A DNA stretch of 64,000 nt. Source: Desulfobacterales bacterium (GTDB taxonomy: Bacteria > Desulfobacterota > Desulfobacteria > Desulfobacterales > UBA5616). The stretch is taken from NCBI GenBank assembly GCA_046483495.1, contig JAWODC010000026.1, positions 10,838 through 74,837 of the forward strand. The letters run 5' to 3'. The position numbers were made by a program, and so were the translations under genes. Below the pieces are notes generated by a model. That model ran no database searches, was not told the DNA's origin, and saw nothing but the letters and a program-made list of their open reading frames with translations. Position 1 is the stretch's first letter, and every line of letters starts with the position of its first letter. Positions 1 to 64,000 of this stretch are shown here, one piece after another.

Positions 1-739
1 TTCATATTCCTGTGCTGACTCCTTTTCAAATGCTCTTTTTCGTTGAAGCCACCCGGCAATTACCCCCCAGGCCATGGCCCAGCCGGCCAGGACATCGGTG
101 GGCCAGTGGACGTCGAGGTAAACGCGGCTTATACCCACGGCGACCGTAACTAAAAGCGCCAGACTTATCACATAGGCTTTTTCGCGAATCCGCCTTAAAA
201 TCCGGGCGAGCAAAGCGCCCAGCGTGAGGTATGTCACCGCAGACATGGTTGAATGCCCACTCGGGAAGCTTGCCGTATAAACGTACGATCCATGAGAAAC
301 AAGGTCCGTCCTCGGCCGGTCAAAACCTGTTTTCATGAGATTGCTGAGCAGAAGCCCCCCGCCGACTGCAATGAGTATGAAAATCGCGGTACGGATTTTT
401 TTTTCAGCATCAAAAAACCGGCTGATGAAAGGGTAATAAACGTCAGTATCCCGAGCCCCCCCAACGCCGTGACATCTCTTCCCATTTCTTCGACCACTTG
501 GGACCGACCGGGTCCGACAGATCATCCGGGTTGCGCATGGCAATAATGAGCTTTTGGTCGAATACCCGGGTTTCTCCCTCGATCATTTTATCGGCCAATT
601 CGATAAAGATCCAGATGCCGGCCACGATAAAGATGACAATGATCAAAACCGCCGGCTCAAATGCGCGAAACCGCTTCCAAATGGATGAAATCCGACGGAT
701 TTTAGGGTGCGTTTCCGATTCTGAGTGCATACTTTTCAA
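1..739 (-). pseudogene. PAP2-family membrane phosphatase, frameshifted (runs off window start)
   Basis: Joining frames gives ...DPVGPKW/VEEMGRDVTALGGLGIL...LKKK/IRTAIFILIAVGGGLLLSNLMKTGFDRPR...SFPSGHSTMS...SRVYLDVHWPTDVLAGW; PAP2 motifs K-x-RP, PSGH, SRxxxxxHxxxD present; frame breaks near 494, at the T9 run 396-404 and near 60-70. Confidence 0.8.
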
Positions 740-974
740 TCATTTTTTCTGCAAAAGGTTTCTTTTTTTGTGGAGGACAACCCGAAACGGCACTGACGCA
801 AACCATAACTACTTGGAATTACATTTTAAATACGAATTATCCTGTATTTGTGAAGCTTTTTTCCTGCATTTTCCGACCGTCTGATGTTCGGCGGCCGAAC
901 ATTGCTTTTCTGATATTTCATCGATCTGATTTTAACCGATTCAAATGACTTATGGCCGTTTTCAGTGAATGGAA

Positions 975-1117
975 AGGTAGGGTTTTACCGTATTCCAAAC
1001 AGGAGGGATCGCTTGTTCAAAAAAACGCATTCGGTTGAAAAAATATAATAAAAACATATACATATAAAAAACTTGACAGGCAAAACAATAGAATGATAGG
1101 TAGGGTTTTCCCGTATT
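975..1117. promoter_or_regulatory. Two copies of a 20-bp motif AGGTAGGGTTTT(A/C)CCGTATT (975-994, 1098-1117), candidate TF binding sites
   Basis: 19/20 identical direct repeat in a divergent intergenic region, flanking a TTGACA at 1073-1078. Confidence 0.55.
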
Positions 1118-1152
1118 TGATCTCAGAAAACCATGTAGAAGGGATATAAACC

Positions 1153-2508
1153 ATGGCGGGCAAAACCAGAGCGAAATTTACGGTTATCGTGATGATCGTG
1201 GCGCTTGGCTGGATTTTTTCCTCTGCCGGATATTCGTTTGAGAAACCATCCCATTCTGACATGATTTCCGGAACCCAAAGGCTTCCGGACCCGTCGGATT
1301 TCGCCCAATCGACCATGCTGGTTCTGTTTACGGTCAAAAACGGAAAAATCGATAAATCCGTATATCCTGTTGCAGATCTTTTAAAGAGTCCTGAAATCAG
1401 TGTAGACGGTTATGTGGCGGGCATCGTCGCCCTCAGCGAAACCGAACTGACGGTATCATTGAACGGCAAACGGATGCGCAAAGTCAAACAAAGGAAAGAC
1501 GGTACGTTGTTCTTTGATTATTTCGGCAAATTGAATCCGACGGATATATTTGTTTTCGGTATGGCGGACAACAGGGATTTCGAACAGGAAACGATTAACC
1601 TCTACTTCGAAGATCATGATGTGCAGGGATATTCCTACTTCCCAAAAATCACCGGTGATGCGGTAAGTCCGGATGACCGATTCGATATCGACATCCTGAA
1701 AAACGGGAAGCGATTGGAATTGGCGGTTTATCAGAAGGGATACCGCAATCTGCCGACCAAAGGATTTCACCGGTTCAGGTATGTCGGGGACCTCGATGCG
1801 GTAATCGGTCCGCAGGATAGCGATGTTGTAAAGAGACTTGAAGCCATTAGCGACGGCATCGCCGAAGTGGAAAGGGCTTTCGAGGTGAACCTGGTCCGAA
1901 ATGTCAATATCGTCGACTGCAAGGGCATTCACAATGCATTAACGCGTGACGGATACGATGACATATGGTTTTTTGTGGAGACATTTCAACAGGAACCGAT
2001 CGCAGAATTGAAAACCATATCGACGCACGAGGTGCTGCACCTGCTTGTCCAACGATTCGATTTGACCCAGTCACCCGCTATCCGTGAAATTTTTGCCGAT
2101 CTGAAGCAGTTGGATGAATTGTCATTTGAGCGATTTTGTCTCATGACACGCGGTATTATGAAATATCCGACCTCTTCGAATGATGATCACGTATTTTTCT
2201 CATTCATTAACGAAAAAAATTATTTTGACGGCTGCAAGGGCGGGCATTCCCAGGACAATCTGGACGAGTTTTGCACCTCCTTTCTTCACACCCTCCTGTA
2301 TTCCGAACGAATACCGGAAAACCTGCACAGGCGGTGTATCGAGGCGGACCGGCCCGTCCGTGACCTGAGTTCCGGTGAAAAGGACGAAATTCTATCGTAT
2401 TATGAAAGAGTGATCGCGTCGCTCATCGAATCGGTCGGCGGCAAAAGTATGGATTTCGAGTCTTTTTTAGAGGCGAACCTGGCCTACATCGGCGATCTGC
2501 ACATGTAG
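1153..2508 (+). CDS. Exported/membrane-anchored hypothetical protein, putative zincin metallopeptidase
   Basis: 451-aa ORF, N-terminal hydrophobic segment, THEVLH (HExxH) and downstream NLDEF. Confidence 0.6.
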   Translation: MAGKTRAKFTVIVMIVALGWIFSSAGYSFEKPSHSDMISGTQRLPDPSDFAQSTMLVLFTVKNGKIDKSVYPVADLLKSPEISVDGYVAGIVALSETELTVSLNGKRMRKVKQRKDGTLFFDYFGKLNPTDIFVFGMADNRDFEQETINLYFEDHDVQGYSYFPKITGDAVSPDDRFDIDILKNGKRLELAVYQKGYRNLPTKGFHRFRYVGDLDAVIGPQDSDVVKRLEAISDGIAEVERAFEVNLVRNVNIVDCKGIHNALTRDGYDDIWFFVETFQQEPIAELKTISTHEVLHLLVQRFDLTQSPAIREIFADLKQLDELSFERFCLMTRGIMKYPTSSNDDHVFFSFINEKNYFDGCKGGHSQDNLDEFCTSFLHTLLYSERIPENLHRRCIEADRPVRDLSSGEKDEILSYYERVIASLIESVGGKSMDFESFLEANLAYIGDLHM

Positions 2509-2583
2509 GCCTACCCGATTGAGAGCTGAGAAGAATTGAATTGAATCTGTTACCTGTTCACGTTGTGCGGCACTTCTCAGCTC

Positions 2584-3204
2584 TCAATTTTTTTTTGCCG
2601 GCCCGGCACATAAATCCTCGCGCAAGGCGATCGAAAACTGTTCAATAAGTCCGCTCATGGCGTCGGCGAAAGTCGCCGGATCGCCTCTGTGACGGGTGGG
2701 GCTTTGATATCGGTAAGTTTCTTTAAACAGCACGTTATCTTTTCCCCTGTCGGTGATGACAACCACCACTTCCAAAACGGCTTTTGCTTTGGAATTTTCT
2801 TCAGCCCATGCAAATTGAAGAATTTTTCCGTTCATTTCAAGCGGAACGCTGACAAGATCTCCCGATGACGTCACCCTGCTGAAAAGCGGGTCGCGGCTGA
2901 AATCGTCGGCCAGTTTCTGGGCGATCATTTCTCCGGGCCTGCCGACCCATCGGTTTTTAAAAGAGAGTTGGACATCCCTTTGGGTCCCTAAGACAACCAT
3001 TTCGTTGCGGTTGTAGGGGATGTTCTCCGTAAATGAGCGTATTCTCAACCCCTTCTGAATGGATTCGGCACATCCTACTTCACGGTAAGGGTATTGAAGT
3101 TTGAAGTAGGTCGTTTCAACGGGTTGTCTAAACGGCAGCGAACATTGAACCGCAAAACCACAGAACACCAGCAGGATAATACGCCAAATGCCATTCATCA
3201 CCAC
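2584..3204 (-). CDS. ABC-type transport auxiliary lipoprotein (PqiC-like)
   Basis: Signal peptide ending in Cys, NRWVGRPGEMI segment, last gene of MlaE/F/D-type operon. Confidence 0.75.
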   Translation of the reverse strand: MVMNGIWRIILLVFCGFAVQCSLPFRQPVETTYFKLQYPYREVGCAESIQKGLRIRSFTENIPYNRNEMVVLGTQRDVQLSFKNRWVGRPGEMIAQKLADDFSRDPLFSRVTSSGDLVSVPLEMNGKILQFAWAEENSKAKAVLEVVVVITDRGKDNVLFKETYRYQSPTRHRGDPATFADAMSGLIEQFSIALREDLCAGPAKKN

Positions 3205-4103
3205 TACCTTTCATCAAAAGGATCCTCCTGTTTGGAAGGCACCAGGAGGCGACTGGGTTGTTGTTGAATGCTTTCGACAAGTGTATTCAACTGAACCACC
3301 AACCGATTTAACTGTTCGAGGGTCTGAGCCATGAGAACGGAAGATTCGCCAAGCTGCTGATCCAGGGTCATAAACAGATCCTGGGCCAGGGCGGCGGTTT
3401 TATTGATACGGGCCTGAAGATTCGGAAGCGCTTTCGGCGGCAGTCCTGCAAATTGCGTTTCCAGGACAGCGGCGATATCCCGGGTGGATTCCAAAAGGGC
3501 CTTTAAGTTTTTCAGGCTTTTCTCCACGTCTTTTTCGCCGATCAGATCGGTAACCCGGTCCATCAGCCTTGTCGATGATTGCGCCGCTTTTGTGAAAGCC
3601 GCCATGGATTCCCCGAATTCCAAATCCATGACTTTCCCGTAAAGCACTTCCAGCGCGGTTTTGAGTTGCTCGAGTTCCGAGGGAATGGCTGGAATGACGG
3701 GGTACTCCGGTGAAAACGTAAGTTCCGGCGTCAATTCATCGATATTTTTGGGCGCCGAGTCTATTTCAAGGTACTGCAGACCGGTTAATCCCTGCTGCCG
3801 TACCTGGACCACCATAAAATCCGCCACATCGAAATCGGTCCGCAGTCCCATGCGTATTTCGATCAGACGGCCGTCCGGCGCCAGACGGATGGATTCCACC
3901 CGTCCCACTGAAATGCCGCGGTAATTGATTACGGCATCCTCCTGCAAGCCTTTGACCGATTCATCGAGATAGGTTGCGTAGGTCTTCGTGTCCTCGAAGA
4001 AATAGGCAAGCCCCAACCAGATCAGAACACCCGTGATCAAGGCGAGACAGATGATGACGAATACTCCGATTTTAAAGTGACTGACTTCTCGGCTCACGTG
4101 CAA
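3204..4103 (-). CDS. mlaD: MlaD/MCE-family substrate-binding protein
   Basis: TM anchor, ESVKGL...INYRGISVGRV, QGLTGLQYLEI, helical tail. Confidence 0.85.
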   Translation of the reverse strand: MHVSREVSHFKIGVFVIICLALITGVLIWLGLAYFFEDTKTYATYLDESVKGLQEDAVINYRGISVGRVESIRLAPDGRLIEIRMGLRTDFDVADFMVVQVRQQGLTGLQYLEIDSAPKNIDELTPELTFSPEYPVIPAIPSELEQLKTALEVLYGKVMDLEFGESMAAFTKAAQSSTRLMDRVTDLIGEKDVEKSLKNLKALLESTRDIAAVLETQFAGLPPKALPNLQARINKTAALAQDLFMTLDQQLGESSVLMAQTLEQLNRLVVQLNTLVESIQQQPSRLLVPSKQEDPFDER

Positions 4104-4108
4104 ATCCT

Positions 4109-4909
4109 TTATTCGATTTGATCCACCGGTTTCCTTCGGAAAAAGGCCTGTACCCGGGGGGATCTGTTTTCCGATTTCAGGCGTTCAGGCGTATCGATCG
4201 CGACAATGCCTTTCTGTTCCATATCCAACATAATGGACCGGTGACTGATGGCTTCGATGCTGCCCAATTCGTGGGTGACCACAACCATGGTAATCCCCAG
4301 GGTCCGGTTGAATTCAATGAGCAGCCGGTCGATTTCTGATCCGGTTACCGGGTCGAGTCCCGCGGTCGGTTCATCGCAAAAGAGGACTTCCGGATCCAAC
4401 GCCATTGCCCGGGCGAGCCCCGCTCTTTTCTGCATGCCTCCGCTCAAATCCGCAGGCATGTAATCGCCGTAGGATTCGAGGTGGACCAGTTGCAGTTTAA
4501 GCCGCACAATTTCCTTGACCAGATCTTCCGGAAGAGCACCGTATTCCCTCAGGGGCAGGGCGATGTTTTCGTTAAGATTAAAGGATCCAAGAAGTGCGCC
4601 GGACTGAAAGAGAACCCCGATGGAACGCTTTCGCTCATGAATGCCGAAAGATTTATCACCGGTAATATCTTCACCATGTAAGAAAATCTTTCCTTTCATT
4701 GGAGCCAGCAAACCGATCATGCCTTTCAGCAGAGTGCTTTTCCCGGAACCGCTGCTTCCCAAAATCGTGACGATTTCTCCTGCATAAACGCTGAAATTGA
4801 TGTTTTCCAGAATGGCTGTAGTGTTATAGCCCAATGAAAGATCCTCTACACGGATGATTTCCCGATCGCTGTCTGTTTTACCGAATGCCATTTGATTTCC
4901 GGCTACCAC
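4109..4909 (-). CDS. mlaF: MlaF-type ABC ATPase
   Basis: GSSGSGKS Walker A, LSGGMQKR signature, DEPTAGLDP. Confidence 0.9.
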   Translation of the reverse strand: MVAGNQMAFGKTDSDREIIRVEDLSLGYNTTAILENINFSVYAGEIVTILGSSGSGKSTLLKGMIGLLAPMKGKIFLHGEDITGDKSFGIHERKRSIGVLFQSGALLGSFNLNENIALPLREYGALPEDLVKEIVRLKLQLVHLESYGDYMPADLSGGMQKRAGLARAMALDPEVLFCDEPTAGLDPVTGSEIDRLLIEFNRTLGITMVVVTHELGSIEAISHRSIMLDMEQKGIVAIDTPERLKSENRSPRVQAFFRRKPVDQIE

Positions 4910-6060
4910 GATAATCCATAGAATAGTGCTGTGAATACGGCATCAGCCGCGATAATCAAAAAAATGCCGCTGACGACCGCAGATGTCGTTTGGCGGCCGA
5001 CGCTCTGGGCTCCTTTCCCCGTTTGCAGCCCCCTGAAACAGCCGATCGACGAAACCAGTACGGCGAATACGAAACTTTTGAGCAAACCGGTGAGAACATC
5101 TCCCATGGTAAGCGCCAGGCGGACTTCGTTCAAAAATGCGGCCGCGGTAAGATCCAGGCTCGTCATGCCGACCACCACACCGCCGATTACGGCGGACGCA
5201 TTGCCAAAAATCGTGAGCAGCGGTCCGGCCAGTGCTAATGCGGCCACTTTCGGAAGTACGAGAAATTCCTGCACACCAATGCCCATGACGGTTATCGCGT
5301 CCACCTCTTCGTTCACTTTCATGGTCCCGATTTCTGCGGCATACGCCGAGCCGGAGCGGCCTGCAAGAATGACGGCGGTAAATACCGGCCCCAGTTCACG
5401 GAAAACGGAAATGCTGACAAGATCGGCGACATAGATATTGGCCCCGAACTGCCGAAGCTGAACGGCCGCCTGAAATGCCAGGACCAGTCCGATGAGAAAA
5501 CTCAACAAAAAGACGATCGGCAGTGCCTCGTAGCCGGACGACTGCAGGTAGTACATTGTCTCCTTCCACCGCATCCTGCCCTGGCCTTTGACTATTTCAA
5601 AGCAGGTATCCGCCATGTTTTTGATAAATGAAAAGAGGCCCAGCGTTCTTTCGGCTTCCCGTTCAACCATCTTTCCCAGCTGCGAAACCGGGTTCGGTTT
5701 GCGGGTGGGCGGCGTTTCCGGAAATGCGGATTCCATCTCGACATACCGGAAAAAATTACGGACTCTCGCCGGAGCGGAGTTTAAGTCCATTTCCATTCCC
5801 CGCTCCCGGCAGTATCGCCGAATCATCCGTAAAAGTGCGATTCCGGAACTGTCGAAGGCTTCCACCTGTACAAAATCGAGTACAATTCGATTTCCCGGAT
5901 GCGTGGACAAAAACCGATCCACTTCGGCCCAGATGGACTGTATATGATCGAAATCGACCCTCTCAGGAAAAATATACCGCGATTTCTCCCGCATTTCAGT
6001 GCCGGATCGATGTTCACCGTTTGCAGCGATCAAAAAGCCTCCTGAAAGAAGATGATTCAT
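4903..6060 (-). CDS. mlaE: MlaE-family permease with N-terminal STAS domain
   Basis: STAS motif LDF..VEAFDSSGIALL; RELGPV..GRSGSAYAAEIGTMKVNEEVDA. Confidence 0.9.
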   Translation of the reverse strand: MNHLLSGGFLIAANGEHRSGTEMREKSRYIFPERVDFDHIQSIWAEVDRFLSTHPGNRIVLDFVQVEAFDSSGIALLRMIRRYCRERGMEMDLNSAPARVRNFFRYVEMESAFPETPPTRKPNPVSQLGKMVEREAERTLGLFSFIKNMADTCFEIVKGQGRMRWKETMYYLQSSGYEALPIVFLLSFLIGLVLAFQAAVQLRQFGANIYVADLVSISVFRELGPVFTAVILAGRSGSAYAAEIGTMKVNEEVDAITVMGIGVQEFLVLPKVAALALAGPLLTIFGNASAVIGGVVVGMTSLDLTAAAFLNEVRLALTMGDVLTGLLKSFVFAVLVSSIGCFRGLQTGKGAQSVGRQTTSAVVSGIFLIIAADAVFTALFYGLSW

Positions 6061-6495
6061 GGAGATAGTAGTCTACTGATATAAACAGATGTGAGAAAAT
6101 AACGGTATTCCTGTATTTTTCACTGATAAACAGGTAACTTTCTCCTCTAAAAAGGCTGATTCAGACCGGATCGGCAATCGAAGCGGTAAGGCAAACGCCG
6201 AAATGCAACGTTGTTCCCCAAAAAAAAATGGGTTTGGATTGAAAATGGTTCCGAATGCCTTCATTTCGATCATCGCAACCGGCCGGGTAAGAAAATAAGG
6301 CTATTGCCGCAATCCAAGTTCAGCCAATACAGGTTTTGCCCTATAGGCTTTGCCCGCTTGTGCGATATAGTTCTTATAGGTATGCAATGTTTATTAAACC
6401 TACGTAAAGAATTTGTCAAATGTGTAAACCGGTCCGCACGTATAGAATGCGCATGCGATCCGGTATACCGCCTTTGGGAAAGGAGGTGATGTGTG

Positions 6496-6669
6496 ATGTG
6501 TTACAACTGCGGATGCGGCAGCGCTACGGATGACCATGGAAAAGGCCATATGGGAGTAGACCCCGACGGCAAGGCTATCACCGAAAAATCCTTCGAAGCC
6601 GCCGGCAAGGCGTTTGGCATGGATACGGAACGCTCCAAAAAGAATACGCACGACCTGCTGAAGAAATGA
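6496..6669 (+). CDS. 57-aa small protein with N-terminal CxxCxC and His residues (not in ORF track)
   Basis: Strong SD AGGAGGTG at 6481-6488; MCYNCGCGSATDDHGKGHMGVDPDGKAITEKSFEAAGKAFGMDTERSKKNTHDLLKK*; hairpin immediately downstream. Confidence 0.8.
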   Translation: MCYNCGCGSATDDHGKGHMGVDPDGKAITEKSFEAAGKAFGMDTERSKKNTHDLLKK

Positions 6670-6686
6670 GGGCTGCATTTCGAACC

Positions 6687-6715
6687 GGCACGGAGGGTTT
6701 CGTGCTCTCCGTGCC
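6687..6715 (+). terminator. Stem-loop after small ORF, possible terminator
   Basis: GGCACGGAGGG pairs with CTCTCCGTGCC; no clear U-tract. Confidence 0.45.
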
Positions 6716-7026
6716 CCGTGGTGATCAAACGATTAGGGTTACAGGATGGACCCCATTTACGAATAAAGATAAGATGATAAATTGCAAAGTATAAGACCTT
6801 CGAAAGGTTCGGCAAAGAATGCTGCTGTTTTCCCCTGAAAGGGGGGAAGGAAAAAATGTGTCGGCGTATTGCTTTAAGGAAGATAAAGAAAAGGCTTTAG
6901 GCACCGCCCAATGCGGCAGAAGCAAAGCCGGGTTCTGCCGGAACATGCATAGGTTTTCCTTCCCCCCTGGCGGGGGAAAAAGCTTTCACCTCTGCTGAAG
7001 TAAATTTGAACGAGGGGTGATATCAT

Positions 7027-7797
7027 ATGCCTGAAGAAGAAAATGGTATAGAAACGCTCGAGCGCGGAAACATCTATTTCATGTACCGTCCCAAAGTAGA
7101 AGAAGAAGATCCCCAGAACGTTTCGGACATTCAACGGATGTATATGATTCTAAGTCCGGAAGGGGAAGATCTTTTTCGGCTGGCGATTATCGGCCGCAAG
7201 CGTCTGCCCGACCCCGGTGAAAAAGGAAAAGCCCGGAACTGGGGTTTTGTGGACATGGTCCGCAATTCTCCGAAATCCATCCGAAATGCGCTGAGGGGAG
7301 AATCATATTCGACGAAAACCCGTGGTGAACGTCACACACCTGCCGCGCGTCCGTTGGGAGAGGGGGTTTACCGCATTCTTCGGCACAGCGGCCATACGCA
7401 CCTGGTGTATGCCCTGGAGCTGCCCAAACAGCCGGGCGAAGCGCAGGAGGAGGTCCGGATCGAGGAAGAGGCCGGTTACGTCATAACCGTCAAAAACCCT
7501 GAAGTCGGTTCTCCGGTGTCTGCAGGTCTTTCGGAAGAGCGAAAAGCGGAGTATCCCAATTACCTGCAGGAGAAATTCCGCGGCAGAAGATTCGCCGATG
7601 CGGACCCGCCCGCGTTTTTGGATAAAGAAGGAACCGAATTTCTGCTGGTTTCAGCTGAAGAGGATGTCGAAGAGGAATTGGGCCTTGAATTGCACCCTCA
7701 GAAAGAGAGTGTAAATACAGCGGATATTTTTAACGAGCTTCGCCTGGACAAAAAGAGCCGTCCGGTAAAGCCGCTGTTCGAAGGGGAATGGGACTGA
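7027..7797 (+). CDS. Conserved acidic hypothetical protein
   Basis: 256-aa ORF with SD GAGGGGTG, first gene of a tight 4-gene run; LERGNIYFMYRPKV and THLVYALELP motifs. Confidence 0.8.
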   Translation: MPEEENGIETLERGNIYFMYRPKVEEEDPQNVSDIQRMYMILSPEGEDLFRLAIIGRKRLPDPGEKGKARNWGFVDMVRNSPKSIRNALRGESYSTKTRGERHTPAARPLGEGVYRILRHSGHTHLVYALELPKQPGEAQEEVRIEEEAGYVITVKNPEVGSPVSAGLSEERKAEYPNYLQEKFRGRRFADADPPAFLDKEGTEFLLVSAEEDVEEELGLELHPQKESVNTADIFNELRLDKKSRPVKPLFEGEWD

Positions 7798-7800
7798 CCC

Positions 7801-8622
7801 GTGTCGGGTAAAAGGAACACTGATATGTTCGAACCGGTTGCCGGGCATCCGGCTGAGAGTGCATTGAAAGAGGAAATTGCGACGCTTGCCCCGTGGTTTC
7901 ACAATCTTCACCTTCCTGACGGGACGCAAACGGCCCCGGATCACCGGCTGGGCGATTTTCCGGCGTTTAAGTGGGCCGAAATCGAACGCCATATTCCCCG
8001 GGACCTTACCGGCTGGTCCGTACTGGATATCGGATGCAATGCCGGATTCTATTCTTTCAAGCTGGCTTCCCGCGGTGCTGAAGTATTGGGAATAGACGCG
8101 AACCCGCATTACCTCAGGCAGGCACGATGGGCGTCGGATAAATTGGACCCCGACGGCCGGATTCAATTTGAAAAAATGCAGGTATACGAACTTGCCGGCC
8201 GCCGTGATGCATTCGATCTGGTGCTGTTTCTGGGAGTTTTTTATCATCTTCGGTATCCGCTTCTGGCATTGGACATCGTTTCGAGAAAGGTAAAGCGCCT
8301 GCTGGTTTTTCAGTCATTAACACTGCAGGGTGATGACGTCGATCCGGCACGCGCGGATTATGACCTCGATGATCGGGATGAATTGCTTCAGCCGGGATGG
8401 CCGAAAATGTCTTTTATCGAAAACCGCTTTGCCCGGGACCCCACCAATTGGTGGGTACCGAATCATGCCTGCATCAAGGCGCTCCTTCGCGCAAGCGGTT
8501 TTACCGTTTTCAACCGGCCGGGAAAAGAAATATACATAAGCCGGCCGGCGCCGCCGCCGGGGCCCTACGAAGCATTGTGGATCGAGGAGTATATGGCCGT
8601 TGTCGGGGAAAGGGCCGTCTAA
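7801..8622 (+). CDS. SAM-dependent methyltransferase, TIGR04290-like
   Basis: PWFHNLHLPDGTQTAPDHRLGDFP, VLDIGCNAGFYS, GVFYHLRYPLLALD, DPTNWWVPN. Confidence 0.85.
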   Translation: MSGKRNTDMFEPVAGHPAESALKEEIATLAPWFHNLHLPDGTQTAPDHRLGDFPAFKWAEIERHIPRDLTGWSVLDIGCNAGFYSFKLASRGAEVLGIDANPHYLRQARWASDKLDPDGRIQFEKMQVYELAGRRDAFDLVLFLGVFYHLRYPLLALDIVSRKVKRLLVFQSLTLQGDDVDPARADYDLDDRDELLQPGWPKMSFIENRFARDPTNWWVPNHACIKALLRASGFTVFNRPGKEIYISRPAPPPGPYEALWIEEYMAVVGERAV

Positions 8623-8643
8623 ATTCCGCTCCGGTAAAATTGC

Positions 8644-9735
8644 ATGACTGACCTTTTGCAAGCGCAAAACATTCTCGTCTGCCTCAGGTGGGGCATCGGC
8701 GATATGGTGATGGAAATGCCGGCATTGGATGCGCTGCGCAATCGGCTGCCGAAGGCCGGAATCACCGGAATCGGCGCTTTTCCTGCAACGGAGCTGATGG
8801 AAGGCGACGTTCGACTGGATGCTTGCCGCACTTACCAGGAGTTTGGCATCGGTCATTGGGGGGATGAAGGATCCGCTGCAAAAAGAGAAGGTTTCGGAAA
8901 CTGGCTGCGCCGCATGCGGTTCGATGCCGTTTTGGATCCTTCGCATGCGCCTTTAGCTATCGGTCGTGCTGTTTGGGAGAATAAGGGAAGAATTTTCGAT
9001 GCCGGCCAGGCCTGGCCCGATCCGGTGCTGCAGGGCGGCGGAAGCTGCATCGAATCGGTAAATTTCGCGGTGCGCCGGGGATGGGGCATTCCGGTGCCGG
9101 GAAACCCGAATCCCAAAATCCGGTTGGCCCATGAATGGGAAAGGCGGGCAAACGATTTTTTTGAAAAGCATTTTCCCGACGGGGATATGGTGGTGGCCTT
9201 ATCGCCGGTCGCGTCGTCTTTTCTGAAGACGTGGCCGATCGATAATTATCGGCGGCTTTGCCATTATCTGGGGGAAAACGGCGTGAACCGGCTCGTTTTC
9301 TGCGGTCCTTCCGGACCGCACCCGAATGATTTTCTGATTGAAAATGCCGGTAATGGGAAGATCGCGTTTGTGAAAGACGTCCATCTGTTGTATACGGCTT
9401 CCCTTCTGGGCGGATGCCGTCTTCTCGTCTGCAACGATACGGGACTTATGCACGTGTCGGCTGCAGTCGGAACACCGGTGGTCGGGATTTTCGGCCCCAC
9501 CGATCCTCGCGTGTACCTGCCGCGTGATCCGCCTTCTTCTGCCGTAGCGCCGCCGGAGACGGAATGCCGGTTTCGCCGTACCTGCACGATCGGCCCTGCA
9601 CCATGCGTGCTGCACCAGCGGTGTCTTGCCGGTCACAAGCCCTGTATCGCCGGCATTCCGCTCGAGGATGTTATTGCCGCCGTCGAAACATTCACCGGCG
9701 CGGTTTTGCCGCCACCTGAAAGGCATATTCCATGA
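8644..9735 (+). CDS. Glycosyltransferase family 9 (heptosyltransferase-like)
   Basis: GIGD motif, K(T)WP, CNDTGLMHVSAAVGTPVVGIFGPT. Confidence 0.88.
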   Translation: MTDLLQAQNILVCLRWGIGDMVMEMPALDALRNRLPKAGITGIGAFPATELMEGDVRLDACRTYQEFGIGHWGDEGSAAKREGFGNWLRRMRFDAVLDPSHAPLAIGRAVWENKGRIFDAGQAWPDPVLQGGGSCIESVNFAVRRGWGIPVPGNPNPKIRLAHEWERRANDFFEKHFPDGDMVVALSPVASSFLKTWPIDNYRRLCHYLGENGVNRLVFCGPSGPHPNDFLIENAGNGKIAFVKDVHLLYTASLLGGCRLLVCNDTGLMHVSAAVGTPVVGIFGPTDPRVYLPRDPPSSAVAPPETECRFRRTCTIGPAPCVLHQRCLAGHKPCIAGIPLEDVIAAVETFTGAVLPPPERHIP

Positions 9736-10490
9736 TGTCGAAAAACGGCAGAATACAGGGCCGGTCCGCCTGCCGCGTTCTCGATCTCGATGAAATGCAG
9801 GAACCGTTTTTTCGAAAGGTTCTTCAAGATCTGGAACACTTGGTATCACTTGAATCCGTATCCTACCTGCATCCAAGCAAACAGTGGGAGTATCCGTGGG
9901 CAATGGAACAGTCTTGCCTGACCGCCGGAAGCCGCGTTCTGGATGCCGGCTGCGGCGCATCCATTTTCCCGATTTATCTCGCGCACGAAGCGTTCCGGGT
10001 ATCCGCCGTCGACCTGAATCCTCCTGCCGGTCTTGACGAAAGGCACGGGGTTCGTGTGAATTATGCCGTGGGGGACATGACCCGGCTGCCCTGGAAAAAC
10101 GACGTGTTCGATGCCGTGTTCTGCATTTCCGTAATCGAACACCTCGACGTGATGAATATGCCCGCCGCGCTGCAGGAAATCCGGCGTGTACTGAAAGAAA
10201 ACGGAAGGCTGCTGTTGACGACCGACTTTTTCGCTGACCGCAATGCGAAACTCCGGTATGAAGGGCCGGGTGAAGCGTTCGATGTGGACTGGAACTTCTT
10301 TGACCCGAAAATGTTGGAGGAAGTCGTTCTGAATGCCCCGGGGTTTACGGTTTGCGGATCGGTAAGCATCGATGTGGACTGGACATCGGTCCGTCGACAA
10401 ATGCGGCGTTTCCACGGGTATCCCTATACTTCGGTGGGTGTAGCCCTGTCAAAAACGCCGGATGGACCCGATTCGGTCACTGGGCGATAA
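9732..10490 (+). CDS. Class I SAM-dependent methyltransferase
   Basis: WEYPW, VLDAGCG, FDAVFCISVIEH, RRVLKENG. Confidence 0.88.
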   Translation: MMSKNGRIQGRSACRVLDLDEMQEPFFRKVLQDLEHLVSLESVSYLHPSKQWEYPWAMEQSCLTAGSRVLDAGCGASIFPIYLAHEAFRVSAVDLNPPAGLDERHGVRVNYAVGDMTRLPWKNDVFDAVFCISVIEHLDVMNMPAALQEIRRVLKENGRLLLTTDFFADRNAKLRYEGPGEAFDVDWNFFDPKMLEEVVLNAPGFTVCGSVSIDVDWTSVRRQMRRFHGYPYTSVGVALSKTPDGPDSVTGR

Positions 10491-11193
10491 TCAATTCGCG
10501 GATAGTCGTATTCCCGAAAACAAGATACATTTCCGTGACGATTTTCGATCGGAGATACACTATTTTGTTGTCTGACCATCCCGTTTCCAGATCAAGGCGA
10601 ATGCTCGCATCACCGAGATCTATTCGGGACTCGTACCAAATCAGGATTCCTTCGATTGTATTCACCGGTGATTCAAAATGCGCTCGACCCAAGCCGTCGA
10701 TGACAGAAGAAAAACCCCCCGAATGGATTTTTTCCCCGGAATCCAGGTTGTAAACCTCCGCCCGTCCGGAAATCCGGATGTATCGGCCGGGTTGGATATA
10801 AGGAGGTATCAACTCGATAGACGGGGCGAATCGAATCGATCGGTTTCGTTCGAGCAGGTCTATGCGTGCGACATGGACGGCGCCTTCCGAGGTGCGGTAT
10901 AGGTCCATGCGATAAAGCCCCTGAAATTCCATTCTCCATTTGTTCGGCGAATCGTTCGAACGCTTCAAAGCCATTTGAATTTTTTTGCCGGCGCCTTTTC
11001 CGGAACGAATCAGGAAGACGGCCGACTTGGCATCGAGCGATACCAGATCACTGGATGCCAGGCTTTCCGGTTTATCCGCGGCATTTTGTTTGTCGGGTGT
11101 CTTTGCCGTTGCAGCTGTTGGTTCACCAATGCCTACGGCCGTCATAATAATTATCACCACCAGAAGAAGGCTTTCGCCATGACGTTTTTTCAT
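10477..11193 (-). CDS. Exported hypothetical protein
   Basis: SD GGAGG, signal-peptide-like N-terminus, beta-rich composition. Confidence 0.65.
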   Translation of the reverse strand: MKKRHGESLLLVVIIIMTAVGIGEPTAATAKTPDKQNAADKPESLASSDLVSLDAKSAVFLIRSGKGAGKKIQMALKRSNDSPNKWRMEFQGLYRMDLYRTSEGAVHVARIDLLERNRSIRFAPSIELIPPYIQPGRYIRISGRAEVYNLDSGEKIHSGGFSSVIDGLGRAHFESPVNTIEGILIWYESRIDLGDASIRLDLETGWSDNKIVYLRSKIVTEMYLVFGNTTIRELIIAQ

Positions 11194-11557
11194 TCCTGCT
11201 CCTTTCGTCGGTTAGTTTCCATTCGGAAACGGAATCTTCGGCCTTCCGGGTATGGCCGACCATGGGAACACGTCGAAGTGAAACCGATGTCGATGTCGGA
11301 AATCATCGGTATTGCCCGTTATGTTTATGGTATGGAATGAATCGGCTCACCGGCTATTGGGGAAAACCCGTATCACCGCCCTTAAAAGGATTTAAACACG
11401 CTTCGAATACACTGCAAATTACAGGGTTCGACCTATGTTACATTTGTCTTTCTTTTAATATCATCAGTATCGTTACACGTCTTATCATGGAAAAAAGGAC
11501 CCCCAAGCCGGGGTATCCGGTGGTGTCAAGAGATAATGTTTAAAGAAGGGAGACGAA

Positions 11558-11851
11558 ATGCGCGTCGGAACGGAAGACCAGGTGGACCTGAAACGGCTTT
11601 GGGAGCTTGCCAAAGAAGGGAAATCCGCTCAGGAGATGATGAAGACGCTTAATCTTCGGGACATGGAATCCCTGAAGCGGTCTCTGGATAAACTTTTCAG
11701 GGAAAAAGGGGAAACGGTTCATGTGCCCGGATTGATCGGGCGCGCATCGGTGGAAGGGAAACACACCCGCAGCGGCGCCCGTATCGACCCGCAGATGATG
11801 GGAAAGCCCGATCTCGGGCCGGAGGACCAGCCCGACCGGAAAGAAGAGTGA
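11558..11851 (+). CDS. Small hypothetical protein, possible HTH DNA-binding protein
   Basis: SD GGGAG; LWELAKEGKSAQEMMKTLNL is HTH-like. Confidence 0.6.
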   Translation: MRVGTEDQVDLKRLWELAKEGKSAQEMMKTLNLRDMESLKRSLDKLFREKGETVHVPGLIGRASVEGKHTRSGARIDPQMMGKPDLGPEDQPDRKEE

Positions 11852-11891
11852 TATACGGCATTGCCGGTTTTACCGCTTTGCTGATTCGGTG

Positions 11892-12512
11892 TTAAAAGTA
11901 TTGCGGCAGCATGGAAGCCAAATCGCCGGTACAATTGATGCACAACACCTCGGGCCCGTAATCCCTCACGGATATGATGCTCACGGAAGCGGGATCGATA
12001 TGCAGCCGAAGCATAAAGTCAATCGGGATACCGGCAAAATAGGAAACGGCCGCCTTGATCACGTCTGCGTGACTGACCAATGCCAGCGCTTTGCCGGGGT
12101 ATGCCTCCACCCATTCCAGCATCTTTGTGACTACACGGTTTTGAACCTCGGCGGCATATTCGCCGCCGGGAATTCCGGTGCCGCTTCGAAAGGTGTTGAA
12201 TCGCCGCCACCGGGCATCCTCCTTCAATTCATCGAATCGCAACCCGGTCCAATCTCCGGTGGCGATTTCGTTTAGGGCTTCACTGATGACGGGGTTAAGG
12301 CGCTGCGGTTCGGCAATGGCCGATGCGGTTTCCACGGTCCGCTCGAGCGGACCGGTGAATACGGCGGCCAATTCGACCCCCTGGATCATCGTGGACAACC
12401 GACCGACCTGACGATTGCCTCTCGTATTCAAGTGAAAACCTTCGCGCCGTCCGGCCAGCATGTTGCCGACCGCATCCGTATCCCCGTGCCGTATCATGAG
12501 AAACACTGTCAT
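11892..12512 (-). CDS. Histidine phosphatase (phosphoglycerate mutase family)
   Basis: IRHG motif, GPLERTVETA, VSHADVIK. Confidence 0.9.
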   Translation of the reverse strand: MTVFLMIRHGDTDAVGNMLAGRREGFHLNTRGNRQVGRLSTMIQGVELAAVFTGPLERTVETASAIAEPQRLNPVISEALNEIATGDWTGLRFDELKEDARWRRFNTFRSGTGIPGGEYAAEVQNRVVTKMLEWVEAYPGKALALVSHADVIKAAVSYFAGIPIDFMLRLHIDPASVSIISVRDYGPEVLCINCTGDLASMLPQYF

Positions 12513-12513
12513 T

Positions 12514-13464
12514 TCATTGTCTCCATGGGCTGTTGGGATGTCTTATTAATGTGGAAGGCGGAACCCGCTGATCGGCGCTTTCTTTGTCTATTACGTAACG
12601 GGAAATCACTTCGGCGGCAAAATCCGCAAATTCCGAGGGGTTTATCGGGGGGCTGGTATGGCAGTCCCGCAGTCCGCGGGAAGGCGGTGTAAAGCAAAGT
12701 GTCAGTGTGGTGTCGAACTCCTCCAGCGCCGCCATCTGGCGGTCAAACCATGCCATGGCATTGGGACGGTGCCAATCCGCCCAACTGATGCCGGTTCGTA
12801 ATTTTTTGACGCCGAGCCGCTTGAGCCAATTAATAATGAAATCGATTCGGTCATCCTCGAAGTGAAGCCATTGGCAGATGCCCATGCGTGGATCGAAATG
12901 GTCGATGGCCGGCTTGGGCGTCCCGTCCGCCCGGATCAATCCCATGTAATAATGCCGGTAGTATGAACTGCCTTCGCTTTCTTTATGCCGGGTTGTTGCT
13001 TCCCAGGCGGGCGGCAGATCGAGCAGGCTGTACCAGTAGACCCGATCGACCCGGTCCAGCAGCAGCTCCGTAGTACGTTTGATGCCGAACACCTGAACTT
13101 CATCCGCACCGAATGAGGAAACGCCGACTTCGGTTACCCAGACGGGCCGTTTGGCAACGGCTTCGATCTCCGCCACTTTTTGAGGCCATTCATCGATGCG
13201 CCAATGGTTCCAGTCGAGTGGGAATCCGTGAACGGCAACGGCATCGAGAAGCGAAAGTAATCCGTACCCGTTCAGCAGGCGCATAAAATTGGGGTCAATG
13301 GGAGAAATGCCGCCAAGCACAAGCAGAAGATTCGGCGCGATTTCCCGCACCCGCCGGACCGCCTTCATCGTCATTTCCGAATATATTCGCCATTCCGGAT
13401 CCATGAGAAAATCCCAATGGGATAAGTTGTTGGGTTCGTTCCAGAATTTGACAGCTTCAATCAT
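12514..13464 (-). CDS. Clan GH-A-like glycoside hydrolase ('beta-xylosidase'-like), apparently circularly permuted
   Basis: WNEP at residues 8-11, VWVTEVG nucleophile-like motif, LGVKKLRTGISW near the C-terminus. Confidence 0.75.
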   Translation of the reverse strand: MIEAVKFWNEPNNLSHWDFLMDPEWRIYSEMTMKAVRRVREIAPNLLLVLGGISPIDPNFMRLLNGYGLLSLLDAVAVHGFPLDWNHWRIDEWPQKVAEIEAVAKRPVWVTEVGVSSFGADEVQVFGIKRTTELLLDRVDRVYWYSLLDLPPAWEATTRHKESEGSSYYRHYYMGLIRADGTPKPAIDHFDPRMGICQWLHFEDDRIDFIINWLKRLGVKKLRTGISWADWHRPNAMAWFDRQMAALEEFDTTLTLCFTPPSRGLRDCHTSPPINPSEFADFAAEVISRYVIDKESADQRVPPSTLIRHPNSPWRQ

Positions 13465-13492
13465 TCATTCCTCCAGGTTTTGAAAAGTATTT

Positions 13493-14566
13493 TCATCCGG
13501 CGACCGTGTCGATGTACGACTCGAGTTCCGACACCCGACGCTCGGTTGAATGGTCCCGTAAAACCCTGAGAAACGCCCGGTGTCCGATACGGATGCGCTC
13601 TTCTTCGGCCGTCGAGCGAAGGAGATCGACCGTTTCATCGGCGGAACGGCTGACCAGTATTTCCTCTCCGATTTTAAAAAATGTATCCAGGCCCTCCCAA
13701 TAATCACTGATTACCGGTACGGAACAGGCCCCTGCTTCGAAAAGGCGAACGCTCGGAGAATATCCGGTCTGCACCATATCGGCCCGGGTGACGTTTAATG
13801 TGTACCGCAGCGAACGGTAGAACCGGCGGTGGTCGGCCGGATTCAAATGGTCCAATCGCCGGATGTTTCCCGGCCAATTGATCGTATCCGGATACTGGGG
13901 ACCGGCTATGGTGAACCGGCCTTGAGGCCATGATCGGGCGGGTTCGAGAAACAGCCGGTCGAGTACCGGCTGTCGATCCGGGCTGTAGGTTCCCATGTAA
14001 CCGAAATCGTATTCGGGTTCCAGGGTTTCCGGGTAATATGTGTCAAGGTCCACCGAACAGTAAAGGGGGCGTGCCATCGGCGAGCCGTATTCGGATTCGA
14101 TCATGTCCGGTACCGGGCCGCCGGTGAAGGATAGATACAGGTGAAACGCCGGTATTATGTCCGGATGAAGGTACTCGTAATCCCCTTTCCGGAGTTTGGC
14201 CAGAGTCACGGGCGTATCGATATCGTAAAACGCGACAGGCCCCCGTGCCCGATGAAGCACCCGTCGGCTTACATCCACGCCCTGGGGTACATATGATCCG
14301 ATGATGACGACATCGGCGTGTTCGATTTCGGATGCAAAACGATCTTCAAGATCTTCGATACTTCGGTAAAGCCCCACTCGCCCGTAGGGCCAATCGAGAA
14401 GGTCACGATTTTCGGCATACCACGGCACCTCGCGCTCCAAAAAAAGAACGTGGTGACCGCGGCGCGCAAGTTCACGCACCAAAGCCCGGTAGGTGACGGC
14501 ATGTCCATTCCCCCAGGAGGATGTTATCGAGAGCCCGAGAATCACAAGGTCAAGCTGATGTTTCAA
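13493..14566 (-). CDS. CgeB-like glycosyltransferase (GT-B)
   Basis: GLSITSSWGNGHAVTYR, YDIDTPVT, SPSVRLFEAGAC; start placed at TTG 14566 after AAGGA. Confidence 0.85.
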   Translation of the reverse strand: MKHQLDLVILGLSITSSWGNGHAVTYRALVRELARRGHHVLFLEREVPWYAENRDLLDWPYGRVGLYRSIEDLEDRFASEIEHADVVIIGSYVPQGVDVSRRVLHRARGPVAFYDIDTPVTLAKLRKGDYEYLHPDIIPAFHLYLSFTGGPVPDMIESEYGSPMARPLYCSVDLDTYYPETLEPEYDFGYMGTYSPDRQPVLDRLFLEPARSWPQGRFTIAGPQYPDTINWPGNIRRLDHLNPADHRRFYRSLRYTLNVTRADMVQTGYSPSVRLFEAGACSVPVISDYWEGLDTFFKIGEEILVSRSADETVDLLRSTAEEERIRIGHRAFLRVLRDHSTERRVSELESYIDTVAG

Positions 14567-14579
14567 TCCAGATCCTTTA

Positions 14580-15671
14580 TTAGAGCAAGAGGTCATAAAA
14601 AATCGTTTCAACCTGTACCGCGCGGCGGTCATACGTGTGGGATCCAAGAACCCTCGATTGGGCCGCACGACCGATATCCCGGGCTTTTTCCGGGGTCAAC
14701 GTTTGGAGATGCTCAATCACTTCCCGGGCATTTTTCGCTGTCAGGCATTCCCGGTTCGGCTCGAGAAAGCGATCGATGCCTTTCCAGTCATCGATAATCA
14801 GGCATGCCGCGGCACCGGCGGCTTCGAAGATGCGGGTCGGGGGAGAAAATCCATTCCGGGCCATACTTTCCCGGTTGATGTTCAAAACCGCGTGCGGGGT
14901 GCAATTGAATGCATTGTGATCCCGTGTGTAAACATGTCCGACATAGGTGATATTGGACAGATCCGCGGTATCCGCCGCCCACCCGTTTCCCCCGAGCAGA
15001 AATCGGTGCTCTCGAAGCTGTTTTGCGGGTGCAAAAAAGAATTCTTTAACCCGCATTTCCCGATCCGGCATTCGGTTGCCCATGAAGCCCAGGAGTGCGT
15101 TGAAGCGGTGATCCGGCCCGACGCGGAAATGAAGTTGAGGGTCCAGTGCATTGTATACCGGGACGCAGTCACGCGCACCCAATTTGCAGTAAGTGTTTAC
15201 AACCGGTTCGCCGCCGCCGTATGTCAGGATCAGGTCATACCCGGACAGCAGACGTCGAAACGGGTCGTCGGCATCCCGCTGTATCCGGTCAAGGGTGGCG
15301 GGTGCATCCACATCCCAGAAGATAACGGCGTTTTCGGGGGTTTTCAGCGAAAGGACCGCCTCCTCGAGCAATTGATCGAATACGCCGACCCCGCTGGTTT
15401 TGATGATAACGTCGGCATGCCGGCTTTCCTTAAGGGTGCTCAAGACATCCTGCTCGGAGTTTGCCGGGTACACCACGCTTCGGGCATACGGCGGATCGGG
15501 TATGTCCCTGTGTGCCTGCCGGTCGTAGGCATCCGGCTCGAAGAACGTGATGCGGTGTCCTCTCCGGTGAAGGGAGGATATCAGACCGCGATAATAGGTG
15601 GCGGCGCCGTTCCAGTATGCGGACACGAGACTTGAACCGAAAAAAGCGATGGACAGCAGGCGTTTGGGCAT
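14580..15671 (-). CDS. CgeB-like glycosyltransferase (GT-B)
   Basis: FGSSLVSAYWNGAATYYRG, WDVDAPAT, SPPTRIFEAAGA; start at ATG after GAGGAG. Confidence 0.85.
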   Translation of the reverse strand: MPKRLLSIAFFGSSLVSAYWNGAATYYRGLISSLHRRGHRITFFEPDAYDRQAHRDIPDPPYARSVVYPANSEQDVLSTLKESRHADVIIKTSGVGVFDQLLEEAVLSLKTPENAVIFWDVDAPATLDRIQRDADDPFRRLLSGYDLILTYGGGEPVVNTYCKLGARDCVPVYNALDPQLHFRVGPDHRFNALLGFMGNRMPDREMRVKEFFFAPAKQLREHRFLLGGNGWAADTADLSNITYVGHVYTRDHNAFNCTPHAVLNINRESMARNGFSPPTRIFEAAGAAACLIIDDWKGIDRFLEPNRECLTAKNAREVIEHLQTLTPEKARDIGRAAQSRVLGSHTYDRRAVQVETIFYDLLL

Positions 15672-15706
15672 AAGCTTCTCCTCTTCGAGTAATCGTAACG
15701 CCGGGG

Positions 15707-16861
15707 TCAACACGGCGGTATTCCCACAGTGCTTCTCGCGTGGTTCTCGTATCCCTGTTCGATCACACCGGCATAGAGTTCCAGATAGTTTTCGGCCATT
15801 CGGCGGATAGAAAAATATTCGGCACGTCGACGGCAGCTTGCCGCCACTCTTCGGCGCAGTGATTCATCCGACAAAAGGGTAAGCAGCACATGCTCGAGAT
15901 GATTCGAATCTTCCGGCGCAACAAAAACCGCCGCATCGCCCCAAATTTCGCGAAGCGACGGGATATCACCGAGAACCAGCGCACATCCGGCCATAGCCGC
16001 CTCCAGGGCGCAAAGCCCGAATGGTTCATAGCGCGCAGGCAGAACGAATATAGCGGACTGTGCGAGCTGCTTGCCGAGCTCTGGCGGCGACAGCTTGCCC
16101 AGCATTCGAATGCCGTCCATCTGTGTGCAGCCGCCCGACGGGTGCCGGGTATCCCCGGCTACGAGTACGGGGCAGGGCAGCTGATGGGCGATGCGGGCGA
16201 GCAGTCCGATGTTTTTGGCCTCATCCCATATGCGGCCGGCGGCGAATATCACTTTTTTTTTTCGTCCCGGCCTGAAATGGTTACCGCTTCTGGCATTGTA
16301 AATCGGATCACGGGCGGCAAAAGGACCATAGAGGCATTTCAACGTTTCCAGCATGACACGACTGGGCGCCGTTACGGCATCGACGTTTTTCAATCCTGTT
16401 GTGATCGCTGATCGATAATCGGCCCATTTATGCTCGGGGGGCTGCCGTCCTTTTACGGCGTGAAACCAGGAATAGACACATGAATGGGCGACGATCAGCA
16501 CCGGTGCCCGAAAGGGGAGTGCACCATGTGCGAATCCGTTGAGGTGAACCAAATCGGGACGAATCCGCTTCTCGATCATGAGAAGCCATTTGCCGGCGGA
16601 CGTTACGTCCTGCCAGGGCCTTTCCATCCATTCCAGTTTGAATCGGCTTTCAAAAAGAGTGATATTGGGGATGCTGCGAATCTGCTGTTTCTGTATCGGA
16701 TCCGGGAGCTGGCCCATTGTGGCGAGCGCCACTTCAATGCCGTATGGAGCGAGCGCCTCAGCCAGCTCGAGGGCATAGGTCCAGACGCCTCCGATGGTAT
16801 CTGCGGTCATGAGGATGCGGTCGATGCTCATTTTTAATCCCGGTGCGATTGGCTGTTCCAT
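15707..16861 (-). CDS. Glycosyltransferase family 4
   Basis: ILMTADTIGGVWTY, YEPFGLCALEA (Ex7E). Confidence 0.9.
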   Translation of the reverse strand: MEQPIAPGLKMSIDRILMTADTIGGVWTYALELAEALAPYGIEVALATMGQLPDPIQKQQIRSIPNITLFESRFKLEWMERPWQDVTSAGKWLLMIEKRIRPDLVHLNGFAHGALPFRAPVLIVAHSCVYSWFHAVKGRQPPEHKWADYRSAITTGLKNVDAVTAPSRVMLETLKCLYGPFAARDPIYNARSGNHFRPGRKKKVIFAAGRIWDEAKNIGLLARIAHQLPCPVLVAGDTRHPSGGCTQMDGIRMLGKLSPPELGKQLAQSAIFVLPARYEPFGLCALEAAMAGCALVLGDIPSLREIWGDAAVFVAPEDSNHLEHVLLTLLSDESLRRRVAASCRRRAEYFSIRRMAENYLELYAGVIEQGYENHARSTVGIPPC

Positions 16862-16864
16862 GTT

Positions 16865-17149
16865 TCAGCTGCGTGCCACGAATTTGAAAAAGCGGCTCAA
16901 ATCGCCTTCTTTCGTCCTTTCCTGGTAAAGAAAGGCAAGATTGGATTCTTCAAATTTGTCGAAAAATTCCTCCCATGATATTTCCTTCAAGTTAGGCTCT
17001 GTTTCATAATCGGGAAAGTGGATCCGCAGAATTCCCGCTTCCTCCTCGTTGCGGGATGTTCCTTCTACACTTGCGGGTACACCATTCCGCTCCTCCGCCC
17101 ATTTGCGTATGGTATCGTGATCGGTGGTTTGTTTGGATTCTCCTGACAT
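16865..17149 (-). CDS. Small acidic conserved hypothetical protein
   Basis: SD GGAGG; TTDHDTIRKWAEER and ISWEEFFDKFEE..LAFLYQ motifs. Confidence 0.8.
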   Translation of the reverse strand: MSGESKQTTDHDTIRKWAEERNGVPASVEGTSRNEEEAGILRIHFPDYETEPNLKEISWEEFFDKFEESNLAFLYQERTKEGDLSRFFKFVARS

Positions 17150-17172
17150 GGAAACCTCCTCATGCTGTTTTT

Positions 17173-18252
17173 TTATTGGTCCAAAACGCCGCTTTTTCGA
17201 GTCCTGCCGGAATGCGGCCTTTTATAGGCGGATGCATAAATGGACTCCAGGGCGAAGGCAACCGGTATGATCCCGGCCGCTTCAGGATCGTATCGCCGGC
17301 TTCTGCTCAACCGATTCACCCAGTCGACAGCCGACCGGCCCCACCAGGTGTCTTTGGAGTCTGCTGCGATCACCTCTTGTGTTGTTTTCCGGAACAGCTT
17401 GGTCTCGAAATCAAAAAAAGATCCGTTTATATTGGAAAGGCAGAGTCCGCCCTCACTGCCGAAAAACGCGATCCGGATTACGGCATCACAGCCGGCCGGC
17501 AAGTTCCAGGAACACGCCAATGTCGCCGTAACGCCGTTTTCAAGATCCAATCGGGCTGCCGCATAATCTTCGACCCGGACGCCCGGTCGATCCATTGCAT
17601 CTCCGTTGGAAAACATCCTGCCGGAAGCCGATACGGGTGCCGGAAAATCGAGAACCCACAGCAGCAGATCGATTAGATGGACGCCTAAATCCATCACGCA
17701 CCCGCCCCCGGCGGCGACCGGATCATAGTACCACGGTTTATCCGGTCCGTAGGCATTGTGGAAAACGAGATCCACGGCAAATATGCGGCCGATGTCACCG
17801 TTTCCCACCCGTCGGCGAATCTCACGCATGCCGTTCAGGTGCCGGTATGAAAGGTCGATCCCGATCAGGCGGTCCGCAAGGATTGCTGAATCGATGATGC
17901 TCCGGGTCTCCGATGCGGTCGTGCCGAGCGGTTTTTGGCAGTAAACGGCAAGACCGTGTTCAAGCGCTCGTACGGCGTGTTCAAAATGGAGCGCCGATGG
18001 TGTGGCGATAACCACGCCATCGATTCCAATATCCAGCATTTCCTGGAATGTTTCACAGACCGCGGTTCCGGAAAAATTTTTTGCGGCCTTTTCGGCGGCT
18101 GCGCGATCCACATCCATGATGGCCGCTATGTCACCACGGCCATGCTGCTGAATGGCTTCCAAGCGGCTTCTTCCGATCCATCCGACACCCAGAAAACCGA
18201 GCCGCGGGCGGGAAAATACATCCATGCGGATGGCTGTTGTCGTTTGTGTCAT
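17173..18252 (-). CDS. Gfo/Idh/MocA family oxidoreductase
   Basis: GVGWIG, IATPSALH, CQKP, DLGVHLID. Confidence 0.9.
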   Translation of the reverse strand: MTQTTTAIRMDVFSRPRLGFLGVGWIGRSRLEAIQQHGRGDIAAIMDVDRAAAEKAAKNFSGTAVCETFQEMLDIGIDGVVIATPSALHFEHAVRALEHGLAVYCQKPLGTTASETRSIIDSAILADRLIGIDLSYRHLNGMREIRRRVGNGDIGRIFAVDLVFHNAYGPDKPWYYDPVAAGGGCVMDLGVHLIDLLLWVLDFPAPVSASGRMFSNGDAMDRPGVRVEDYAAARLDLENGVTATLACSWNLPAGCDAVIRIAFFGSEGGLCLSNINGSFFDFETKLFRKTTQEVIAADSKDTWWGRSAVDWVNRLSRSRRYDPEAAGIIPVAFALESIYASAYKRPHSGRTRKSGVLDQ

Positions 18253-19235
18253 GGGAGAGCCAGAGCCTTTAAAAAGTTATCCGGCCGGCGCTCAAGCATG
18301 TAAAATGCATCATCCAGGCGATCCAGACGGAATGTGTGGGTAAACAGCGTGTCCGGCGACAGGCGCCCGGTTGAGACGGCTTCGATCGCCGTCCGGATGC
18401 CGTCTACATAGATCATCGGATCCCGTTCATGGGCATTGATGACATCCAATCCTTTCCAATTCCATAATTGCATGTTTACCGTCCGCAGACCTTCCTGGTG
18501 AAAGCCGGCGATGACCAGGCGCCCACGAACGGTGGTGATTTCACCGGCTAAATCGAGGGTATTCTGCTTGCCTGCGGCTTCGATCACCGTATCGCAGAAG
18601 CGGTTTTCCGTAAATTTTGCGACCGTATCGATGACATCGGTGCCGCCGTCCATGCGTATCGTTTTCCAGGCCCCGTTTCGCATGGCAATGTCTAAGGCGA
18701 ACGGCCGCCGGGAAACGGCAATAACACGTGCGCCGGCGTTTTCGGCCAGTTTCGTCAGCAGGGCTCCCTGAAACCCGATTCCCAGCACGGCAACGGTTTG
18801 CCCCTCGGTTATCCGGCTGCGGTTTATGATGTTCATCGCGCAGGCAAGCGGCTCCGCCGGAAAGGGTTTGTCATCCAGGAATTCCGGCAGATTCACCACC
18901 TGTTCTGCGGCGGCGATGTCGAATTCCGAGTAGCCGTGATAAGATAGAAAAGCCACTCGGGCGCCGGGGTCGAAATCACGCACACCGGCCCCGACTTTGT
19001 CGATCCGTCCCCAGGCTTCGTGTCCGGGAGCGCCGGGTTGGGCCGGATAGTCGAACCACGGGCTGCCTGACCATACCGGCAAATCCGAACCGCATATGCC
19101 GCATCCTTCGATTTTGACACGGACCTCGTTTTCCCGGGGTTCGGGAATCGGAAGGTGGGCAATGTCGAATTTTCGAGGTTCGGAAAGAACCGCGGTTTTC
19201 ATACGAACCTGCCGGAAGGGAACCCTTCTGATCAT
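18249..19235 (-). CDS. Zn-dependent medium-chain dehydrogenase (MDR)
   Basis: CGICGSD, GHE, GIGFQG; no 4-Cys structural Zn lobe. Confidence 0.88.
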   Translation of the reverse strand: MIRRVPFRQVRMKTAVLSEPRKFDIAHLPIPEPRENEVRVKIEGCGICGSDLPVWSGSPWFDYPAQPGAPGHEAWGRIDKVGAGVRDFDPGARVAFLSYHGYSEFDIAAAEQVVNLPEFLDDKPFPAEPLACAMNIINRSRITEGQTVAVLGIGFQGALLTKLAENAGARVIAVSRRPFALDIAMRNGAWKTIRMDGGTDVIDTVAKFTENRFCDTVIEAAGKQNTLDLAGEITTVRGRLVIAGFHQEGLRTVNMQLWNWKGLDVINAHERDPMIYVDGIRTAIEAVSTGRLSPDTLFTHTFRLDRLDDAFYMLERRPDNFLKALALP

Positions 19236-20311
19236 GCGGAGACCTCACTTGAGGCGATCGTGTATGCCTCTTTTCTTCTCTCCTGCATCAGCCATTCGTT
19301 CAGCCTGTGAATGCCTTGTGAAATATCGACTTTCGGCGACCATCCCGTCGATGTGCTGAATTGTGCAATATCGGAAACATAGTACTTCTGATCGCCTTTG
19401 CGCCAATCCGAAAAAAGCAGGCGGGGATTGCATCTGCAGGTATCCGAGATAAGCCGGATCATTTCCAGAATGCTGATCCGGTTGCCGGGTCCGCCGCCGA
19501 TATTGAACGCCCGGCCTGCTATGGCTGCCATTTTGTCCTGGGCCAGCAGCAGTGCATCCACCAGATCTTCCACAAACAGGACATCGCGCACCTGAAAGCC
19601 GCTTCCATAGACCGTAATCGGCTGATGTTCAAGAGCCCGAATCATAAAATGGGCGACCCAACCCTGGTCCTCCGTACCGAATTGATGGGGGCCGTAGATG
19701 CAGCTCATCCGATAAACCACCGCCGGAAGGCCGAAAGTCCTGGCGTAATCGAGGACATACTGGTCGGCCGCACCCTTCGAGCACCCATATGGGCTCACGA
19801 ATTCCAGAGGCCGGTTTTCATCGATGCCCCGGGTTGCGAGGTCCTGTTGGATCGGCTCATAATGTCCGCCGTTTTTGTGCAGTGGTATATCTTCGAGGTT
19901 TCCATATACCTTGTTCGTGGAGGTAAACACCAACCCGGGAGGATGCTTCATTTTTCGAATCTGTTCCAACAGCATAAACGTTCCCTTCAAATTCACGTCG
20001 AAATCTTCGGCCGGAGAGGTCAGGCTGGTCGTCACCGCCACCTGGGCCGCAAAATGGTAAATCCGGCCGGCTGATGTCACCGCCGTTTCGAGAGCAGGCC
20101 CGTCGGTGATATCCGCGATATGGATTTGCAGGGCTTCACCATGGCGTCGGCGCAGCCATTCGAGATTGTGTTGCACACCCTCTCTGGCCAGGTTGTCCAA
20201 AATGAGCACCCGTTTGCCCTCGGAAAGAAGACGATGGGCGAGGTTGGTGCCGATAAACCCGGCGCCACCGGTAATCAGCACGGGCTTGTCGGCTGCATTG
20301 CAATGGGTCAT
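19232..20311 (-). CDS. NAD-dependent epimerase/dehydratase (CDP-paratose 2-epimerase-like)
   Basis: TGGAGFIG, AAQVAVTTS, STNKVYG, YGCSK, EDQGWVAHF. Confidence 0.9.
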   Translation of the reverse strand: MTHCNAADKPVLITGGAGFIGTNLAHRLLSEGKRVLILDNLAREGVQHNLEWLRRRHGEALQIHIADITDGPALETAVTSAGRIYHFAAQVAVTTSLTSPAEDFDVNLKGTFMLLEQIRKMKHPPGLVFTSTNKVYGNLEDIPLHKNGGHYEPIQQDLATRGIDENRPLEFVSPYGCSKGAADQYVLDYARTFGLPAVVYRMSCIYGPHQFGTEDQGWVAHFMIRALEHQPITVYGSGFQVRDVLFVEDLVDALLLAQDKMAAIAGRAFNIGGGPGNRISILEMIRLISDTCRCNPRLLFSDWRKGDQKYYVSDIAQFSTSTGWSPKVDISQGIHRLNEWLMQERRKEAYTIASSEVSA

Positions 20312-20340
20312 GCCTCTTTTCCCTTCCTCGAAATGATGCT

Positions 20341-21465
20341 TTACAAGGTCAAACCGTAGGATGCCAGTTCACTCGCGGCGGTCTCTACGCGGTCTTCTGC
20401 AATTCTCCCCTTCAACCAATCGGAATAGTCACGAAGGCCTTTACCGAACATCACCCCGGGCTGATATCCCAGCATTTTTTCGGCCCGGCCGATGTCTGCG
20501 AAGCAATGCCGAATATCACCCGTTCTGTATTTTCGGGTGATCATGGGACGGATCGCTTCCCTTCCAAGTATTTCGGCCATATCTTCGGCTATGCTTAGGA
20601 TCGTCCGCGCCGACCCGCTTCCGATATTGAATACCCCTTCTGTGGATGCCGGTGCTTCCAGGGCGAGTCGGCAGGCTGCGGCGACATCATAGACGCTGAC
20701 AAAATCGCGCATCTGAGCGCCGTCTTCAAAAATGAGCGGCGGTTTGCCGTTTAAATACCGTGCAGCAAAAATCGCCATCACCCCTGTATACGGATTTGAA
20801 AGCGCCTGCCGGGGTCCGTATACATTGAAAAACCGCAGAGCAATCGTCGGAATGCCGTATGAACGGCCGATCATGAGCGACATGCACTCCTGGTCGTACT
20901 TGGAAAGTGCGTATACCGATGCAAGGGAGGGTGATTTCGTTTCGGGTGTAGGCAAGGGTTCGAGCCGGTTGCCATCAGTGTCCCTGGGCTCCCAGATGCC
21001 GTTTCTGAGGTGGTCCGGCTTTCGTTCACAATCATTCACCAAGGCATGATTTCCGTTTTGCGTCCGATACAATCCTTCGCCGTAGATGCTCATACTGGAG
21101 GCGACTACAAATTTTTTCACCGGATTTTTCATAAGTTGCTTCAAGAGAACGGCAGTTCCGAGATTGTTGCAGCTCGTGTAATGGTCCGGTTGGTACATGC
21201 TTTGACCGACGCCCACGGCCGCGGCAAGATGAAAAACCGCATCGACACCCTTCAATGCTTGCTCGAGCAGCTCGGCATCCCGAATATCGCCGTAGATGAA
21301 TTCGGCTTCCGGGTTCAAATAATCAGGAGCGGTCTGCCGTTTTCCGTGCACCTGTTCGGAAAGGCAATCAATCACTCGTACGGCATAGCCGTGGGAAATG
21401 AGTTCATCGCAAAGATGGGATCCTATGAACCCGCCTCCCCCCGTGATCAAAACGGTTTCCCTCAT
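20341..21465 (-). CDS. NAD-dependent epimerase/dehydratase
   Basis: TGGGGFIG, ASSMSIYGEG, YALSK, QALSNPYTGV; SD GGAGG before ATG 21465. Confidence 0.9.
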   Translation of the reverse strand: MRETVLITGGGGFIGSHLCDELISHGYAVRVIDCLSEQVHGKRQTAPDYLNPEAEFIYGDIRDAELLEQALKGVDAVFHLAAAVGVGQSMYQPDHYTSCNNLGTAVLLKQLMKNPVKKFVVASSMSIYGEGLYRTQNGNHALVNDCERKPDHLRNGIWEPRDTDGNRLEPLPTPETKSPSLASVYALSKYDQECMSLMIGRSYGIPTIALRFFNVYGPRQALSNPYTGVMAIFAARYLNGKPPLIFEDGAQMRDFVSVYDVAAACRLALEAPASTEGVFNIGSGSARTILSIAEDMAEILGREAIRPMITRKYRTGDIRHCFADIGRAEKMLGYQPGVMFGKGLRDYSDWLKGRIAEDRVETAASELASYGLTL

Positions 21466-21845
21466 GACACAATACCTCCGTAACACGTATCCATATGAAC
21501 CCGTCATGCAAGCTAAATTCGTATTTCGGACCGATCTTTTACCTTTTCGGTAACATGGGGGGGTGGCGACCTAAATACCCGAAACGGTGTATTGTTCGGC
21601 CGATTTTTGGGTAGATCAAATTAAAAGTAAAATAAAAAACTTAAAGGCAAAATTGACGGGAATATCGAGCGAAATAAGGGATGGTTTGGAATGAAATACA
21701 GGGTTATCCTATTTGCCGGTGGAAAATTAATATTTAATATGAAACGGGTGGATGCAACAACCGTGTGCCTCTTCAAAGGGGAGTTGAACCAAGCCGCACG
21801 GCCCGAAATCAACCCGGCCCCGTGCACGAAAATGGTGACAAGGAC

Positions 21846-22970
21846 ATGATGAATATTTCTCTTTTTTATCACTCGCTGGTTTCCGACTGGAATAACGGGA
21901 ATGCTCATTTTCTGCGGGGAATTGTAACGGAATTGGTGTCCCTGGGGCACCGGGTGACCGTTTACGAGCCGGCCGACGGATGGAGTTTTCAAAACCTGAA
22001 ACAGGAGGTTCGGACGGATCCGATCCCGGAATTCTGCCGCAACTACCCGCTGTTACGGAAAGCTATCTATCGGTACCCGGTTGACTTTGACCCGGCGCCG
22101 GTCCTGGAATCATCGGACCTCGTCATTGTTCATGAATGGAATACGCCGGACCTGGTCCGCCGAATCGCCCGGCATCGAAAAAGCGCCACGAGTTATAAAC
22201 TGCTGTTTCACGACACGCATCATCGCGCATTTTCTCAGGCCCGAAGTTTGGAGGCATTTTTGTTGGATTACTTTGACGGTGTTTTGGCCTATGGAGAATC
22301 CATTCGGCAAATTTATCTGGATAAAGGGTGGAACCGACGGGTTTGGACCTGGCATGAAGCCGCCGATACACGGGTATTTCGACCGCTGCCGGACCGCGAA
22401 AAAAACGGGGATGTTGTCTGGATCGGCAATTGGGGCGATGAGGAGCGGACCGCCGAGTATGAAGAATTTTTGCTCCACCCCGTCCGAAGCCTGAACCTGA
22501 AAGCCTGTGCTTATGGTGTGCGGTATCCCGACAAGGGTCGTGAACTGCTGGAAAAAGCCGGTGTGGCCTATCATGGATGGTTGGCCAACTACAGGGTTCC
22601 TGAGATTTATGCGCGGTTTTCGGCCACCTTGCACATCCCTCGGGGCCCTTACACGCGCCATTTGCGGGGAATCCCCACGATTCGTCCTTTCGAGGCACTT
22701 GCCTGCGGCATTCCGCTGATTTCAACGCCATGGGATGATGCCGAGGGGCTTTTTACGCCGGAAAGGGACTACATGACGGCGAGGACCGGCCGGGAGATGA
22801 AGGATATTCTGTTCATGCTCCTCGAAGACGAGGATTTTCAACGGAGCCTGGGTGAATCCGGCCGACGCACCATTATGGAACGGCATACCTGTTTCCACCG
22901 CGTGCGGGAGCTGATGTCGATCTGCGGGAAAATCGGCATCGACCCGGAAAAACGGGTTTCCTTCAACTGA
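21846..22970 (+). CDS. CgeB-like glycosyltransferase (divergent third copy)
   Basis: HSLVSDWNNGNAHFLRG, HDTHHR, IPTIRPFEALACG. Confidence 0.85.
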   Translation: MMNISLFYHSLVSDWNNGNAHFLRGIVTELVSLGHRVTVYEPADGWSFQNLKQEVRTDPIPEFCRNYPLLRKAIYRYPVDFDPAPVLESSDLVIVHEWNTPDLVRRIARHRKSATSYKLLFHDTHHRAFSQARSLEAFLLDYFDGVLAYGESIRQIYLDKGWNRRVWTWHEAADTRVFRPLPDREKNGDVVWIGNWGDEERTAEYEEFLLHPVRSLNLKACAYGVRYPDKGRELLEKAGVAYHGWLANYRVPEIYARFSATLHIPRGPYTRHLRGIPTIRPFEALACGIPLISTPWDDAEGLFTPERDYMTARTGREMKDILFMLLEDEDFQRSLGESGRRTIMERHTCFHRVRELMSICGKIGIDPEKRVSFN

Positions 22971-23046
22971 GCATTCAATGTTTTCGGTGATTCGAGGCTC
23001 CTGCACAGGGGCCCATCGGATCTGCCATGAACCCCGAATGATGCAT

Positions 23047-23409
23047 TTACTGATTTATTCGCCATGGCAGCCTGCCGCTTAGTTCGATTTCCAGTGTAAA
23101 GCTTAGAAACGTCCGTATGCCTACGATAATCGCCAGGATTCCCATGCTTTTGTATGAAAATTCGACGGCAATGGTATGAACGATATCCGCCGCGACAAGC
23201 AACTCCAGGCCGAGAAGAATGCCGCGTCCGAGGGATTGACGGGCGTTGTTTACGAGAACTTCGAATTCGACTTTCCTGAGCAATTGGATAACGCCGTTTA
23301 TGAGGGAATAAAACGCAATCAGAGTAATCACGCTGACACCGATGACTTCCAGAGTTGCCGCACTCATTTCCGCTATCGATGTGGTGAGCTGAATCACGAT
23401 TGTCCCCAC
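23047..23409 (-). CDS. DUF1622 family membrane protein
   Basis: LGRGILLGLELLVAADI, IRTFLS...LEIE.GRLPW. Confidence 0.85.
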   Translation of the reverse strand: MGTIVIQLTTSIAEMSAATLEVIGVSVITLIAFYSLINGVIQLLRKVEFEVLVNNARQSLGRGILLGLELLVAADIVHTIAVEFSYKSMGILAIIVGIRTFLSFTLEIELSGRLPWRINQ

Positions 23410-23512
23410 ACGAAACCTAACCGCCCGCCGTCCCTGGACCTGCCATACCGTTTAGAAATACATCCGATTGGGGTGGTCGACCGGGTTTTTTTTAAATTCG
23501 AGATATATTTTA

Positions 23513-24055
23513 TCAGAAGTATACGCGCAAGCCCATTTTCAAGCCCGCATCCCACTGTTCGAGATCACCGTCGTTGACATAAATGTCATCCGTAGCCCAG
23601 CTTAAAAACAGGTTGGTGTCGATAGCGACATAATTGCGCAGAAACCATTTTACGCCTACCCTGGGTTCGATGAGAATAGTCACCTCATCGTCGCCCGTAT
23701 CGATATCCGCAAACAGAATTCCCAGATCGGATCCAACATACGGGTAAAGATGGGATTGATAGGGGAGGTGGTGCTCCAGAAAGGCGCCGAGAGCAATGCG
23801 GTTGACGTCGCCGTCGGATTCCCGGGACCAGCTCGCAAAGGCGCCGATCTCCTGAAAGTCATTGAAATAAAACATGCCGTAAGAGGCGCTTATGTCGACA
23901 TCCACTCCTCCTTCAGGACCGTCAAAGTCGATCATGCCTGAAAGCCCGATCTCCTGGGTTCCCTTCTCGATTAGAGCGTCGGTCTGTGCCGTGGCCGCAT
24001 CGGAGAGCGCCAATACAAACATTCCGATCAGTGCAAAGTAAGCGATTTTCTTCAT
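23513..24055 (-). CDS. Small outer-membrane beta-barrel protein
   Basis: Signal peptide, amphipathic strands, LYPYVG, C-terminal GLRVYF. Confidence 0.75.
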   Translation of the reverse strand: MKKIAYFALIGMFVLALSDAATAQTDALIEKGTQEIGLSGMIDFDGPEGGVDVDISASYGMFYFNDFQEIGAFASWSRESDGDVNRIALGAFLEHHLPYQSHLYPYVGSDLGILFADIDTGDDEVTILIEPRVGVKWFLRNYVAIDTNLFLSWATDDIYVNDGDLEQWDAGLKMGLRVYF

Positions 24056-24508
24056 GTTATTCTCCTTTCTTGATTTCTGTTGAATGCGGGCGGTTCAACT
24101 GGGATCCACTCAAATTTCACCGCCATGGGGATGATCGGCGGAGTTTCCGGGCCATATTTCACCTAAAACCGCTTGCCAACCAAAACGCATTAAGTTTAGT
24201 TTTAATCCAACCATCCAAAAGAAAATTAAAAAATACCTGTGAATCCGTATTGAATCATTTAAAAGACAGTATAAATGCCTGATAAGGAGAAGTGTCGTGC
24301 AGAATACCGGATTGTTTCCGGGAGGAATCGATGGCATTCATTCGAAAAGAATGCGCGTTTTAAGCCGGCATTTACATGAATATCGAAATCGAAATACCAT
24401 GTAATGTCCATTTTCGGCGGCCGCTCAAAATGGGACTTAACCAACTGTCTTCTCCGGTATGAATGCAAACGTTCGTCAAGAGGCGTACAGGGCGAAAGGG
24501 GATCATCA

Positions 24509-25813
24509 ATGGCGCACTATTCGACAGGGCAAGGCTATCACCGGTTCGTTCACCGCTTGAACCGGTTTCCGCAAGGCGCGCCGCCATCCAAAAGCCTGTT
24601 CAACATTCTTCGCATACTCATCGATGAAGAGGAAGCCGGCTTGCTTTCAATGCTGCCGCTATTGCCGTTTCGCGCCGAAAAAGCTGCATCGGTGTGGAAA
24701 ATGAAAACATCCCGTGCGCAAAACTTGTTGGACGGTTTTTCCGGCCGGGCGCTTCTTTTGGACATGGTAAACGAAAAAAGGGAGCGATATTATGTTCTAC
24801 CTCCACCCATGGCCGGGTTCTTCGAATTTTCCATGATGCGGTTTCGTGAGGATATCGATCAGAAGCTTCTCGCGAAATATTTTTACCAATACATCAACGA
24901 AGAGGTGGATTTTATCCGGGCTTTATTCCCTGCCGACCAGGTCGGTTTCGGAAGGGTGTTCGTACATGAACCCGCTCTAGAAGACCGGCAGCGGGTGGAA
25001 ATACTTGACTATGAAAAGGCCGGCCATATTATTGAGACGGCCCGATGCATCGGGGTCGGTCTGTGCTATTGCCGCCACAAAATGGCACACGTGGGTAAGG
25101 ATTGTGATACGCCGAAGGACATGTGCCTGACGCTCGGGTTTGTCGCCGAATCCCTGATCCGGCACGAATTTGCCAGGAAAATTGGCGCGTCTGAAGCCAT
25201 GGACATTCTTCAGGCGGCGTATGCACTGAATCTGGTTCAATGCGGCGAAAACGTGCGCCAAGGTGTCAGTTTTATATGCAACTGCTGCAAGTGCTGCTGT
25301 GAGGGGCTCATCGCCGCCCGAACATTGGGCCATTCCCATCCGATCTGGACGACCAATTTCTTTCCTCAACCCGGCGTCGGCGAATGTTCAGGATGCGGCA
25401 CGTGCATGAATGTCTGTCCGGTTGATGCCGTATCGGTGCATGCCGCCGAAGGCCGGTCCGAAGTATTTTCGGTTGAAATAGATTTGGAAATTTGCCTGGG
25501 CTGCGGCATTTGCGTCCGAAATTGCCCGACAGGGGCCATACGGCTCACAGAAAGAAGTGAGCGCATCATAACGCCTGTCGATTCCATCCAAAGAACCATA
25601 CTGATGGCCATAGAACAGGGGCTTCTCCAGAATCTGGTCTTCGACAATCCGTCCTTGATGCATCACCGTGCAATGGCGGCCCTATTCGGGGCCGTATTGC
25701 GGCTTACGCCGGTAAAGCAGGCCCTTGCCGCTCGGCAGTTGCAGTCCCGTTGGCTCGATGCCGTAATTAACATCGGCGCACACCGGTCGGGTTGGATACC
25801 CCTGTTTCGGTGA
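24509..25813 (+). CDS. Cys-rich 4Fe-4S dicluster protein (wHTH-like N-terminus)
   Basis: CYCRH, ICNCCKCCC, two CxxCxxCxxxCP motifs. Confidence 0.85.
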   Translation: MAHYSTGQGYHRFVHRLNRFPQGAPPSKSLFNILRILIDEEEAGLLSMLPLLPFRAEKAASVWKMKTSRAQNLLDGFSGRALLLDMVNEKRERYYVLPPPMAGFFEFSMMRFREDIDQKLLAKYFYQYINEEVDFIRALFPADQVGFGRVFVHEPALEDRQRVEILDYEKAGHIIETARCIGVGLCYCRHKMAHVGKDCDTPKDMCLTLGFVAESLIRHEFARKIGASEAMDILQAAYALNLVQCGENVRQGVSFICNCCKCCCEGLIAARTLGHSHPIWTTNFFPQPGVGECSGCGTCMNVCPVDAVSVHAAEGRSEVFSVEIDLEICLGCGICVRNCPTGAIRLTERSERIITPVDSIQRTILMAIEQGLLQNLVFDNPSLMHHRAMAALFGAVLRLTPVKQALAARQLQSRWLDAVINIGAHRSGWIPLFR

Positions 25814-25936
25814 AGGCCGATTGCTCTCGAGACATATTCTTGTCGCTTTAAAGCAGGGATTGCGTTTTTTTCGAAGGATTTAAAAAAGGCGGGAACGCCG
25901 CATCCGGCTCCGAAAATGGGGTTTTCACTTTGGCGA

Positions 25937-26845
25937 TTAGTCTTCGGTCCGGACGGCGTGGTCTTCCGGTTGTATTCGTTTGCCGTAATTTCGGGCATAT
26001 ACCTGCGTAAATTCCGCCCCCAAAAAACAAATCAATGCCGAATAGTATATCCATATGAGCAGCACCACAAAGGACCCGGCGGCGCCGTATGCACTGCCGA
26101 TGGCCCGTCTGCCCAAATACATCCCGATCAGGGATTTGCCGATCGAAAAGAATCCGGCCGTAATCATTGCGCCGACCAGAACATCCCGCCATCTGATTTT
26201 GACATCAGGCAAATACTTGTAAACCATCGCGAACAGAAGGGTTGCCATAACAAATGAGATCGCAAACGAGGAGAACTGCCAAATCCACGAAAGGGCTTCA
26301 AATTGTTGCGACGCTATCTGCTCGATGCCGCTGACCAGGGCACTGAAAACCATTGAAACCAACAGGAGAAAACCGACGGACAGCACAATTCCGAACGATC
26401 GCAGCCGGTCTCGTATAAATCCTTTTATCATACCGGCATCCGGGGCCGGCTGGACTTTCCATATGGTGTTCAGCGCCGATTGGAGGTTTACGAAGACGGC
26501 GGTGGAGCCCAGAAGCAGCGCTGCGATGCCGACGATGATGGCTCTGACGCTTCCCCCGATTTCATCGAGGTTATTGAGAACCTGGCGGGCGACAATTTCA
26601 CCCTGATTGCCTGTCATCATTCCAATTTGCTGTATGACCTGATGCTTGGCTTCTTCCTGGTTGAAAATCAGACTGGCAAGGCCGACGGAAACGAGCAGTA
26701 TGGGCGCCAATGAAAAAACCGTGTAAAACGCGAGGGAAGACGCCAATCGGAATGCATCGTCATTCCACCACTGGCGAAATGCGACGGTCGTCATCTCCCA
26801 TGCCGCTTTCACGTGAGCTTTGATTTTGGAAACCGGTTCCGGCAT
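25937..26845 (-). CDS. YihY/BrkB family inner membrane protein
   Basis: LAFYTVFSLAP, YKYLPD, YGAAGS..VLLIWIYYSA. Confidence 0.9.
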   Translation of the reverse strand: MPEPVSKIKAHVKAAWEMTTVAFRQWWNDDAFRLASSLAFYTVFSLAPILLVSVGLASLIFNQEEAKHQVIQQIGMMTGNQGEIVARQVLNNLDEIGGSVRAIIVGIAALLLGSTAVFVNLQSALNTIWKVQPAPDAGMIKGFIRDRLRSFGIVLSVGFLLLVSMVFSALVSGIEQIASQQFEALSWIWQFSSFAISFVMATLLFAMVYKYLPDVKIRWRDVLVGAMITAGFFSIGKSLIGMYLGRRAIGSAYGAAGSFVVLLIWIYYSALICFLGAEFTQVYARNYGKRIQPEDHAVRTED

Positions 26846-27216
26846 GGCTGCTCCTTTATGTCTAAAGCATTTTTATAAAATTCCAAGGGGTTTGAAAATA
26901 CGGGTCAACCCCTATTTTCTTTCAAAATGGAATGCAAAAGAAAACGGGGCAAATGCGATCTGCAAACGGCATGTCACGAGGCGGAAAAATGCAGGATATA
27001 CCGGTGATTTTCTCGATCATTTACCTGAAAACCCTCCTTTTTTGGATACCTGTTGAATGATATGAAAAAGGTTGTCATCGTGTGCCGGCATTTAGAGAAA
27101 CGATACTCGGGCTGTAAATGAAACGGCTGATTGCCGGAAAATTGCGAATCTGCTCAGGCGGCGAACGTTATTGATTGCCTGTTCAACGAATCGGCCGTTT
27201 ATTTATAGGAGATGAA

Positions 27217-29787
27217 ATGGGCCTAAAGGAATATCAGAAAAAAAGACATTTCAACAGAACCGAGGAGCCGGAAGGAAAAGTGGCATCGAGTCCGTCCGGC
27301 CGCCTCTATGTAATTCAAAAGCATGCCGCGAGCCGGCTGCATTATGATTTTCGGTTGGAATTGAACGGCGTCCTGAAGAGCTGGGCCGTTCCGAAAGGGC
27401 CGAGCCTGAACCCGTCTGAAAAGCATCTTGCCGTTCACGTGGAAGACCACCCCATCGAATACGGTGATTTCGAAGGCGTTATTCCCGAGGATCAGTATGG
27501 CGGCGGAACGGTCATGGTGTGGGACAAGGGGGAATGGGAGCCCTTGGGGGACCCGCAAGAGGGATACGAGCAGGGTAAGCTGAAATTTCGCTTGAAGGGC
27601 AAAAAGCTGAAAGGGGAATGGGTGCTGGCTAGAATGTCTGAAAAGAGCGGTGAAACAGGCAGAAATTGGCTTCTGATGAAAAAGAAGGACGACTATGCCC
27701 GAAAGGATTCCGATTTTGACGCCGTTAGTGCTGTCTCCGGACGATCGATGGACGAAATTGCACGGGATCGGGATCGTGTATGGTCCTCCTCGGAGGCAAC
27801 CGGCCCTTCCGCTTCAACTTCCTCCAACCCGTCGGAAGAACTCCCAACGGATATCGCCTCTCTACCCGGCATACGCCGGCAGGCATTTCCCCGAAAGGCC
27901 GCACCTCAGTTGGCGACGCTTGTCAAGAGTGTTCCGGAGAATGATGACTGGCTCCATGAAGTCAAATACGACGGTTACCGAATTCTTGCATTCAAAACGA
28001 ATTCAGGGGTGCGTCTGCTTACGCGCAATGAAAAGGACTGGACCCATCGGTTCCCTTTACTGGAGAAGGAAATCGCGGCATTGCCGTTTGAAGATTTTCT
28101 TATGGATGGGGAAATCGTTGTCATGAGATCCGATGGAAGGACGGATTTTCAGGCCCTGCAGAATATGCTCAAGGGAATCTCTACCGGCCGGATGGTTTAC
28201 TTTGCATTCGATCTCATTTATTTCATGGGTTACGATCTTTCCCGGACACCGCTGATTCACCGAAAAGAACTCTTGCGCAGCATTGTCGATTCCGTCCCCT
28301 CGAAAGATGTGCTGCGATTCTCAGAACATATTCGAGGGCGTGGAGGCGCCGTTTATCAAGAGGCTTGCCGGCATAAGCTGGAAGGAATCGTTTCCAAGCG
28401 GATCGACAGCCCCTATCGGCAGCAGCGGTCTCGGGATTGGGTCAAATCCAAGTGCCTGAACCGCCAGGAATTCGTTGTCGCCGGGTTCACCCGGCCATCC
28501 GGTTCACGCACAGGGTTCGGCGCCCTGCTGCTCGCCGTCTACTCGGATTCCGGGGAACTGATGTATGCCGGACGGGTGGGAACCGGTTTCAATGAAAAGA
28601 CGCTGCAGGAGCTTTCCGAAAGGCTCAAGGCCTTGGAACAGCGCACTGCTCCGGTTAGCAACCCCCCTGCCGGTTCGGAAGCGAAAGGGGTGCATTGGGT
28701 CAAGCCCGGTCTGGTGGCCGAGGTGGAATTCACTGAATGGACAAACGAGGGTATTCTGCGCCATCCGTCCTTTAAAGGAATTCGGGAGGACAAGGATGCC
28801 AAAGAGGTCGTTCGGGAAGCCCCCTCGGCCGGTCCGAATGCCAGGACCGATGCGCCGGTTTCCGGCGACCGGCGGAATACGTCCTCGAGAGGTGCATCGG
28901 TTCAGATTGCCGGTGTACGGATCAGCAGCCCGGGCAAAGTTCTTTACCCGGATCAGGGCATCACCAAGGCCGAACTGGCCGGGTATTACGAATGGGTTGC
29001 CGACCGGATGCTGCCGTACATCGCCGGACGGCCGCTTACACTCGTTCGGTGCCCCCAGGGCCGGCAAAAAAAATGCTTTTATCAGAAGCATCTGTCCGAA
29101 CAGCTGCCTGATCCCGTCAAGGGAATTCCCATAAGGGAGAAACAAAAGAAGCGGATGTACATGACCATCTCCGATCGGTCCGGGCTAATGGCCCTGGTGC
29201 AGCTTGGCGTACTGGAAATACATCCTTGGGGAAGCCGGGAAGATCGGGTGGAGCGTCCGGATATCATGACGTTCGATTTAGACCCCGGACCCGGCATCGG
29301 ACCGGATGACCTGGCCGAGGGATGCCGAATGCTCAAGGCGCAGCTGGAAAATATCGGACTGACGAGTTTTTTGAAAACGAGCGGAGGCAAAGGATTCCAT
29401 GTTGTCGTACCGCTGGTCCGCCGCAGTGAATGGGATGAAATAAAGTCGTTTTCCGGAGCCGTCGCCAAACATCTTGCACGCAATCATCCTGACACATTTA
29501 CAGCCGTTATGAGCAAGGCCAAAAGGCATAATAAACTGTTTGTCGATTATCTGCGAAACGCCCGCGGTGCGACGAGCGTGGCACCCTTTTCGACCCGGGC
29601 CCGTCCCGGTGCACCGGTTTCCACCCCCATCGGATGGGACGAACTCGGCAACACCGCACCGGATGCCTATACCGTTAAAAACCTGCCCGCCCGCTTAAAA
29701 AGCGAAAAAAAGGACCCGTGGTCGGATTTTTTCAGCATCAGGCAATCCGTTACCGTACCTATGAAAAAAAAGTTCGGGTTGCGTTAG
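27217..29787 (+). CDS. ligD: NHEJ DNA ligase D (phosphoesterase-ligase-polymerase)
   Basis: QKHAASRLHYDFRLE (PE), EVKYDGYR (ligase), RCPQG..FYQKH, FDLDPG, KTSGGKGFH, DYLRN (Pol). Confidence 0.95.
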   Translation: MGLKEYQKKRHFNRTEEPEGKVASSPSGRLYVIQKHAASRLHYDFRLELNGVLKSWAVPKGPSLNPSEKHLAVHVEDHPIEYGDFEGVIPEDQYGGGTVMVWDKGEWEPLGDPQEGYEQGKLKFRLKGKKLKGEWVLARMSEKSGETGRNWLLMKKKDDYARKDSDFDAVSAVSGRSMDEIARDRDRVWSSSEATGPSASTSSNPSEELPTDIASLPGIRRQAFPRKAAPQLATLVKSVPENDDWLHEVKYDGYRILAFKTNSGVRLLTRNEKDWTHRFPLLEKEIAALPFEDFLMDGEIVVMRSDGRTDFQALQNMLKGISTGRMVYFAFDLIYFMGYDLSRTPLIHRKELLRSIVDSVPSKDVLRFSEHIRGRGGAVYQEACRHKLEGIVSKRIDSPYRQQRSRDWVKSKCLNRQEFVVAGFTRPSGSRTGFGALLLAVYSDSGELMYAGRVGTGFNEKTLQELSERLKALEQRTAPVSNPPAGSEAKGVHWVKPGLVAEVEFTEWTNEGILRHPSFKGIREDKDAKEVVREAPSAGPNARTDAPVSGDRRNTSSRGASVQIAGVRISSPGKVLYPDQGITKAELAGYYEWVADRMLPYIAGRPLTLVRCPQGRQKKCFYQKHLSEQLPDPVKGIPIREKQKKRMYMTISDRSGLMALVQLGVLEIHPWGSREDRVERPDIMTFDLDPGPGIGPDDLAEGCRMLKAQLENIGLTSFLKTSGGKGFHVVVPLVRRSEWDEIKSFSGAVAKHLARNHPDTFTAVMSKAKRHNKLFVDYLRNARGATSVAPFSTRARPGAPVSTPIGWDELGNTAPDAYTVKNLPARLKSEKKDPWSDFFSIRQSVTVPMKKKFGLR

Positions 29788-30205
29788 ACCGCTGCCACAT
29801 ACAGCCGTTTTGAAATCCGAAGCCGACCCCGCCCCGATCACATTCCTGATCGAAGTTGCCGCTGCTGAAAAGAGTAAAACCGGTTCTAAGGGTTTCCTAC
29901 CATACACTTTACGTATTCCAAAGTATTTTCAATGTTCATCTTGATACGTAATGTTTGCCTAAGCACGGGGCTCTGGCTCATTGGCGGTGAACTCGGGAGG
30001 CGTTCCCAGTGAGCAGGTCATTGAAAGGCATGTGAAGGAAAAGGGTAGGGAGTAACGTCAGGAAATTGAAGGCACTCACCCGATAGAGCGTTTTCGAAAA
30101 TAAGCCGTATGTCAACATGAAAAGAACGTGTGCCGCTCTTCCGACGAATGCAATGGCGCATAAGGGCGGCACCGAATTGCGGAATTTAGACCTGAGGAGG
30201 AAATC

Positions 30206-30715
30206 ATGAGCAGAATCGCCGTCATTATAACCGATCTTTTTGAGGATGTGGAATATACCGAACCGGCCGATGCGTTTCGGAAGGCGGGCCATGAACTGGT
30301 CCACGTCGGCCTTGAAAAGGGGGCCACCGTAAAGGGCAAGGCAAAGGGGACGCCTGTTGAAATCGACACGTCGGTGGATGAGGCGGCCGTTGATGAATTC
30401 GATGCGCTGCTGATCCCGGGAGGCTACTCTCCGGACAAACTTCGGGTGAACGAAAGCGCGGTGAAGTTTGTCCGAAACTTCGTGGAAAGCAAAAAGCCGG
30501 TCTTTTCCATCTGTCACGGTCCCCAGATCCTGATTACCGCCGACGTTATCCGAGGAAGAAAAATTACCGGATACCAATCGATTATACAGGATATTAAAAA
30601 TGCCGGAGCGGATTTTCTGGACCAGGAAGTCGTGGAAGACGGCAACCTTATTTCAAGCCGAAATCCGAACGACATTCCACGCTTTATCGAAGCTTCGCTA
30701 TCAAGGCTCTCATAG
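30206..30715 (+). CDS. pfpI: PfpI/DJ-1 family protein
   Basis: FEDVEY, LIPGGYSPD, ICHGP, VVEDGNLISSR. Confidence 0.9.
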   Translation: MSRIAVIITDLFEDVEYTEPADAFRKAGHELVHVGLEKGATVKGKAKGTPVEIDTSVDEAAVDEFDALLIPGGYSPDKLRVNESAVKFVRNFVESKKPVFSICHGPQILITADVIRGRKITGYQSIIQDIKNAGADFLDQEVVEDGNLISSRNPNDIPRFIEASLSRLS

Positions 30716-30774
30716 ATGAGATAAAAGCTGCCGGCTTTTCGGAAACCGAAAGCAAAACAAATTGAGAAAGGAGG

Positions 30775-31242
30775 ATGGAAATGCTGCCTTCGACATCCAC
30801 CCGTGTGGCCGAACACACGTCGGATCATATCAATCAGCAGATCCGAGAGCTGACCGTACAAAACGTCCGCGAGTGTGCGGCGAGGGGCTCTATCGCCATC
30901 AATAAGCGTCTTGTCGAGTTGGACGATGAGTGGGACATCGAAAGGACACTTGAAGCAAATGCGGCCACGTTCGCACTACTCGGTTTGGGACTTGGTACGC
31001 TTGTCAATAAAAAATGGTACATTCTGCCGGCCGTGGTTGCGGGATTTCTGCTCCAGCATGCCCTTCAGGGGTGGTGCCCGCCCGTGCCGGTGTTTCGCCG
31101 ATTGGGAATTCGCACGGCCGAAGAAATTCATCAGGAAAAATATGCACTCAAGGCACTGCGGGGTGATTTCGGCCCGGTATATGAGAAAGCCCCCCATCAG
31201 AAGGCCGACTACGAGAAGGCGATAACCGCCGCTATGGCATGA
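30775..31242 (+). CDS. DUF2892/YgaP-like membrane protein
   Basis: EWDIERTLEANAA, QHALQGWCPP. Confidence 0.75.
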   Translation: MEMLPSTSTRVAEHTSDHINQQIRELTVQNVRECAARGSIAINKRLVELDDEWDIERTLEANAATFALLGLGLGTLVNKKWYILPAVVAGFLLQHALQGWCPPVPVFRRLGIRTAEEIHQEKYALKALRGDFGPVYEKAPHQKADYEKAITAAMA

Positions 31243-31318
31243 ATCCGAAATTGAGGATTCGGCGTCATGCCATATAAAAAGGGGTTGCAGCCGCTAAAAG
31301 GCGGCGGCATCATTGTGG

Positions 31319-31588
31319 CTACGTTCGGTCGGACCCCGCCACTTTAACGATTTTATTGTAGACGCCGAAAAGTAGAAAAGGGGCGACCCACTGGCCGACA
31401 AACCGGCTTTTTTCTTCGTGGCCGGTGATTTCAAGATAAAGGGACACCGCGATCGAGCTCATTGCAGCCCAGAGAAACAGATCCGACGGCAGCTTTGCCA
31501 CCTGGTATTCAATGGTACGGGCGACCTTGCCCTCCGAGTGCTGCAGGGCTTCCTTATCCGGGGATGTTTTTTTAAACAGAGTGCTCAT
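31319..31588 (-). CDS. Small conserved membrane protein
   Basis: SD AGGAG; EGKVARTIE...LPSDLFLWAA...FVGQWVAPFLLFGVYNKIVK. Confidence 0.8.
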   Translation of the reverse strand: MSTLFKKTSPDKEALQHSEGKVARTIEYQVAKLPSDLFLWAAMSSIAVSLYLEITGHEEKSRFVGQWVAPFLLFGVYNKIVKVAGSDRT

Positions 31589-31742
31589 GTTGAACTCCTT
31601 TTCATTGGTGTGATGATTGGTCTTGCCTCTACTATAATTTTTGGAGCATTGGATTGATATACGGCGAAATCCTTATTTTGATATTCTGCATTAGGTACCG
31701 GTTTTCACCGGCAGGCATAAAGCATAGCTAAACATTCGCCGC

Positions 31743-32900
31743 ATGAGACATCAAAATAAACTCAGAGCCGGAATCAGCAGAATTCTTCACATTCTGGCAG
31801 ATCCTGCAAAGACCGACCGTGGCCGGGGTGGCATTGTCATTCAAACATACCGGGGGTTCGGTTCGGCGGCGGAGGGTTTTCTAATCGGCCGGGTTTTTCG
31901 ACAGGATCCAAGAACCGTCCGAACGTCCGACCGGACGCTTATCCGGGACATTGTCGATTTGCTGCGGCGTCTTTTTCGTAAAGGCATCTCTCAGGCCGAA
32001 TTAACCGTCCGCTTTCATCGAACAGTCGTCCCCATAACCGCCGATAAACGGGGATATTTTCAAGCCCATTTTCATTATCAGGGTCAAGGCGATTCAAGAA
32101 ATCTCTGGAAGCCCGTCCATGTCGACCTGATTCATCCGGCAGGTTCGGCGGCCGGCACAATGGGCCGCATATTCGTTCCACCATCAACGGCTCGATTTGC
32201 AGTGATCAGCGATATCGACGACACGGTTGTTTTTACCGGTGTCGCCGACAAGTTGATGATGGTCTGGCGCCTGTTCATGCATGACGCGCGCAATCGAACG
32301 GCATTTCCCGGAGTCGGTGCGCTCTACAGGGCCTTCCATTACGGCGCTTCCGGAGCTGACATCAACCCGATGCTTTATGTTTCCCGGGGCCCTTGGAGCA
32401 TTTATGAGGTGCTCGATGAATTCTTCAATTTTCATGGTATTCCGGTCGGGCCTATTCTGTTTCTTCGAGACTGGGGGATTTCACTTTGGCGTCCCTTTCC
32501 TCGGCCGGCAAAAGGTCACAAACTGGCATTGATCCGGCGCATGTTGGCGCTGTATCACGATTTGCCCTTCATCCTGATCGGCGACAGCGGGCAGCGGGAC
32601 CCCGAGATTTATACAGAGATCGTTCGAATGAATCCGGGCCGAGTCCTTGCCGTCTATATTCGTAATCTAAATGCAGGCGCTCTTCGGAACCGGGCGATCG
32701 AGAAACTTGCCAGGGATGTTAATGCAGCGGCGAGTACAATGCTGCTTGCTGCGGACAGCTACGAAATGGCGGCTCACGCTGCGGACCAAGGCTATATTTC
32801 TTCCGCCGCATTATCGGAAATGCTCGAAGAGCGACGAAAGAAAAATGTTGACGTGCGTTGCGGACGAATGCCGGTGAGGACCGGGAATCGGTTTTTATAG
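31743..32900 (+). CDS. App1/DUF2183 family phosphatidate phosphatase-like protein
   Basis: VISDIDDT, YVSRGPW, LIGDSGQRDPEIY. Confidence 0.88.
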   Translation: MRHQNKLRAGISRILHILADPAKTDRGRGGIVIQTYRGFGSAAEGFLIGRVFRQDPRTVRTSDRTLIRDIVDLLRRLFRKGISQAELTVRFHRTVVPITADKRGYFQAHFHYQGQGDSRNLWKPVHVDLIHPAGSAAGTMGRIFVPPSTARFAVISDIDDTVVFTGVADKLMMVWRLFMHDARNRTAFPGVGALYRAFHYGASGADINPMLYVSRGPWSIYEVLDEFFNFHGIPVGPILFLRDWGISLWRPFPRPAKGHKLALIRRMLALYHDLPFILIGDSGQRDPEIYTEIVRMNPGRVLAVYIRNLNAGALRNRAIEKLARDVNAAASTMLLAADSYEMAAHAADQGYISSAALSEMLEERRKKNVDVRCGRMPVRTGNRFL

Positions 32901-33053
32901 AAACAAAAATTGTCAAATTTTTATTAACCCGGACTTCTTCGCATTTTCCGGCCGGTAATGAGGTTTTGCCCCTATATACAACCGGTGCCGCAATTCCTTA
33001 TGGTGAACATGGACCAGGCAAGTTCATCATTTAATAAAAGGAGGTGATTAAAC

Positions 33054-33359
33054 ATGGTACGACCCTGGATCAATGTACTGGCAGGTGCATGGGCGTTCTT
33101 TTCGGCCTTCTGGTATTACATGCTGCAGCCGATCAACTTTTTTATACTGGGCGTCATCATAGCGATATTCGGATTTTGGACCTATCGCAAGGAATGGCAG
33201 GGGATCGTCAACGGCATCATCGGCTTATGGCTCATTCTTTCGGCATTTGTTCCTTCTTTGATTGCCCAATGGAATCTGCTCATATCCGGACTGGTCGTCA
33301 TAGCACTTGCCGTATGGCGAATGTTCAGGACCCGGAGACCGCGACCGGTTGCGGGATAG
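33054..33359 (+). CDS. SPW-repeat-like small membrane protein
   Basis: SD AGGAGG; duplicated W..N...G.W...SAF membrane hairpins. Confidence 0.7.
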   Translation: MVRPWINVLAGAWAFFSAFWYYMLQPINFFILGVIIAIFGFWTYRKEWQGIVNGIIGLWLILSAFVPSLIAQWNLLISGLVVIALAVWRMFRTRRPRPVAG

Positions 33360-33385
33360 TTTTTTAAACTGCACCATCAACCCGA

Positions 33386-33420
33386 TTCGGTCAATCCGCC
33401 GCAATGGGGGATTGACCGAA
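33386..33420. terminator. 12-bp perfect inverted repeat, probable terminator hairpin
   Basis: TTCGGTCAATCC ... GGATTGACCGAA about 27 nt after the stop codon. Confidence 0.5.
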
Positions 33421-33765
33421 CGGCGAGCTTCGTCCCCCGAAAATCGTTCGATTGCACCTAACAGGGAAAGAAGTGTCGATTCAGGGAGTCCTGTTTGCGG
33501 TTGGCGTTGGCCTTCGATGCAGTCAGGCAGTGATGACGATTCACCGGAAACGCCCATAACCTGATTGGGTGTTATCCCGCGCGAGCTAAACGGAAAGTGC
33601 TTTTCCGAAAATGAAAAAAACGAAAGGAAAGAATCAATTTTCATAAGGAAATGCATGCGCCGACTACCGAAAAATACGCGCTATAGGCGGCCGCATCGAA
33701 TGACGGCGGACTGGCGGGGACGGCCGACTCGACGGATGAGGGTTTCGGGCCGGCGGCGATTGGTG

Positions 33766-34899
33766 ATGTCGATGAAAGGCGCCCGCACACGATTGAGGTG
33801 GTACAGGCAGTCCTCCATCCTTGCCCTTGCCATGACGGGCATTCTGCTGATTATGTTTGCACCGGGGGATGCGGAAATCCCGCCGGAAAACGGGGTCCAA
33901 GTGCCTGGTGGCGTCCAAAACCAGCCGGCCGCCGATACCCGGGAAAGTACGGAAGAAGCCATAGGGACCGTCCGGCAATTGTGGGAAAGCTTCCTGGTGA
34001 ATTTGCCGAAAATAATTGTAGCGATTGCCGTTTTAAGCGCGGCCTGGCTGATCGTTCGGCTGATCCGGGCCGTTCTCCGGAAACTGCTGAAACGCTGGGA
34101 GCGATTCAATGCCGTTGCCGCCGTCACCGGGGTGATTGTTTGGCTTTTGGCGGTGGGTGTGGTGTTGAGCATTCTTGCGGGTGATATTCGGGCGCTGGTC
34201 GGATCACTGGGATTGATCGGCCTGGCTCTTTCATGGGCGCTGCAGACCCCCATCGAAAGCTTTACCGGCTGGCTGCTGAATTCATTCAAGGGATATTATC
34301 GGGTGGGAGACCGCATTCTGGTCGGAGACGTGTTCGGCGATGTGTACCATATCGATTTTCTAACCACCACGGTTTGGGAAATCGGCGATCCTCACCGGCC
34401 CGGCTTCGTTCTTGCAGAGCAGCCGACCGGCCGACTTGTGACATTTCCGAATAATGAAGTGCTCGCCGGCCCATTGTTCAATATGACCCGCGATTTTCCT
34501 TTTGTTTGGGACGAAATGGCCGTTCAAATCGCCAATGAATCGGATTTGGAGTACGCCATGGGCGTATTTCAGAATCTGGCCGAAAACATGCTGAAAAATT
34601 ACATGGTAGAGCCTGCCCGCCTTTACAGCCAGATTTTACGGCGGGAAGGCATTATCGATTCCGTTCCCGAAGCGCCTCAGGTGTTCGTTTCCATGTCGGA
34701 ATCCTGGACCGATTTACGTATCCGATACCTGGTCAATGCCCGTGAACGGCGGAAATGGAAGAGCATGTTATGGGCTGCTGTTCACCGCGAGCTGCGCGAT
34801 GCGAAACATGCAACCCGCATCGTACCGGTCTACACCCGGCGGCAGCTGCAGTTCATCGGTCCCGACGGCAAGCCGGTGGAAACGGCGGATACGTCCTGA
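33766..34899 (+). CDS. MscS-family mechanosensitive channel (start uncertain)
   Basis: LGLIGLALSWALQ, YRVGDRI.VGDVFGDV, TGRLVTFPN. Confidence 0.88.
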   Translation: MSMKGARTRLRWYRQSSILALAMTGILLIMFAPGDAEIPPENGVQVPGGVQNQPAADTRESTEEAIGTVRQLWESFLVNLPKIIVAIAVLSAAWLIVRLIRAVLRKLLKRWERFNAVAAVTGVIVWLLAVGVVLSILAGDIRALVGSLGLIGLALSWALQTPIESFTGWLLNSFKGYYRVGDRILVGDVFGDVYHIDFLTTTVWEIGDPHRPGFVLAEQPTGRLVTFPNNEVLAGPLFNMTRDFPFVWDEMAVQIANESDLEYAMGVFQNLAENMLKNYMVEPARLYSQILRREGIIDSVPEAPQVFVSMSESWTDLRIRYLVNARERRKWKSMLWAAVHRELRDAKHATRIVPVYTRRQLQFIGPDGKPVETADTS

Positions 34900-35074
34900 A
34901 ATTCAGCGGGGAACCCTGAACCCGACCTTTTTATACAGGATTTTGCGTTTAAAAATCCATAAACGGCCTTATTTTTTTCCCCATACTCCTTTGAAAGAAT
35001 TGAATACCTGAAAGTGACCGGCTAAGGCGGTAAACCGCAAACAAGGGTGTGTCGGCAGATGAAAGGAGGATAAG

Positions 35075-35329
35075 ATGCCTAAAAATCATGGTTCGCAGAT
35101 CAAGGATGACGAACAGTATGAAACACTTCGAAAACAGGGCATGAGCAAGGAAAAAGCGGCGAGGATAGCAAATACCCCCCGCAAAAAGGCGGGGAAAAAA
35201 GGCGGAACATCACCCAAGTACGAAGAGTGGCGAAAATCGGATCTGTATGAACGCGCCAAAGAAATCGGCATCGAAGGCCGTTCCAAAATGAACAAAAGTG
35301 AATTGATTGACAGCATTCGGAATCATTGA
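35075..35329 (+). CDS. Small basic protein with Rho-termination-factor N-terminal-like domain
   Basis: YETLRKQGMSKEKAARIAN; LYERAKEIGIEGRSKMNKSELI. Confidence 0.85.
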   Translation: MPKNHGSQIKDDEQYETLRKQGMSKEKAARIANTPRKKAGKKGGTSPKYEEWRKSDLYERAKEIGIEGRSKMNKSELIDSIRNH

Positions 35330-35353
35330 GTCCGACTTGCGGAAGCGGCATCG

Positions 35354-36358
35354 ATGAAATCGGTCATCAGGCAGGACAAAGCATTGAACCGATGGGTTAT
35401 TTTTTCTACATTGCGTGGAAAAAGACCACACGAGTTCAAGAAGAAAACGAAACGGGCCAAATCGCTTCCCGAATATGACCTCCATTGCCCGTTCTGCCCG
35501 GGAAATGAGCACATGCTCGATGAAATCCTGCTTCAGGATGCCGGAGACAATTCCTATGGGTGGCAGACGCGGGTCGTGCCCAATAAATATCCCGCGCTTC
35601 TGCCGGAAGGGAATACGCATCGAAGGGAAGAGGGGATTTATCTGTCGATGGACGGATACGGCAGGCACGAGGTGATTATCGAAAGCCCCGGCCACCGCAG
35701 GCAAATTGCACTGCTTCCTCCGGAGGCCGTTCGAAAGGTCATCGAGGTTTACCATCGCCGGTACGTGCAGCTGATGGAAACGAATGAAAACAGCTTCGTG
35801 GTCATATTCCGGAATCATGGGCCCGGTGCGGGAACTTCCCTGATACATCCCCACTCACAGATTATCGCGACGGGTATCGTTCCGGGATATGTCCGGTTCA
35901 GGGAGGATCAGGCACAGCGGTATTATGATACGTGGGGCCGCTGCGTGTACTGCGAGATGCTGGCTTTCGAGGCGCAGGAGGGCACACGTGTTCTCGAGGA
36001 AAACGATACGTTTCTCGCCTTTATTCCGTTTGCGGCGGAGGTCCCCTTTGAGATATGGATCTTGCCGAAGTGTCACCAGGCCGATTTCGGGACGATTACG
36101 GAAACGGAAAAAGACCGGCTTGCCGAAATGATGGGTCGTCTTTTGAAGAATGTATATGAAAAGCTGAATGACCCGGACTACAATTATATCATCAGAACGG
36201 CGCCGCGATACAAATCCGGTGAACCGCATCTGCACTGGTTCCTGCAGATCAGGCCGCGTCTCACTATGCAGGCCGGATTCGAGATCGGATCCGGCATCAG
36301 CATCAACCCCTCCCTTCCGGAGCAGGATGCGGAATATCTGAGAAGTGCATCGGCTTAG
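35354..36358 (+). CDS. galT: GalT-family nucleotidyltransferase
   Basis: CPFCPGNE, VVPNKYPAL, HPHSQ catalytic motif. Confidence 0.88.
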   Translation: MKSVIRQDKALNRWVIFSTLRGKRPHEFKKKTKRAKSLPEYDLHCPFCPGNEHMLDEILLQDAGDNSYGWQTRVVPNKYPALLPEGNTHRREEGIYLSMDGYGRHEVIIESPGHRRQIALLPPEAVRKVIEVYHRRYVQLMETNENSFVVIFRNHGPGAGTSLIHPHSQIIATGIVPGYVRFREDQAQRYYDTWGRCVYCEMLAFEAQEGTRVLEENDTFLAFIPFAAEVPFEIWILPKCHQADFGTITETEKDRLAEMMGRLLKNVYEKLNDPDYNYIIRTAPRYKSGEPHLHWFLQIRPRLTMQAGFEIGSGISINPSLPEQDAEYLRSASA

Positions 36359-36419
36359 ATGACGCATATGCAGGATCAGATTCACCGGACGCCTCGGACC
36401 CGTCATTAAGGAGATTACT

Positions 36420-37658
36420 ATGATCGGATGTACAAAAATGGTCGGGCTGGAAGATTACGAGCCCCTTATCGGTGCCGAAACGATGGACCGCATCTTTCAA
36501 AAGGCCGAACCCCTGAAGGATCTTCATATCGCCAATGTCAATTCGACGTACTATGGCGGAGGGGTGGCCGAACTCTTAGGATCGCTGACGGTCCTGATGA
36601 ATACCATCGGCATTAAAACCGGGTGGCGCGTCTTGCAGGGATCTCCGGATTTTTTCAGCATTACAAAAAAGATGCACAACGCCCTGCATGGGTACGATAT
36701 CAATCTCAGCGACCATAAAATGCAGAATTTTGAAGACGTCGTCTGCCAGAATGCGATCCGTAACCATTTAAACCATGATGTCGTCATCATCCATGATCCG
36801 CAGCCGCTCCCCATGATCATGCATTACCGCAAATACGGCCCTTGGATCTGGCGATGCCATGTCGACCTGACTTCACCGAACCGCGAGGTGTGGAACTACC
36901 TCGAACCGTTTATCGAGAAATACGATGCGGTGATCGTGAGTATAAAAGAATATGCTCAGAACCTGAAAACACCGCAGTTTTTCTTCATGCCGGCCATTGA
37001 CCCTTTTTCCATAACCAACCGCGACTTCAGCGAAGAGGAAATCCAGGAACGGCTGGATCATTACGGCATACCCACGGACCTGCCGCTGGTGGTGCAGGTT
37101 TCCCGGTTCGATCGGTGGAAAGATCCGAGAGGGGTGGTGGAGGCCTTTCAGATCGCCCGGCGGGAAGTGGACGCAACGCTGGTCCTGCTGGGCAATGTAG
37201 CCACCGATGATCCGGAGGGAAAAGAAGTCTATGAGTCCCTTTTGAACTGCCAGGAAGAACGCATACGGATCATGAGCGTCCAGGATACCGCCCTGGTCAA
37301 TGCCCTCCAGCGCAAAGCCGCCGTGGTTCTTCAAAAATCGATCCGGGAGGGGTTCGGCCTCACGGTCGCGGAGGCGATGTTCAAGGAAGCCGCGGTAATC
37401 GGAGGCAACACCGGCGGCATCCGGTATCAGATTGCCGACGGCGTGAACGGATTTTTGGTCAACTCGGTGGATGAGGCGGCAAACCGGATTGTCCGGCTTT
37501 TAAAAGATGAACCGCTTCGGAAGGAAATGGGGCGCCTGGCGCGGCAAACCGTTATCGAAAAGTTCCTCCTGACGCGCTACCTGGAGCAGTACCTGGATTT
37601 GTTCGGCTCATTCGAAACCATCTACCGCATCAGCAGCCCCTTGAATATGCAAATCTAA
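36420..37658 (+). CDS. treT: Trehalose glycosyltransferring synthase TreT (GT4)
   Basis: NSTYYGGGVAELL, TKKMHNALHG, IHDPQP, WRCHVD, QVSRFDRWKDP, EGFGLTVAE. Confidence 0.85.
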   Translation: MIGCTKMVGLEDYEPLIGAETMDRIFQKAEPLKDLHIANVNSTYYGGGVAELLGSLTVLMNTIGIKTGWRVLQGSPDFFSITKKMHNALHGYDINLSDHKMQNFEDVVCQNAIRNHLNHDVVIIHDPQPLPMIMHYRKYGPWIWRCHVDLTSPNREVWNYLEPFIEKYDAVIVSIKEYAQNLKTPQFFFMPAIDPFSITNRDFSEEEIQERLDHYGIPTDLPLVVQVSRFDRWKDPRGVVEAFQIARREVDATLVLLGNVATDDPEGKEVYESLLNCQEERIRIMSVQDTALVNALQRKAAVVLQKSIREGFGLTVAEAMFKEAAVIGGNTGGIRYQIADGVNGFLVNSVDEAANRIVRLLKDEPLRKEMGRLARQTVIEKFLLTRYLEQYLDLFGSFETIYRISSPLNMQI

Positions 37659-37735
37659 GCGGGTGAAGGCGGTTTACATTCACACGATGCGCCAAATCCG
37701 ACATGCTTTTTCGGTGTTCGTTTGAGGTTTCGTGT

Positions 37736-37894
37736 TTACGCCTTTACCATTTCCTGATTACAGCACTGAAGCGGTACCGTGCAGCCCGGTCCGGATGCCG
37801 TACTGCAGGAGCACGCCTTTTCCACTTTCAGTTCGAGTCCGCAGTTTTTGCAGACATATCGGTCCCCTTGCTTCATATCCCTACATTCCGCCAT
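37736..37894 (-). CDS. 52-aa desulforedoxin-like Cys-rich peptide (not in ORF track)
   Basis: SD AGGAGGA; MAECRDMKQGDRYVCKNCGLELKVEKACSCSTASGPGCTVPLQCCNQEMVKA*. Confidence 0.8.
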   Translation of the reverse strand: MAECRDMKQGDRYVCKNCGLELKVEKACSCSTASGPGCTVPLQCCNQEMVKA

Positions 37895-38299
37895 TTCACA
37901 TCCTCCTGATAAGTAATAGTCCTGGAAAAAGGTTATTTTCTCACATCAGCGGCAATTGCCCTGCAAAGCAATCAGCGGCGATCACAGCCGGTAACATTTT
38001 ACGGTCCAATAGCCTTGTTGAATATTTCCAGACAAGGGGGTGGATTGAAATACGGAAAAGCATGTATTTGCAAATCATACGGACCTGACCGCCGGACAGG
38101 CGAGGGTTCGGAATCGGGTTTTTCAGGAATACCGAAAAACAAAAGATAACGTTGAAACGGCGATCGATGTGGTTTATTATCATTTGTCTTATCTGTGTTG
38201 GGGCTGCAATCCACGTTCCGGCATGCCATACGGATCACATGTTGCATAAAGAAGCCCATATGCCATCGTACCAACATACAATCATCAGGGAGGTTTGAC

Positions 38300-39160
38300 A
38301 TGAGCTACACGTGTTTTGATGTCGGCATCGAAAACCGCATCGCCCATCTGGTAATGAATCGTCCCGAGAAAAGAAACAGCATGATCCCCGAGTTCTGGGA
38401 TGAACTGCCCCAAATCATTCAGGACATCGACCGCCACAGTCGGGCCAGGGTGATCGTTATTTCGTCAACCGGGCCCCATTTTTCGGCGGGTCTCGATCTC
38501 AATGCCTTTGTCACCGGCCCCAAAACGGCCGGGGAAGGGCCTGATGCCGAAATAAAGGCCAAACGGCTTTACGGCATTAATTTTTACCAGAACATCCTGC
38601 GCATGCAGCGGGCCTTCAACAGCCTGGAAGAGTGCCGAATTCCGGTACTGGCCGCAGTCCAGGGAGGGGTTATCGGTGGTGCGGTCGATTTTGTGGTGGC
38701 TTGTGACATTCGATATGCAACCAGAGACGCCTATTTCACCATAATGGAAACGAATGTGGGGATGACGGCGGATGCCGGCACGTTTCCCCGGCTGGTGAAG
38801 CTGATACCTGAAGGCATTGTGAGGGAGCTGGCGTATACGGGACGCCCGATGCCGGCCGAAGAAGCCAAGTCCGTGGGGCTCGTAAACCGGTTCTTCGACG
38901 ACCGGGAAACCATGATCGAAGAAGTGATGAACATCGCCGCAGAGATCGCCTCCAAAGCACCCCTTGCCGTGTACGGCTGCAAACGGATGATCAATTACTC
39001 GAGAGACCACACCACCGCCGACGGGCTCGATTACATCGGCATTTGGAATGCCAGTATGCTGCAGCCGGATGAAATGCTGGAAGCGGTCATGGCTAAAAGG
39101 GAAAAACGGCCGGGCAATTTCGTGGATCTTCCGGAAGTAAAGCAGTCCTTTAAGGATTGA
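38300..39160 (+). CDS. Enoyl-CoA hydratase/isomerase (crotonase) family
   Basis: HFSAGLDL, PVLAAVQGGVIGG, ACDIRY, ADAGT; SD GGGAGG. Confidence 0.92.
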   Translation: MSYTCFDVGIENRIAHLVMNRPEKRNSMIPEFWDELPQIIQDIDRHSRARVIVISSTGPHFSAGLDLNAFVTGPKTAGEGPDAEIKAKRLYGINFYQNILRMQRAFNSLEECRIPVLAAVQGGVIGGAVDFVVACDIRYATRDAYFTIMETNVGMTADAGTFPRLVKLIPEGIVRELAYTGRPMPAEEAKSVGLVNRFFDDRETMIEEVMNIAAEIASKAPLAVYGCKRMINYSRDHTTADGLDYIGIWNASMLQPDEMLEAVMAKREKRPGNFVDLPEVKQSFKD

Positions 39161-39308
39161 CGCCGGCAGGCTTTCACCCTACGGTTCGAGCGGGGGCGCA
39201 ATTAAGCCCACCTCCACGGCTTCAGAGTGCCTCCGCCCGGGTCTTAAAACGGCAATGCCGACCACAGGTTCGTCTCGGCCTTCCATGCACTGAAATTGAT
39301 AAGAGCAC

Positions 39309-40343
39309 CTATCCGTTTATGCCCGTTCCGGTCAAGTGTTCGATGGGTCTTACGAGATTTAGAGAAAGCGCACCGGTGGGGCAGGTTACGGCACATACGC
39401 CGCAACCGAAGCACTTATCGGTATCCACCCGGGCCACACCGTCCATCATTGATATGGCGCCGAACTGGCAACGTCCCACACAGGTCTCACACCCCTGGCA
39501 CGTTTGGGGATCCACAACCGCATCGAAGCGGCTTCTATTCCACAGATCGTACCCGTACTTCACCTGACCCCTCAAAATGATGCATTCGGGTACCGAGCAC
39601 ATGCAGATCTGCTTGGGCTGCCCTCCCGATCCTCCGGCGGTGGGAATCAGCCCGGCTTCTTCACATTCTTTAAGAAGCGTGAATCCTTCTTCCAAGGTCA
39701 ACACTTTGCCGATTTTTCGATCCTCGATGTATTTTACCGACCCGTTGGTGAGGGAAAGGCAGGTAAACGTCGGCTTGTCACAGGTGCCTTCCTGGACCTG
39801 GAGCCACCGGCAGGGGCAGTCTACCACGGCGATGGCCGGCGCATTCGTTAGAATCGTTCTTAAATTTTCCGAATCCGTCAACTCCGGGTGGTCCATCACC
39901 GTGCTCCATGAGGGAATGCACCGGCCTCGATGGGCATAGGGCAGCTGTTCCATCATTTTCAGCACTTCGAACCATTCCGTCTCCCGGAAGTTCCGCCACA
40001 TTTCGATAATTTCCATCGGAACGGGCGAATAGCGCTCGTTCAAGGCTCCGTGAATGGTGGCGTCATGAACCTGGATGATCGAGCCGACACAAAAAAATTT
40101 TTCCACTCCCTGTTTTGTCAAGGGCAGGCAGACGCCTTTATTGGCAAGATCTTCCAGCTTCTGCTCCGCGGCCTGTTTGCTGATGCCGTACTTTTCTGCA
40201 AATTCATCGACAGACATCGGCAGTTCAAGGACCATCCGGGCCTCTTCAGGCGTAATAATCTTTTCCAGGATCATCGGTATCCAACGGCTGTTCGGCATCT
40301 GCACCTTTGCGGCAATTTGACGATACACATCTTTTTCACTCAT
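39309..40343 (-). CDS. Cys-rich 4Fe-4S dicluster protein, paralogue
   Basis: CPCR, ICMC..EC, CQGCETCVGRC and CFGCGVCAVTCP; start MSEKDV after SD. Confidence 0.85.
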   Translation of the reverse strand: MSEKDVYRQIAAKVQMPNSRWIPMILEKIITPEEARMVLELPMSVDEFAEKYGISKQAAEQKLEDLANKGVCLPLTKQGVEKFFCVGSIIQVHDATIHGALNERYSPVPMEIIEMWRNFRETEWFEVLKMMEQLPYAHRGRCIPSWSTVMDHPELTDSENLRTILTNAPAIAVVDCPCRWLQVQEGTCDKPTFTCLSLTNGSVKYIEDRKIGKVLTLEEGFTLLKECEEAGLIPTAGGSGGQPKQICMCSVPECIILRGQVKYGYDLWNRSRFDAVVDPQTCQGCETCVGRCQFGAISMMDGVARVDTDKCFGCGVCAVTCPTGALSLNLVRPIEHLTGTGING

Positions 40344-40390
40344 TACGTTCTCCCCTTTTTCGAAAACAGTTGCGGCTTGCGACGGAAATT

Positions 40391-41497
40391 TTAATTGAAC
40401 CCGTAATCGACGATGTCCTTTTCGTCGAATTTGTCCCCCCTTCTCGATCTGCCCCCACGCGCCATTTGCTCGTGAAGATTTTCCTCGGGCACGCTCAGCG
40501 TATCCTCGGGCTTTCGGATGAGGAACAGGGCTTCTTCGGTACAGGCTGGAATGCAGAGGCCGCATCCAATACACCTGTTGTAGTCGATCTCTGCCACGTT
40601 TTCGGCATTGATTGAAATGGCTTGAACCTGGCATTTGGGGACGCAGGCTTCACAGCCGGTGCATTGATCCGGATCGATTCGGGCGATATGGTTGGAAACC
40701 ACCAGCTTGGCTGGAAACGGCGTTCTCCGGGCGGCTCCCAGGAACCCGCAACAGCACTTGCAGCAGTTGCAGATCATGAACGGGCGGGTTACCGATTGGG
40801 TCTGGGTCACCAGGCCTGCGGCATGGGCGTCTTCGATGATCTTCATGGCATCATCTAAGGTGATCCGGTGCCCCATGTTGTTTTCGATGTAATATTCCGC
40901 CATGGGACCCACCATGATGCATGCATCCAGGGGAGCGTCGCAGGCCCGGTCAAACAGCTTTCTCTGCATTCGGCACGAACATTCCGTTACGGCGATCAAT
41001 GGCTCTTTTTTCAAGATTTCATAGGCATCGTCATACGTGGCGATTTCATGCCTGAATTCCACCGATTCCTTGACGGGCAGAACTCTCATGCCGGAGCCGC
41101 TGCCTCCGGCCATATTTTCTTTCAGTTTTTCCCGAATATATTTCCCGGTGAGATCCACCAGTTCCTTGGACATCCAGGGAGCCTGGAATTCTAAAAGCCC
41201 GTGTATGAAAGGAATGGCGCTGTACTTCACCTCGTCGTCTTCACGCACACGGTACAGCAGCCCTTTGCGTGCCAATTTTTCCAGCTTGCGGGCGACATCC
41301 GCTTCCGATTCTCCGATGCGCCGGGCAACGGATCGGGGTGTTTCCAGTTCTCCGTGCATCGTGTTAAAAATGGCTGCATCTTCTTCACTGAAGAGCAGCT
41401 TGAGAATGTCGATTTCCACACCGGATTCCGTTTCAGGAAAACCGAATGAATACTGGTCCAATTGTTGCTGCACTTTACGGTATATATCTTCAGACAT
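40391..41497 (-). CDS. Cys-rich 4Fe-4S dicluster protein, paralogue
   Basis: CSCR, ICNCCKCCC, CTGCEACVPKC, CIGCGLCIPAC. Confidence 0.88.
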   Translation of the reverse strand: MSEDIYRKVQQQLDQYSFGFPETESGVEIDILKLLFSEEDAAIFNTMHGELETPRSVARRIGESEADVARKLEKLARKGLLYRVREDDEVKYSAIPFIHGLLEFQAPWMSKELVDLTGKYIREKLKENMAGGSGSGMRVLPVKESVEFRHEIATYDDAYEILKKEPLIAVTECSCRMQRKLFDRACDAPLDACIMVGPMAEYYIENNMGHRITLDDAMKIIEDAHAAGLVTQTQSVTRPFMICNCCKCCCGFLGAARRTPFPAKLVVSNHIARIDPDQCTGCEACVPKCQVQAISINAENVAEIDYNRCIGCGLCIPACTEEALFLIRKPEDTLSVPEENLHEQMARGGRSRRGDKFDEKDIVDYGFN

Positions 41498-41781
41498 GTG
41501 TTCCTCCTGAATGCTGTATCAAAACAGGCGCCCTGATGGAAGGGCCGGGCTTAAGGTTAATCAAAAGAGGCTCACGGTATGTTTTGGTGTATACGGGCGT
41601 TACGCGTTGCGTATGCATTGTGACCGAATCCGCCGGTTTCACGCTGCTTGTTCAAAATATGCATGATTGGGAAATAAAAGCAACGGAAAATTTCGTGTAA
41701 TTCGAATCGGGTTTTGAGCCCCCGGGAGAGCCGGCCGATAGTGTAACAGCGTCGGGTAAGATGAATCACCGGCTTCGCGTT

Positions 41782-42906
41782 TCAGATTTCATCGGGCATT
41801 TCAGGTGAAACGGCATCCCGGTGTTCGACCACCACTCCGTTCGCTTCGAGATAGGCCCTCAACACCTGATGCCTGGCGGCTTTTCCCACCTGTGTCAGCT
41901 TTCGACATGCTTCGTAGAATTGAGCCATATCCCCTTTTTTTTCGGCAAGGATTTTTCGGAAGGCCGGCACGAAATCATTGTAAATCGCCACCGTGCATAT
42001 TTTTACATTGTTCAGGGGAGGAGACATCCAGACATCGTATGCCGCCCATTCTGCATCCATTGCTTTGCGCCGATGAAATTCTTTCCGCAGATCTGAGAAG
42101 ATCGATGCTTTTCTTTTTCGCTTTTCAGATTCAGGGGTCGGAGAATGATAGAGTGATTCGAGTCTTTCCCGGTATTGCGAGATGAATTCGATAAACTCCC
42201 GGCGCAGGCTGCATTTTACGATATATGCTTCATAGAAATCCGGGTTTTCCAAAGCCGATTGCCATCTGCGCAGACCTTCCTGCTCGACGAAACTTGCAAA
42301 TCCTTCATTGAAAGCCGTATCCCCTTTTACATACAGTTTGCGATGGGCGAGCTCATGAAATATCAATGCCGCCACCGATGCGGCGGAATATCGAAGAAAC
42401 GTGCTCAGTACCGGATCATCGAACCATCCCAGGGTGGAATAGGCGTATACGCCGCTTACACACACGTCCAAGCCCCGGCTCTTCAATCCGGCGGCATACC
42501 GTTCAGCTTCTTCTTTGGAAAAATAACCCCGGTAGGCGGCACAACCCACCACCGGATAACACCAGGTGTGGGGGGTAAGCGAGAACTCGGGTGTTGCCGA
42601 AACCGTCCAGGCGACATGGGGTTTATCAAGGTCTACGAAATGGCGGTAATTATTATCCACCGGCAAATGAAGTTCGGATCGGGCGAATTCCCGCACGCGA
42701 AGGATAAACGCCAGTCTCTTCTGAAGGGACTCGGGGGACTCCGAATCACGGGTGATTTCGGCAATCGGCCGCCGTTTGGCCATCATATGATACTGGCCCT
42801 GAATGGCCTGGCGATAATACCCCAGTTCCCCGCAACCGGAAAGCACAAGGCCGCAGAACAGGAGCCCCGGGATCGAGAGGTGTTTTTTTATGGGAAAAAT
42901 GGTCAT
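41782..42906 (-). CDS. Predicted Zn aminopeptidase lipoprotein (DUF2265-type)
   Basis: LSGC lipobox, WCYPVVGC.AYRGYF, AYSTLGWFDDP, FHELAH...FNE. Confidence 0.85.
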   Translation of the reverse strand: MTIFPIKKHLSIPGLLFCGLVLSGCGELGYYRQAIQGQYHMMAKRRPIAEITRDSESPESLQKRLAFILRVREFARSELHLPVDNNYRHFVDLDKPHVAWTVSATPEFSLTPHTWCYPVVGCAAYRGYFSKEEAERYAAGLKSRGLDVCVSGVYAYSTLGWFDDPVLSTFLRYSAASVAALIFHELAHRKLYVKGDTAFNEGFASFVEQEGLRRWQSALENPDFYEAYIVKCSLRREFIEFISQYRERLESLYHSPTPESEKRKRKASIFSDLRKEFHRRKAMDAEWAAYDVWMSPPLNNVKICTVAIYNDFVPAFRKILAEKKGDMAQFYEACRKLTQVGKAARHQVLRAYLEANGVVVEHRDAVSPEMPDEI

Positions 42907-43076
42907 TCAGCCTACCCTGATGTCTTGACAAAACGATTTTGGCATTTGATCGAGGAAAAACCGCATGAGAGCCGGAGACATACGAACCTATGCTGAGAAC
43001 TTGCATGCGTTTCTACCGAAGATAGTATGACAAAAAAGGATATCAGAATAGCTTGTAGGAAATTCGCGAAGACATG

Positions 43077-43967
43077 TCAAGGGTGGCCTTTGCCGGAATT
43101 GGTTTTCACCCCCAAACGCGCCATCAGTCGACAGGCATCATGAGGGGCATGCCCATGGTAATCGTTGTCGAAATAAACGTAGGCATCCCGGGTTTTTCGC
43201 TGAGGCGGTTTTCGGTCGGTTATTCGTTCGGGATGATCCGGCTCGCTGCCGGATGTCCAACGGCGTATACTGTCGGCCCAGCGGTCGAGGTCCTTATCCG
43301 AATATCGGCTGGCGTACGTATGTGGGGAACCGTGAAGACGCAGGTAGACAAATCCGCCCGTAATCTCCTCTATGTAAGGCCATTTGCCGCTGTCGGAAAA
43401 CACGAGCGCCACACCGTGCCGTCGGATCAGCCGTACGAATTCCGGAACAAATAGTTTTTCATCCCGAATTTCAAAGGCATGCCGAATACGACGGTTTCGA
43501 TCTACCCGCGTGGAAGCCCTTCCACTCAGGCGGTGGTCGTGATGCTTGGCCAGTTCTGCGGCCTCCTTCGTATTTTTGGGCAGCAGCTCCAGAAATGCTT
43601 CATAACGTCCCTTTTCCGGACCCCTGGCGGAAAACTGCCACAGAATGGGACCGAGCTTTTCACGCAACTCCAGGAAACCGGATGCAAAAAAATTGGCCAA
43701 CGGGGTTTTGATGTCCTTGAGCTTCTTGGTATGGGTGATGAACCGGCTTCCCTTGACGGCAAAAAGAAAGCCGGGGGGTGTTTGCTCGTAATACCGTCGC
43801 CATGTGTCGGGCTTTATCAATGTATAAAAAGAGCCGTTCACCTCGATCGAATTGAAGATCCGGCCGGCGTATTCCAATTCTTTGCGTTTGGGAAGGTCTT
43901 CCGGATAGAAATCGCCATGCCAGTTGCCGTATGTCCATCCTGAAATTCCGATGCGAATGTCAGTCAT
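43077..43967 (-). CDS. DUF72 (YecE-like) protein
   Basis: IGISGW.Y, EVNGSFY, VKGSRFITH, YLRLHG, YVYFDND. Confidence 0.92.
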   Translation of the reverse strand: MTDIRIGISGWTYGNWHGDFYPEDLPKRKELEYAGRIFNSIEVNGSFYTLIKPDTWRRYYEQTPPGFLFAVKGSRFITHTKKLKDIKTPLANFFASGFLELREKLGPILWQFSARGPEKGRYEAFLELLPKNTKEAAELAKHHDHRLSGRASTRVDRNRRIRHAFEIRDEKLFVPEFVRLIRRHGVALVFSDSGKWPYIEEITGGFVYLRLHGSPHTYASRYSDKDLDRWADSIRRWTSGSEPDHPERITDRKPPQRKTRDAYVYFDNDYHGHAPHDACRLMARLGVKTNSGKGHP

Positions 43968-44255
43968 GTGACCTCCACTTGACCCGGACCGGTTTCAGCT
44001 TTTTATCCGTTTGCCTGATTTCTACATTTTAACCGATAATGGTTGACCGGGCTTTTTGAAATGGGGTGATGCCTTTAAACCTCGAACGTATGTCCTCTAT
44101 CTTCCAACCTGCAACCGTGGCTGAATGGATTTTATCGATCCAACGAATACAGTGCCTGCGGCGAACATGTTCGTGTTGAACCCTATTTATTTATCTGCCT
44201 TATCCAAATAGGATATCGAACAGTTCATCGCATAAACGATTACGGAGGCAACGAA

Positions 44256-44441
44256 ATGGAATACATTGTCGGGTTTATCATTCTGATAGCAGACATTTGG
44301 GCGATCGTTAACATAATTCAGGCGCCGGGGACATCGACAGGGGCTAAGGTGTTGTGGGTGCTGCTGGTCCTGATTTTACCCGTTATCGGGCTGATTATTT
44401 GGCTGATAGCCGGTCCTCGAGGCGGAAGGCGCAGTGTCTGA
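44256..44441 (+). CDS. Stand-alone PLDc_N domain membrane peptide
   Basis: DIWAI...KVLWVLLVLILPVIGLIIWL; SD GGAGG. Confidence 0.85.
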   Translation: MEYIVGFIILIADIWAIVNIIQAPGTSTGAKVLWVLLVLILPVIGLIIWLIAGPRGGRRSV

Positions 44442-44477
44442 GGTCGATCAACGTTTAAGCCGACCGCACCCATACTA

Positions 44478-44625
44478 GAAGTGGTTTCAAAACCTCCCCT
44501 CAGGTCCAAGATCAAGGCGGGAGGAAGGAAGGATTCAAGCGCAGGAATACATAACGTATTTTGAGCATTGTATCCTTCCCCCCAACGCCGATATTGGACC
44601 TGAGGGGAGGTTTTGAAACCACTTC
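44478..44625. mobile_element. 148-bp MITE-like palindromic element with 32-bp perfect terminal inverted repeats, flanked by TA
   Basis: GAAGTGGTTTCAAAACCTCCCCTCAGGTCCAA at both ends in inverted orientation; TA at 44476-77 and 44626-27. Confidence 0.8.
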
Positions 44626-46094
44626 TACAGCCAATAATCGAATGCCAGGGCGAATCGCTCCAGAAACAGGTTTAACAGCGGACGGATTTTCCATTCTTCG
44701 AGAACAACCGCTTCTGATTGGGCGAGGTCCTCCTGAAACATGTCTTCCATTTTTTCAGCGAAATCACTGTCGAGAATGACGGCGTTTGCTTCGGCATCAT
44801 GGAGAAAACTGCGCGAGTCCAGGTTGCTCGAACCCACGGTTGACCAGACGCCGTCGATAACGGCGGTTTTGGAATGCAGGAGAGCTCCCTGGCGCTCGTA
44901 GAGTTTAATGCCGGCTTTCAAGAGTGACGTGTACTTGGCTCTGCCGGCATACACCGGCATCCAGAAGTCGCTGACGCCCGGGACAATGATTTTTACATCC
45001 ACTCCCCGTTGAACCGCGGCCGAAAGCGCCTCTATCAACTTGTGGTCCGGTATGAAGTAGGCCTGGGTGATGTAAATGTATTCTTCGGCATGAAAAATCG
45101 CCGACATGTAGGTTGCGTAGATGTTCGGAATTTTCTGTTCGGGCGTTCCGGCAATGACGCGGACGAGCGTATCCCCCTTCTTTTCGAGGGCGGGAAAATA
45201 ATGCGACAGGCTCCTTTCCATAGTACCGTGGCGCTGCCACATATCCAGAAAAAGCTTCTGAAATTCGGCAACAGCCGGTCCTTCCACCTGGACCTGGGTA
45301 TCCCGCCAGTAATAAACGGGTTTTCCTTTCTTTTTGATCACCGCTGATGGGCTCTTCTCATAGACGCGGTAGAAATTGATTCCCCCGGTAAAGGCGATTT
45401 TCCCGTCTACAATCAAGATTTTCCGGTGGTCCCGGTTGTTGAACGTCCATTTCCCGCATAGACCCCAGATGCTCAAGGGATTGAATTCGAATAGCTCGAT
45501 GCCGCCGGCCCGCAGGCGTTCGAAGAATGCTTCAGGAGTTCTTCGGGAACCATAACCGTCGTAAATCATTTTTACCCGTACCCCCTCGAAGCATTTCTTC
45601 AACAGCAGGTCCGCAAGCGGACGCCCAACGCTGTCATCCCGAATGATAAACGTCTCCAAATGGATATGATCCCGGGCATCTCGGATGGCTTTTTTCATTG
45701 CGGCCAGGGTTTCCGGGCCATCGCGCAGCAGTCTGACCTCGTTGCCCCGAATCAAAGGCTTTCCGGAAATCGCTTCCACCAGCTTTATGTGCCGGTCGAG
45801 AATACGCCTGTCCCCCGCATCATTTCCGAGGTCATCGATTATTGCTTGGATTTTCGGATTGAAGCATACCGCATGTTCATCATTTATGCGCGGATACGGG
45901 TGTGGTGAATGTGGAAAAGACAGGTAGTCAAGATCGGGAAGGCGAGCGCATGCGGATAGGGCGGCAACTGAAAAGCACACCAGAAGTACGGCGAGAAAAT
46001 GTGCTTTTCGGTTTCCGCTCCCGTATAGATTCCGTGCAGTGATAAAACGGCCTCGCTTATTGAATGATAGAGAAGCTTCCCAATGCGGTGACAT
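44625..46094 (-). CDS. cls: Cardiolipin synthase (PLD superfamily, ClsB-like; start uncertain)
   Basis: Two HKD motifs: HRKILIVDG and HSKTAVIDG..STVGSSNLD. Confidence 0.9.
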   Translation of the reverse strand: MSPHWEASLSFNKRGRFITARNLYGSGNRKAHFLAVLLVCFSVAALSACARLPDLDYLSFPHSPHPYPRINDEHAVCFNPKIQAIIDDLGNDAGDRRILDRHIKLVEAISGKPLIRGNEVRLLRDGPETLAAMKKAIRDARDHIHLETFIIRDDSVGRPLADLLLKKCFEGVRVKMIYDGYGSRRTPEAFFERLRAGGIELFEFNPLSIWGLCGKWTFNNRDHRKILIVDGKIAFTGGINFYRVYEKSPSAVIKKKGKPVYYWRDTQVQVEGPAVAEFQKLFLDMWQRHGTMERSLSHYFPALEKKGDTLVRVIAGTPEQKIPNIYATYMSAIFHAEEYIYITQAYFIPDHKLIEALSAAVQRGVDVKIIVPGVSDFWMPVYAGRAKYTSLLKAGIKLYERQGALLHSKTAVIDGVWSTVGSSNLDSRSFLHDAEANAVILDSDFAEKMEDMFQEDLAQSEAVVLEEWKIRPLLNLFLERFALAFDYWL

Positions 46095-46191
46095 TCAAAA
46101 TATAACAGACAACGAAAATGGGATCAATCCGTTTCATGCATGCATCGGCCGTTTTCGGATTGCAGCAAGGATGCGGGTGCGGGGCATCCCT

Positions 46192-47364
46192 TTACTGTCC
46201 GTGCTGCCGGGCTGCTGCATCCCGCGGGAGTTTTCCGGTTTCAAGAACCGTTTTCAACCGCATAAATTCATCATCCAGCAGCCGTTTCGGGTAGGCCCCC
46301 AATGCGGAAAGAGCCGCATGCCCGATTCCTCCGATGACCGGGTTATAGGTCAGCCTGAGGTTGACCGTCGTGCTTCCGTCCCGATTCGGGACCACCTGAA
46401 CGATTCCTTCCGATCGAACCCTGCTGCCCCTCTCGCTTTTCCATCTCAGCTCCTTATCCGGAACGATCGAGGTGACGGCCGATGTCCACTTTACGGGAAT
46501 TCCGGCAGGGCCGGTTACCGTCCACTGATAATGACCTTCGTCCAGCTTGACGACCTCCTTGACATGGGTCATGAACTTGGGAAAATCCTCCGCCCTTCTC
46601 AGCGTCTGAAATACTTCTGTAACCGGAGCCTGAATGGTCATGGACTTTTGGATATCGACGCCGCGCCGTCCGGAAAGCCCTACCAATCGCCTGAGGGGCA
46701 TGTTGGTTGCCGCACGGGTTACCAGTGGTATTCCGGTAACAGCGGCCGCCGTTCCGGCCAATCCCCGGCTGGTGACGCCGTAAACGGTCAAGGCCCCGCC
46801 GGCCAGGCCGGTGACAAACCGGACCGCGGGCGACCAGTTCTCCTGCAGCAGCTCGAACTGCCCGCCGGCCAACGGCAGGGCCGGTTCGCCTTGCAGCCCT
46901 GGAACGTTGCCGGGTTCTTTGTGAACTTCAAGATCGTGTTCGACCTCGCGGACGCCGCGAACCGACTTTACACTGTCGAGCAGGCTCGAGAGCTCATGCT
47001 CGAGAATCACGCCTGTCAGGCGGATGCGCCCGTCATTTGCTTCAACATGTATCGATCCCGGATGACCCACGACACCCCCCAGCTCGGTGCGCACGCGATC
47101 CACCAGCACGCTGTCCGGCACCTCTTCCTTTGCGGTCACGCGCTTCAGCCTGGCTGAAAATCCGTGGGCCCGATGTCTCATATCGCGGGAAATTTTTCCG
47201 GCCGCTTCGCCGGTGACATGCTTTCCGTGGACGGATTTGTCCCTTACCAACGCTCTTCGCCTCCTGCCGGTCTGCGGATCAAGCAGGTACATCAGGCCGA
47301 TGCCGATCCCGGCACCGGCCGCCACACTCATTGGATAACGCATATTCCTGATTGGATCGCGCAT
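46192..47364 (-). CDS. BON-domain / SRPBCC (cyclase-like) fusion protein
   Basis: MYLLDPQTGRRRRA anchor, BON-like segment, SRPBCC FPKFMTHVKEV...W. Confidence 0.82.
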   Translation of the reverse strand: MRDPIRNMRYPMSVAAGAGIGIGLMYLLDPQTGRRRRALVRDKSVHGKHVTGEAAGKISRDMRHRAHGFSARLKRVTAKEEVPDSVLVDRVRTELGGVVGHPGSIHVEANDGRIRLTGVILEHELSSLLDSVKSVRGVREVEHDLEVHKEPGNVPGLQGEPALPLAGGQFELLQENWSPAVRFVTGLAGGALTVYGVTSRGLAGTAAAVTGIPLVTRAATNMPLRRLVGLSGRRGVDIQKSMTIQAPVTEVFQTLRRAEDFPKFMTHVKEVVKLDEGHYQWTVTGPAGIPVKWTSAVTSIVPDKELRWKSERGSRVRSEGIVQVVPNRDGSTTVNLRLTYNPVIGGIGHAALSALGAYPKRLLDDEFMRLKTVLETGKLPRDAAARQHGQ

Positions 47365-47369
47365 ATGAT

Positions 47370-47969
47370 TTACTCCTCTGTCATGTTTTCATAATACCCC
47401 CGAACTTCTTGAAGCTGCTCATCCGAAAGCTGCTGCAATTCTTCCTGTGTAAACCTCGGTGACTCCTGGAAGGTGCTCTGATCGAACGAGGCCATCAACT
47501 GCCCCTGCTGATCCATTTCCAAAAGGTTGGACGGGACGGCATGCAATGCTTCCCCTTCTCCCTGGATGAATACATAACCGGAATCCTGGCCGGTGGGGTG
47601 CACTTCCGATATCGAACCGAGTAATTGTCCTTCCCTGGTCGTTACCTGCATTCCGATCAAATCATCGGCGGCCTGCACCTGGCCGGGTTGCTGTGCCTGG
47701 TCCATTTCACCGAAGGCTTCTTCCTGTTGGGCCATTTCACCCGTTTGATCTTGTTGACCCATTTGATCCTGCTCTTGACCGGCCATTTGGTCCTGCCTTT
47801 CCATCGGTTCGGCTACATCCCAGTCCTCCTGTTCCTGAACGGTTCCCTGTTCACCGACTTCAGGCTCCGCCATTCCGAATTCCTCTTCCTGATCCTGACA
47901 ACCGATAAATGCGCCCGCTATCAGAAATAAGCTCGAGACCAAAATAATGATGTGTTTCCTGATCGCCAT
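47370..47969 (-). CDS. PRC-barrel-like lipoprotein with Gln/Glu-rich linker
   Basis: FIGC lipobox, QDQM repeats, ADDLIGMQVTTREGQLLGSISEV; SD AGGAGG. Confidence 0.75.
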   Translation of the reverse strand: MAIRKHIIILVSSLFLIAGAFIGCQDQEEEFGMAEPEVGEQGTVQEQEDWDVAEPMERQDQMAGQEQDQMGQQDQTGEMAQQEEAFGEMDQAQQPGQVQAADDLIGMQVTTREGQLLGSISEVHPTGQDSGYVFIQGEGEALHAVPSNLLEMDQQGQLMASFDQSTFQESPRFTQEELQQLSDEQLQEVRGYYENMTEE

Positions 47970-48165
47970 GATAAATCCCTCCTGTTTTTTTTGGTTTTCC
48001 GGCCGTTTCCGTGTCGAAAGCCCCCTATTTACGACCGTCTGCATGATAAAAGTACTGAAAAACAAATCAAATGGGGTAAAACCCGAATTCCGACATGTGG
48101 GCTGATGTAAGTCGGCCGCCGGCTGATCGCTTTGACGGAAAGCGGATCTTGCGTGATGCACCTTT

Positions 48166-49548
48166 TCATTGTACGGCCTCGTCTAAGACGTTAAATCCAT
48201 GGGCCCGCAAATGATTTGCCAGAGCCTGTTGGGCGGCCGGCTCACCGTGAACCAATCTGATGGCGCCGGGTTTTTCCGGCATAGCTGAGACCCAGGCCGT
48301 GATTTCCTTTTGGTCTGCGTGGGCCGAATAGCCGGTGATTTCGTGGACCGCCGCCCGAATCGCATAGGTTTGATCTTCCAATTCAACCGCCGCACCTGAC
48401 CGATTTTTCTGCTGAAGAATCGAGCGTCCGGTCGTGCCCCGGGCTTGATATCCTACAAATATGATGTCGTTTTTCGGGTCTTCGATGCCGAACTTCAGGT
48501 GGTCGATAATCCGGCCGCCGGTGCACATGCCGCTTCCCGCTAATATGATATGCGGTCCGGAAAGGTGAAGCAGCTCATCATGGCCCATGGTAGATGCGGC
48601 CGTGTAAAGTTTTTCCAGCGCCAGCGGGTTTTCTCCTGAACGCATCATGTTCCGGGAGTCGGTGTCCCAAAACCGGCACATACGTTGATAAATTTCCGTG
48701 ATGTCGCTCCCAAGCGGGGAATCTAAAAATACGGGTATCGTGTTATCGAGATCGAGATTGGGAAACGTTTTGCGCAAGTCCGGATCGGTGCTCAGCCGGT
48801 GCAGGTCGTACAGCAGCATCTGGGTTCTTCCAAGTGCAAAGGCGGGGATGTACACTTTTCCGCCGTCGGCGACCGCCCGCTCCAGGACCGTCCCGAGACG
48901 TTCGATTCGCCCATCCCGGTCTTCATGGGTTCTGTCCCCGTATGTGGATTCAAGAACGAGCAAATCGCAGGCATCCGGCGGGTCCGGGTCGACCAGCAGC
49001 GGTTGGTGACCTGTGCCGATATCGCCCGAAAATATAACCGACCATGGGGGATCGGTGCTCACCAGGCGGACGAAGCAAGACCCCAGAATGTGCCCTGCAC
49101 GTTTAAGCTGGAATCGTATATTTTTTTTCAGGTCGAATGTTTCGCTGTATTCAAACCCCCACGTCATTTTTTGAAGTTTTTGGATCGTTTCTCTGTAGGG
49201 GACCACCTGCATTTCGGGAAACCCCATGGCATCCTCGAGCATGGGGACGATCAACTCCTGTGTGGGGTGCGTCGTCAGAATTTCGCCTTTAAATCCGTGC
49301 TTGATCAGGAAGGGCAGGTGACCGATATGGTCGATATGCGCATGCGTAATAAAGACGAAATGAATTTCCGACGGTCGAACGGGCCAGTTTTCCATCGGCA
49401 TAACCCGGTCATCTCCCTGGGCAAGACCGCAGTCCACCAGAATATTCAATGAATTCGCCTGCAGCAAATGCCCGGAACCCGTCACACCGTATTCGGAACC
49501 TAGATGTACGACTTGCGGCACGTGGGCCGGATTGCCTGTGTCAGTCAT
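48166..49548 (-). CDS. MBL-fold beta-CASP metallo-hydrolase (putative RNase)
   Basis: THAHIDH, AGHILGS, ESTYG, GSGMCTGGRI, YSAHAD, VHGE. Confidence 0.92.
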   Translation of the reverse strand: MTDTGNPAHVPQVVHLGSEYGVTGSGHLLQANSLNILVDCGLAQGDDRVMPMENWPVRPSEIHFVFITHAHIDHIGHLPFLIKHGFKGEILTTHPTQELIVPMLEDAMGFPEMQVVPYRETIQKLQKMTWGFEYSETFDLKKNIRFQLKRAGHILGSCFVRLVSTDPPWSVIFSGDIGTGHQPLLVDPDPPDACDLLVLESTYGDRTHEDRDGRIERLGTVLERAVADGGKVYIPAFALGRTQMLLYDLHRLSTDPDLRKTFPNLDLDNTIPVFLDSPLGSDITEIYQRMCRFWDTDSRNMMRSGENPLALEKLYTAASTMGHDELLHLSGPHIILAGSGMCTGGRIIDHLKFGIEDPKNDIIFVGYQARGTTGRSILQQKNRSGAAVELEDQTYAIRAAVHEITGYSAHADQKEITAWVSAMPEKPGAIRLVHGEPAAQQALANHLRAHGFNVLDEAVQ

Positions 49549-50404
49549 TTCTATGGACTCCTTTCCAGAACATTTTCAATCGATTCAGGCCGATCTTGCG
49601 TAAAATGTTTGCCTGTAAATCCCTTTTCGGGTTCATTTCGAGGGCAGGCGGTTTGGGCCGGTTTGCCGCGGCCGTGAAATTTGAAATGTGCATAAAGGAT
49701 ATAATATCTATTGGTTCGGCACAATAAAGGGAAAGGCGTAATACACCGATGAAAATCATTTATTGACGATGAGAAAACGGCGATTCTTTTGGCGGGAAAA
49801 TTGGGAACTAACTGGAATTTTCAAGTCAAATCATCAGCCGTCGAAGAATGCATTCTGTCGGTTTAGGCTCTTTTCGACTAGAATAAAGGTTTGACGGACA
49901 TAGGATACAACGGCACCTGATTGAACAAACCATCTTCACAGGGCACGTTGTATGTTAAACAACAGAAGGGGCATTGCATGACGAAACGGAAAAAAATCAG
50001 CCTTTGGGTCGCAAAAGACATTGGAGCAATTGCTTCGCTTTGAGCCGTATACCGGCGGATGGATACGCGGCGATTTCGAAATGCATCTGCCGATCGAAAA
50101 CATTTCGGAAATGCGGATCGAGGGGTCGGTGTGGGCCGGTGATGTAATTTGCGGAAAAGGGGTTGCCGAACCGCATTCGTTGTAAAAAGGTTATCCGGTT
50201 CGATAGATTCGGTTATACATTTTGCAGCTTTCTGAATGCATGATTTCCCCTATTTCGCGGTAATCCGCAAACGTTTACCATCATTGCGGTCGTTTCTGGG
50301 AACGGGTTGCAGACCCAAACGATTTTAATTCAGATCTCATGCAAAAGGGAATTCTCTCATCGAATTACGCGTGAGAAACTGCAACTGCTTCGGGGGAGTC
50401 GCCT

Positions 50405-53400
50405 ATGAACAGAAAAATGGTAACCATCGACGGCAATGAAGCCGCAGCATATGTCGCCCATAGAACCAACGAAGTCATCGCCATATATCCGATTACGCCC
50501 TCTTCCCCGATGGGGGAATGGGCCGACGAGTGGTCGGCCAGGGGATATAAGAATATCTGGGGCACCTTGCCGCATGTGTATGAAATGCAGAGCGAGGCCG
50601 GAGCGGCCGGGGCTCTTCACGGTGCGCTGCAGGCCGGGGCGCTTGCCACGACGTTTACCGCGTCCCAAGGGCTTTTATTGATGATCCCCAACATGTTCAA
50701 GATAGCCGGAGAGCTCACTGCGACCGTTTTTCATGTTACAGCCAGGACAATCGCCACCCACGGCCTCTCCATATTCGGAGACCACAGTGATGTGATGGCC
50801 GCCCGTTCGACCGGATGCGCCATGCTGGCCGCCGATTCCGTGCAGGAGGCTATGGATTTTGCGTTGATCGCCCAGTCCGCCACGCTGCGGTCCCGCGTGC
50901 CGTTCATTCATTTTTTCGACGGCTTCCGGACGTCCCACGAAGTTGCAAAGGTGGAGCAGCTCACGTTGGACGATATGAGAGCCATGATCGATGACAACCT
51001 CGTTGCGGCGCACCGGGAAAGGGCACTGACGCCGGATCGGCCCGTCATTCGCGGAACGGCGATAAACCCGGACGTGTTTTTTCAGGGCAGGGAGGCATCG
51101 AATCCATTTTATCAGGCATGTCCGGAAATCGTAGAGAAGACGATGGACCGCTTTTATGATCTCGTGGGAAGGCGGTATGCACTTTATCAATATGTCGGGG
51201 CTCCGGATGCCGATCGGGTCCTGGTGATCATGGGGTCGGCCGCGGAGACCGTCATGGAAACCGTCGGAGTTTTAAACGAACAGGGGGAAAAGGTGGGATT
51301 GGTCAAGGTGCGGCTGTATCGCCCTTTTTCCGGGAAGCACTTTTTAGAGGCGCTGCCGAAAACGGTAAAAGCGATTGCCTGCCTCGACCGCACCAAAGAG
51401 CCCGGTTCGGCGGGAGAGCCGCTTTACCAGGATGTGCTTACCATGATCAGTGAAGGTTTCTCCGATGGATCCGTCGGGTTCGCGGCATTTCCCCGAGTGG
51501 TCGGGGGGCGCTACGGACTTTCCTCCAAGGAATTCACACCCGCAATGGTCAAAGGTGTTTTTGACGAATTGAAGCAATCAAAACCCAAAAATCATTTCAC
51601 TGTCGGCATCGACGATGATATCACCCATACGAGCATCGACTACGATCCCTTCTTTACCGCAGAAAAAGGCGAGGTGATTCGGGCCATGTTCTACGGCCTT
51701 GGCGCGGACGGGACGGTCGGTGCGAACAAGAACTCCATTAAAATCATCGGCGAGGGAACCCCCAACTTCGCCCAGGGATATTTTGTCTATGACTCGAAAA
51801 AATCGGGTTCGCAAACGGTTTCCCATCTTCGCTTCGGCCCGACGCCGATTCATGCCGAATACCTTGTACACAAAGCGAACTTCATCGCTTGCCATCAGCC
51901 GTTTTTTCTCGAAAAACCCGGTATTTTGGCCGGTGCGGCAGAAGGCGCCGTCTTTCTGCTCAATTCTCCTATCGGCCCGGAAAACATCTGGGACTACGTA
52001 CCGGCGGAAAGCCAACGGCACCTGATCGACAAAAAGATGGCCTTCTATGTTATCGATGCGTATAAAGTCGCCGGCGAGGCCGGGCTGGGGGGAAGGATCA
52101 ACACGGTGATGCAAACGTGCTTTTTCGCGATTTCAGGTGTTCTGCCGAAGGAAGCGGCCATCGAGGCGATCAAAGACGCCATTCGAAAGACTTACGGAAA
52201 ACGGGGCGAACACATTGTTCGGATTAATTTCGAGGCCGTCGACAAGACGCTTGCCAACCTTCATCGGGTCACCATCCCGGAAACGGTCCGGGAAGGGGGC
52301 GAAAGCCGCCCGGTGGTGCCGGAGGAGGCGCCCGAATTCGTCAGAAAGGTGACCGCGGTGATGATGGAAGGAAAAGGGGACGAACTGCCGGTAAGCGCCA
52401 TGCCGGTGGACGGTACGTTTCCGACCGGCACGACCCGATGGGAAAAACGGAACGTTGCGCTGGAAATTCCCATCTGGGACAAGGAGGTGTGCATCCAGTG
52501 CGGCAAATGCTCTTTGTATTGCCCCCATGCGACCATTCGAATGAAGGCTTACCATGAAGACCATCTCCGGAATGCGCCGGAATCATTTCAATGGACCCCT
52601 GCCCGGGGCCGGGATTTTCCCGAGGGCACGCTCTTTACGGTCCAGGTTGCGCCGGAAGACTGCACCGGGTGCGGCGTATGCGTCAATGTATGCCCCGCCA
52701 AAAACAAGAAGGAACTGGGCAAAAAGGCCATTAACATGCACGCCAAAATCCCGGTTTTGGAGCGGGAGAAGGCCAATTATGAACATTTTCTCCGGATTCC
52801 CGATTATGATCGTGATGCGCTTAAGATCCACACGGTTAAAGGATCCCAATTGTTGAAACCCCTCTTTGAATACTCCGGCGCCTGTGCCGGGTGCGGCGAA
52901 ACGCCGTATATTAAGCTGTTGACGCAGCTTCTCGGCGATCGGCTTTTGATTTCGAATGCAACGGGCTGTTCATCCATATACGGCGGGAATCTCCCGACTA
53001 CGCCGTATACGACGAATGCCGAAGGGCGGGGGCCGGCATGGTCGAATTCGTTGTTCGAAGATTGCGCGGAATTCGGATTGGGCATGCGGATGGCCGTCGA
53101 CAAAAACACCGAATTCGCCCGTGAACTGTTAAAGGAAAGTGCCGGACGTCTGGGTGAATCCCGAGTCGACAGTATTCTAAAAGCGGACCAGGAAACCGAA
53201 AGCGGCATTGCTGCTCAACGGCGGCGCATCAACGAACTCAAACAAATTCTCGCCGCCGATTCGGACCCGAAATCCGAACTGCTTCTCACACTCTCGGATT
53301 ACCTGGTGAAGAAAAGCGTCTGGTGCGTCGGGGGGGACGGATGGGCATACGACATCGGGTTCGGCGGACTGGACCATGTCATCTCTTCGGGGAAAAACAT

Positions 53401-53983
53401 CAATCTTCTCGTTCTGGACACCGAGGTTTATTCGAACACAGGCGGCCAAATGTCCAAGGCCACCCCGCGGGCCGCAGTGGCCAAATTCGCCGCCGGCGGA
53501 AAGCATACCCCTAAAAAAGATCTCGGCATGATGATGATGACTTACCGAAACGTTTATGTAGCACAGGTGGCGATCGGCGCCGATGACGCCCATACGGTCC
53601 GCACCTTCGTCGAGGCGGCGGCATACGACGGACCATCACTGATCATTGCTTACAGTCACTGCATTGCCCACGGCGCCCATATCCCACAGGCATTCACTCA
53701 TCAAAAGGCGGCGGCGCAAAGCGGCTACTGGGTGCTTTTCCGCTTCAACCCGGACCGGATAAAGGAAGGCCGAAACCCGCTTCAACTCGACAGCAAGGAG
53801 CCTTCCATCTCGGTTATGGATTTCGCCTATCAAGAAACCCGCTACAAGATGCTTTCATTGAGCCGACCTGAAGAAGCTCGAAAACTGATCGGGCTTTTAG
53901 ACGAAGACGCAAAAAACAGGTATCGAATTCTTCAGCAGATGGCTGCCATGGAATTCGACGGGACCACCCGGGCGGGTATGTGA
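50405..53983 (+). CDS. nifJ: Pyruvate:ferredoxin (flavodoxin) oxidoreductase, single-chain type
   Basis: YPITPSS, GLGADGTVGANK, two 4Fe-4S motifs, SGACAGCGE, GGDGWAYDIG. Confidence 0.96.
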   Translation: MNRKMVTIDGNEAAAYVAHRTNEVIAIYPITPSSPMGEWADEWSARGYKNIWGTLPHVYEMQSEAGAAGALHGALQAGALATTFTASQGLLLMIPNMFKIAGELTATVFHVTARTIATHGLSIFGDHSDVMAARSTGCAMLAADSVQEAMDFALIAQSATLRSRVPFIHFFDGFRTSHEVAKVEQLTLDDMRAMIDDNLVAAHRERALTPDRPVIRGTAINPDVFFQGREASNPFYQACPEIVEKTMDRFYDLVGRRYALYQYVGAPDADRVLVIMGSAAETVMETVGVLNEQGEKVGLVKVRLYRPFSGKHFLEALPKTVKAIACLDRTKEPGSAGEPLYQDVLTMISEGFSDGSVGFAAFPRVVGGRYGLSSKEFTPAMVKGVFDELKQSKPKNHFTVGIDDDITHTSIDYDPFFTAEKGEVIRAMFYGLGADGTVGANKNSIKIIGEGTPNFAQGYFVYDSKKSGSQTVSHLRFGPTPIHAEYLVHKANFIACHQPFFLEKPGILAGAAEGAVFLLNSPIGPENIWDYVPAESQRHLIDKKMAFYVIDAYKVAGEAGLGGRINTVMQTCFFAISGVLPKEAAIEAIKDAIRKTYGKRGEHIVRINFEAVDKTLANLHRVTIPETVREGGESRPVVPEEAPEFVRKVTAVMMEGKGDELPVSAMPVDGTFPTGTTRWEKRNVALEIPIWDKEVCIQCGKCSLYCPHATIRMKAYHEDHLRNAPESFQWTPARGRDFPEGTLFTVQVAPEDCTGCGVCVNVCPAKNKKELGKKAINMHAKIPVLEREKANYEHFLRIPDYDRDALKIHTVKGSQLLKPLFEYSGACAGCGETPYIKLLTQLLGDRLLISNATGCSSIYGGNLPTTPYTTNAEGRGPAWSNSLFEDCAEFGLGMRMAVDKNTEFARELLKESAGRLGESRVDSILKADQETESGIAAQRRRINELKQILAADSDPKSELLLTLSDYLVKKSVWCVGGDGWAYDIGFGGLDHVISSGKNINLLVLDTEVYSNTGGQMSKATPRAAVAKFAAGGKHTPKKDLGMMMMTYRNVYVAQVAIGADDAHTVRTFVEAAAYDGPSLIIAYSHCIAHGAHIPQAFTHQKAAAQSGYWVLFRFNPDRIKEGRNPLQLDSKEPSISVMDFAYQETRYKMLSLSRPEEARKLIGLLDEDAKNRYRILQQMAAMEFDGTTRAGM

Positions 53984-54023
53984 GGTGACGGGCGTTCTCA
54001 ACCGCTAACCCAAGGAGAACCAA

Positions 54024-55034
54024 ATGGATCTGACCACCGAGTACATGGGATTAAAACTGAAGTGCCCTTTGGCGGCCTCGGCATCGCCGCTTTCCAGGGA
54101 CGTGGATAACATCAAACGATTGGAAGATGCAGGGGCCTCCGCCATTGTACTGTACTCGCTTTTTGAAGAACAGATTATCCACGAGCAGAAGGAACTGGAT
54201 TATTACCTGTCACGGGGGGCTGAACACTTTGCCGAAGCATTGACCTACTATCCGAATATGGAGGATTACAACCTCGAGCCCGATATGTATTTAGAGCACA
54301 TTCGAAAGGCAAAAGAAGCTGTTGACATCCCCATTATCGGAAGCCTGAACGGTGTTTCCGACTCCGGCTGGTCCGCATATGCATCGCATATCGAACAAGC
54401 CGGGGCGGATGCCGTGGAATTGAATATCTATTATGTTGCCGCCGATGATTCTCTCTCTGCAGAGGCGGTGGAATCGCTGTATCTGGGCAACCTTGCGACG
54501 GTCAAAGAGGCGGTCGGCATTCCTGTCGCCGTGAAGGTCGGGCCTTTTTTCAGCGCCATGGCACGTATGGCGAAGCGGCTGGACAGTGCAGGTGCGGATG
54601 CGTTGGTTCTTTTCAACCGATTCTATCAGCCGGATATCAACCTCGAGACGCTTGAAACCGAACCGAGTATTTTACTGAGCAGGGAAGGCGAGTACCGGCT
54701 TCCTTTGCGATGGATCGCCGTACTCTACGGCCGTATCGGCGCCGATCTGGCGGCGAGTTCAGGCATCCACAACGGGTATGACGCCGCAAAAATGATTATG
54801 GCCGGCGCCGATGTGTTGATGCTGTGCTCCACGCTGCTGAAGAACGGGATTGATTGGCTGACGCGGATAAAAGAGCAGCTGCGGGAATGGGCCCATCACC
54901 AGGAGTATGCATCGATCGGTGAAATGAGAGGGAGCATGAGCCACAGGAACACGCCGAACCCGTCGGCCTTCGAACGCGCAAATTACATGCGCGCACTGAC
55001 CGAATTTTCTGTGGCGAGTGCGGCTAAATGGTAG
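54024..55034 (+). CDS. Dihydroorotate-dehydrogenase-like FMN protein
   Basis: YMGLKLKCPL, SLFEEQI, ELNIY, PVAVK, FNRFYQPD; catalytic SCP motif absent. Confidence 0.85.
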   Translation: MDLTTEYMGLKLKCPLAASASPLSRDVDNIKRLEDAGASAIVLYSLFEEQIIHEQKELDYYLSRGAEHFAEALTYYPNMEDYNLEPDMYLEHIRKAKEAVDIPIIGSLNGVSDSGWSAYASHIEQAGADAVELNIYYVAADDSLSAEAVESLYLGNLATVKEAVGIPVAVKVGPFFSAMARMAKRLDSAGADALVLFNRFYQPDINLETLETEPSILLSREGEYRLPLRWIAVLYGRIGADLAASSGIHNGYDAAKMIMAGADVLMLCSTLLKNGIDWLTRIKEQLREWAHHQEYASIGEMRGSMSHRNTPNPSAFERANYMRALTEFSVASAAKW

Positions 55035-55130
55035 TGCCGGACCCTTCGGTTTTGCCAAGCAGTGAGTAGGCCCGGGTTCCGAAAAGCGCCTTTTGGAAAC
55101 GGACGAACAGCCTGTTGTGACGTTCACAAG

Positions 55131-55742
55131 CTATTGCAGACTCGCGGCAGGCGCCGGCCTCGTTTGGGGCGGGAACTGCGCGAGCGTTTTTGCCACCAGT
55201 TCACTGATTTCTTCGGTCTTGGTTTCCGGACCCCAATGCTCCTCAACGCGATGCGTGCCCTTGCCCCGCCAGATGATTTCGTTGGATATCGGATCGATGA
55301 TGTCGATGTAAAGCACGCCTTGCTGCCGGGTATATACATCCCTTCCGGCTCCGATCCCGATCCCCCCGAATAGGCCGCTTCCCCACCAGGTTCCGAATCC
55401 CACTTCCGTGCCGAGCCCTTCGGACTCCAGGACCGGACGAATGTGATACCGATAATCGACATAAAAGTCCGGCCGGGTGCCCACGGCCTTCCGGTACCCT
55501 TGAGCGGCAAGCGTATAGTCAACGGCGGTTTGAATGCGCTCGGAGACCAGCGGATCTTCAGGGGCCCTGTCGATCGTTTTCCCGCCCGCTTCGGGATGCC
55601 ATCGAAAGGTTGCAAGGCCCGCAAAATTCGCCTCCGGCCGATAATCCTGGCTGACGCGGACCGTCGAACAGGCGGAGAAGGCGATCATCAAGTAAACGAT
55701 TATGAACCAAAAGTATCTGGGCATTCCTATAGCCTCATTCAA
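55131..55742 (-). CDS. DUF4136 lipoprotein
   Basis: FSAC lipobox, G.LYIDIID...IWRG, FPP C-terminus. Confidence 0.82.
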   Translation of the reverse strand: MNEAIGMPRYFWFIIVYLMIAFSACSTVRVSQDYRPEANFAGLATFRWHPEAGGKTIDRAPEDPLVSERIQTAVDYTLAAQGYRKAVGTRPDFYVDYRYHIRPVLESEGLGTEVGFGTWWGSGLFGGIGIGAGRDVYTRQQGVLYIDIIDPISNEIIWRGKGTHRVEEHWGPETKTEEISELVAKTLAQFPPQTRPAPAASLQ

Positions 55743-55999
55743 AGGGGAACAGGGGCCGGTGGTATCGGCAAAATATGGCGTTCGAATACCCCAATTTCAA
55801 CAAAATGCAGTCTTTACCAAAGATACCCTTGCGTTCGTTAAAAATACATGGGGTGAAATCTTTATTTCCGTATCGAAAACAATATAGTAGAGCGGATCGG
55901 CTCGAATTGAATGCGGGGGGGTATTTTCTGAATGTCACCATCCCAGCGGCTTGTGCCATTCGCCGATCACGGATGCGTTGACGGATACCCCGCTTTTAT

Positions 56000-56911
56000 T
56001 CAGGTCGAAAAGATAATCAGTATGAAAACACCGGCCATGTAGAAGATAGAGAAAAAAAACAGTTTCCGAGCGGAATGCCGGTCTTTTCGATACCACAGTG
56101 CAACCAGATGACGAAAAAAATTGAGCCCCAAGAGAGTTGTCCCGATGAGGAAGAAAAGCCCCAGATCCGCTTGTACACCCAAGAAGGCGGTGGCCGGAAT
56201 CAGTCCAAGCGTGTACGCTGTGATATGCACCCGTGTCGCCGCCTCTCCGGAGATCACCGGCAGCATGGGAATCCCGGCATGGGCGTATTCCTCTTTGATG
56301 GAAAGTGCCAGCGACCAGAAGTGGGGAGGTGTCCATAAAAAAATGACAAGCGCCATGAGAAAAGGAATGATGCCCAATTCACCTGCTCCTGCGGACCATC
56401 CGATCAACGGAGCAGCGGCACCGGAAGCGCCGCCGAATACGATGTTCATGGCAGTTCTGCGCTTGAGCCATATCGTATAGACGATGACATATATGAATAT
56501 CGCTCCGATTCCCAGCAGCACCGTTAACCCGTTTCCTGCACAATAAAGCAGGGCCGTCGCCGATCCGGAAAAAATAAAACCCACGTAAACGGCGGTTTTT
56601 GGGTTGATTTTGCCGGCCGGAATCGGCCGCCTGTTTCGGGTGCGCGGCATGAGGCGGTCGATGTCCCGGTCCAGATACTGGTTAAAGGCATTCGCGGCGG
56701 AGGCGGCTAAAATAATGCCGGCAAGAATTGCAGAAAACCTGCCGGGGTCGACGGCAAGCGATCCTTCGAGTGCCATGGCGCTTGCTCCGGTGACAGCGAC
56801 GAGAAGTACGATTCGGGGCTTGGCCAGCAGCAGGCAACTGTATACATGTGCCCTCAACCGCACAAGCAAACTTGCCGCAAACGTAAATCCTGAATGGATA
56901 TTCGTTTTCAT
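56000..56911 (-). CDS. cyoE: Heme o synthase (protoheme IX farnesyltransferase)
   Basis: KPRI, N..LDRDID.LM.RT..RP, LKRRT..NI..GG, WTPPHFW. Confidence 0.94.
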   Translation of the reverse strand: MKTNIHSGFTFAASLLVRLRAHVYSCLLLAKPRIVLLVAVTGASAMALEGSLAVDPGRFSAILAGIILAASAANAFNQYLDRDIDRLMPRTRNRRPIPAGKINPKTAVYVGFIFSGSATALLYCAGNGLTVLLGIGAIFIYVIVYTIWLKRRTAMNIVFGGASGAAAPLIGWSAGAGELGIIPFLMALVIFLWTPPHFWSLALSIKEEYAHAGIPMLPVISGEAATRVHITAYTLGLIPATAFLGVQADLGLFFLIGTTLLGLNFFRHLVALWYRKDRHSARKLFFFSIFYMAGVFILIIFST

Positions 56912-56969
56912 TTCTATCGTTTTCTTGTCAGGCGCGTCTCTATCAGGAAGATCGCTGATGCGTATCTTC

Positions 56970-57362
56970 TCAATTCTCGTACAAATAGGCTGCTATATTC
57001 ATCGCCTCCCGCGTCGAAACGCCGAGGTCGGGCATGGCCGTTTCGGGGGAGAATTTCAGGGGATTGCGCACCCAGGCCACCATGTTTCCGGGCGTGTTCG
57101 GAAGGACGCCCCCGATGTAGATCTGAACGCCGATATCGTTCAGCTTCGGTCCGACCCTGCCGGTTGCTTTGCGGATCCCGGGAATCACGTGGCAGGCCGT
57201 ACATCCGTAACCAATCATCGCCTGCCGGCCGAGACTCGGCAAACCGTCGCGAACGGACCAGGGTTGTCTCTCCGGCACCGGGGTGCGGTGCCACACCCAA
57301 TATACGGCGGCTGCCGCTAGGAAAATGAAACCAACCAGCAGCCAGATTGTCCGTTTCAGCAT
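56970..57362 (-). CDS. Membrane-anchored monoheme cytochrome c
   Basis: CTACH, distal AMP. Confidence 0.9.
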   Translation of the reverse strand: MLKRTIWLLVGFIFLAAAAVYWVWHRTPVPERQPWSVRDGLPSLGRQAMIGYGCTACHVIPGIRKATGRVGPKLNDIGVQIYIGGVLPNTPGNMVAWVRNPLKFSPETAMPDLGVSTREAMNIAAYLYEN

Positions 57363-57373
57363 ATCAGGCTCCC

Positions 57374-58816
57374 TTATTCACGGGGAAACGTCTGTGCAAC
57401 CAGTACGAATTCAACAACCTTTTCCAGGTCCTCTTCTGTAATGCGATCAATATAGCTCGGCATCGGGACATTCTTCGGCGGTGCAAGAACGAAATTGTAA
57501 AGCCACGACCGGGAAAGGCGCTTTTCAGTAGCCGCCAGGTCAGGTCCGACACGCCGTCCATGCGACGATACCGCGTGGCAGCTGTTGCACCCGTATACAG
57601 CGAAAAGATGCCGCCCTTTTTCGCTCATATCACTCAAAACGATGCCTTCGGGCACCGTTGGGGGCGTACTGTCCGGCCAGCCGGTCCATGGGGATTCGAT
57701 ACGCAGATCCGTGAACCACAACAACACAAACAGAAGTGAAAGGACGAAGAAGACCCAGAAGGGCCTTTTCCGTGCTCCCCGGTTCGGACTGCGGTCCAGA
57801 AACGGCAGAAGCATCATTCCCACGAACAGCAGCAATGGAAAAACCACGTAAACCACCGGTGCCGCTCGGGGCGGAAGCTGCGCGATTACGGCGCTGTACC
57901 ACCAGAACCACCATTCTTCTCGAGGCATCGACCGCGCAACCAGGTTCCCCTCGGGATACAGTTCCTGCGGGCCGACCACAAATGCCGGCAGAAAGGCGAT
58001 CGAGAAAATCACAAGGGCGGCTGCGCCCGACATCAGAACGGTTCGTGGATAGAACCACTCGCCCTCTGTCGGTGATTCACAAGCGGCCTTGTAAATCGCC
58101 TTTTGCTCGGCCGCGGTTTTGACCGGCTGTTTTTTCTCCGCACGGGATGTGATGCCGTGCAAAATCACCAGGTACAGATGAAGCCCCACCAGGCCGATCA
58201 GAAAGAGCGGCACGATCCAGACGTGAACTGAAAAAAAGCGGGTAAGGGTGACCGAACCAAGGTGCTGCCCACCCTGGACCACGTAAACGAGGGCCTCGCC
58301 GATCACGGGAACCCGGTACAACATGTTGAGTGAAACGCGCACGGCATATACGCCGCGTTCATCCCAGCGAAGGACATAACCGGTGTAGGACATGGCCAAA
58401 ACCAAAAAAAACTGGAAAACGCCGACTATCCATGTGCCCTCTCGAGGGGCTTTATAGCCGCCCAGCAGCAGGTGCCGAAAAACATGCAGCACCAGCATGA
58501 CGACCATCACGCCGGCTGTCCAATAATGGATTCCCCGGACCAGCCGGCCCAGGGACACTCCCCGTGTAATAAGCCACACACTGTCATAGGCGTGGTCGGC
58601 GGAATTGGTGTAATAAAGGAGCATGGTCATTCCCGTGATGACCTGGATGGCCAGAAGCGTCATCAGGGCCGCGCCGTCGCCGTAATACCATGGTGTCCGG
58701 GGAACGCGACGGGCAAGGACATGCCTATGGAAGGGAAAGAACCCCAAACGATGAGCCGCGATCCGCTTCAGTGAATCGCCGTTGCCTTTCAGCCGGCATA
58801 ATGCTCTTATACGCAT
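57374..58816 (-). CDS. Cytochrome b (b6+subunit IV-like) fused to C-terminal cytochrome c
   Basis: Four heme His, GYKAPRE.TW, TGYVLRWD, LLPFLDR, CNSCH...MP. Confidence 0.9.
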   Translation of the reverse strand: MRIRALCRLKGNGDSLKRIAAHRLGFFPFHRHVLARRVPRTPWYYGDGAALMTLLAIQVITGMTMLLYYTNSADHAYDSVWLITRGVSLGRLVRGIHYWTAGVMVVMLVLHVFRHLLLGGYKAPREGTWIVGVFQFFLVLAMSYTGYVLRWDERGVYAVRVSLNMLYRVPVIGEALVYVVQGGQHLGSVTLTRFFSVHVWIVPLFLIGLVGLHLYLVILHGITSRAEKKQPVKTAAEQKAIYKAACESPTEGEWFYPRTVLMSGAAALVIFSIAFLPAFVVGPQELYPEGNLVARSMPREEWWFWWYSAVIAQLPPRAAPVVYVVFPLLLFVGMMLLPFLDRSPNRGARKRPFWVFFVLSLLFVLLWFTDLRIESPWTGWPDSTPPTVPEGIVLSDMSEKGRHLFAVYGCNSCHAVSSHGRRVGPDLAATEKRLSRSWLYNFVLAPPKNVPMPSYIDRITEEDLEKVVEFVLVAQTFPRE

Positions 58817-58825
58817 AATTTTACC

Positions 58826-59383
58826 TCAGGCCATCGGCGGAACGGAATGGAGATCGATCAGGATCTCGCCGTTTTTTATGCGATTGGCATAGCGGTACAT
58901 GGGGCGATTCGGAGGGCCGGCCATCCGTTCGCCGTTTTTGTCGAAAATTCCGCCATGGCATGGACAAAAGAAGCATTGACTTCCCGGGTCGAATGTGAGG
59001 GGACAGCCGAGATCCGTGCAGCTTCTGGAATAAACGATCACTTCTTTTTCTGTGGATCGCCAGGCATACACAGCCATATCCCGCAGCGCATCTCCCCAAT
59101 GTTCTTCAGGCAGGCGCACGATTACCTTGCGCATGACGCCTACAGGGAAGGTTTCGATTCCGCCGATCGACCGCCATTTCGGCCTTTTCCCACGTTGCCG
59201 CCATAAGGGCGCCAGGCCGGCGATCAGGGAAGGTATGCCGACCATCGCGGCAACAGCCAACCCAATGCCACGGACTCCCCATACCATCAGGGTCCTTCGT
59301 TTTCCGTCGATTTCGTTTACGGCCGCCTTTTCGGAAGGACCGTTTTCGCTGATTGCGTTTTCCGAGTTCATCTGATTCAACAC
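58826..59383 (-). CDS. Rieske-type 2Fe-2S subunit with atypical box I
   Basis: Tat-like KRRTLM + TM, CTDLGC, CPCHGG.F, GPP.RP. Confidence 0.88.
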   Translation of the reverse strand: MLNQMNSENAISENGPSEKAAVNEIDGKRRTLMVWGVRGIGLAVAAMVGIPSLIAGLAPLWRQRGKRPKWRSIGGIETFPVGVMRKVIVRLPEEHWGDALRDMAVYAWRSTEKEVIVYSRSCTDLGCPLTFDPGSQCFFCPCHGGIFDKNGERMAGPPNRPMYRYANRIKNGEILIDLHSVPPMA

Positions 59384-59772
59384 CCCCCCAGATAAGCAAA
59401 GACAGGCATGCTTTCCACAATGATGATCAGCGAAAAAACCCCGCTGATCGGCCAGCCGAAGCTCGATAGGTAAATGCCGCCCGCGTCATAGAGGTTTTCA
59501 TGGGCCGCTGCCCCGTCTTTACGTGCATCCGCATATCCGATGATGGTCGCTGCAACGGCAGGGGTCAGCGATAGAATGCCCGCCCCGATTAGAAGCCATG
59601 CCACCGCGCTGATGCCGGCGATGCTGCGATCGTCGAATCCGCTGACGCAGCCGAACTCGCCGATCGCGTAGATGGCCAGGAGATGAAATGTCCAGGCAAG
59701 GGCGCCCCCGAGCAAGGCGAACCATCGGCGAAGTATCAGTCCCCGAGACGGTGGCGTATGTGCAGCAGTCAT
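59377..59772 (-). CDS. Three-helix membrane protein, putative oxidase accessory subunit
   Basis: SD GGAGG, three hydrophobic segments, embedded in the operon. Confidence 0.7.
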   Translation of the reverse strand: MTAAHTPPSRGLILRRWFALLGGALAWTFHLLAIYAIGEFGCVSGFDDRSIAGISAVAWLLIGAGILSLTPAVAATIIGYADARKDGAAAHENLYDAGGIYLSSFGWPISGVFSLIIIVESMPVFAYLGGC

Positions 59773-59784
59773 GAGCCTCCTTTT

Positions 59785-62292
59785 TTACAAAATGTAAGGC
59801 GACAGGTACGTGGTCAAATAAGAAAGAATTCCCGCCGCTACTGCGAAAAACAGGAAAATTTCAGTGTTCTGGAGCCATAAGGCCAATCGGGGCGCACCGA
59901 GGGGTTCCCCGGACGCCAGCATGCGGGCAAAAGTACCGGCCGTTATACAGGTTCCGGTCAGGGCCGTCAGCAGGACAAATCCGTTTATCGTAAAAAATAT
60001 GGATGCATAGGCATTGTCCGAATGGGAAAAGGGCGTCGATGCCAGGCTCCACCATTGGCCGGCCGCAAAACACAGTCCTGAAACGATAATGCCCGCCATG
60101 ACGTAAATGATCGGCCTGCGACGTTTTTGCCGCCGCATACGGAAAGAGATCACCTGGAGAACCCCTGCCGCAGCCAGTGCCGCGTATGCCGCCGAGGAAA
60201 TTTTAAGGTCCGGCAGCGGAAGTCCGAACTGCGGCCACTGGGCGGAATACAGCCGGAGGTAAAAATAGCTGTAGATCAAGACCGCAAGAACCGTGAACAG
60301 GATGGCCGCCATTCCCAGCATTGCCCACCATCCCACGGACCGGGAGCCCGAAGACAACAGCGGCAGTTTTAGATGTTCGGTGAGATAATCGGCTTCCCCG
60401 GGATCGATCTCCGGTTCCCGTGTCAGCCAGTATCCGATGAGAATGACGGCGAAAACAGAGGCGATGACAGCCGGCATATAGCTGTCGCCGAGAATCGAAA
60501 CGGCTGCCGTCAAAAAAGCGACAGCCGTGAGAAACGGCAGCATCGTCGGGCCGGGAAGATGCTGAACAGCCTGCGGCAGCCCGTTGGTGATATCGGTGAC
60601 GAGGTTCGCCCGCCATTTGGCGGGACGGCTGTCGAGCTTCTCCGCCGTGCGGACCAGCTCTTCTTGCAGGGTGTCGTCCGGCGCCGGCTGCCACAAGGGA
60701 TATCGGTCGCGCACCACGGGGGGGCGTATGAATCCGGAGGGGTGCGGCGGCGAGGTGATGGACCACTCGATTGTGCCGCCCTGCCAGGGATTGTCATCCG
60801 CACGCCTGCCCCTTCCTGCGCTCCAGAGAAGGCCCAACAGCGCGACGGCAAATCCGATGCCAAGCAGGTAGGCGCCGAGGGTGGAAACAAAATTCAGCGT
60901 ACCGACGTCGAGTTCTTCGGGAAAGGTGAAAACACGCCGCCGCATACCCAAAAGTCCGATAATGTACATCGGGATAAACGTTACATTGAAACCGATAAAA
61001 ATCAGCCCGAAACCGATTTTGCCGGGTATTTCTTGGGCGATTCTGCCGGTGAACTTCGGCAGCCAGTAGTAGAGGCCGGCCAAAAACGGAAAAACCGCAC
61101 CGCCGATCAACACATGGTGAAAATGGGCCACTACGAAATGTGTGTCGTGAACCTGCCAATCGAAGGGCATCGTCGCCACCATGACCCCGGTCATGCCTCC
61201 GTTGATAAAAACGAAAAAGAACCCTAAAATAAACAGCATGGGGACGGTATAGCGGGGGCGGCTTCCCCATAGCGTGGCGATCCAGGCGAAGACCTGGGTT
61301 CCGGAGGCAAGAGCGATCATGAAACTGGCCGCCGTAAAAAACAGCATGGGCAGGTCGGGCAGACCGCTAGTGAACATGTGATGGGTCCAAAGACCGAAGC
61401 TGACGAAAGCGGTGACCAGAATGGCCAGTATCACCAGTTTGTATGCCACCATGCGACGGCGCGCCAGGACGGGAATAATCGCGGAAAGGACGCCGGTCGC
61501 CGGCAGAAAAATGATGTACACTTCCGGATGGCCGAAAAACCAGAACAGATGCTGCCAGAGAAGAGAATTTCCCCCCAACCGGGGGTCGAAAAAGCGGAAC
61601 CCGAAGGTTCTTTCCATCTCAAGAAGAAGAGAGGCGATCAAAAGGGGTGTAAATGCGAAAATAATCATTACGCCGGTGGCGACATAAGCCCAGATAAACA
61701 GCGGCATGTTCTGAATGGCCATCCCCGGAGCGCGGAACTTGAAAATCGTGATCGTGATCTCGACAGCCGCCCCGATGCCGGCAATTTCGATGAGGCTTAG
61801 CCCCAACAGCCAGAAATCCAGCCCTTTTCCCGAAAAGCGCGAACCCGAAAGCGGCGTATAGGCGGTCCATCCCGCATCCGGTACGGTTCCGAAAAGCAGG
61901 CTCGAATACATTACCAGTCCGCCGAAAAGAAACAGCCAGAATCCGAAATTCGTGAGGCGGGGATAAGCGACGTCACGGGACCCGATCAGAAGCGGAATCA
62001 TGTATAAACCAAGACCCTCGATGAACGGTACGGCAAACAGGTAAAGCATTGTCGATCCGTGCATCGTAAATACACGGTTGTAGACGCCGGGAGTGAGCAT
62101 GTGGTTTTCCGGTACGGCCAACTGCGTACGCATGACCAGTGCGAGCACCACGCCGACAAGGAAAAACGCCAGGGAGGCCGCCATGTAACGGATGCCGAGC
62201 GGCCGGTTGTTGACGTCGGAAATCCAGCCGATAAGACCTTTCGGCGATTCCCAGGTCCGGGTAAACAACAGGTGACGTTCAGAATGGTTCAT
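59785..62292 (-). CDS. ctaD: A-family heme-copper oxidase subunit I fused to a subunit III-like domain
   Basis: FTMHG, FGHPEVY, WTHHM, VAHFH, GMRRR; C-terminal SYFYLR..WP and NAYASIF; ATG overlaps the upstream TGA (ATGA). Confidence 0.92.
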   Translation of the reverse strand: MNHSERHLLFTRTWESPKGLIGWISDVNNRPLGIRYMAASLAFFLVGVVLALVMRTQLAVPENHMLTPGVYNRVFTMHGSTMLYLFAVPFIEGLGLYMIPLLIGSRDVAYPRLTNFGFWLFLFGGLVMYSSLLFGTVPDAGWTAYTPLSGSRFSGKGLDFWLLGLSLIEIAGIGAAVEITITIFKFRAPGMAIQNMPLFIWAYVATGVMIIFAFTPLLIASLLLEMERTFGFRFFDPRLGGNSLLWQHLFWFFGHPEVYIIFLPATGVLSAIIPVLARRRMVAYKLVILAILVTAFVSFGLWTHHMFTSGLPDLPMLFFTAASFMIALASGTQVFAWIATLWGSRPRYTVPMLFILGFFFVFINGGMTGVMVATMPFDWQVHDTHFVVAHFHHVLIGGAVFPFLAGLYYWLPKFTGRIAQEIPGKIGFGLIFIGFNVTFIPMYIIGLLGMRRRVFTFPEELDVGTLNFVSTLGAYLLGIGFAVALLGLLWSAGRGRRADDNPWQGGTIEWSITSPPHPSGFIRPPVVRDRYPLWQPAPDDTLQEELVRTAEKLDSRPAKWRANLVTDITNGLPQAVQHLPGPTMLPFLTAVAFLTAAVSILGDSYMPAVIASVFAVILIGYWLTREPEIDPGEADYLTEHLKLPLLSSGSRSVGWWAMLGMAAILFTVLAVLIYSYFYLRLYSAQWPQFGLPLPDLKISSAAYAALAAAGVLQVISFRMRRQKRRRPIIYVMAGIIVSGLCFAAGQWWSLASTPFSHSDNAYASIFFTINGFVLLTALTGTCITAGTFARMLASGEPLGAPRLALWLQNTEIFLFFAVAAGILSYLTTYLSPYIL

Positions 62293-63326
62293 TTCAGGCT
62301 CCACAGGTATGCCGTAAGCGCATGGAGATCCTCGGGCGGCAAATACGATTTCGGCATCAGGTTCTCCGGTTTGATATCCTGTGGATTGGCGATCCAGCCG
62401 GCCAGTGATCCCGGTGTATTGACAATGGTGCCGGCGCCGAGCGTTTTTCGTGATCCCACGTGGGTCAGGTCGGGACCGGTGCTGCTTTCGGATAAGCCCC
62501 TGATTGCATGGCATGCCATACATCCCTCCTGAATGAATGCGCGTTCTCCCCGCACCAGACGCGGGTCCGCCGGGGCAGCCGGCGGACGGCGGCGGTCATC
62601 GACCCATCTTTCGAAATCCTCCGGATCATGGGCGATCAGACGAAAAGCCATCAGGGCATGCGGTCCGGCGCAGTATTCGGTGCAGGTGCCGCGATAATTC
62701 CCGGCTTCATCGGCCTGGAGTTTGATCGATGTCGGATGATCCGGCAGCATGTCCCGCTTTCCGCCGAGCCGCGGAACCCAGAAACTGTGAACCACAGCGT
62801 CGGAAACGAGTTCGAACGTCGTCAGGACACCTACCGGAATATGGATCTCGTTGGCATCGACGATGTTATACTGGGGATAATGCACCTCGAACCACCAGTG
62901 GTGACTGGTGACGTTTACCTGGAGTCCCGGCGATCCTTTGCCGAGTATTATCGTGTCGTGCACCGTGAGGGCGAGCATGACCACGAGCACAACGGTAGGT
63001 ATGGCGATTCCGGCAATAAAAACGAACCGCGGGCCCGGAAGACGGCCGTTTTTTCGGTGAATTACAAGTGCGGCAGCGAGCAGCCCCAGTGCAATAATAT
63101 AGATGGAGCCGTATACAACCAGCATTTCCCACCAGAGATCGGCGATCCGTGATGCTGCCGGACCTGCCGGATAGAGCATGGATTCCGATGCCTCGGCGGG
63201 CCTGGTCCTGATCATTCGATTAAAAAGCGCCGTTAAAAGAAGCAGTGATACAGCAATCCAGCCCGGCCGGCGCTTCGGTTTTTTCATCGATCGATCTGCT
63301 CCTGTAGACGGGGCATTCCTTTGCAT
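62289..63326 (-). CDS. coxB: Cytochrome c oxidase subunit II with CuA and fused cytochrome c
   Basis: VHSFWVP, CTEYCAGPHALM, CMACH. Confidence 0.93.
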   Translation of the reverse strand: MQRNAPSTGADRSMKKPKRRPGWIAVSLLLLTALFNRMIRTRPAEASESMLYPAGPAASRIADLWWEMLVVYGSIYIIALGLLAAALVIHRKNGRLPGPRFVFIAGIAIPTVVLVVMLALTVHDTIILGKGSPGLQVNVTSHHWWFEVHYPQYNIVDANEIHIPVGVLTTFELVSDAVVHSFWVPRLGGKRDMLPDHPTSIKLQADEAGNYRGTCTEYCAGPHALMAFRLIAHDPEDFERWVDDRRRPPAAPADPRLVRGERAFIQEGCMACHAIRGLSESSTGPDLTHVGSRKTLGAGTIVNTPGSLAGWIANPQDIKPENLMPKSYLPPEDLHALTAYLWSLK

Positions 63327-63665
63327 GGGTTTAGTTTAGAAAGCCACAGATTAAAACCACTATCTAGTGTCCATCCATAAATGGCCCTTTCACGCGATTT
63401 CTGCGTTGGACGCAAAATCGAAATCCTCAAAATAGCACACGATTCCTGCGGTTTCGATCTTGCGGCCGCCTTGAACTCACGCGAAATTGCCTATTTCTGG
63501 ATGGACAATATCTATCCTTATCCCGGAAACTGTATAATCCAAATACGGTCAATTATGTATACGCTGACAAAATCCGGCGTAAGATGCATGTGTTGCATGG
63601 AAACGAAAATGAAAACTGCGGCTGGACGGTCATCGATCGCATTCAAGAAAAATGTGAAGGCCTGG

Positions 63666-64000
63666 TTATAGGGGAGGTTCGGCCGGAACGGCATGAAGAA
63701 TAGGTGAGTCGGCGGGCAGGCAAAAAAGAAGCTTTTGCTTATGGAGTTTAAATCGAAATTCTTTTCCGTTGACGGGCTCTCCATCGATGTTCAGATGGAT
63801 GGGTTCACGAGTCGACAGGTCCAGCCACGGGAGTTGTGCATACTGGATATCACCGGGGTTTTCAGACCGGCTCATATGATAGTAATCCGAAATCAGAGAG
63901 AGCAGCCCTTTGTCGGATTCGGGCATGATCATCAGATCGAGCAGACCGTCCGTGATCACCGCTCGGGGTGAAACGGAAAATCCGCCGCCCGCTCTTCTCC
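63666..64000 (-). CDS. C-terminal part of a YegS/diacylglycerol-kinase family lipid kinase (partial)
   Basis: GRRAGGGF...TDGLLDL...LNIDGEP. Confidence 0.8.
   Translation of the reverse strand, partial: RRAGGGFSVSPRAVITDGLLDLMIMPESDKGLLSLISDYYHMSRSENPGDIQYAQLPWLDLSTREPIHLNIDGEPVNGKEFRFKLHKQKLLFCLPADSPILHAVPAEPPL

Follow-up and report, generated by a model that had tools for sequence, protein, structure and literature searches.

A conserved operon predicted to join an aspartate-containing Rieske/cytochrome b complex to an oxidase without the K-channel lysine

Rieske clusters are defined by their two histidine ligands, and on the basis of mutagenesis the Qo motif and Qi acid of cytochrome b as well as the K-channel lysine of the terminal oxidase are held to be near-essential. 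All of these residues are replaced in one operon, located within a 64,000-nt stretch of DNA from a Desulfobacterales bacterium (the window, which was analyzed as a whole). The operon is predicted to encode a working bc complex together with a caa3-like oxidase, yet its proteins fail the defining residue tests of both families. What kind of respiratory chain does it encode?

The answer matters beyond this locus. Selection has fixed the replacements within a single module, including that of cultured carriers, and the module amounts to a natural experiment on the need for respiratory residues held to be 'invariant'. Its oxidase probes whether an A-type enzyme turns over and pumps without a K-channel, and the whole bears on the O2 tolerance of sulfate reducers. 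From the sequences compared here, the combination of a Rieske protein with Asp in box I (Asp-Rieske), the Qo motif EEWW, loss of the Qi acid and an added Asp47 appears to be new; the architecture and the oxidase, of the 'type a' kind, are known.

Gene content and altered residues of the operon

The operon consists of seven ORFs in the same orientation, which abut or overlap and have open frames throughout:

62289..63326, minus strand: CoxII with CuA and a C-terminal cytochrome c (CMACH); Pfam/NCBIfam matches to COX2 and cytochrome c
59785..62292, minus strand: CoxI+III fusion of 835 aa, A1-type (GHPEVY); COX1 family match
59377..59772, minus strand: 3-TM protein without a Pfam family; from sequence and helix prediction
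58826..59371, minus strand: Rieske protein with a twin-arginine N-terminus and box I CTDLGC; Pfam/NCBIfam Rieske match
57374..58816, minus strand: long cytochrome b (7 TM) fused to a class I cytochrome c; Pfam/NCBIfam matches
56970..57362, minus strand: membrane-anchored monoheme cytochrome c (CTACH) with a SoxX-like match; Pfam/NCBIfam
56000..56911, minus strand: heme o synthase CtaB/CyoE; above the TIGR01473 cut-off

All ORFs and family matches were found as the first-pass annotation had listed them. The same holds for its three c-type heme sites (one CxxCH each in CoxII, cytochrome b and the small cytochrome) and for the altered residues CTDLGC, EEWW and K362Q, each of which was read in the sequence. 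Residue checks confirmed that the ORFs, heme ligands and Cu ligands are intact, namely the four b-heme His, the heme/CuB His and the Tyr of CoxI, and the CuA ligands. The probable start of CoxI is the ATG at 62292, which overlaps the coxII stop and yields 835 aa, a length equal to that of the database protein P0277; a 912-aa ORF from 62523 is merely the longest frame and was not favoured. Later ATG starts are possible for coxII at 63287, 63215 or 63179, and the Rieske protein has 181 aa in the database, starting at 59371. A promoter scan did no better than chance, with 4 found against 5.3 expected. With a GC content of 56% (genome: 51%) and a tetranucleotide distance at the 95th percentile (284 windows), the composition of the operon would fit a lateral gain without proving it.

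Box I of the Rieske protein reads CTDLGC instead of CxHxGC, and Asp120 (codon start 59014) falls on the first His when aligned to solved Rieske proteins. Box II reads CPCHGG, followed by GGxF. The 2Cys-2His ligation typical of a bc Rieske protein (CxHxxC ... CxCH) is broken by the replacement of the box I His. The first-pass annotation had allowed for an error or private decay, with canonical close homologues; among the best 120 of 244 Rieske matches, the window's own protein included, Asp was instead found at this position in 120/120, and GGxF followed box II in all 120. Low-potential Rieske proteins that oxidise menaquinol typically have this GGxF pattern. Sampling more widely, we read Asp in 18 and His in 130 of the best 150 representatives (50% clustering), with box I unreadable in two. 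A tree of 90 rows, calculated by a quick search without bootstrap after exclusion of fragments and of rows that do not show both boxes, grouped 35 Asp rows with one His row (P0129) in a single long-stem clade (SH-aLRT 99).

In a 43-row alignment, no change is seen at the three remaining ligands, the disulfide Cys pair or GPP, and hardly any at the twin Arg. Asp is encoded by GAC and GAT equally often (22 each), and dN/dS of the Rieske gene is 0.09-0.28 where finite, as low as in the partner genes. An extra Cys in SQCFFC was ruled out as a substitute for the His, as it is not invariant. We take yeast His181 to correspond to the box II His, and because of this correspondence the quinol-contacting His would be retained in the Asp-Rieske protein; in yeast, His181 is the Rieske His in contact with quinol (PMC8361435, in part). 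Taken together, we infer a [2Fe-2S] cluster ligated by two Cys, one His and one Asp, with a potential below that of a normal Rieske centre.

Cytochrome b reads PREEWWFWWY, with E300-E-W-W as the Qo motif. Among 35 rows covering this site (five more are incomplete there), 33 have EEWW and two EEWY, outside the described types PEWY, PDWY, APWY, PDWF, PPWF as well as GPWF. As a comparison set we used 12 sister operons with a canonical His-Rieske protein; a 13th intended locus, L086, failed the extraction pattern and was left uncounted. Relative to these sisters, the first Qo position is changed from P to E in 32/32 clade rows. In the same rows the Qi Asp, whose column we take to be equivalent to yeast D229, is gone (S 14, T 14, I 4; S263 in the window, by alignment only), whereas the sisters have D in 10/12 and S in 2/12. 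Furthermore, Asp47 directly precedes the heme bH glycine in 32/32 clade rows, where the sisters have F, L or S, and the four b-heme His are kept in 32/32. EEWW aligns with PEWY, and the Qi acid column with K-E of Aquifex cytochrome b, at weak E-values. To judge from the alignments, the missing Qi acid and the invariant Asp47 are probably new observations on the EEWW cytochrome b clade; LRWD in cd1 was rejected as a special feature of it, as the sisters have LRWD too.

As expected of a bc complex, a Tat-anchored Rieske protein adjoins a four-His cytochrome b. The His spacing is b6-like, yet the heme ci-binding CxGG is absent, and in contrast to the split cytochrome b of b6f/b6c complexes the protein is fused, with YCLGG aligning to YGDGA. 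EEWW and EEWY are absent from the covered portions of the main text of Kao and Hunte (PMC4122944), and EEWW, EEWY and EEWF from the covered portions of two of its supplementary files and of four supplementary files of Dibrova 2017 (PMC5600118). The open-access literature compared, which included parts of PMC4122944, PMC5600118, PMC6431628, PMC4013037 and PMC8361435, holds no description of an Asp-ligated Rieske protein, of the EEWW motif or of their combination; key subscription papers outside this scope may show the clade.

In CoxI, 12 helices are predicted ahead of a COX3-like part. The CoxI columns were verified with mycobacterial and Bacillus structures as well as with canonical records, and its residues are given in what we take to be R. 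sphaeroides numbering. The stretch ALASGTQVFAW contains the replacement K362Q (Q333). D132, E286, Y288 and the His ligands are kept, T359S, N121L, N139T and N207E (E178) are changed, and E92 and E169 are added. These features are shared by the best 120 of 8000 scored CoxI homologues: D132, Y288 and the six His do not vary (120/120), E286 appears as E in 119 and as D in one, K362 is never K (Q 117, L 3), T359 is T in only 3/120, N121, N139 and N207 are each Asn in 0/120, and E92, E169 and E178 occur in 120/120. Helix position suggests that these three glutamates line the D-channel. R481/R482 and W172 are also conserved. An entry Glu for the K-channel is missing as well, with neither E nor D in the aligned CoxII helix 2 window in 25/26 rows of an approximate alignment. 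The enzyme has the A1-type hallmarks (six His, cross-linking Tyr, the Glu of GHPEVY, D132 and CuA) and lacks both the K-channel (K362, T359, subunit II Glu) and the D-channel Asn residues of that type.

The 3-TM protein had no match in Pfam and NCBIfam scans. Its three-helix model (pLDDT 84) matched generic bundles alone (best Z 9.7), and its Atlas matches are hypothetical clusters alone. A profile from a three-sequence set matched small ORFs after ctaD of type a oxidases (E 8e-7 to 7e-4); the protein is likely an accessory, subunit IV-like oxidase subunit. CtaA, SCO and caa3-CtaG were not found in the host genome (96.7% complete), and to call the operon self-contained, as had been done, is an overstatement. 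Since CtaB is present and CtaA was not found, the oxidase would contain heme o or b.

Conservation, distribution and history of the module

We fetched 44 loci by their Rieske gene, nine via the protein from genomes and 35 via a CTD DNA pattern from metagenomes; the latter are not independent evidence for Asp, and the set contains a few duplicates. Cytochrome b and Rieske genes occur together in 40/44 loci, the remaining four being cut by contig ends, and all five core genes in 18/44. The usual order is Rieske, cytochrome b-c, coxII-c, coxI+III and 3-TM, and records from Desulfobacterales/Desulfobulbaceae have the gene order of the window. The small cytochrome c is present in 13/44 loci, heme o synthase in 7/44, and caa3-CtaG comes next in 8/16 loci compared. 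CoxI reads S..Q in all 24 covering rows of the 44-locus set. Beyond CtaG and one unannotated ORF, a search for conserved flanking genes revealed none shared between loci (53/103 candidate ORFs scanned). GH15, DUF892 and hemerythrin genes, which would suit a role in stress, are scattered beside other copies of the module.

When 25 loci were chosen by cytochrome b similarity alone, 11 had EEWW together with CTD (six previously gathered, five additional), and 14 had a His-Rieske protein without EEW, 13 of them reading P[ED]W[YF] and one unread. For all operon genes, dN/dS was 0.06-0.44 in pairs with finite dS, while five comparisons with L040 were saturated. By these measures the seven genes are intact and under purifying selection. 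The co-occurrence of the motifs across phyla and the low dN/dS where finite support the earlier view of a functional conserved module as opposed to decay.

The module is patchily distributed. A close copy was found in 0/40 host relatives (best 34% identity) and in none of 400 other genomes of the host phylum (best 35%, His-type). It is present in 7/301 genomes of the order of a Desulfobulbaceae MAG and in 4/401 genomes of the phylum of a Planctomycetales MAG, and according to record titles Verrucomicrobiales are also among the carriers. Cultured carriers by database name, for CoxI, are Desulfopila inferna and Geoalkalibacter halelectricus.

The oxidase has relatives outside such operons. We compared 14 plasmid COX1 records, of which seven are type a with K362Q, one has Ala and six have Lys. 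The type a COX1-3 oxidases (PMC4013037, in part), with examples on Sinorhizobium meliloti pSymB and on Roseomonas and Paracoccus marcusii plasmids, resemble the operon CoxI in K362Q (7/7), E169 (7/7), E92 (6/7) and E178 (6/7); unlike the operon CoxI, they keep P358 and, in 3/7, N139. Their loci share CoxII, CoxI(+III), a small hydrophobic ORF and often CtaG and cytochrome c, but differ in that no Rieske/cytochrome b gene is annotated within 3-4 kb in any of the seven. The word 'proton' has no match in the covered portions of PMC4013037, where proton channels are undiscussed. In a CoxI tree of 28 rows (quick search without bootstrap), the 14 operon rows form one clade (99) within a 21-row Gln clade (99). 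This K-less oxidase clade occurs widely among aerobic proteobacteria.

K362Q, common to 7/7 type a oxidases, was accordingly ruled out as diagnostic of the Asp-Rieske operon. Of the co-occurrence of CTD, EEWW and K-to-Q expected by the first-pass annotation, the pairing of CTD with EEWW stood, but K-to-Q is also found outside such operons. Its proposal that all three components co-evolved could not be upheld, as K362Q and the glutamates are common to type a oxidases without an adjacent Rieske/cytochrome b pair. Because the K-less oxidase nests in type a and the His-Rieske sisters have a Lys oxidase, the Asp-Rieske protein and EEWW alone would have changed together. On this comparison the K-less oxidase is older than the Asp-Rieske/EEWW pair or occurs independently of it; either the oxidase may have been swapped into the operon or type a operons may have lost their Rieske/b genes.

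A predicted electron path and its alternatives

The host genome (96.7% complete) contains a single COX1-family match and a single Rieske match, dsrA above the cut-off, DsrD, menB and two cytochrome c assembly genes. The host is likely a sulfate reducer, and dsrA and DsrD bear out the anaerobe hallmarks ascribed to it. Neither a bd oxidase nor the futalosine gene family PF02621 had a match in this genome, menB being present. LigD, TreT, a phospholipase D/cardiolipin-synthase-like gene and a YegS-like kinase share the 64,000-nt window; we take these genes to be linked to stress, which makes the proposed stress context plausible. The gene at 25937-26845, considered as Ku beside LigD, is BrkB/YihY instead, and the ORF at 50405-53983 presumably resembles pyruvate:ferredoxin oxidoreductase.

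Our leading reading, which we regard as evenly balanced between right and wrong, is a laterally spread menaquinol:O2 chain, made up of Rieske/cytochrome b-c and a caa3-like oxidase, that serves an anaerobe as an oxygen sink with weak coupling. Menaquinol would be oxidised at a Qo site rebuilt around EEWW, and electrons would pass to the Asp-ligated [2Fe-2S] Rieske cluster of lower potential. From there they would reach the heme c on cytochrome b and then the anchored cytochrome c and/or the heme c of CoxII. The c hemes would feed CuA, the low-spin heme and finally heme o3/CuB, where O2 would be reduced. Chemical protons would enter via the D-channel with its three extra glutamates, because K362 and T359 have been lost along with the entry Glu of subunit II. 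N139D and N207D abolish pumping with turnover kept (PMC7196763, in part); by analogy, N139T and N207E at these known uncoupling positions suggest little or no pumping, and the lost Qi Asp suggests an altered or weakened Q-cycle. Charge would still be separated, much as in a bd oxidase, by protons released outside and taken up inside.

The idea of an O2 sink is supported by a host with dsrA, DsrD and menB in which neither a bd oxidase nor a second COX1 was found, and by the patchy spread of the module. Some other carriers (planctomycete and verrucomicrobial MAGs), in turn, hold several further COX1-family genes, and bd oxidases occur in 4/5 other carriers tested; for this reason the module is accessory, and O2 scavenging for an anaerobe explains only part of the picture. 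In addition, K-channel loss usually cripples O2 turnover, T316K retaining 15% of wild type (PMC7196763, in part). A more specific version is put forward tentatively, as somewhat less probable: a natural bc-type complex with a 2Cys-1His-1Asp [2Fe-2S] centre and a dropped or rewired Q-cycle (a new Qo motif, with the Qi carboxylate gone or displaced), joined to an A-type oxidase that draws every proton through one five-carboxylate D-channel. Such a III-IV chain would be retuned at each of its coupling sites.

Weak coupling itself is open to challenge, since the b-heme His (32/32) and Asp47 are invariant and a Q-cycle could still work with its carboxylate in a new place; the occurrence of Ser at the Qi column in 2/12 His-Rieske sisters also argues against reading much into the loss of the acid. 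The chain could then be a fully coupled III-IV chain, in which Asp tunes the Rieske centre to the quinol of the host, Asp47 replaces the Qi Asp and the glutamate-rich D-channel delivers all protons while still pumping. The four b-heme His, D132, E286, R481/R482 and W172 are conserved, the new carboxylates are as invariant as catalytic residues (E92/E169/E178 in 120/120 of the best 120 of 8000, D47 in 32/32), and aerobic proteobacteria widely carry the K-less oxidase clade. Second-site changes can restore pumping, as in the D132N/N139D double mutant (PMC7196763, in part). Because of this double mutant, and as the studies used Asp in a canonical channel, the combined channel changes are not additive to read. 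We nevertheless consider full coupling unlikely, given changes at both N139 and N207, the absence of the Qi acid in 32/32 and the accessory, patchy nature of the module.

If the Asp-Rieske protein assembled no normal [2Fe-2S] cluster, having none at all or a different metal site, and were structural, electrons would have to reach the fused heme c otherwise, e.g. via heme bL. There is precedent, as a box I His-to-Cys change in the Sulfolobus Rieske protein (ARF) abolished cluster assembly (PMC2946596, in part) and Acidocella has kept Rieske proteins devoid of the ligands (PMC10715153, in part); the Qo motif, too, is altered along with the Rieske protein. In the clade, however, a single ligand is changed, always to a metal-binding residue, while little or no variation is seen in the three remaining ligands, GPP and the Tat motif, the Rieske gene matches its partners in low dN/dS (0.09-0.28 where finite), and the clade member P0129 has His at this position, all of which renders a cluster-free protein improbable.

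The acceptor could also be other than O2. K362M mutants are blocked with O2 yet turn over with H2O2. The K-channel serves reductive steps preceding O2 binding (PMC7196763 and PMC8361435, both in part), and an oxidase acting mainly on H2O2 or NO, within a quinol-driven detoxifying peroxidase/reductase chain, would suit the stress genes in the window. Tyr288 and the CuB His are nevertheless present in 120/120 (best 120 of 8000), as in O2 reductases, and the K-less A-type enzymes of acidophiles are described as cytochrome c oxidases (bioRxiv 2020.03.01.968255, in part), so that we find this reading very doubtful. Finally, a sequencing error or the decay of an unused operon, for which the Cu chaperone and heme A synthase not found in the host genome could be cited, is hardly credible with the same residues fixed across phyla, open frames and dN/dS far below 1.

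Comparison with known systems

The closest systems are the His-Rieske sister operons of Deinococcus, Fulvitalea and planctomycete relatives. They have the same architecture with a canonical His-Rieske protein, PDWY and Lys362, and the gene arrangement itself is not new. Shared features are the long cytochrome b with a C-terminal heme c, the Rieske gene directly upstream, LRWD in cd1, oxidase genes in the same operon and a patchy spread. The sisters read CxHLGC and PDWY, with the Qi Asp in 10/12 and a Lys362 oxidase in 6/6 with an adjoining oxidase, whereas the Asp-Rieske clade has CTD, EEW[WY], Asp47 and a K-less oxidase and is without the Qi Asp. With its C-terminal class I cytochrome c, the cytochrome b has the fusion typical of the PEWY/PDWY-cyt c clade of Kao and Hunte and may belong there; this fusion clade (PMC4122944, in part) and the type a COX1-3 operons (PMC4013037, in part) are already in print.

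The actinobacterial bcc-aa3 supercomplex likewise leads from menaquinol to O2 through tethered c hemes, a path that in the operon is predicted from genes alone, and it provides the best PDB sequence matches of the operon CoxI. A supercomplex formed by the operon's own products, as named in the first-pass annotation, would be a putative one. In contrast to it, the operon has monoheme domains only, without the diheme QcrC, and its proteins score far under the NCBIfam cut-offs for QcrA, QcrB, QcrC and aa3.

With the Thermus thermophilus caa3 (PDB 2YEV) and A1-type aa3 enzymes, the operon oxidase shares the I+III fusion, the CoxII heme c, GHPEVY, D132/E286 and all metal ligands. The K362/T359 pair and the D-channel asparagines that canonical A1 enzymes retain are replaced in the operon oxidase, and its heme is likely o/b as opposed to the heme a of A1-type aa3. 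The K-less A-type oxidases of acidophilic Fe2+ oxidisers have also lost the K-channel Lys and the subunit II Glu (bioRxiv 2020.03.01.968255, in part). In these A2-type enzymes, however, Lys is replaced by a hydrophobic residue (e.g. Ile) and the D-channel is described as conserved in the covered part of that preprint, whereas the operon oxidase is A1-type, has Gln at position 362 and carries a rewritten D-channel.

Neighbourhood and host genome

The operon is surrounded by genes that we take to be a cluster of stress/dormancy-type genes:

13493-22970: three Glyco_trans_1_2 glycosyltransferases with epimerases
27175-29787: LigD
31743-32900: APP1-type phosphatase
35354-37658: GalT and TreT
44625-46094: phospholipase D
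63666-63998: YegS-like kinase

A gene pair at 50405-55034, in which a presumed pyruvate:ferredoxin oxidoreductase-like gene precedes one that resembles dihydroorotate dehydrogenase (PRK07565), converges on the 3' end of the operon, with a DUF4136 gene (55131-55742) in between. In the source genome (G000), the menB/crotonase profile gave 48 matches genome-wide, one of them above the cut-off. This large enoyl-CoA hydratase set suggests fatty-acid or aromatic degradation.

Operon halves and the Rieske motif

At L018, one of the related loci, the oxidase genes (3061-7017) and the ctaB-Rieske-cytb-cytc genes (7048-10302) lie convergently on opposite strands. The two halves therefore behave as separable cassettes. 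Although it belongs to the Asp-Rieske clade, the database protein P0129 carries His at the Asp site of box I (CTHLSC), possibly a reversion or an error.

CoxI and relatives of the K-less oxidase

Residue 393 of CoxI (60785-61150), directly after heme ligand H421, is His in the window in place of Tyr; among the best 120 of 8000 CoxI matches scored, this column held Tyr in 74, His in 38 and Asp in 8. The His marks the Desulfobacterota-type branch. Among the COX1 loci used for comparison, the following features were found:

L063 9049-10040 and L066 2874-3947: antiporter gene (cation:proton or sodium:calcium) within the Peteryoungia and S. meliloti operons for the type a K-less oxidase
L064 3914-6511 and L071 2950-4863: type a COX1 without D132 in Paraburkholderia and Rhizobium N1341 (S-I-A-F-P and N-I-A-F-P)
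L073 2920-4872: Methylocella tundrae plasmid COX1 (GHPWVY; Ala at K362)

The antiporter genes are notable in view of the added glutamates of the K-less oxidase (E92, E169 and E178). The Methylocella protein, which has neither E286 nor the K-channel Lys, was placed as sister of the Gln clade in a quick tree of 28 rows.

Follow-up and report, generated by a model that had tools for sequence, protein, structure and literature searches.

A Rieske protein lineage with aspartate in place of a box I histidine, encoded with a rebuilt cytochrome b and an altered heme-copper oxidase

Background

Two histidine ligands define Rieske centres and underlie the models of proton-coupled quinol oxidation. A gene in contig JAWODC010000026.1 of a Desulfobacterales bacterium (assembly GCA_046483495.1) encodes a Rieske-type protein in which one of these histidines is replaced by aspartate, which raises the question whether the substitution is real, whether the aspartate takes over as a ligand of the cluster, and what such a centre would do within the respiratory operon that surrounds it. 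Coordinates given below refer to the window, i.e. the whole stretch of 64,000 nucleotides that was analysed (positions 10,838 to 74,837 of the forward strand of the contig).

Results

The Rieske protein gene occupies positions 58826..59383 of the minus strand, where it forms an open reading frame of 185 amino acids; the database protein P0001 is a version of 181 amino acids that starts at 59371. Pfam (Rieske family PF00355, 33.3 bits against a cut-off of 20.3), an AlphaFold model based on a 56-sequence alignment (mean pLDDT 91.8, with a long N-terminal helix at residues 12-60 and a beta head) and Foldseek, whose top matches to that model are Rieske proteins and domains, all point to the Rieske fold. 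The layout is also that of the family, with a twin-arginine (Tat-type) motif (59294..59299, minus strand), a single membrane helix as anchor and the Rieske head, and the cytochrome b gene adjoins. No other Rieske-type match was found in the host genome. Box II (CPCH, 58955-58966) together with GGIF, the G-F low-potential signature, spans 58943..58966 on the same strand, and its Cys-x-x-His as well as both cysteines of the disulfide type are intact, as the initial annotation had read them. The box II histidine is the residue that we take to correspond to bovine H161. Its presence bears out the earlier statement that the quinol-contacting histidine is retained, in agreement with the passages on H161 in PMC7908018.

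The departure lies in box I. In place of the Cys-x-His ligand motif of the family, as defined in the accessible text of PMC11138216, box I reads CTDLGC (59003..59020, minus strand), where the codon GAT at 59012-59014 (read from 59014 to 59012) encodes D120 of P0001. An ungapped alignment to solved Rieske proteins sets this D opposite H, so that the replacement reported in the initial annotation, which named no strand, holds and belongs to the minus strand. Judged from its sequence, the gene product would resemble a Rieske subunit in working, yet it departs from the defining 2Cys-2His motif.

Close homologues do not retain the histidine: among the 120 listed, of 244 found, every one carries aspartate in box I. 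Among 120 genomic loci compared, 47 showed an Asp box I, and GAC, the synonymous codon that had been proposed as a check, is as common there as GAT (24 and 23 loci, respectively, with the locus of the window itself and a small number of near-duplicates counted in). When the unique proteins of the clade were pooled (n=246), the box I site held Asp in 242 and His in four, with no Asn, no Glu and nothing else. Since the seed words of the homologue searches contained the aspartate, we also ran a HMMER profile search, which uses no word index. Its best 150 matches comprised 18 in-clade representatives, 17 with Asp and one with His, while the remaining 132 consisted of 131 His proteins and one fragment without the box; a search seeded with a His member of the clade yielded three more His members. 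We consider it confirmed at the level of sequence that the aspartate is real, above chance and no point error, the base itself being supported by the assembly and by the homologues.

Trees built after masking of the ligand column show the clade as a single branch (SH-aLRT 99; 100/99 in a second tree). All 241 Asp proteins compared share the four cysteines, the box II histidine and the subsequent Gly-Gly and Phe, an invariance of the cysteines and the histidine that is due in part to the pattern by which the proteins were selected. The G-F signature occurs in 236 of 236 Asp proteins examined, the Gly-Pro loop is conserved along with the rest of the cluster site and the twin-arginine signal, and of the 212 full-length proteins 187 have the arginine pair itself and 21 another basic pair. 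Against ten loci the Rieske gene gave uncorrected pN/pS values of 0.20-0.29.

The four His members (P0122 and P0271-P0273) carry changes of their own close to the cluster, at sites that are otherwise conserved. They probably pair with the cytochromes b P0436 and P0509, a pairing judged only by the equal sizes of the contigs (3442 and 9526). P0436 keeps the quinol-site motif EEWW described below, hence a strict coupling between Asp and EEWW is not upheld, and the rebuilt quinol site would not require the aspartate. Either that site was rebuilt first, or the histidine came back later. Both best trees nest the His group inside the Asp clade and so favour a reversion, whereas its basal placement is not rejected by the AU test (p 0.22 and p 0.32), leaving the reversion unproven.

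The hosts of the Asp-type system include Desulfobacterales, Desulfobulbaceae, Planctomycetota, Verrucomicrobiota and Krumholzibacteriia, and among named species Natronomicrosphaera hydrolytica (Rieske P0295, cytochrome b P0507) and Phragmitibacter flavus (cytochrome b P0431). Vertical inheritance within the host's group was rejected: neither 60 relatives nor 400 genomes of the host's phylum gave an Asp-type match, and the best matches there (3e-36 and 6e-39) were of the His type. In another phylum, that of G456, the system was found in three of 400 further genomes. This rare and patchy distribution suggests horizontal spread; the plasmids searched yielded no close match. In relatives, the His-type Rieske domains of the loci L011, L012, L102, L104, L105, L107 and L115 lie in long open frames of about 420-530 amino acids, suggesting fusion to another domain.

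The operon reads, along the minus strand, oxidase subunit II (62289..63326, which has the CuA ligands and carries a cytochrome c as a fusion), the C-terminally extended subunit I of the oxidase (59785..62292, where 62292 is the likely start in a frame that stays open to 62523), a membrane protein of 131 amino acids (59377..59772), the Rieske protein, cytochrome b with a cytochrome c fused to its C-terminus (57374..58816), a small membrane-anchored c-type cytochrome with CxxCH and Met (56970..57362) and a heme O synthase of the CtaB/CyoE type (56000..56911, above the cut-off of TIGR01473). Of 50 clade loci, the 44 whose flank is long enough all have cytochrome b after the Rieske gene, and 34 of 37 contain oxidase genes; the gene order varies. 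The 131-amino-acid protein is conserved in most such operons and has two near-invariant cysteines and a conserved histidine; it matched no Pfam family and only unnamed look-alikes, and it is likely a small oxidase subunit. In databases the Asp-type proteins carry the label of subunits of an ordinary menaquinol-cytochrome c reductase.

The host genome (96.7% complete) contains dsrA and a single COX1, and no bd oxidase was found in it. Neither heme A synthase nor SCO was found there, while the operon has its heme O synthase; it is therefore likely that the oxidase works with heme o/b and receives its copper from a chaperone other than SCO. Immediately past the downstream end of the oxidase operon, the other strand carries an open frame of 1192 amino acids within 50405-55034 (+), followed by a dihydroorotate dehydrogenase-like gene; by eye we presume the 1192-amino-acid product to be pyruvate:ferredoxin oxidoreductase-like, which would probably make it an O2-sensitive enzyme.

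Cytochrome b is changed at its quinol-oxidising (Qo) site. We compared 40 cytochromes b encoded beside Asp Rieske genes with 33 beside His Rieske genes, after dropping exact duplicates and three loci with mislabelled boxes. The four histidines that bind the b hemes are kept in the window, in 40 of 40 Asp-type proteins and in a further 120 of 120. The P[ED]WY motif is rebuilt as EEWW in the window (57908-57919, minus strand; 57893..57919 including Ser308), and it therefore lacks the proline with which the motif of Q-cycle cytochromes b, be it PEWY, PDWY, PVWY or similar, begins. Its first residue is Glu in 40/40 Asp-type proteins against Pro in 33/33 of the His type, the acidic second residue is kept, and 38 of the 40 have Trp at the fourth site; among the further 120 proteins the motif is EEWW in 115, EEWY in four and GEWY in one. 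Eight residues past the Qo proline, position 308 is Ser throughout the Asp type (40/40 and 120/120), whereas 32 of the 33 His-type proteins have Phe or Tyr there. By its spacing, this position is the equivalent of yeast Tyr279, a residue at the Rieske interface.

The cd1 helix (58322..58372, minus strand), the modelled docking surface of box I, is altered too: position 154 is Arg in 40/40, and the conserved cd1 tryptophan is kept in none, Tyr or His standing at position 157. Towards the Qi side, the heme ci motif has lost its cysteine and gives way to an Asp-Gly pair, which is invariant and lies next to the Qi-side heme. The Asp of the former motif, residue 47 of the protein encoded at 57374-58816 (-), is itself invariant (40/40 and 120/120).

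A model of the Rieske-cytochrome b complex scored 0.72 against 0.00 for the best control, with 91% contact agreement and a partner pLDDT of at least 86; this is a mark attained by 116 of 157 solved pairs and by two of 215 mismatched pairs. The modelled pose, in which Rieske residues 120-124 and 137-140 rest on the cd1 helix and the ef loop, is the normal docking pose. Because Rieske protein and cytochrome b are a textbook pair, similarity to solved complexes may account for this result; the model, which gives no metal-ligand distances, would thus speak for likeness rather than for binding.

The oxidase has the six histidine metal ligands, the HPEVY motif with its Tyr and the CuA ligands of the A1 type, and alignment to solved oxidases shows that the entry Asp of the D channel and Glu286 are kept. 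The Lys and Thr of the K channel and the Asn gate of the D channel are lost. In the window, the K-channel Lys is Gln (61294-61296), the gating Asn is Thr (61951-61953), the equivalent of Asn207 is Glu (61759-61761) and an additional Glu stands in helix 2 (62017-62019). These changes are general: all 25 CoxI proteins beside Asp Rieske genes (two duplicate loci and fragments dropped; Rhodobacter sphaeroides numbering from a table in PMC12901375) have Lys362 replaced by Gln, Thr359 by Ser and Asn207 by Glu, together with the extra Glu in helix 2, and their Asn139 is Thr in 19 and Ser in six, versus Lys, Thr, Asn and Asn at the four numbered sites in 7/7 CoxI proteins neighbouring His-type Rieske genes. 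N139T and N139S are decoupling mutants, in which O2 is reduced without pumping, and K362M blocks the reduction of heme a3 in model oxidases (both in the accessible parts of PMC12901375). The decoupling-type residues predict poor pumping, so that the oxidase probably reduces O2 but pumps protons poorly. What counts against this reading is the bypass of Lys362 that it implies, in that the Lys mutant blocks heme a3 reduction, yet the Lys is Gln here.

Two further observations concern the oxidase subunits. CoxI has two additional Glu within the membrane, and the stretch examined of the matching CoxII helix contains no Glu. The residue after the second heme-ligand His of CoxI is His, not Tyr, in the window and in most relatives from the Desulfobacterota group.

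CoxI proteins beside Asp Rieske genes form one branch. Next to it branch Gln-type CoxI proteins from three proteobacterial plasmids (L156 4887-7442, L157 4899-7496 and L158 4926-7448), which have no Rieske gene nearby and belong to Peteryoungia desertarenae, Paraburkholderia largidicola and Sinorhizobium meliloti (pSymB). Aligned to the separate subunit III gene of L156, the C-terminal extension of CoxI is probably a fused subunit III. Since Gln-type CoxI exists without a Rieske gene nearby and the His-type sisters have canonical A1 oxidases, the Asp lineage appears to have been paired with a pre-existing oxidase type. The changes in the Rieske protein, the Qo site and the oxidase all fall on one clade, and so count as one event and give no statistical proof of co-evolution.

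Discussion

Does the aspartate bind the cluster? The histidine ligands of Rieske centres bind iron through N-delta, and O-delta of aspartate lies equally many bonds from the backbone. That His is the sole alternative at the site, with neither Asn nor Glu among the 246 proteins, fits a metal ligand, whereas a surface aspartate would be expected to swap to Asn or Glu. The aspartate thus likely binds iron and would make the centre a 2Cys-1His-1Asp [2Fe-2S] cluster; ligation by two cysteines, a histidine and a carboxylate is known for the [2Fe-2S] cluster of RsrR (passages of PMC11138216). As to substitute ligands, no other histidine or cysteine of the Rieske protein is invariant among the 241 Asp proteins. 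Cys133 was rejected as a candidate, being present in 139 of the 241, and so was residue 164 of cytochrome b, which touches Asp120 in the complex model but is variable, Asn in the window though His in 90 of 120.

The G-F signature predicts a Rieske potential of 120-160 mV (passages of PMC3509893 and PMC4122944). As aspartate is anionic, a potential below this range is to be expected, and the one-His [2Fe-2S] cluster of mitoNEET lies at about 0 mV according to the accessible text of PMC9737848. By our own estimate, the Asp-type cluster has a potential of perhaps -100 to +50 mV.

The reading that we favour, by a modest measure, is that an Asp-ligated Rieske centre of lowered potential still passes electrons from menaquinol to O2 through the cytochrome b-c and oxidase of its operon. 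The Rieske protein would be exported by the Tat pathway with its cluster in place, the O-delta of the aspartate would replace the N-delta of histidine on the exposed iron, and this anionic ligand would bring the potential below that of G-F-type Rieske proteins. Docked at the rebuilt Qo site, the head would take the first menaquinol electron and proton by way of the box II histidine, and the second electron would pass to the b hemes; from there on, the fused c hemes and CuA would deliver electrons to an oxidase that reduces O2 and pumps poorly. In a sulfate reducer, the role of the module would likely be the removal of O2 or microaerobic respiration of low yield. A bolder version, offered tentatively and with more doubt than belief, is that of a dedicated III-IV supercomplex rebuilt in three places, namely the Rieske centre with its Asp ligand, the quinol site with its unusual motif and the oxidase, which lacks the Lys and would be decoupled. 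Such a complex would oxidise menaquinol with O2 at low energy yield and serve as a transferable oxygen shield.

The first alternative accepts the bond between aspartate and iron and supposes that the Q-cycle has been given up, both quinol electrons leaving through the Rieske protein in a fully uncoupled oxygen sink. The Glu in place of the Qo proline and the Ser in place of the Tyr279 equivalent, each present in all 40 cytochromes b beside Asp Rieske genes, would suit such a sink, as would the decoupling-type residues of the oxidase, and by our arithmetic a cluster at about 0 mV would leave little drive for bifurcation from menaquinol, placed at -80 mV in passages of PMC4122944. However, the ligands of the b hemes, the acidic second Qo residue and the Qi-side Asp-Gly are all kept, and a low-potential chain should decay if unused; we therefore think this alternative unlikely.

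The second alternative does without an Asp-iron bond: the cluster would be labile, with water or another exogenous ligand, or the site would hold just one metal or stay empty, and the role of the subunit would be mainly structural. Its precedent is the Sulfolobus ARF protein, in which changing the box I histidine to cysteine prevented cluster assembly (accessible text of PMC2946596), with the caveat that the side chain of cysteine is shorter than that of aspartate, and the altered Qo residues that face the cluster would agree with it. A structural role sits poorly with the conservation of the rest of the cluster site, of the Gly-Pro loop and of the twin-arginine signal, with histidine as the only alternative at the site and with a head modelled in its normal docking pose, and we judge it improbable.

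Very improbable, in our view, is a system tuned to another donor or direction, such as a methylated menaquinol of lower potential or reverse flow, with the oxidase as a mere neighbour. A cluster of lower potential should suit such a quinol, but oxidase genes occur at the great majority of the loci, across phyla, and their CoxI proteins form one branch. Finally, the caveat of the initial annotation, that a sequencing error or point mutation is possible as CAT is one base away from GAT, is refuted by the homologues, nearly all of which carry Asp with both codons in use; they equally refute a mutation that is private to this genome and inactivates the protein.

If the bolder version is true, the lineage would contain the first Rieske centre in nature that oxidises quinol with a carboxylate among its ligands. 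It separates the roles of the two Rieske histidines and would show how far the potential of the cluster can fall before electron bifurcation fails, with the His-bearing subgroup inside the clade as a built-in natural control, or revertant. The Rieske head, of about 120 residues, lends itself to expression, and the system occurs in named species, which makes the proposal directly testable; the hosts of the plasmid-borne Gln-type CoxI are in turn tractable for tests of a Lys-less oxidase.

No description of an Asp-type Rieske protein was found in the literature searched, whose scope stopped short of Dibrova 2013, ten Brink 2013 and most subscription journals, and the exact motif together with 'Rieske' gave no match. 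The accessible portions of PMC5600118, PMC4013037, PMC7908018, PMC6431628 and bioRxiv 10.1101/2020.03.01.968255 make no mention of the variant. Two of the three supplements to PMC4122944 lack the motifs; supplement 1, outside the search, may bear on the Qo motif.

The closest known relatives, as far as the accessible text of Kao and Hunte 2014 (PMC4122944) goes, are Rieske proteins of low potential with the G-F signature, from the PDWY-cyt c and PEWY-cyt c clades of Rieske/cytochrome b complexes; examples are the His-type operons of Fulvitalea axinellae (pFA4) and Deinococcus gobiensis (P1). They likewise have a membrane-anchored Rieske protein with the disulfide Cys pair, a cytochrome b-c fusion and an operon with a heme-copper oxidase. 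They differ in the box I histidine, in P[DE]WY, in Phe or Tyr at the Tyr279 site and in a canonical A1 oxidase with Lys, and the Asp-type proteins share about 30-35% identity with these His-type relatives. Among solved domains, the best matches in sequence and fold are those of Chlorobaculum tepidum (8HN2), Thermus thermophilus (1NYK and 3FOU) and Kuenenia kuste4569 (9RK4); all four alignments place His opposite the Asp of the window. Natural [2Fe-2S] clusters with one histidine are found in RsrR (two Cys, His and Glu, hence with a carboxylate) and in mitoNEET (three Cys and His), as partly available sources describe them, but these are non-respiratory proteins of unrelated folds and without quinol chemistry. 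Linked complex III and IV genes and fused c hemes are also known from the obligate III-IV supercomplexes of the actinobacterial bcc-aa3 type, again from sources available in part. Finally, the family A oxidases without a K channel, in the accessible part of bioRxiv 10.1101/2020.03.01.968255, have hydrophobic replacements of the Lys in iron oxidisers, where the present oxidase has Gln and, unlike them, two new Glu residues and Thr or Ser in place of Asn139.
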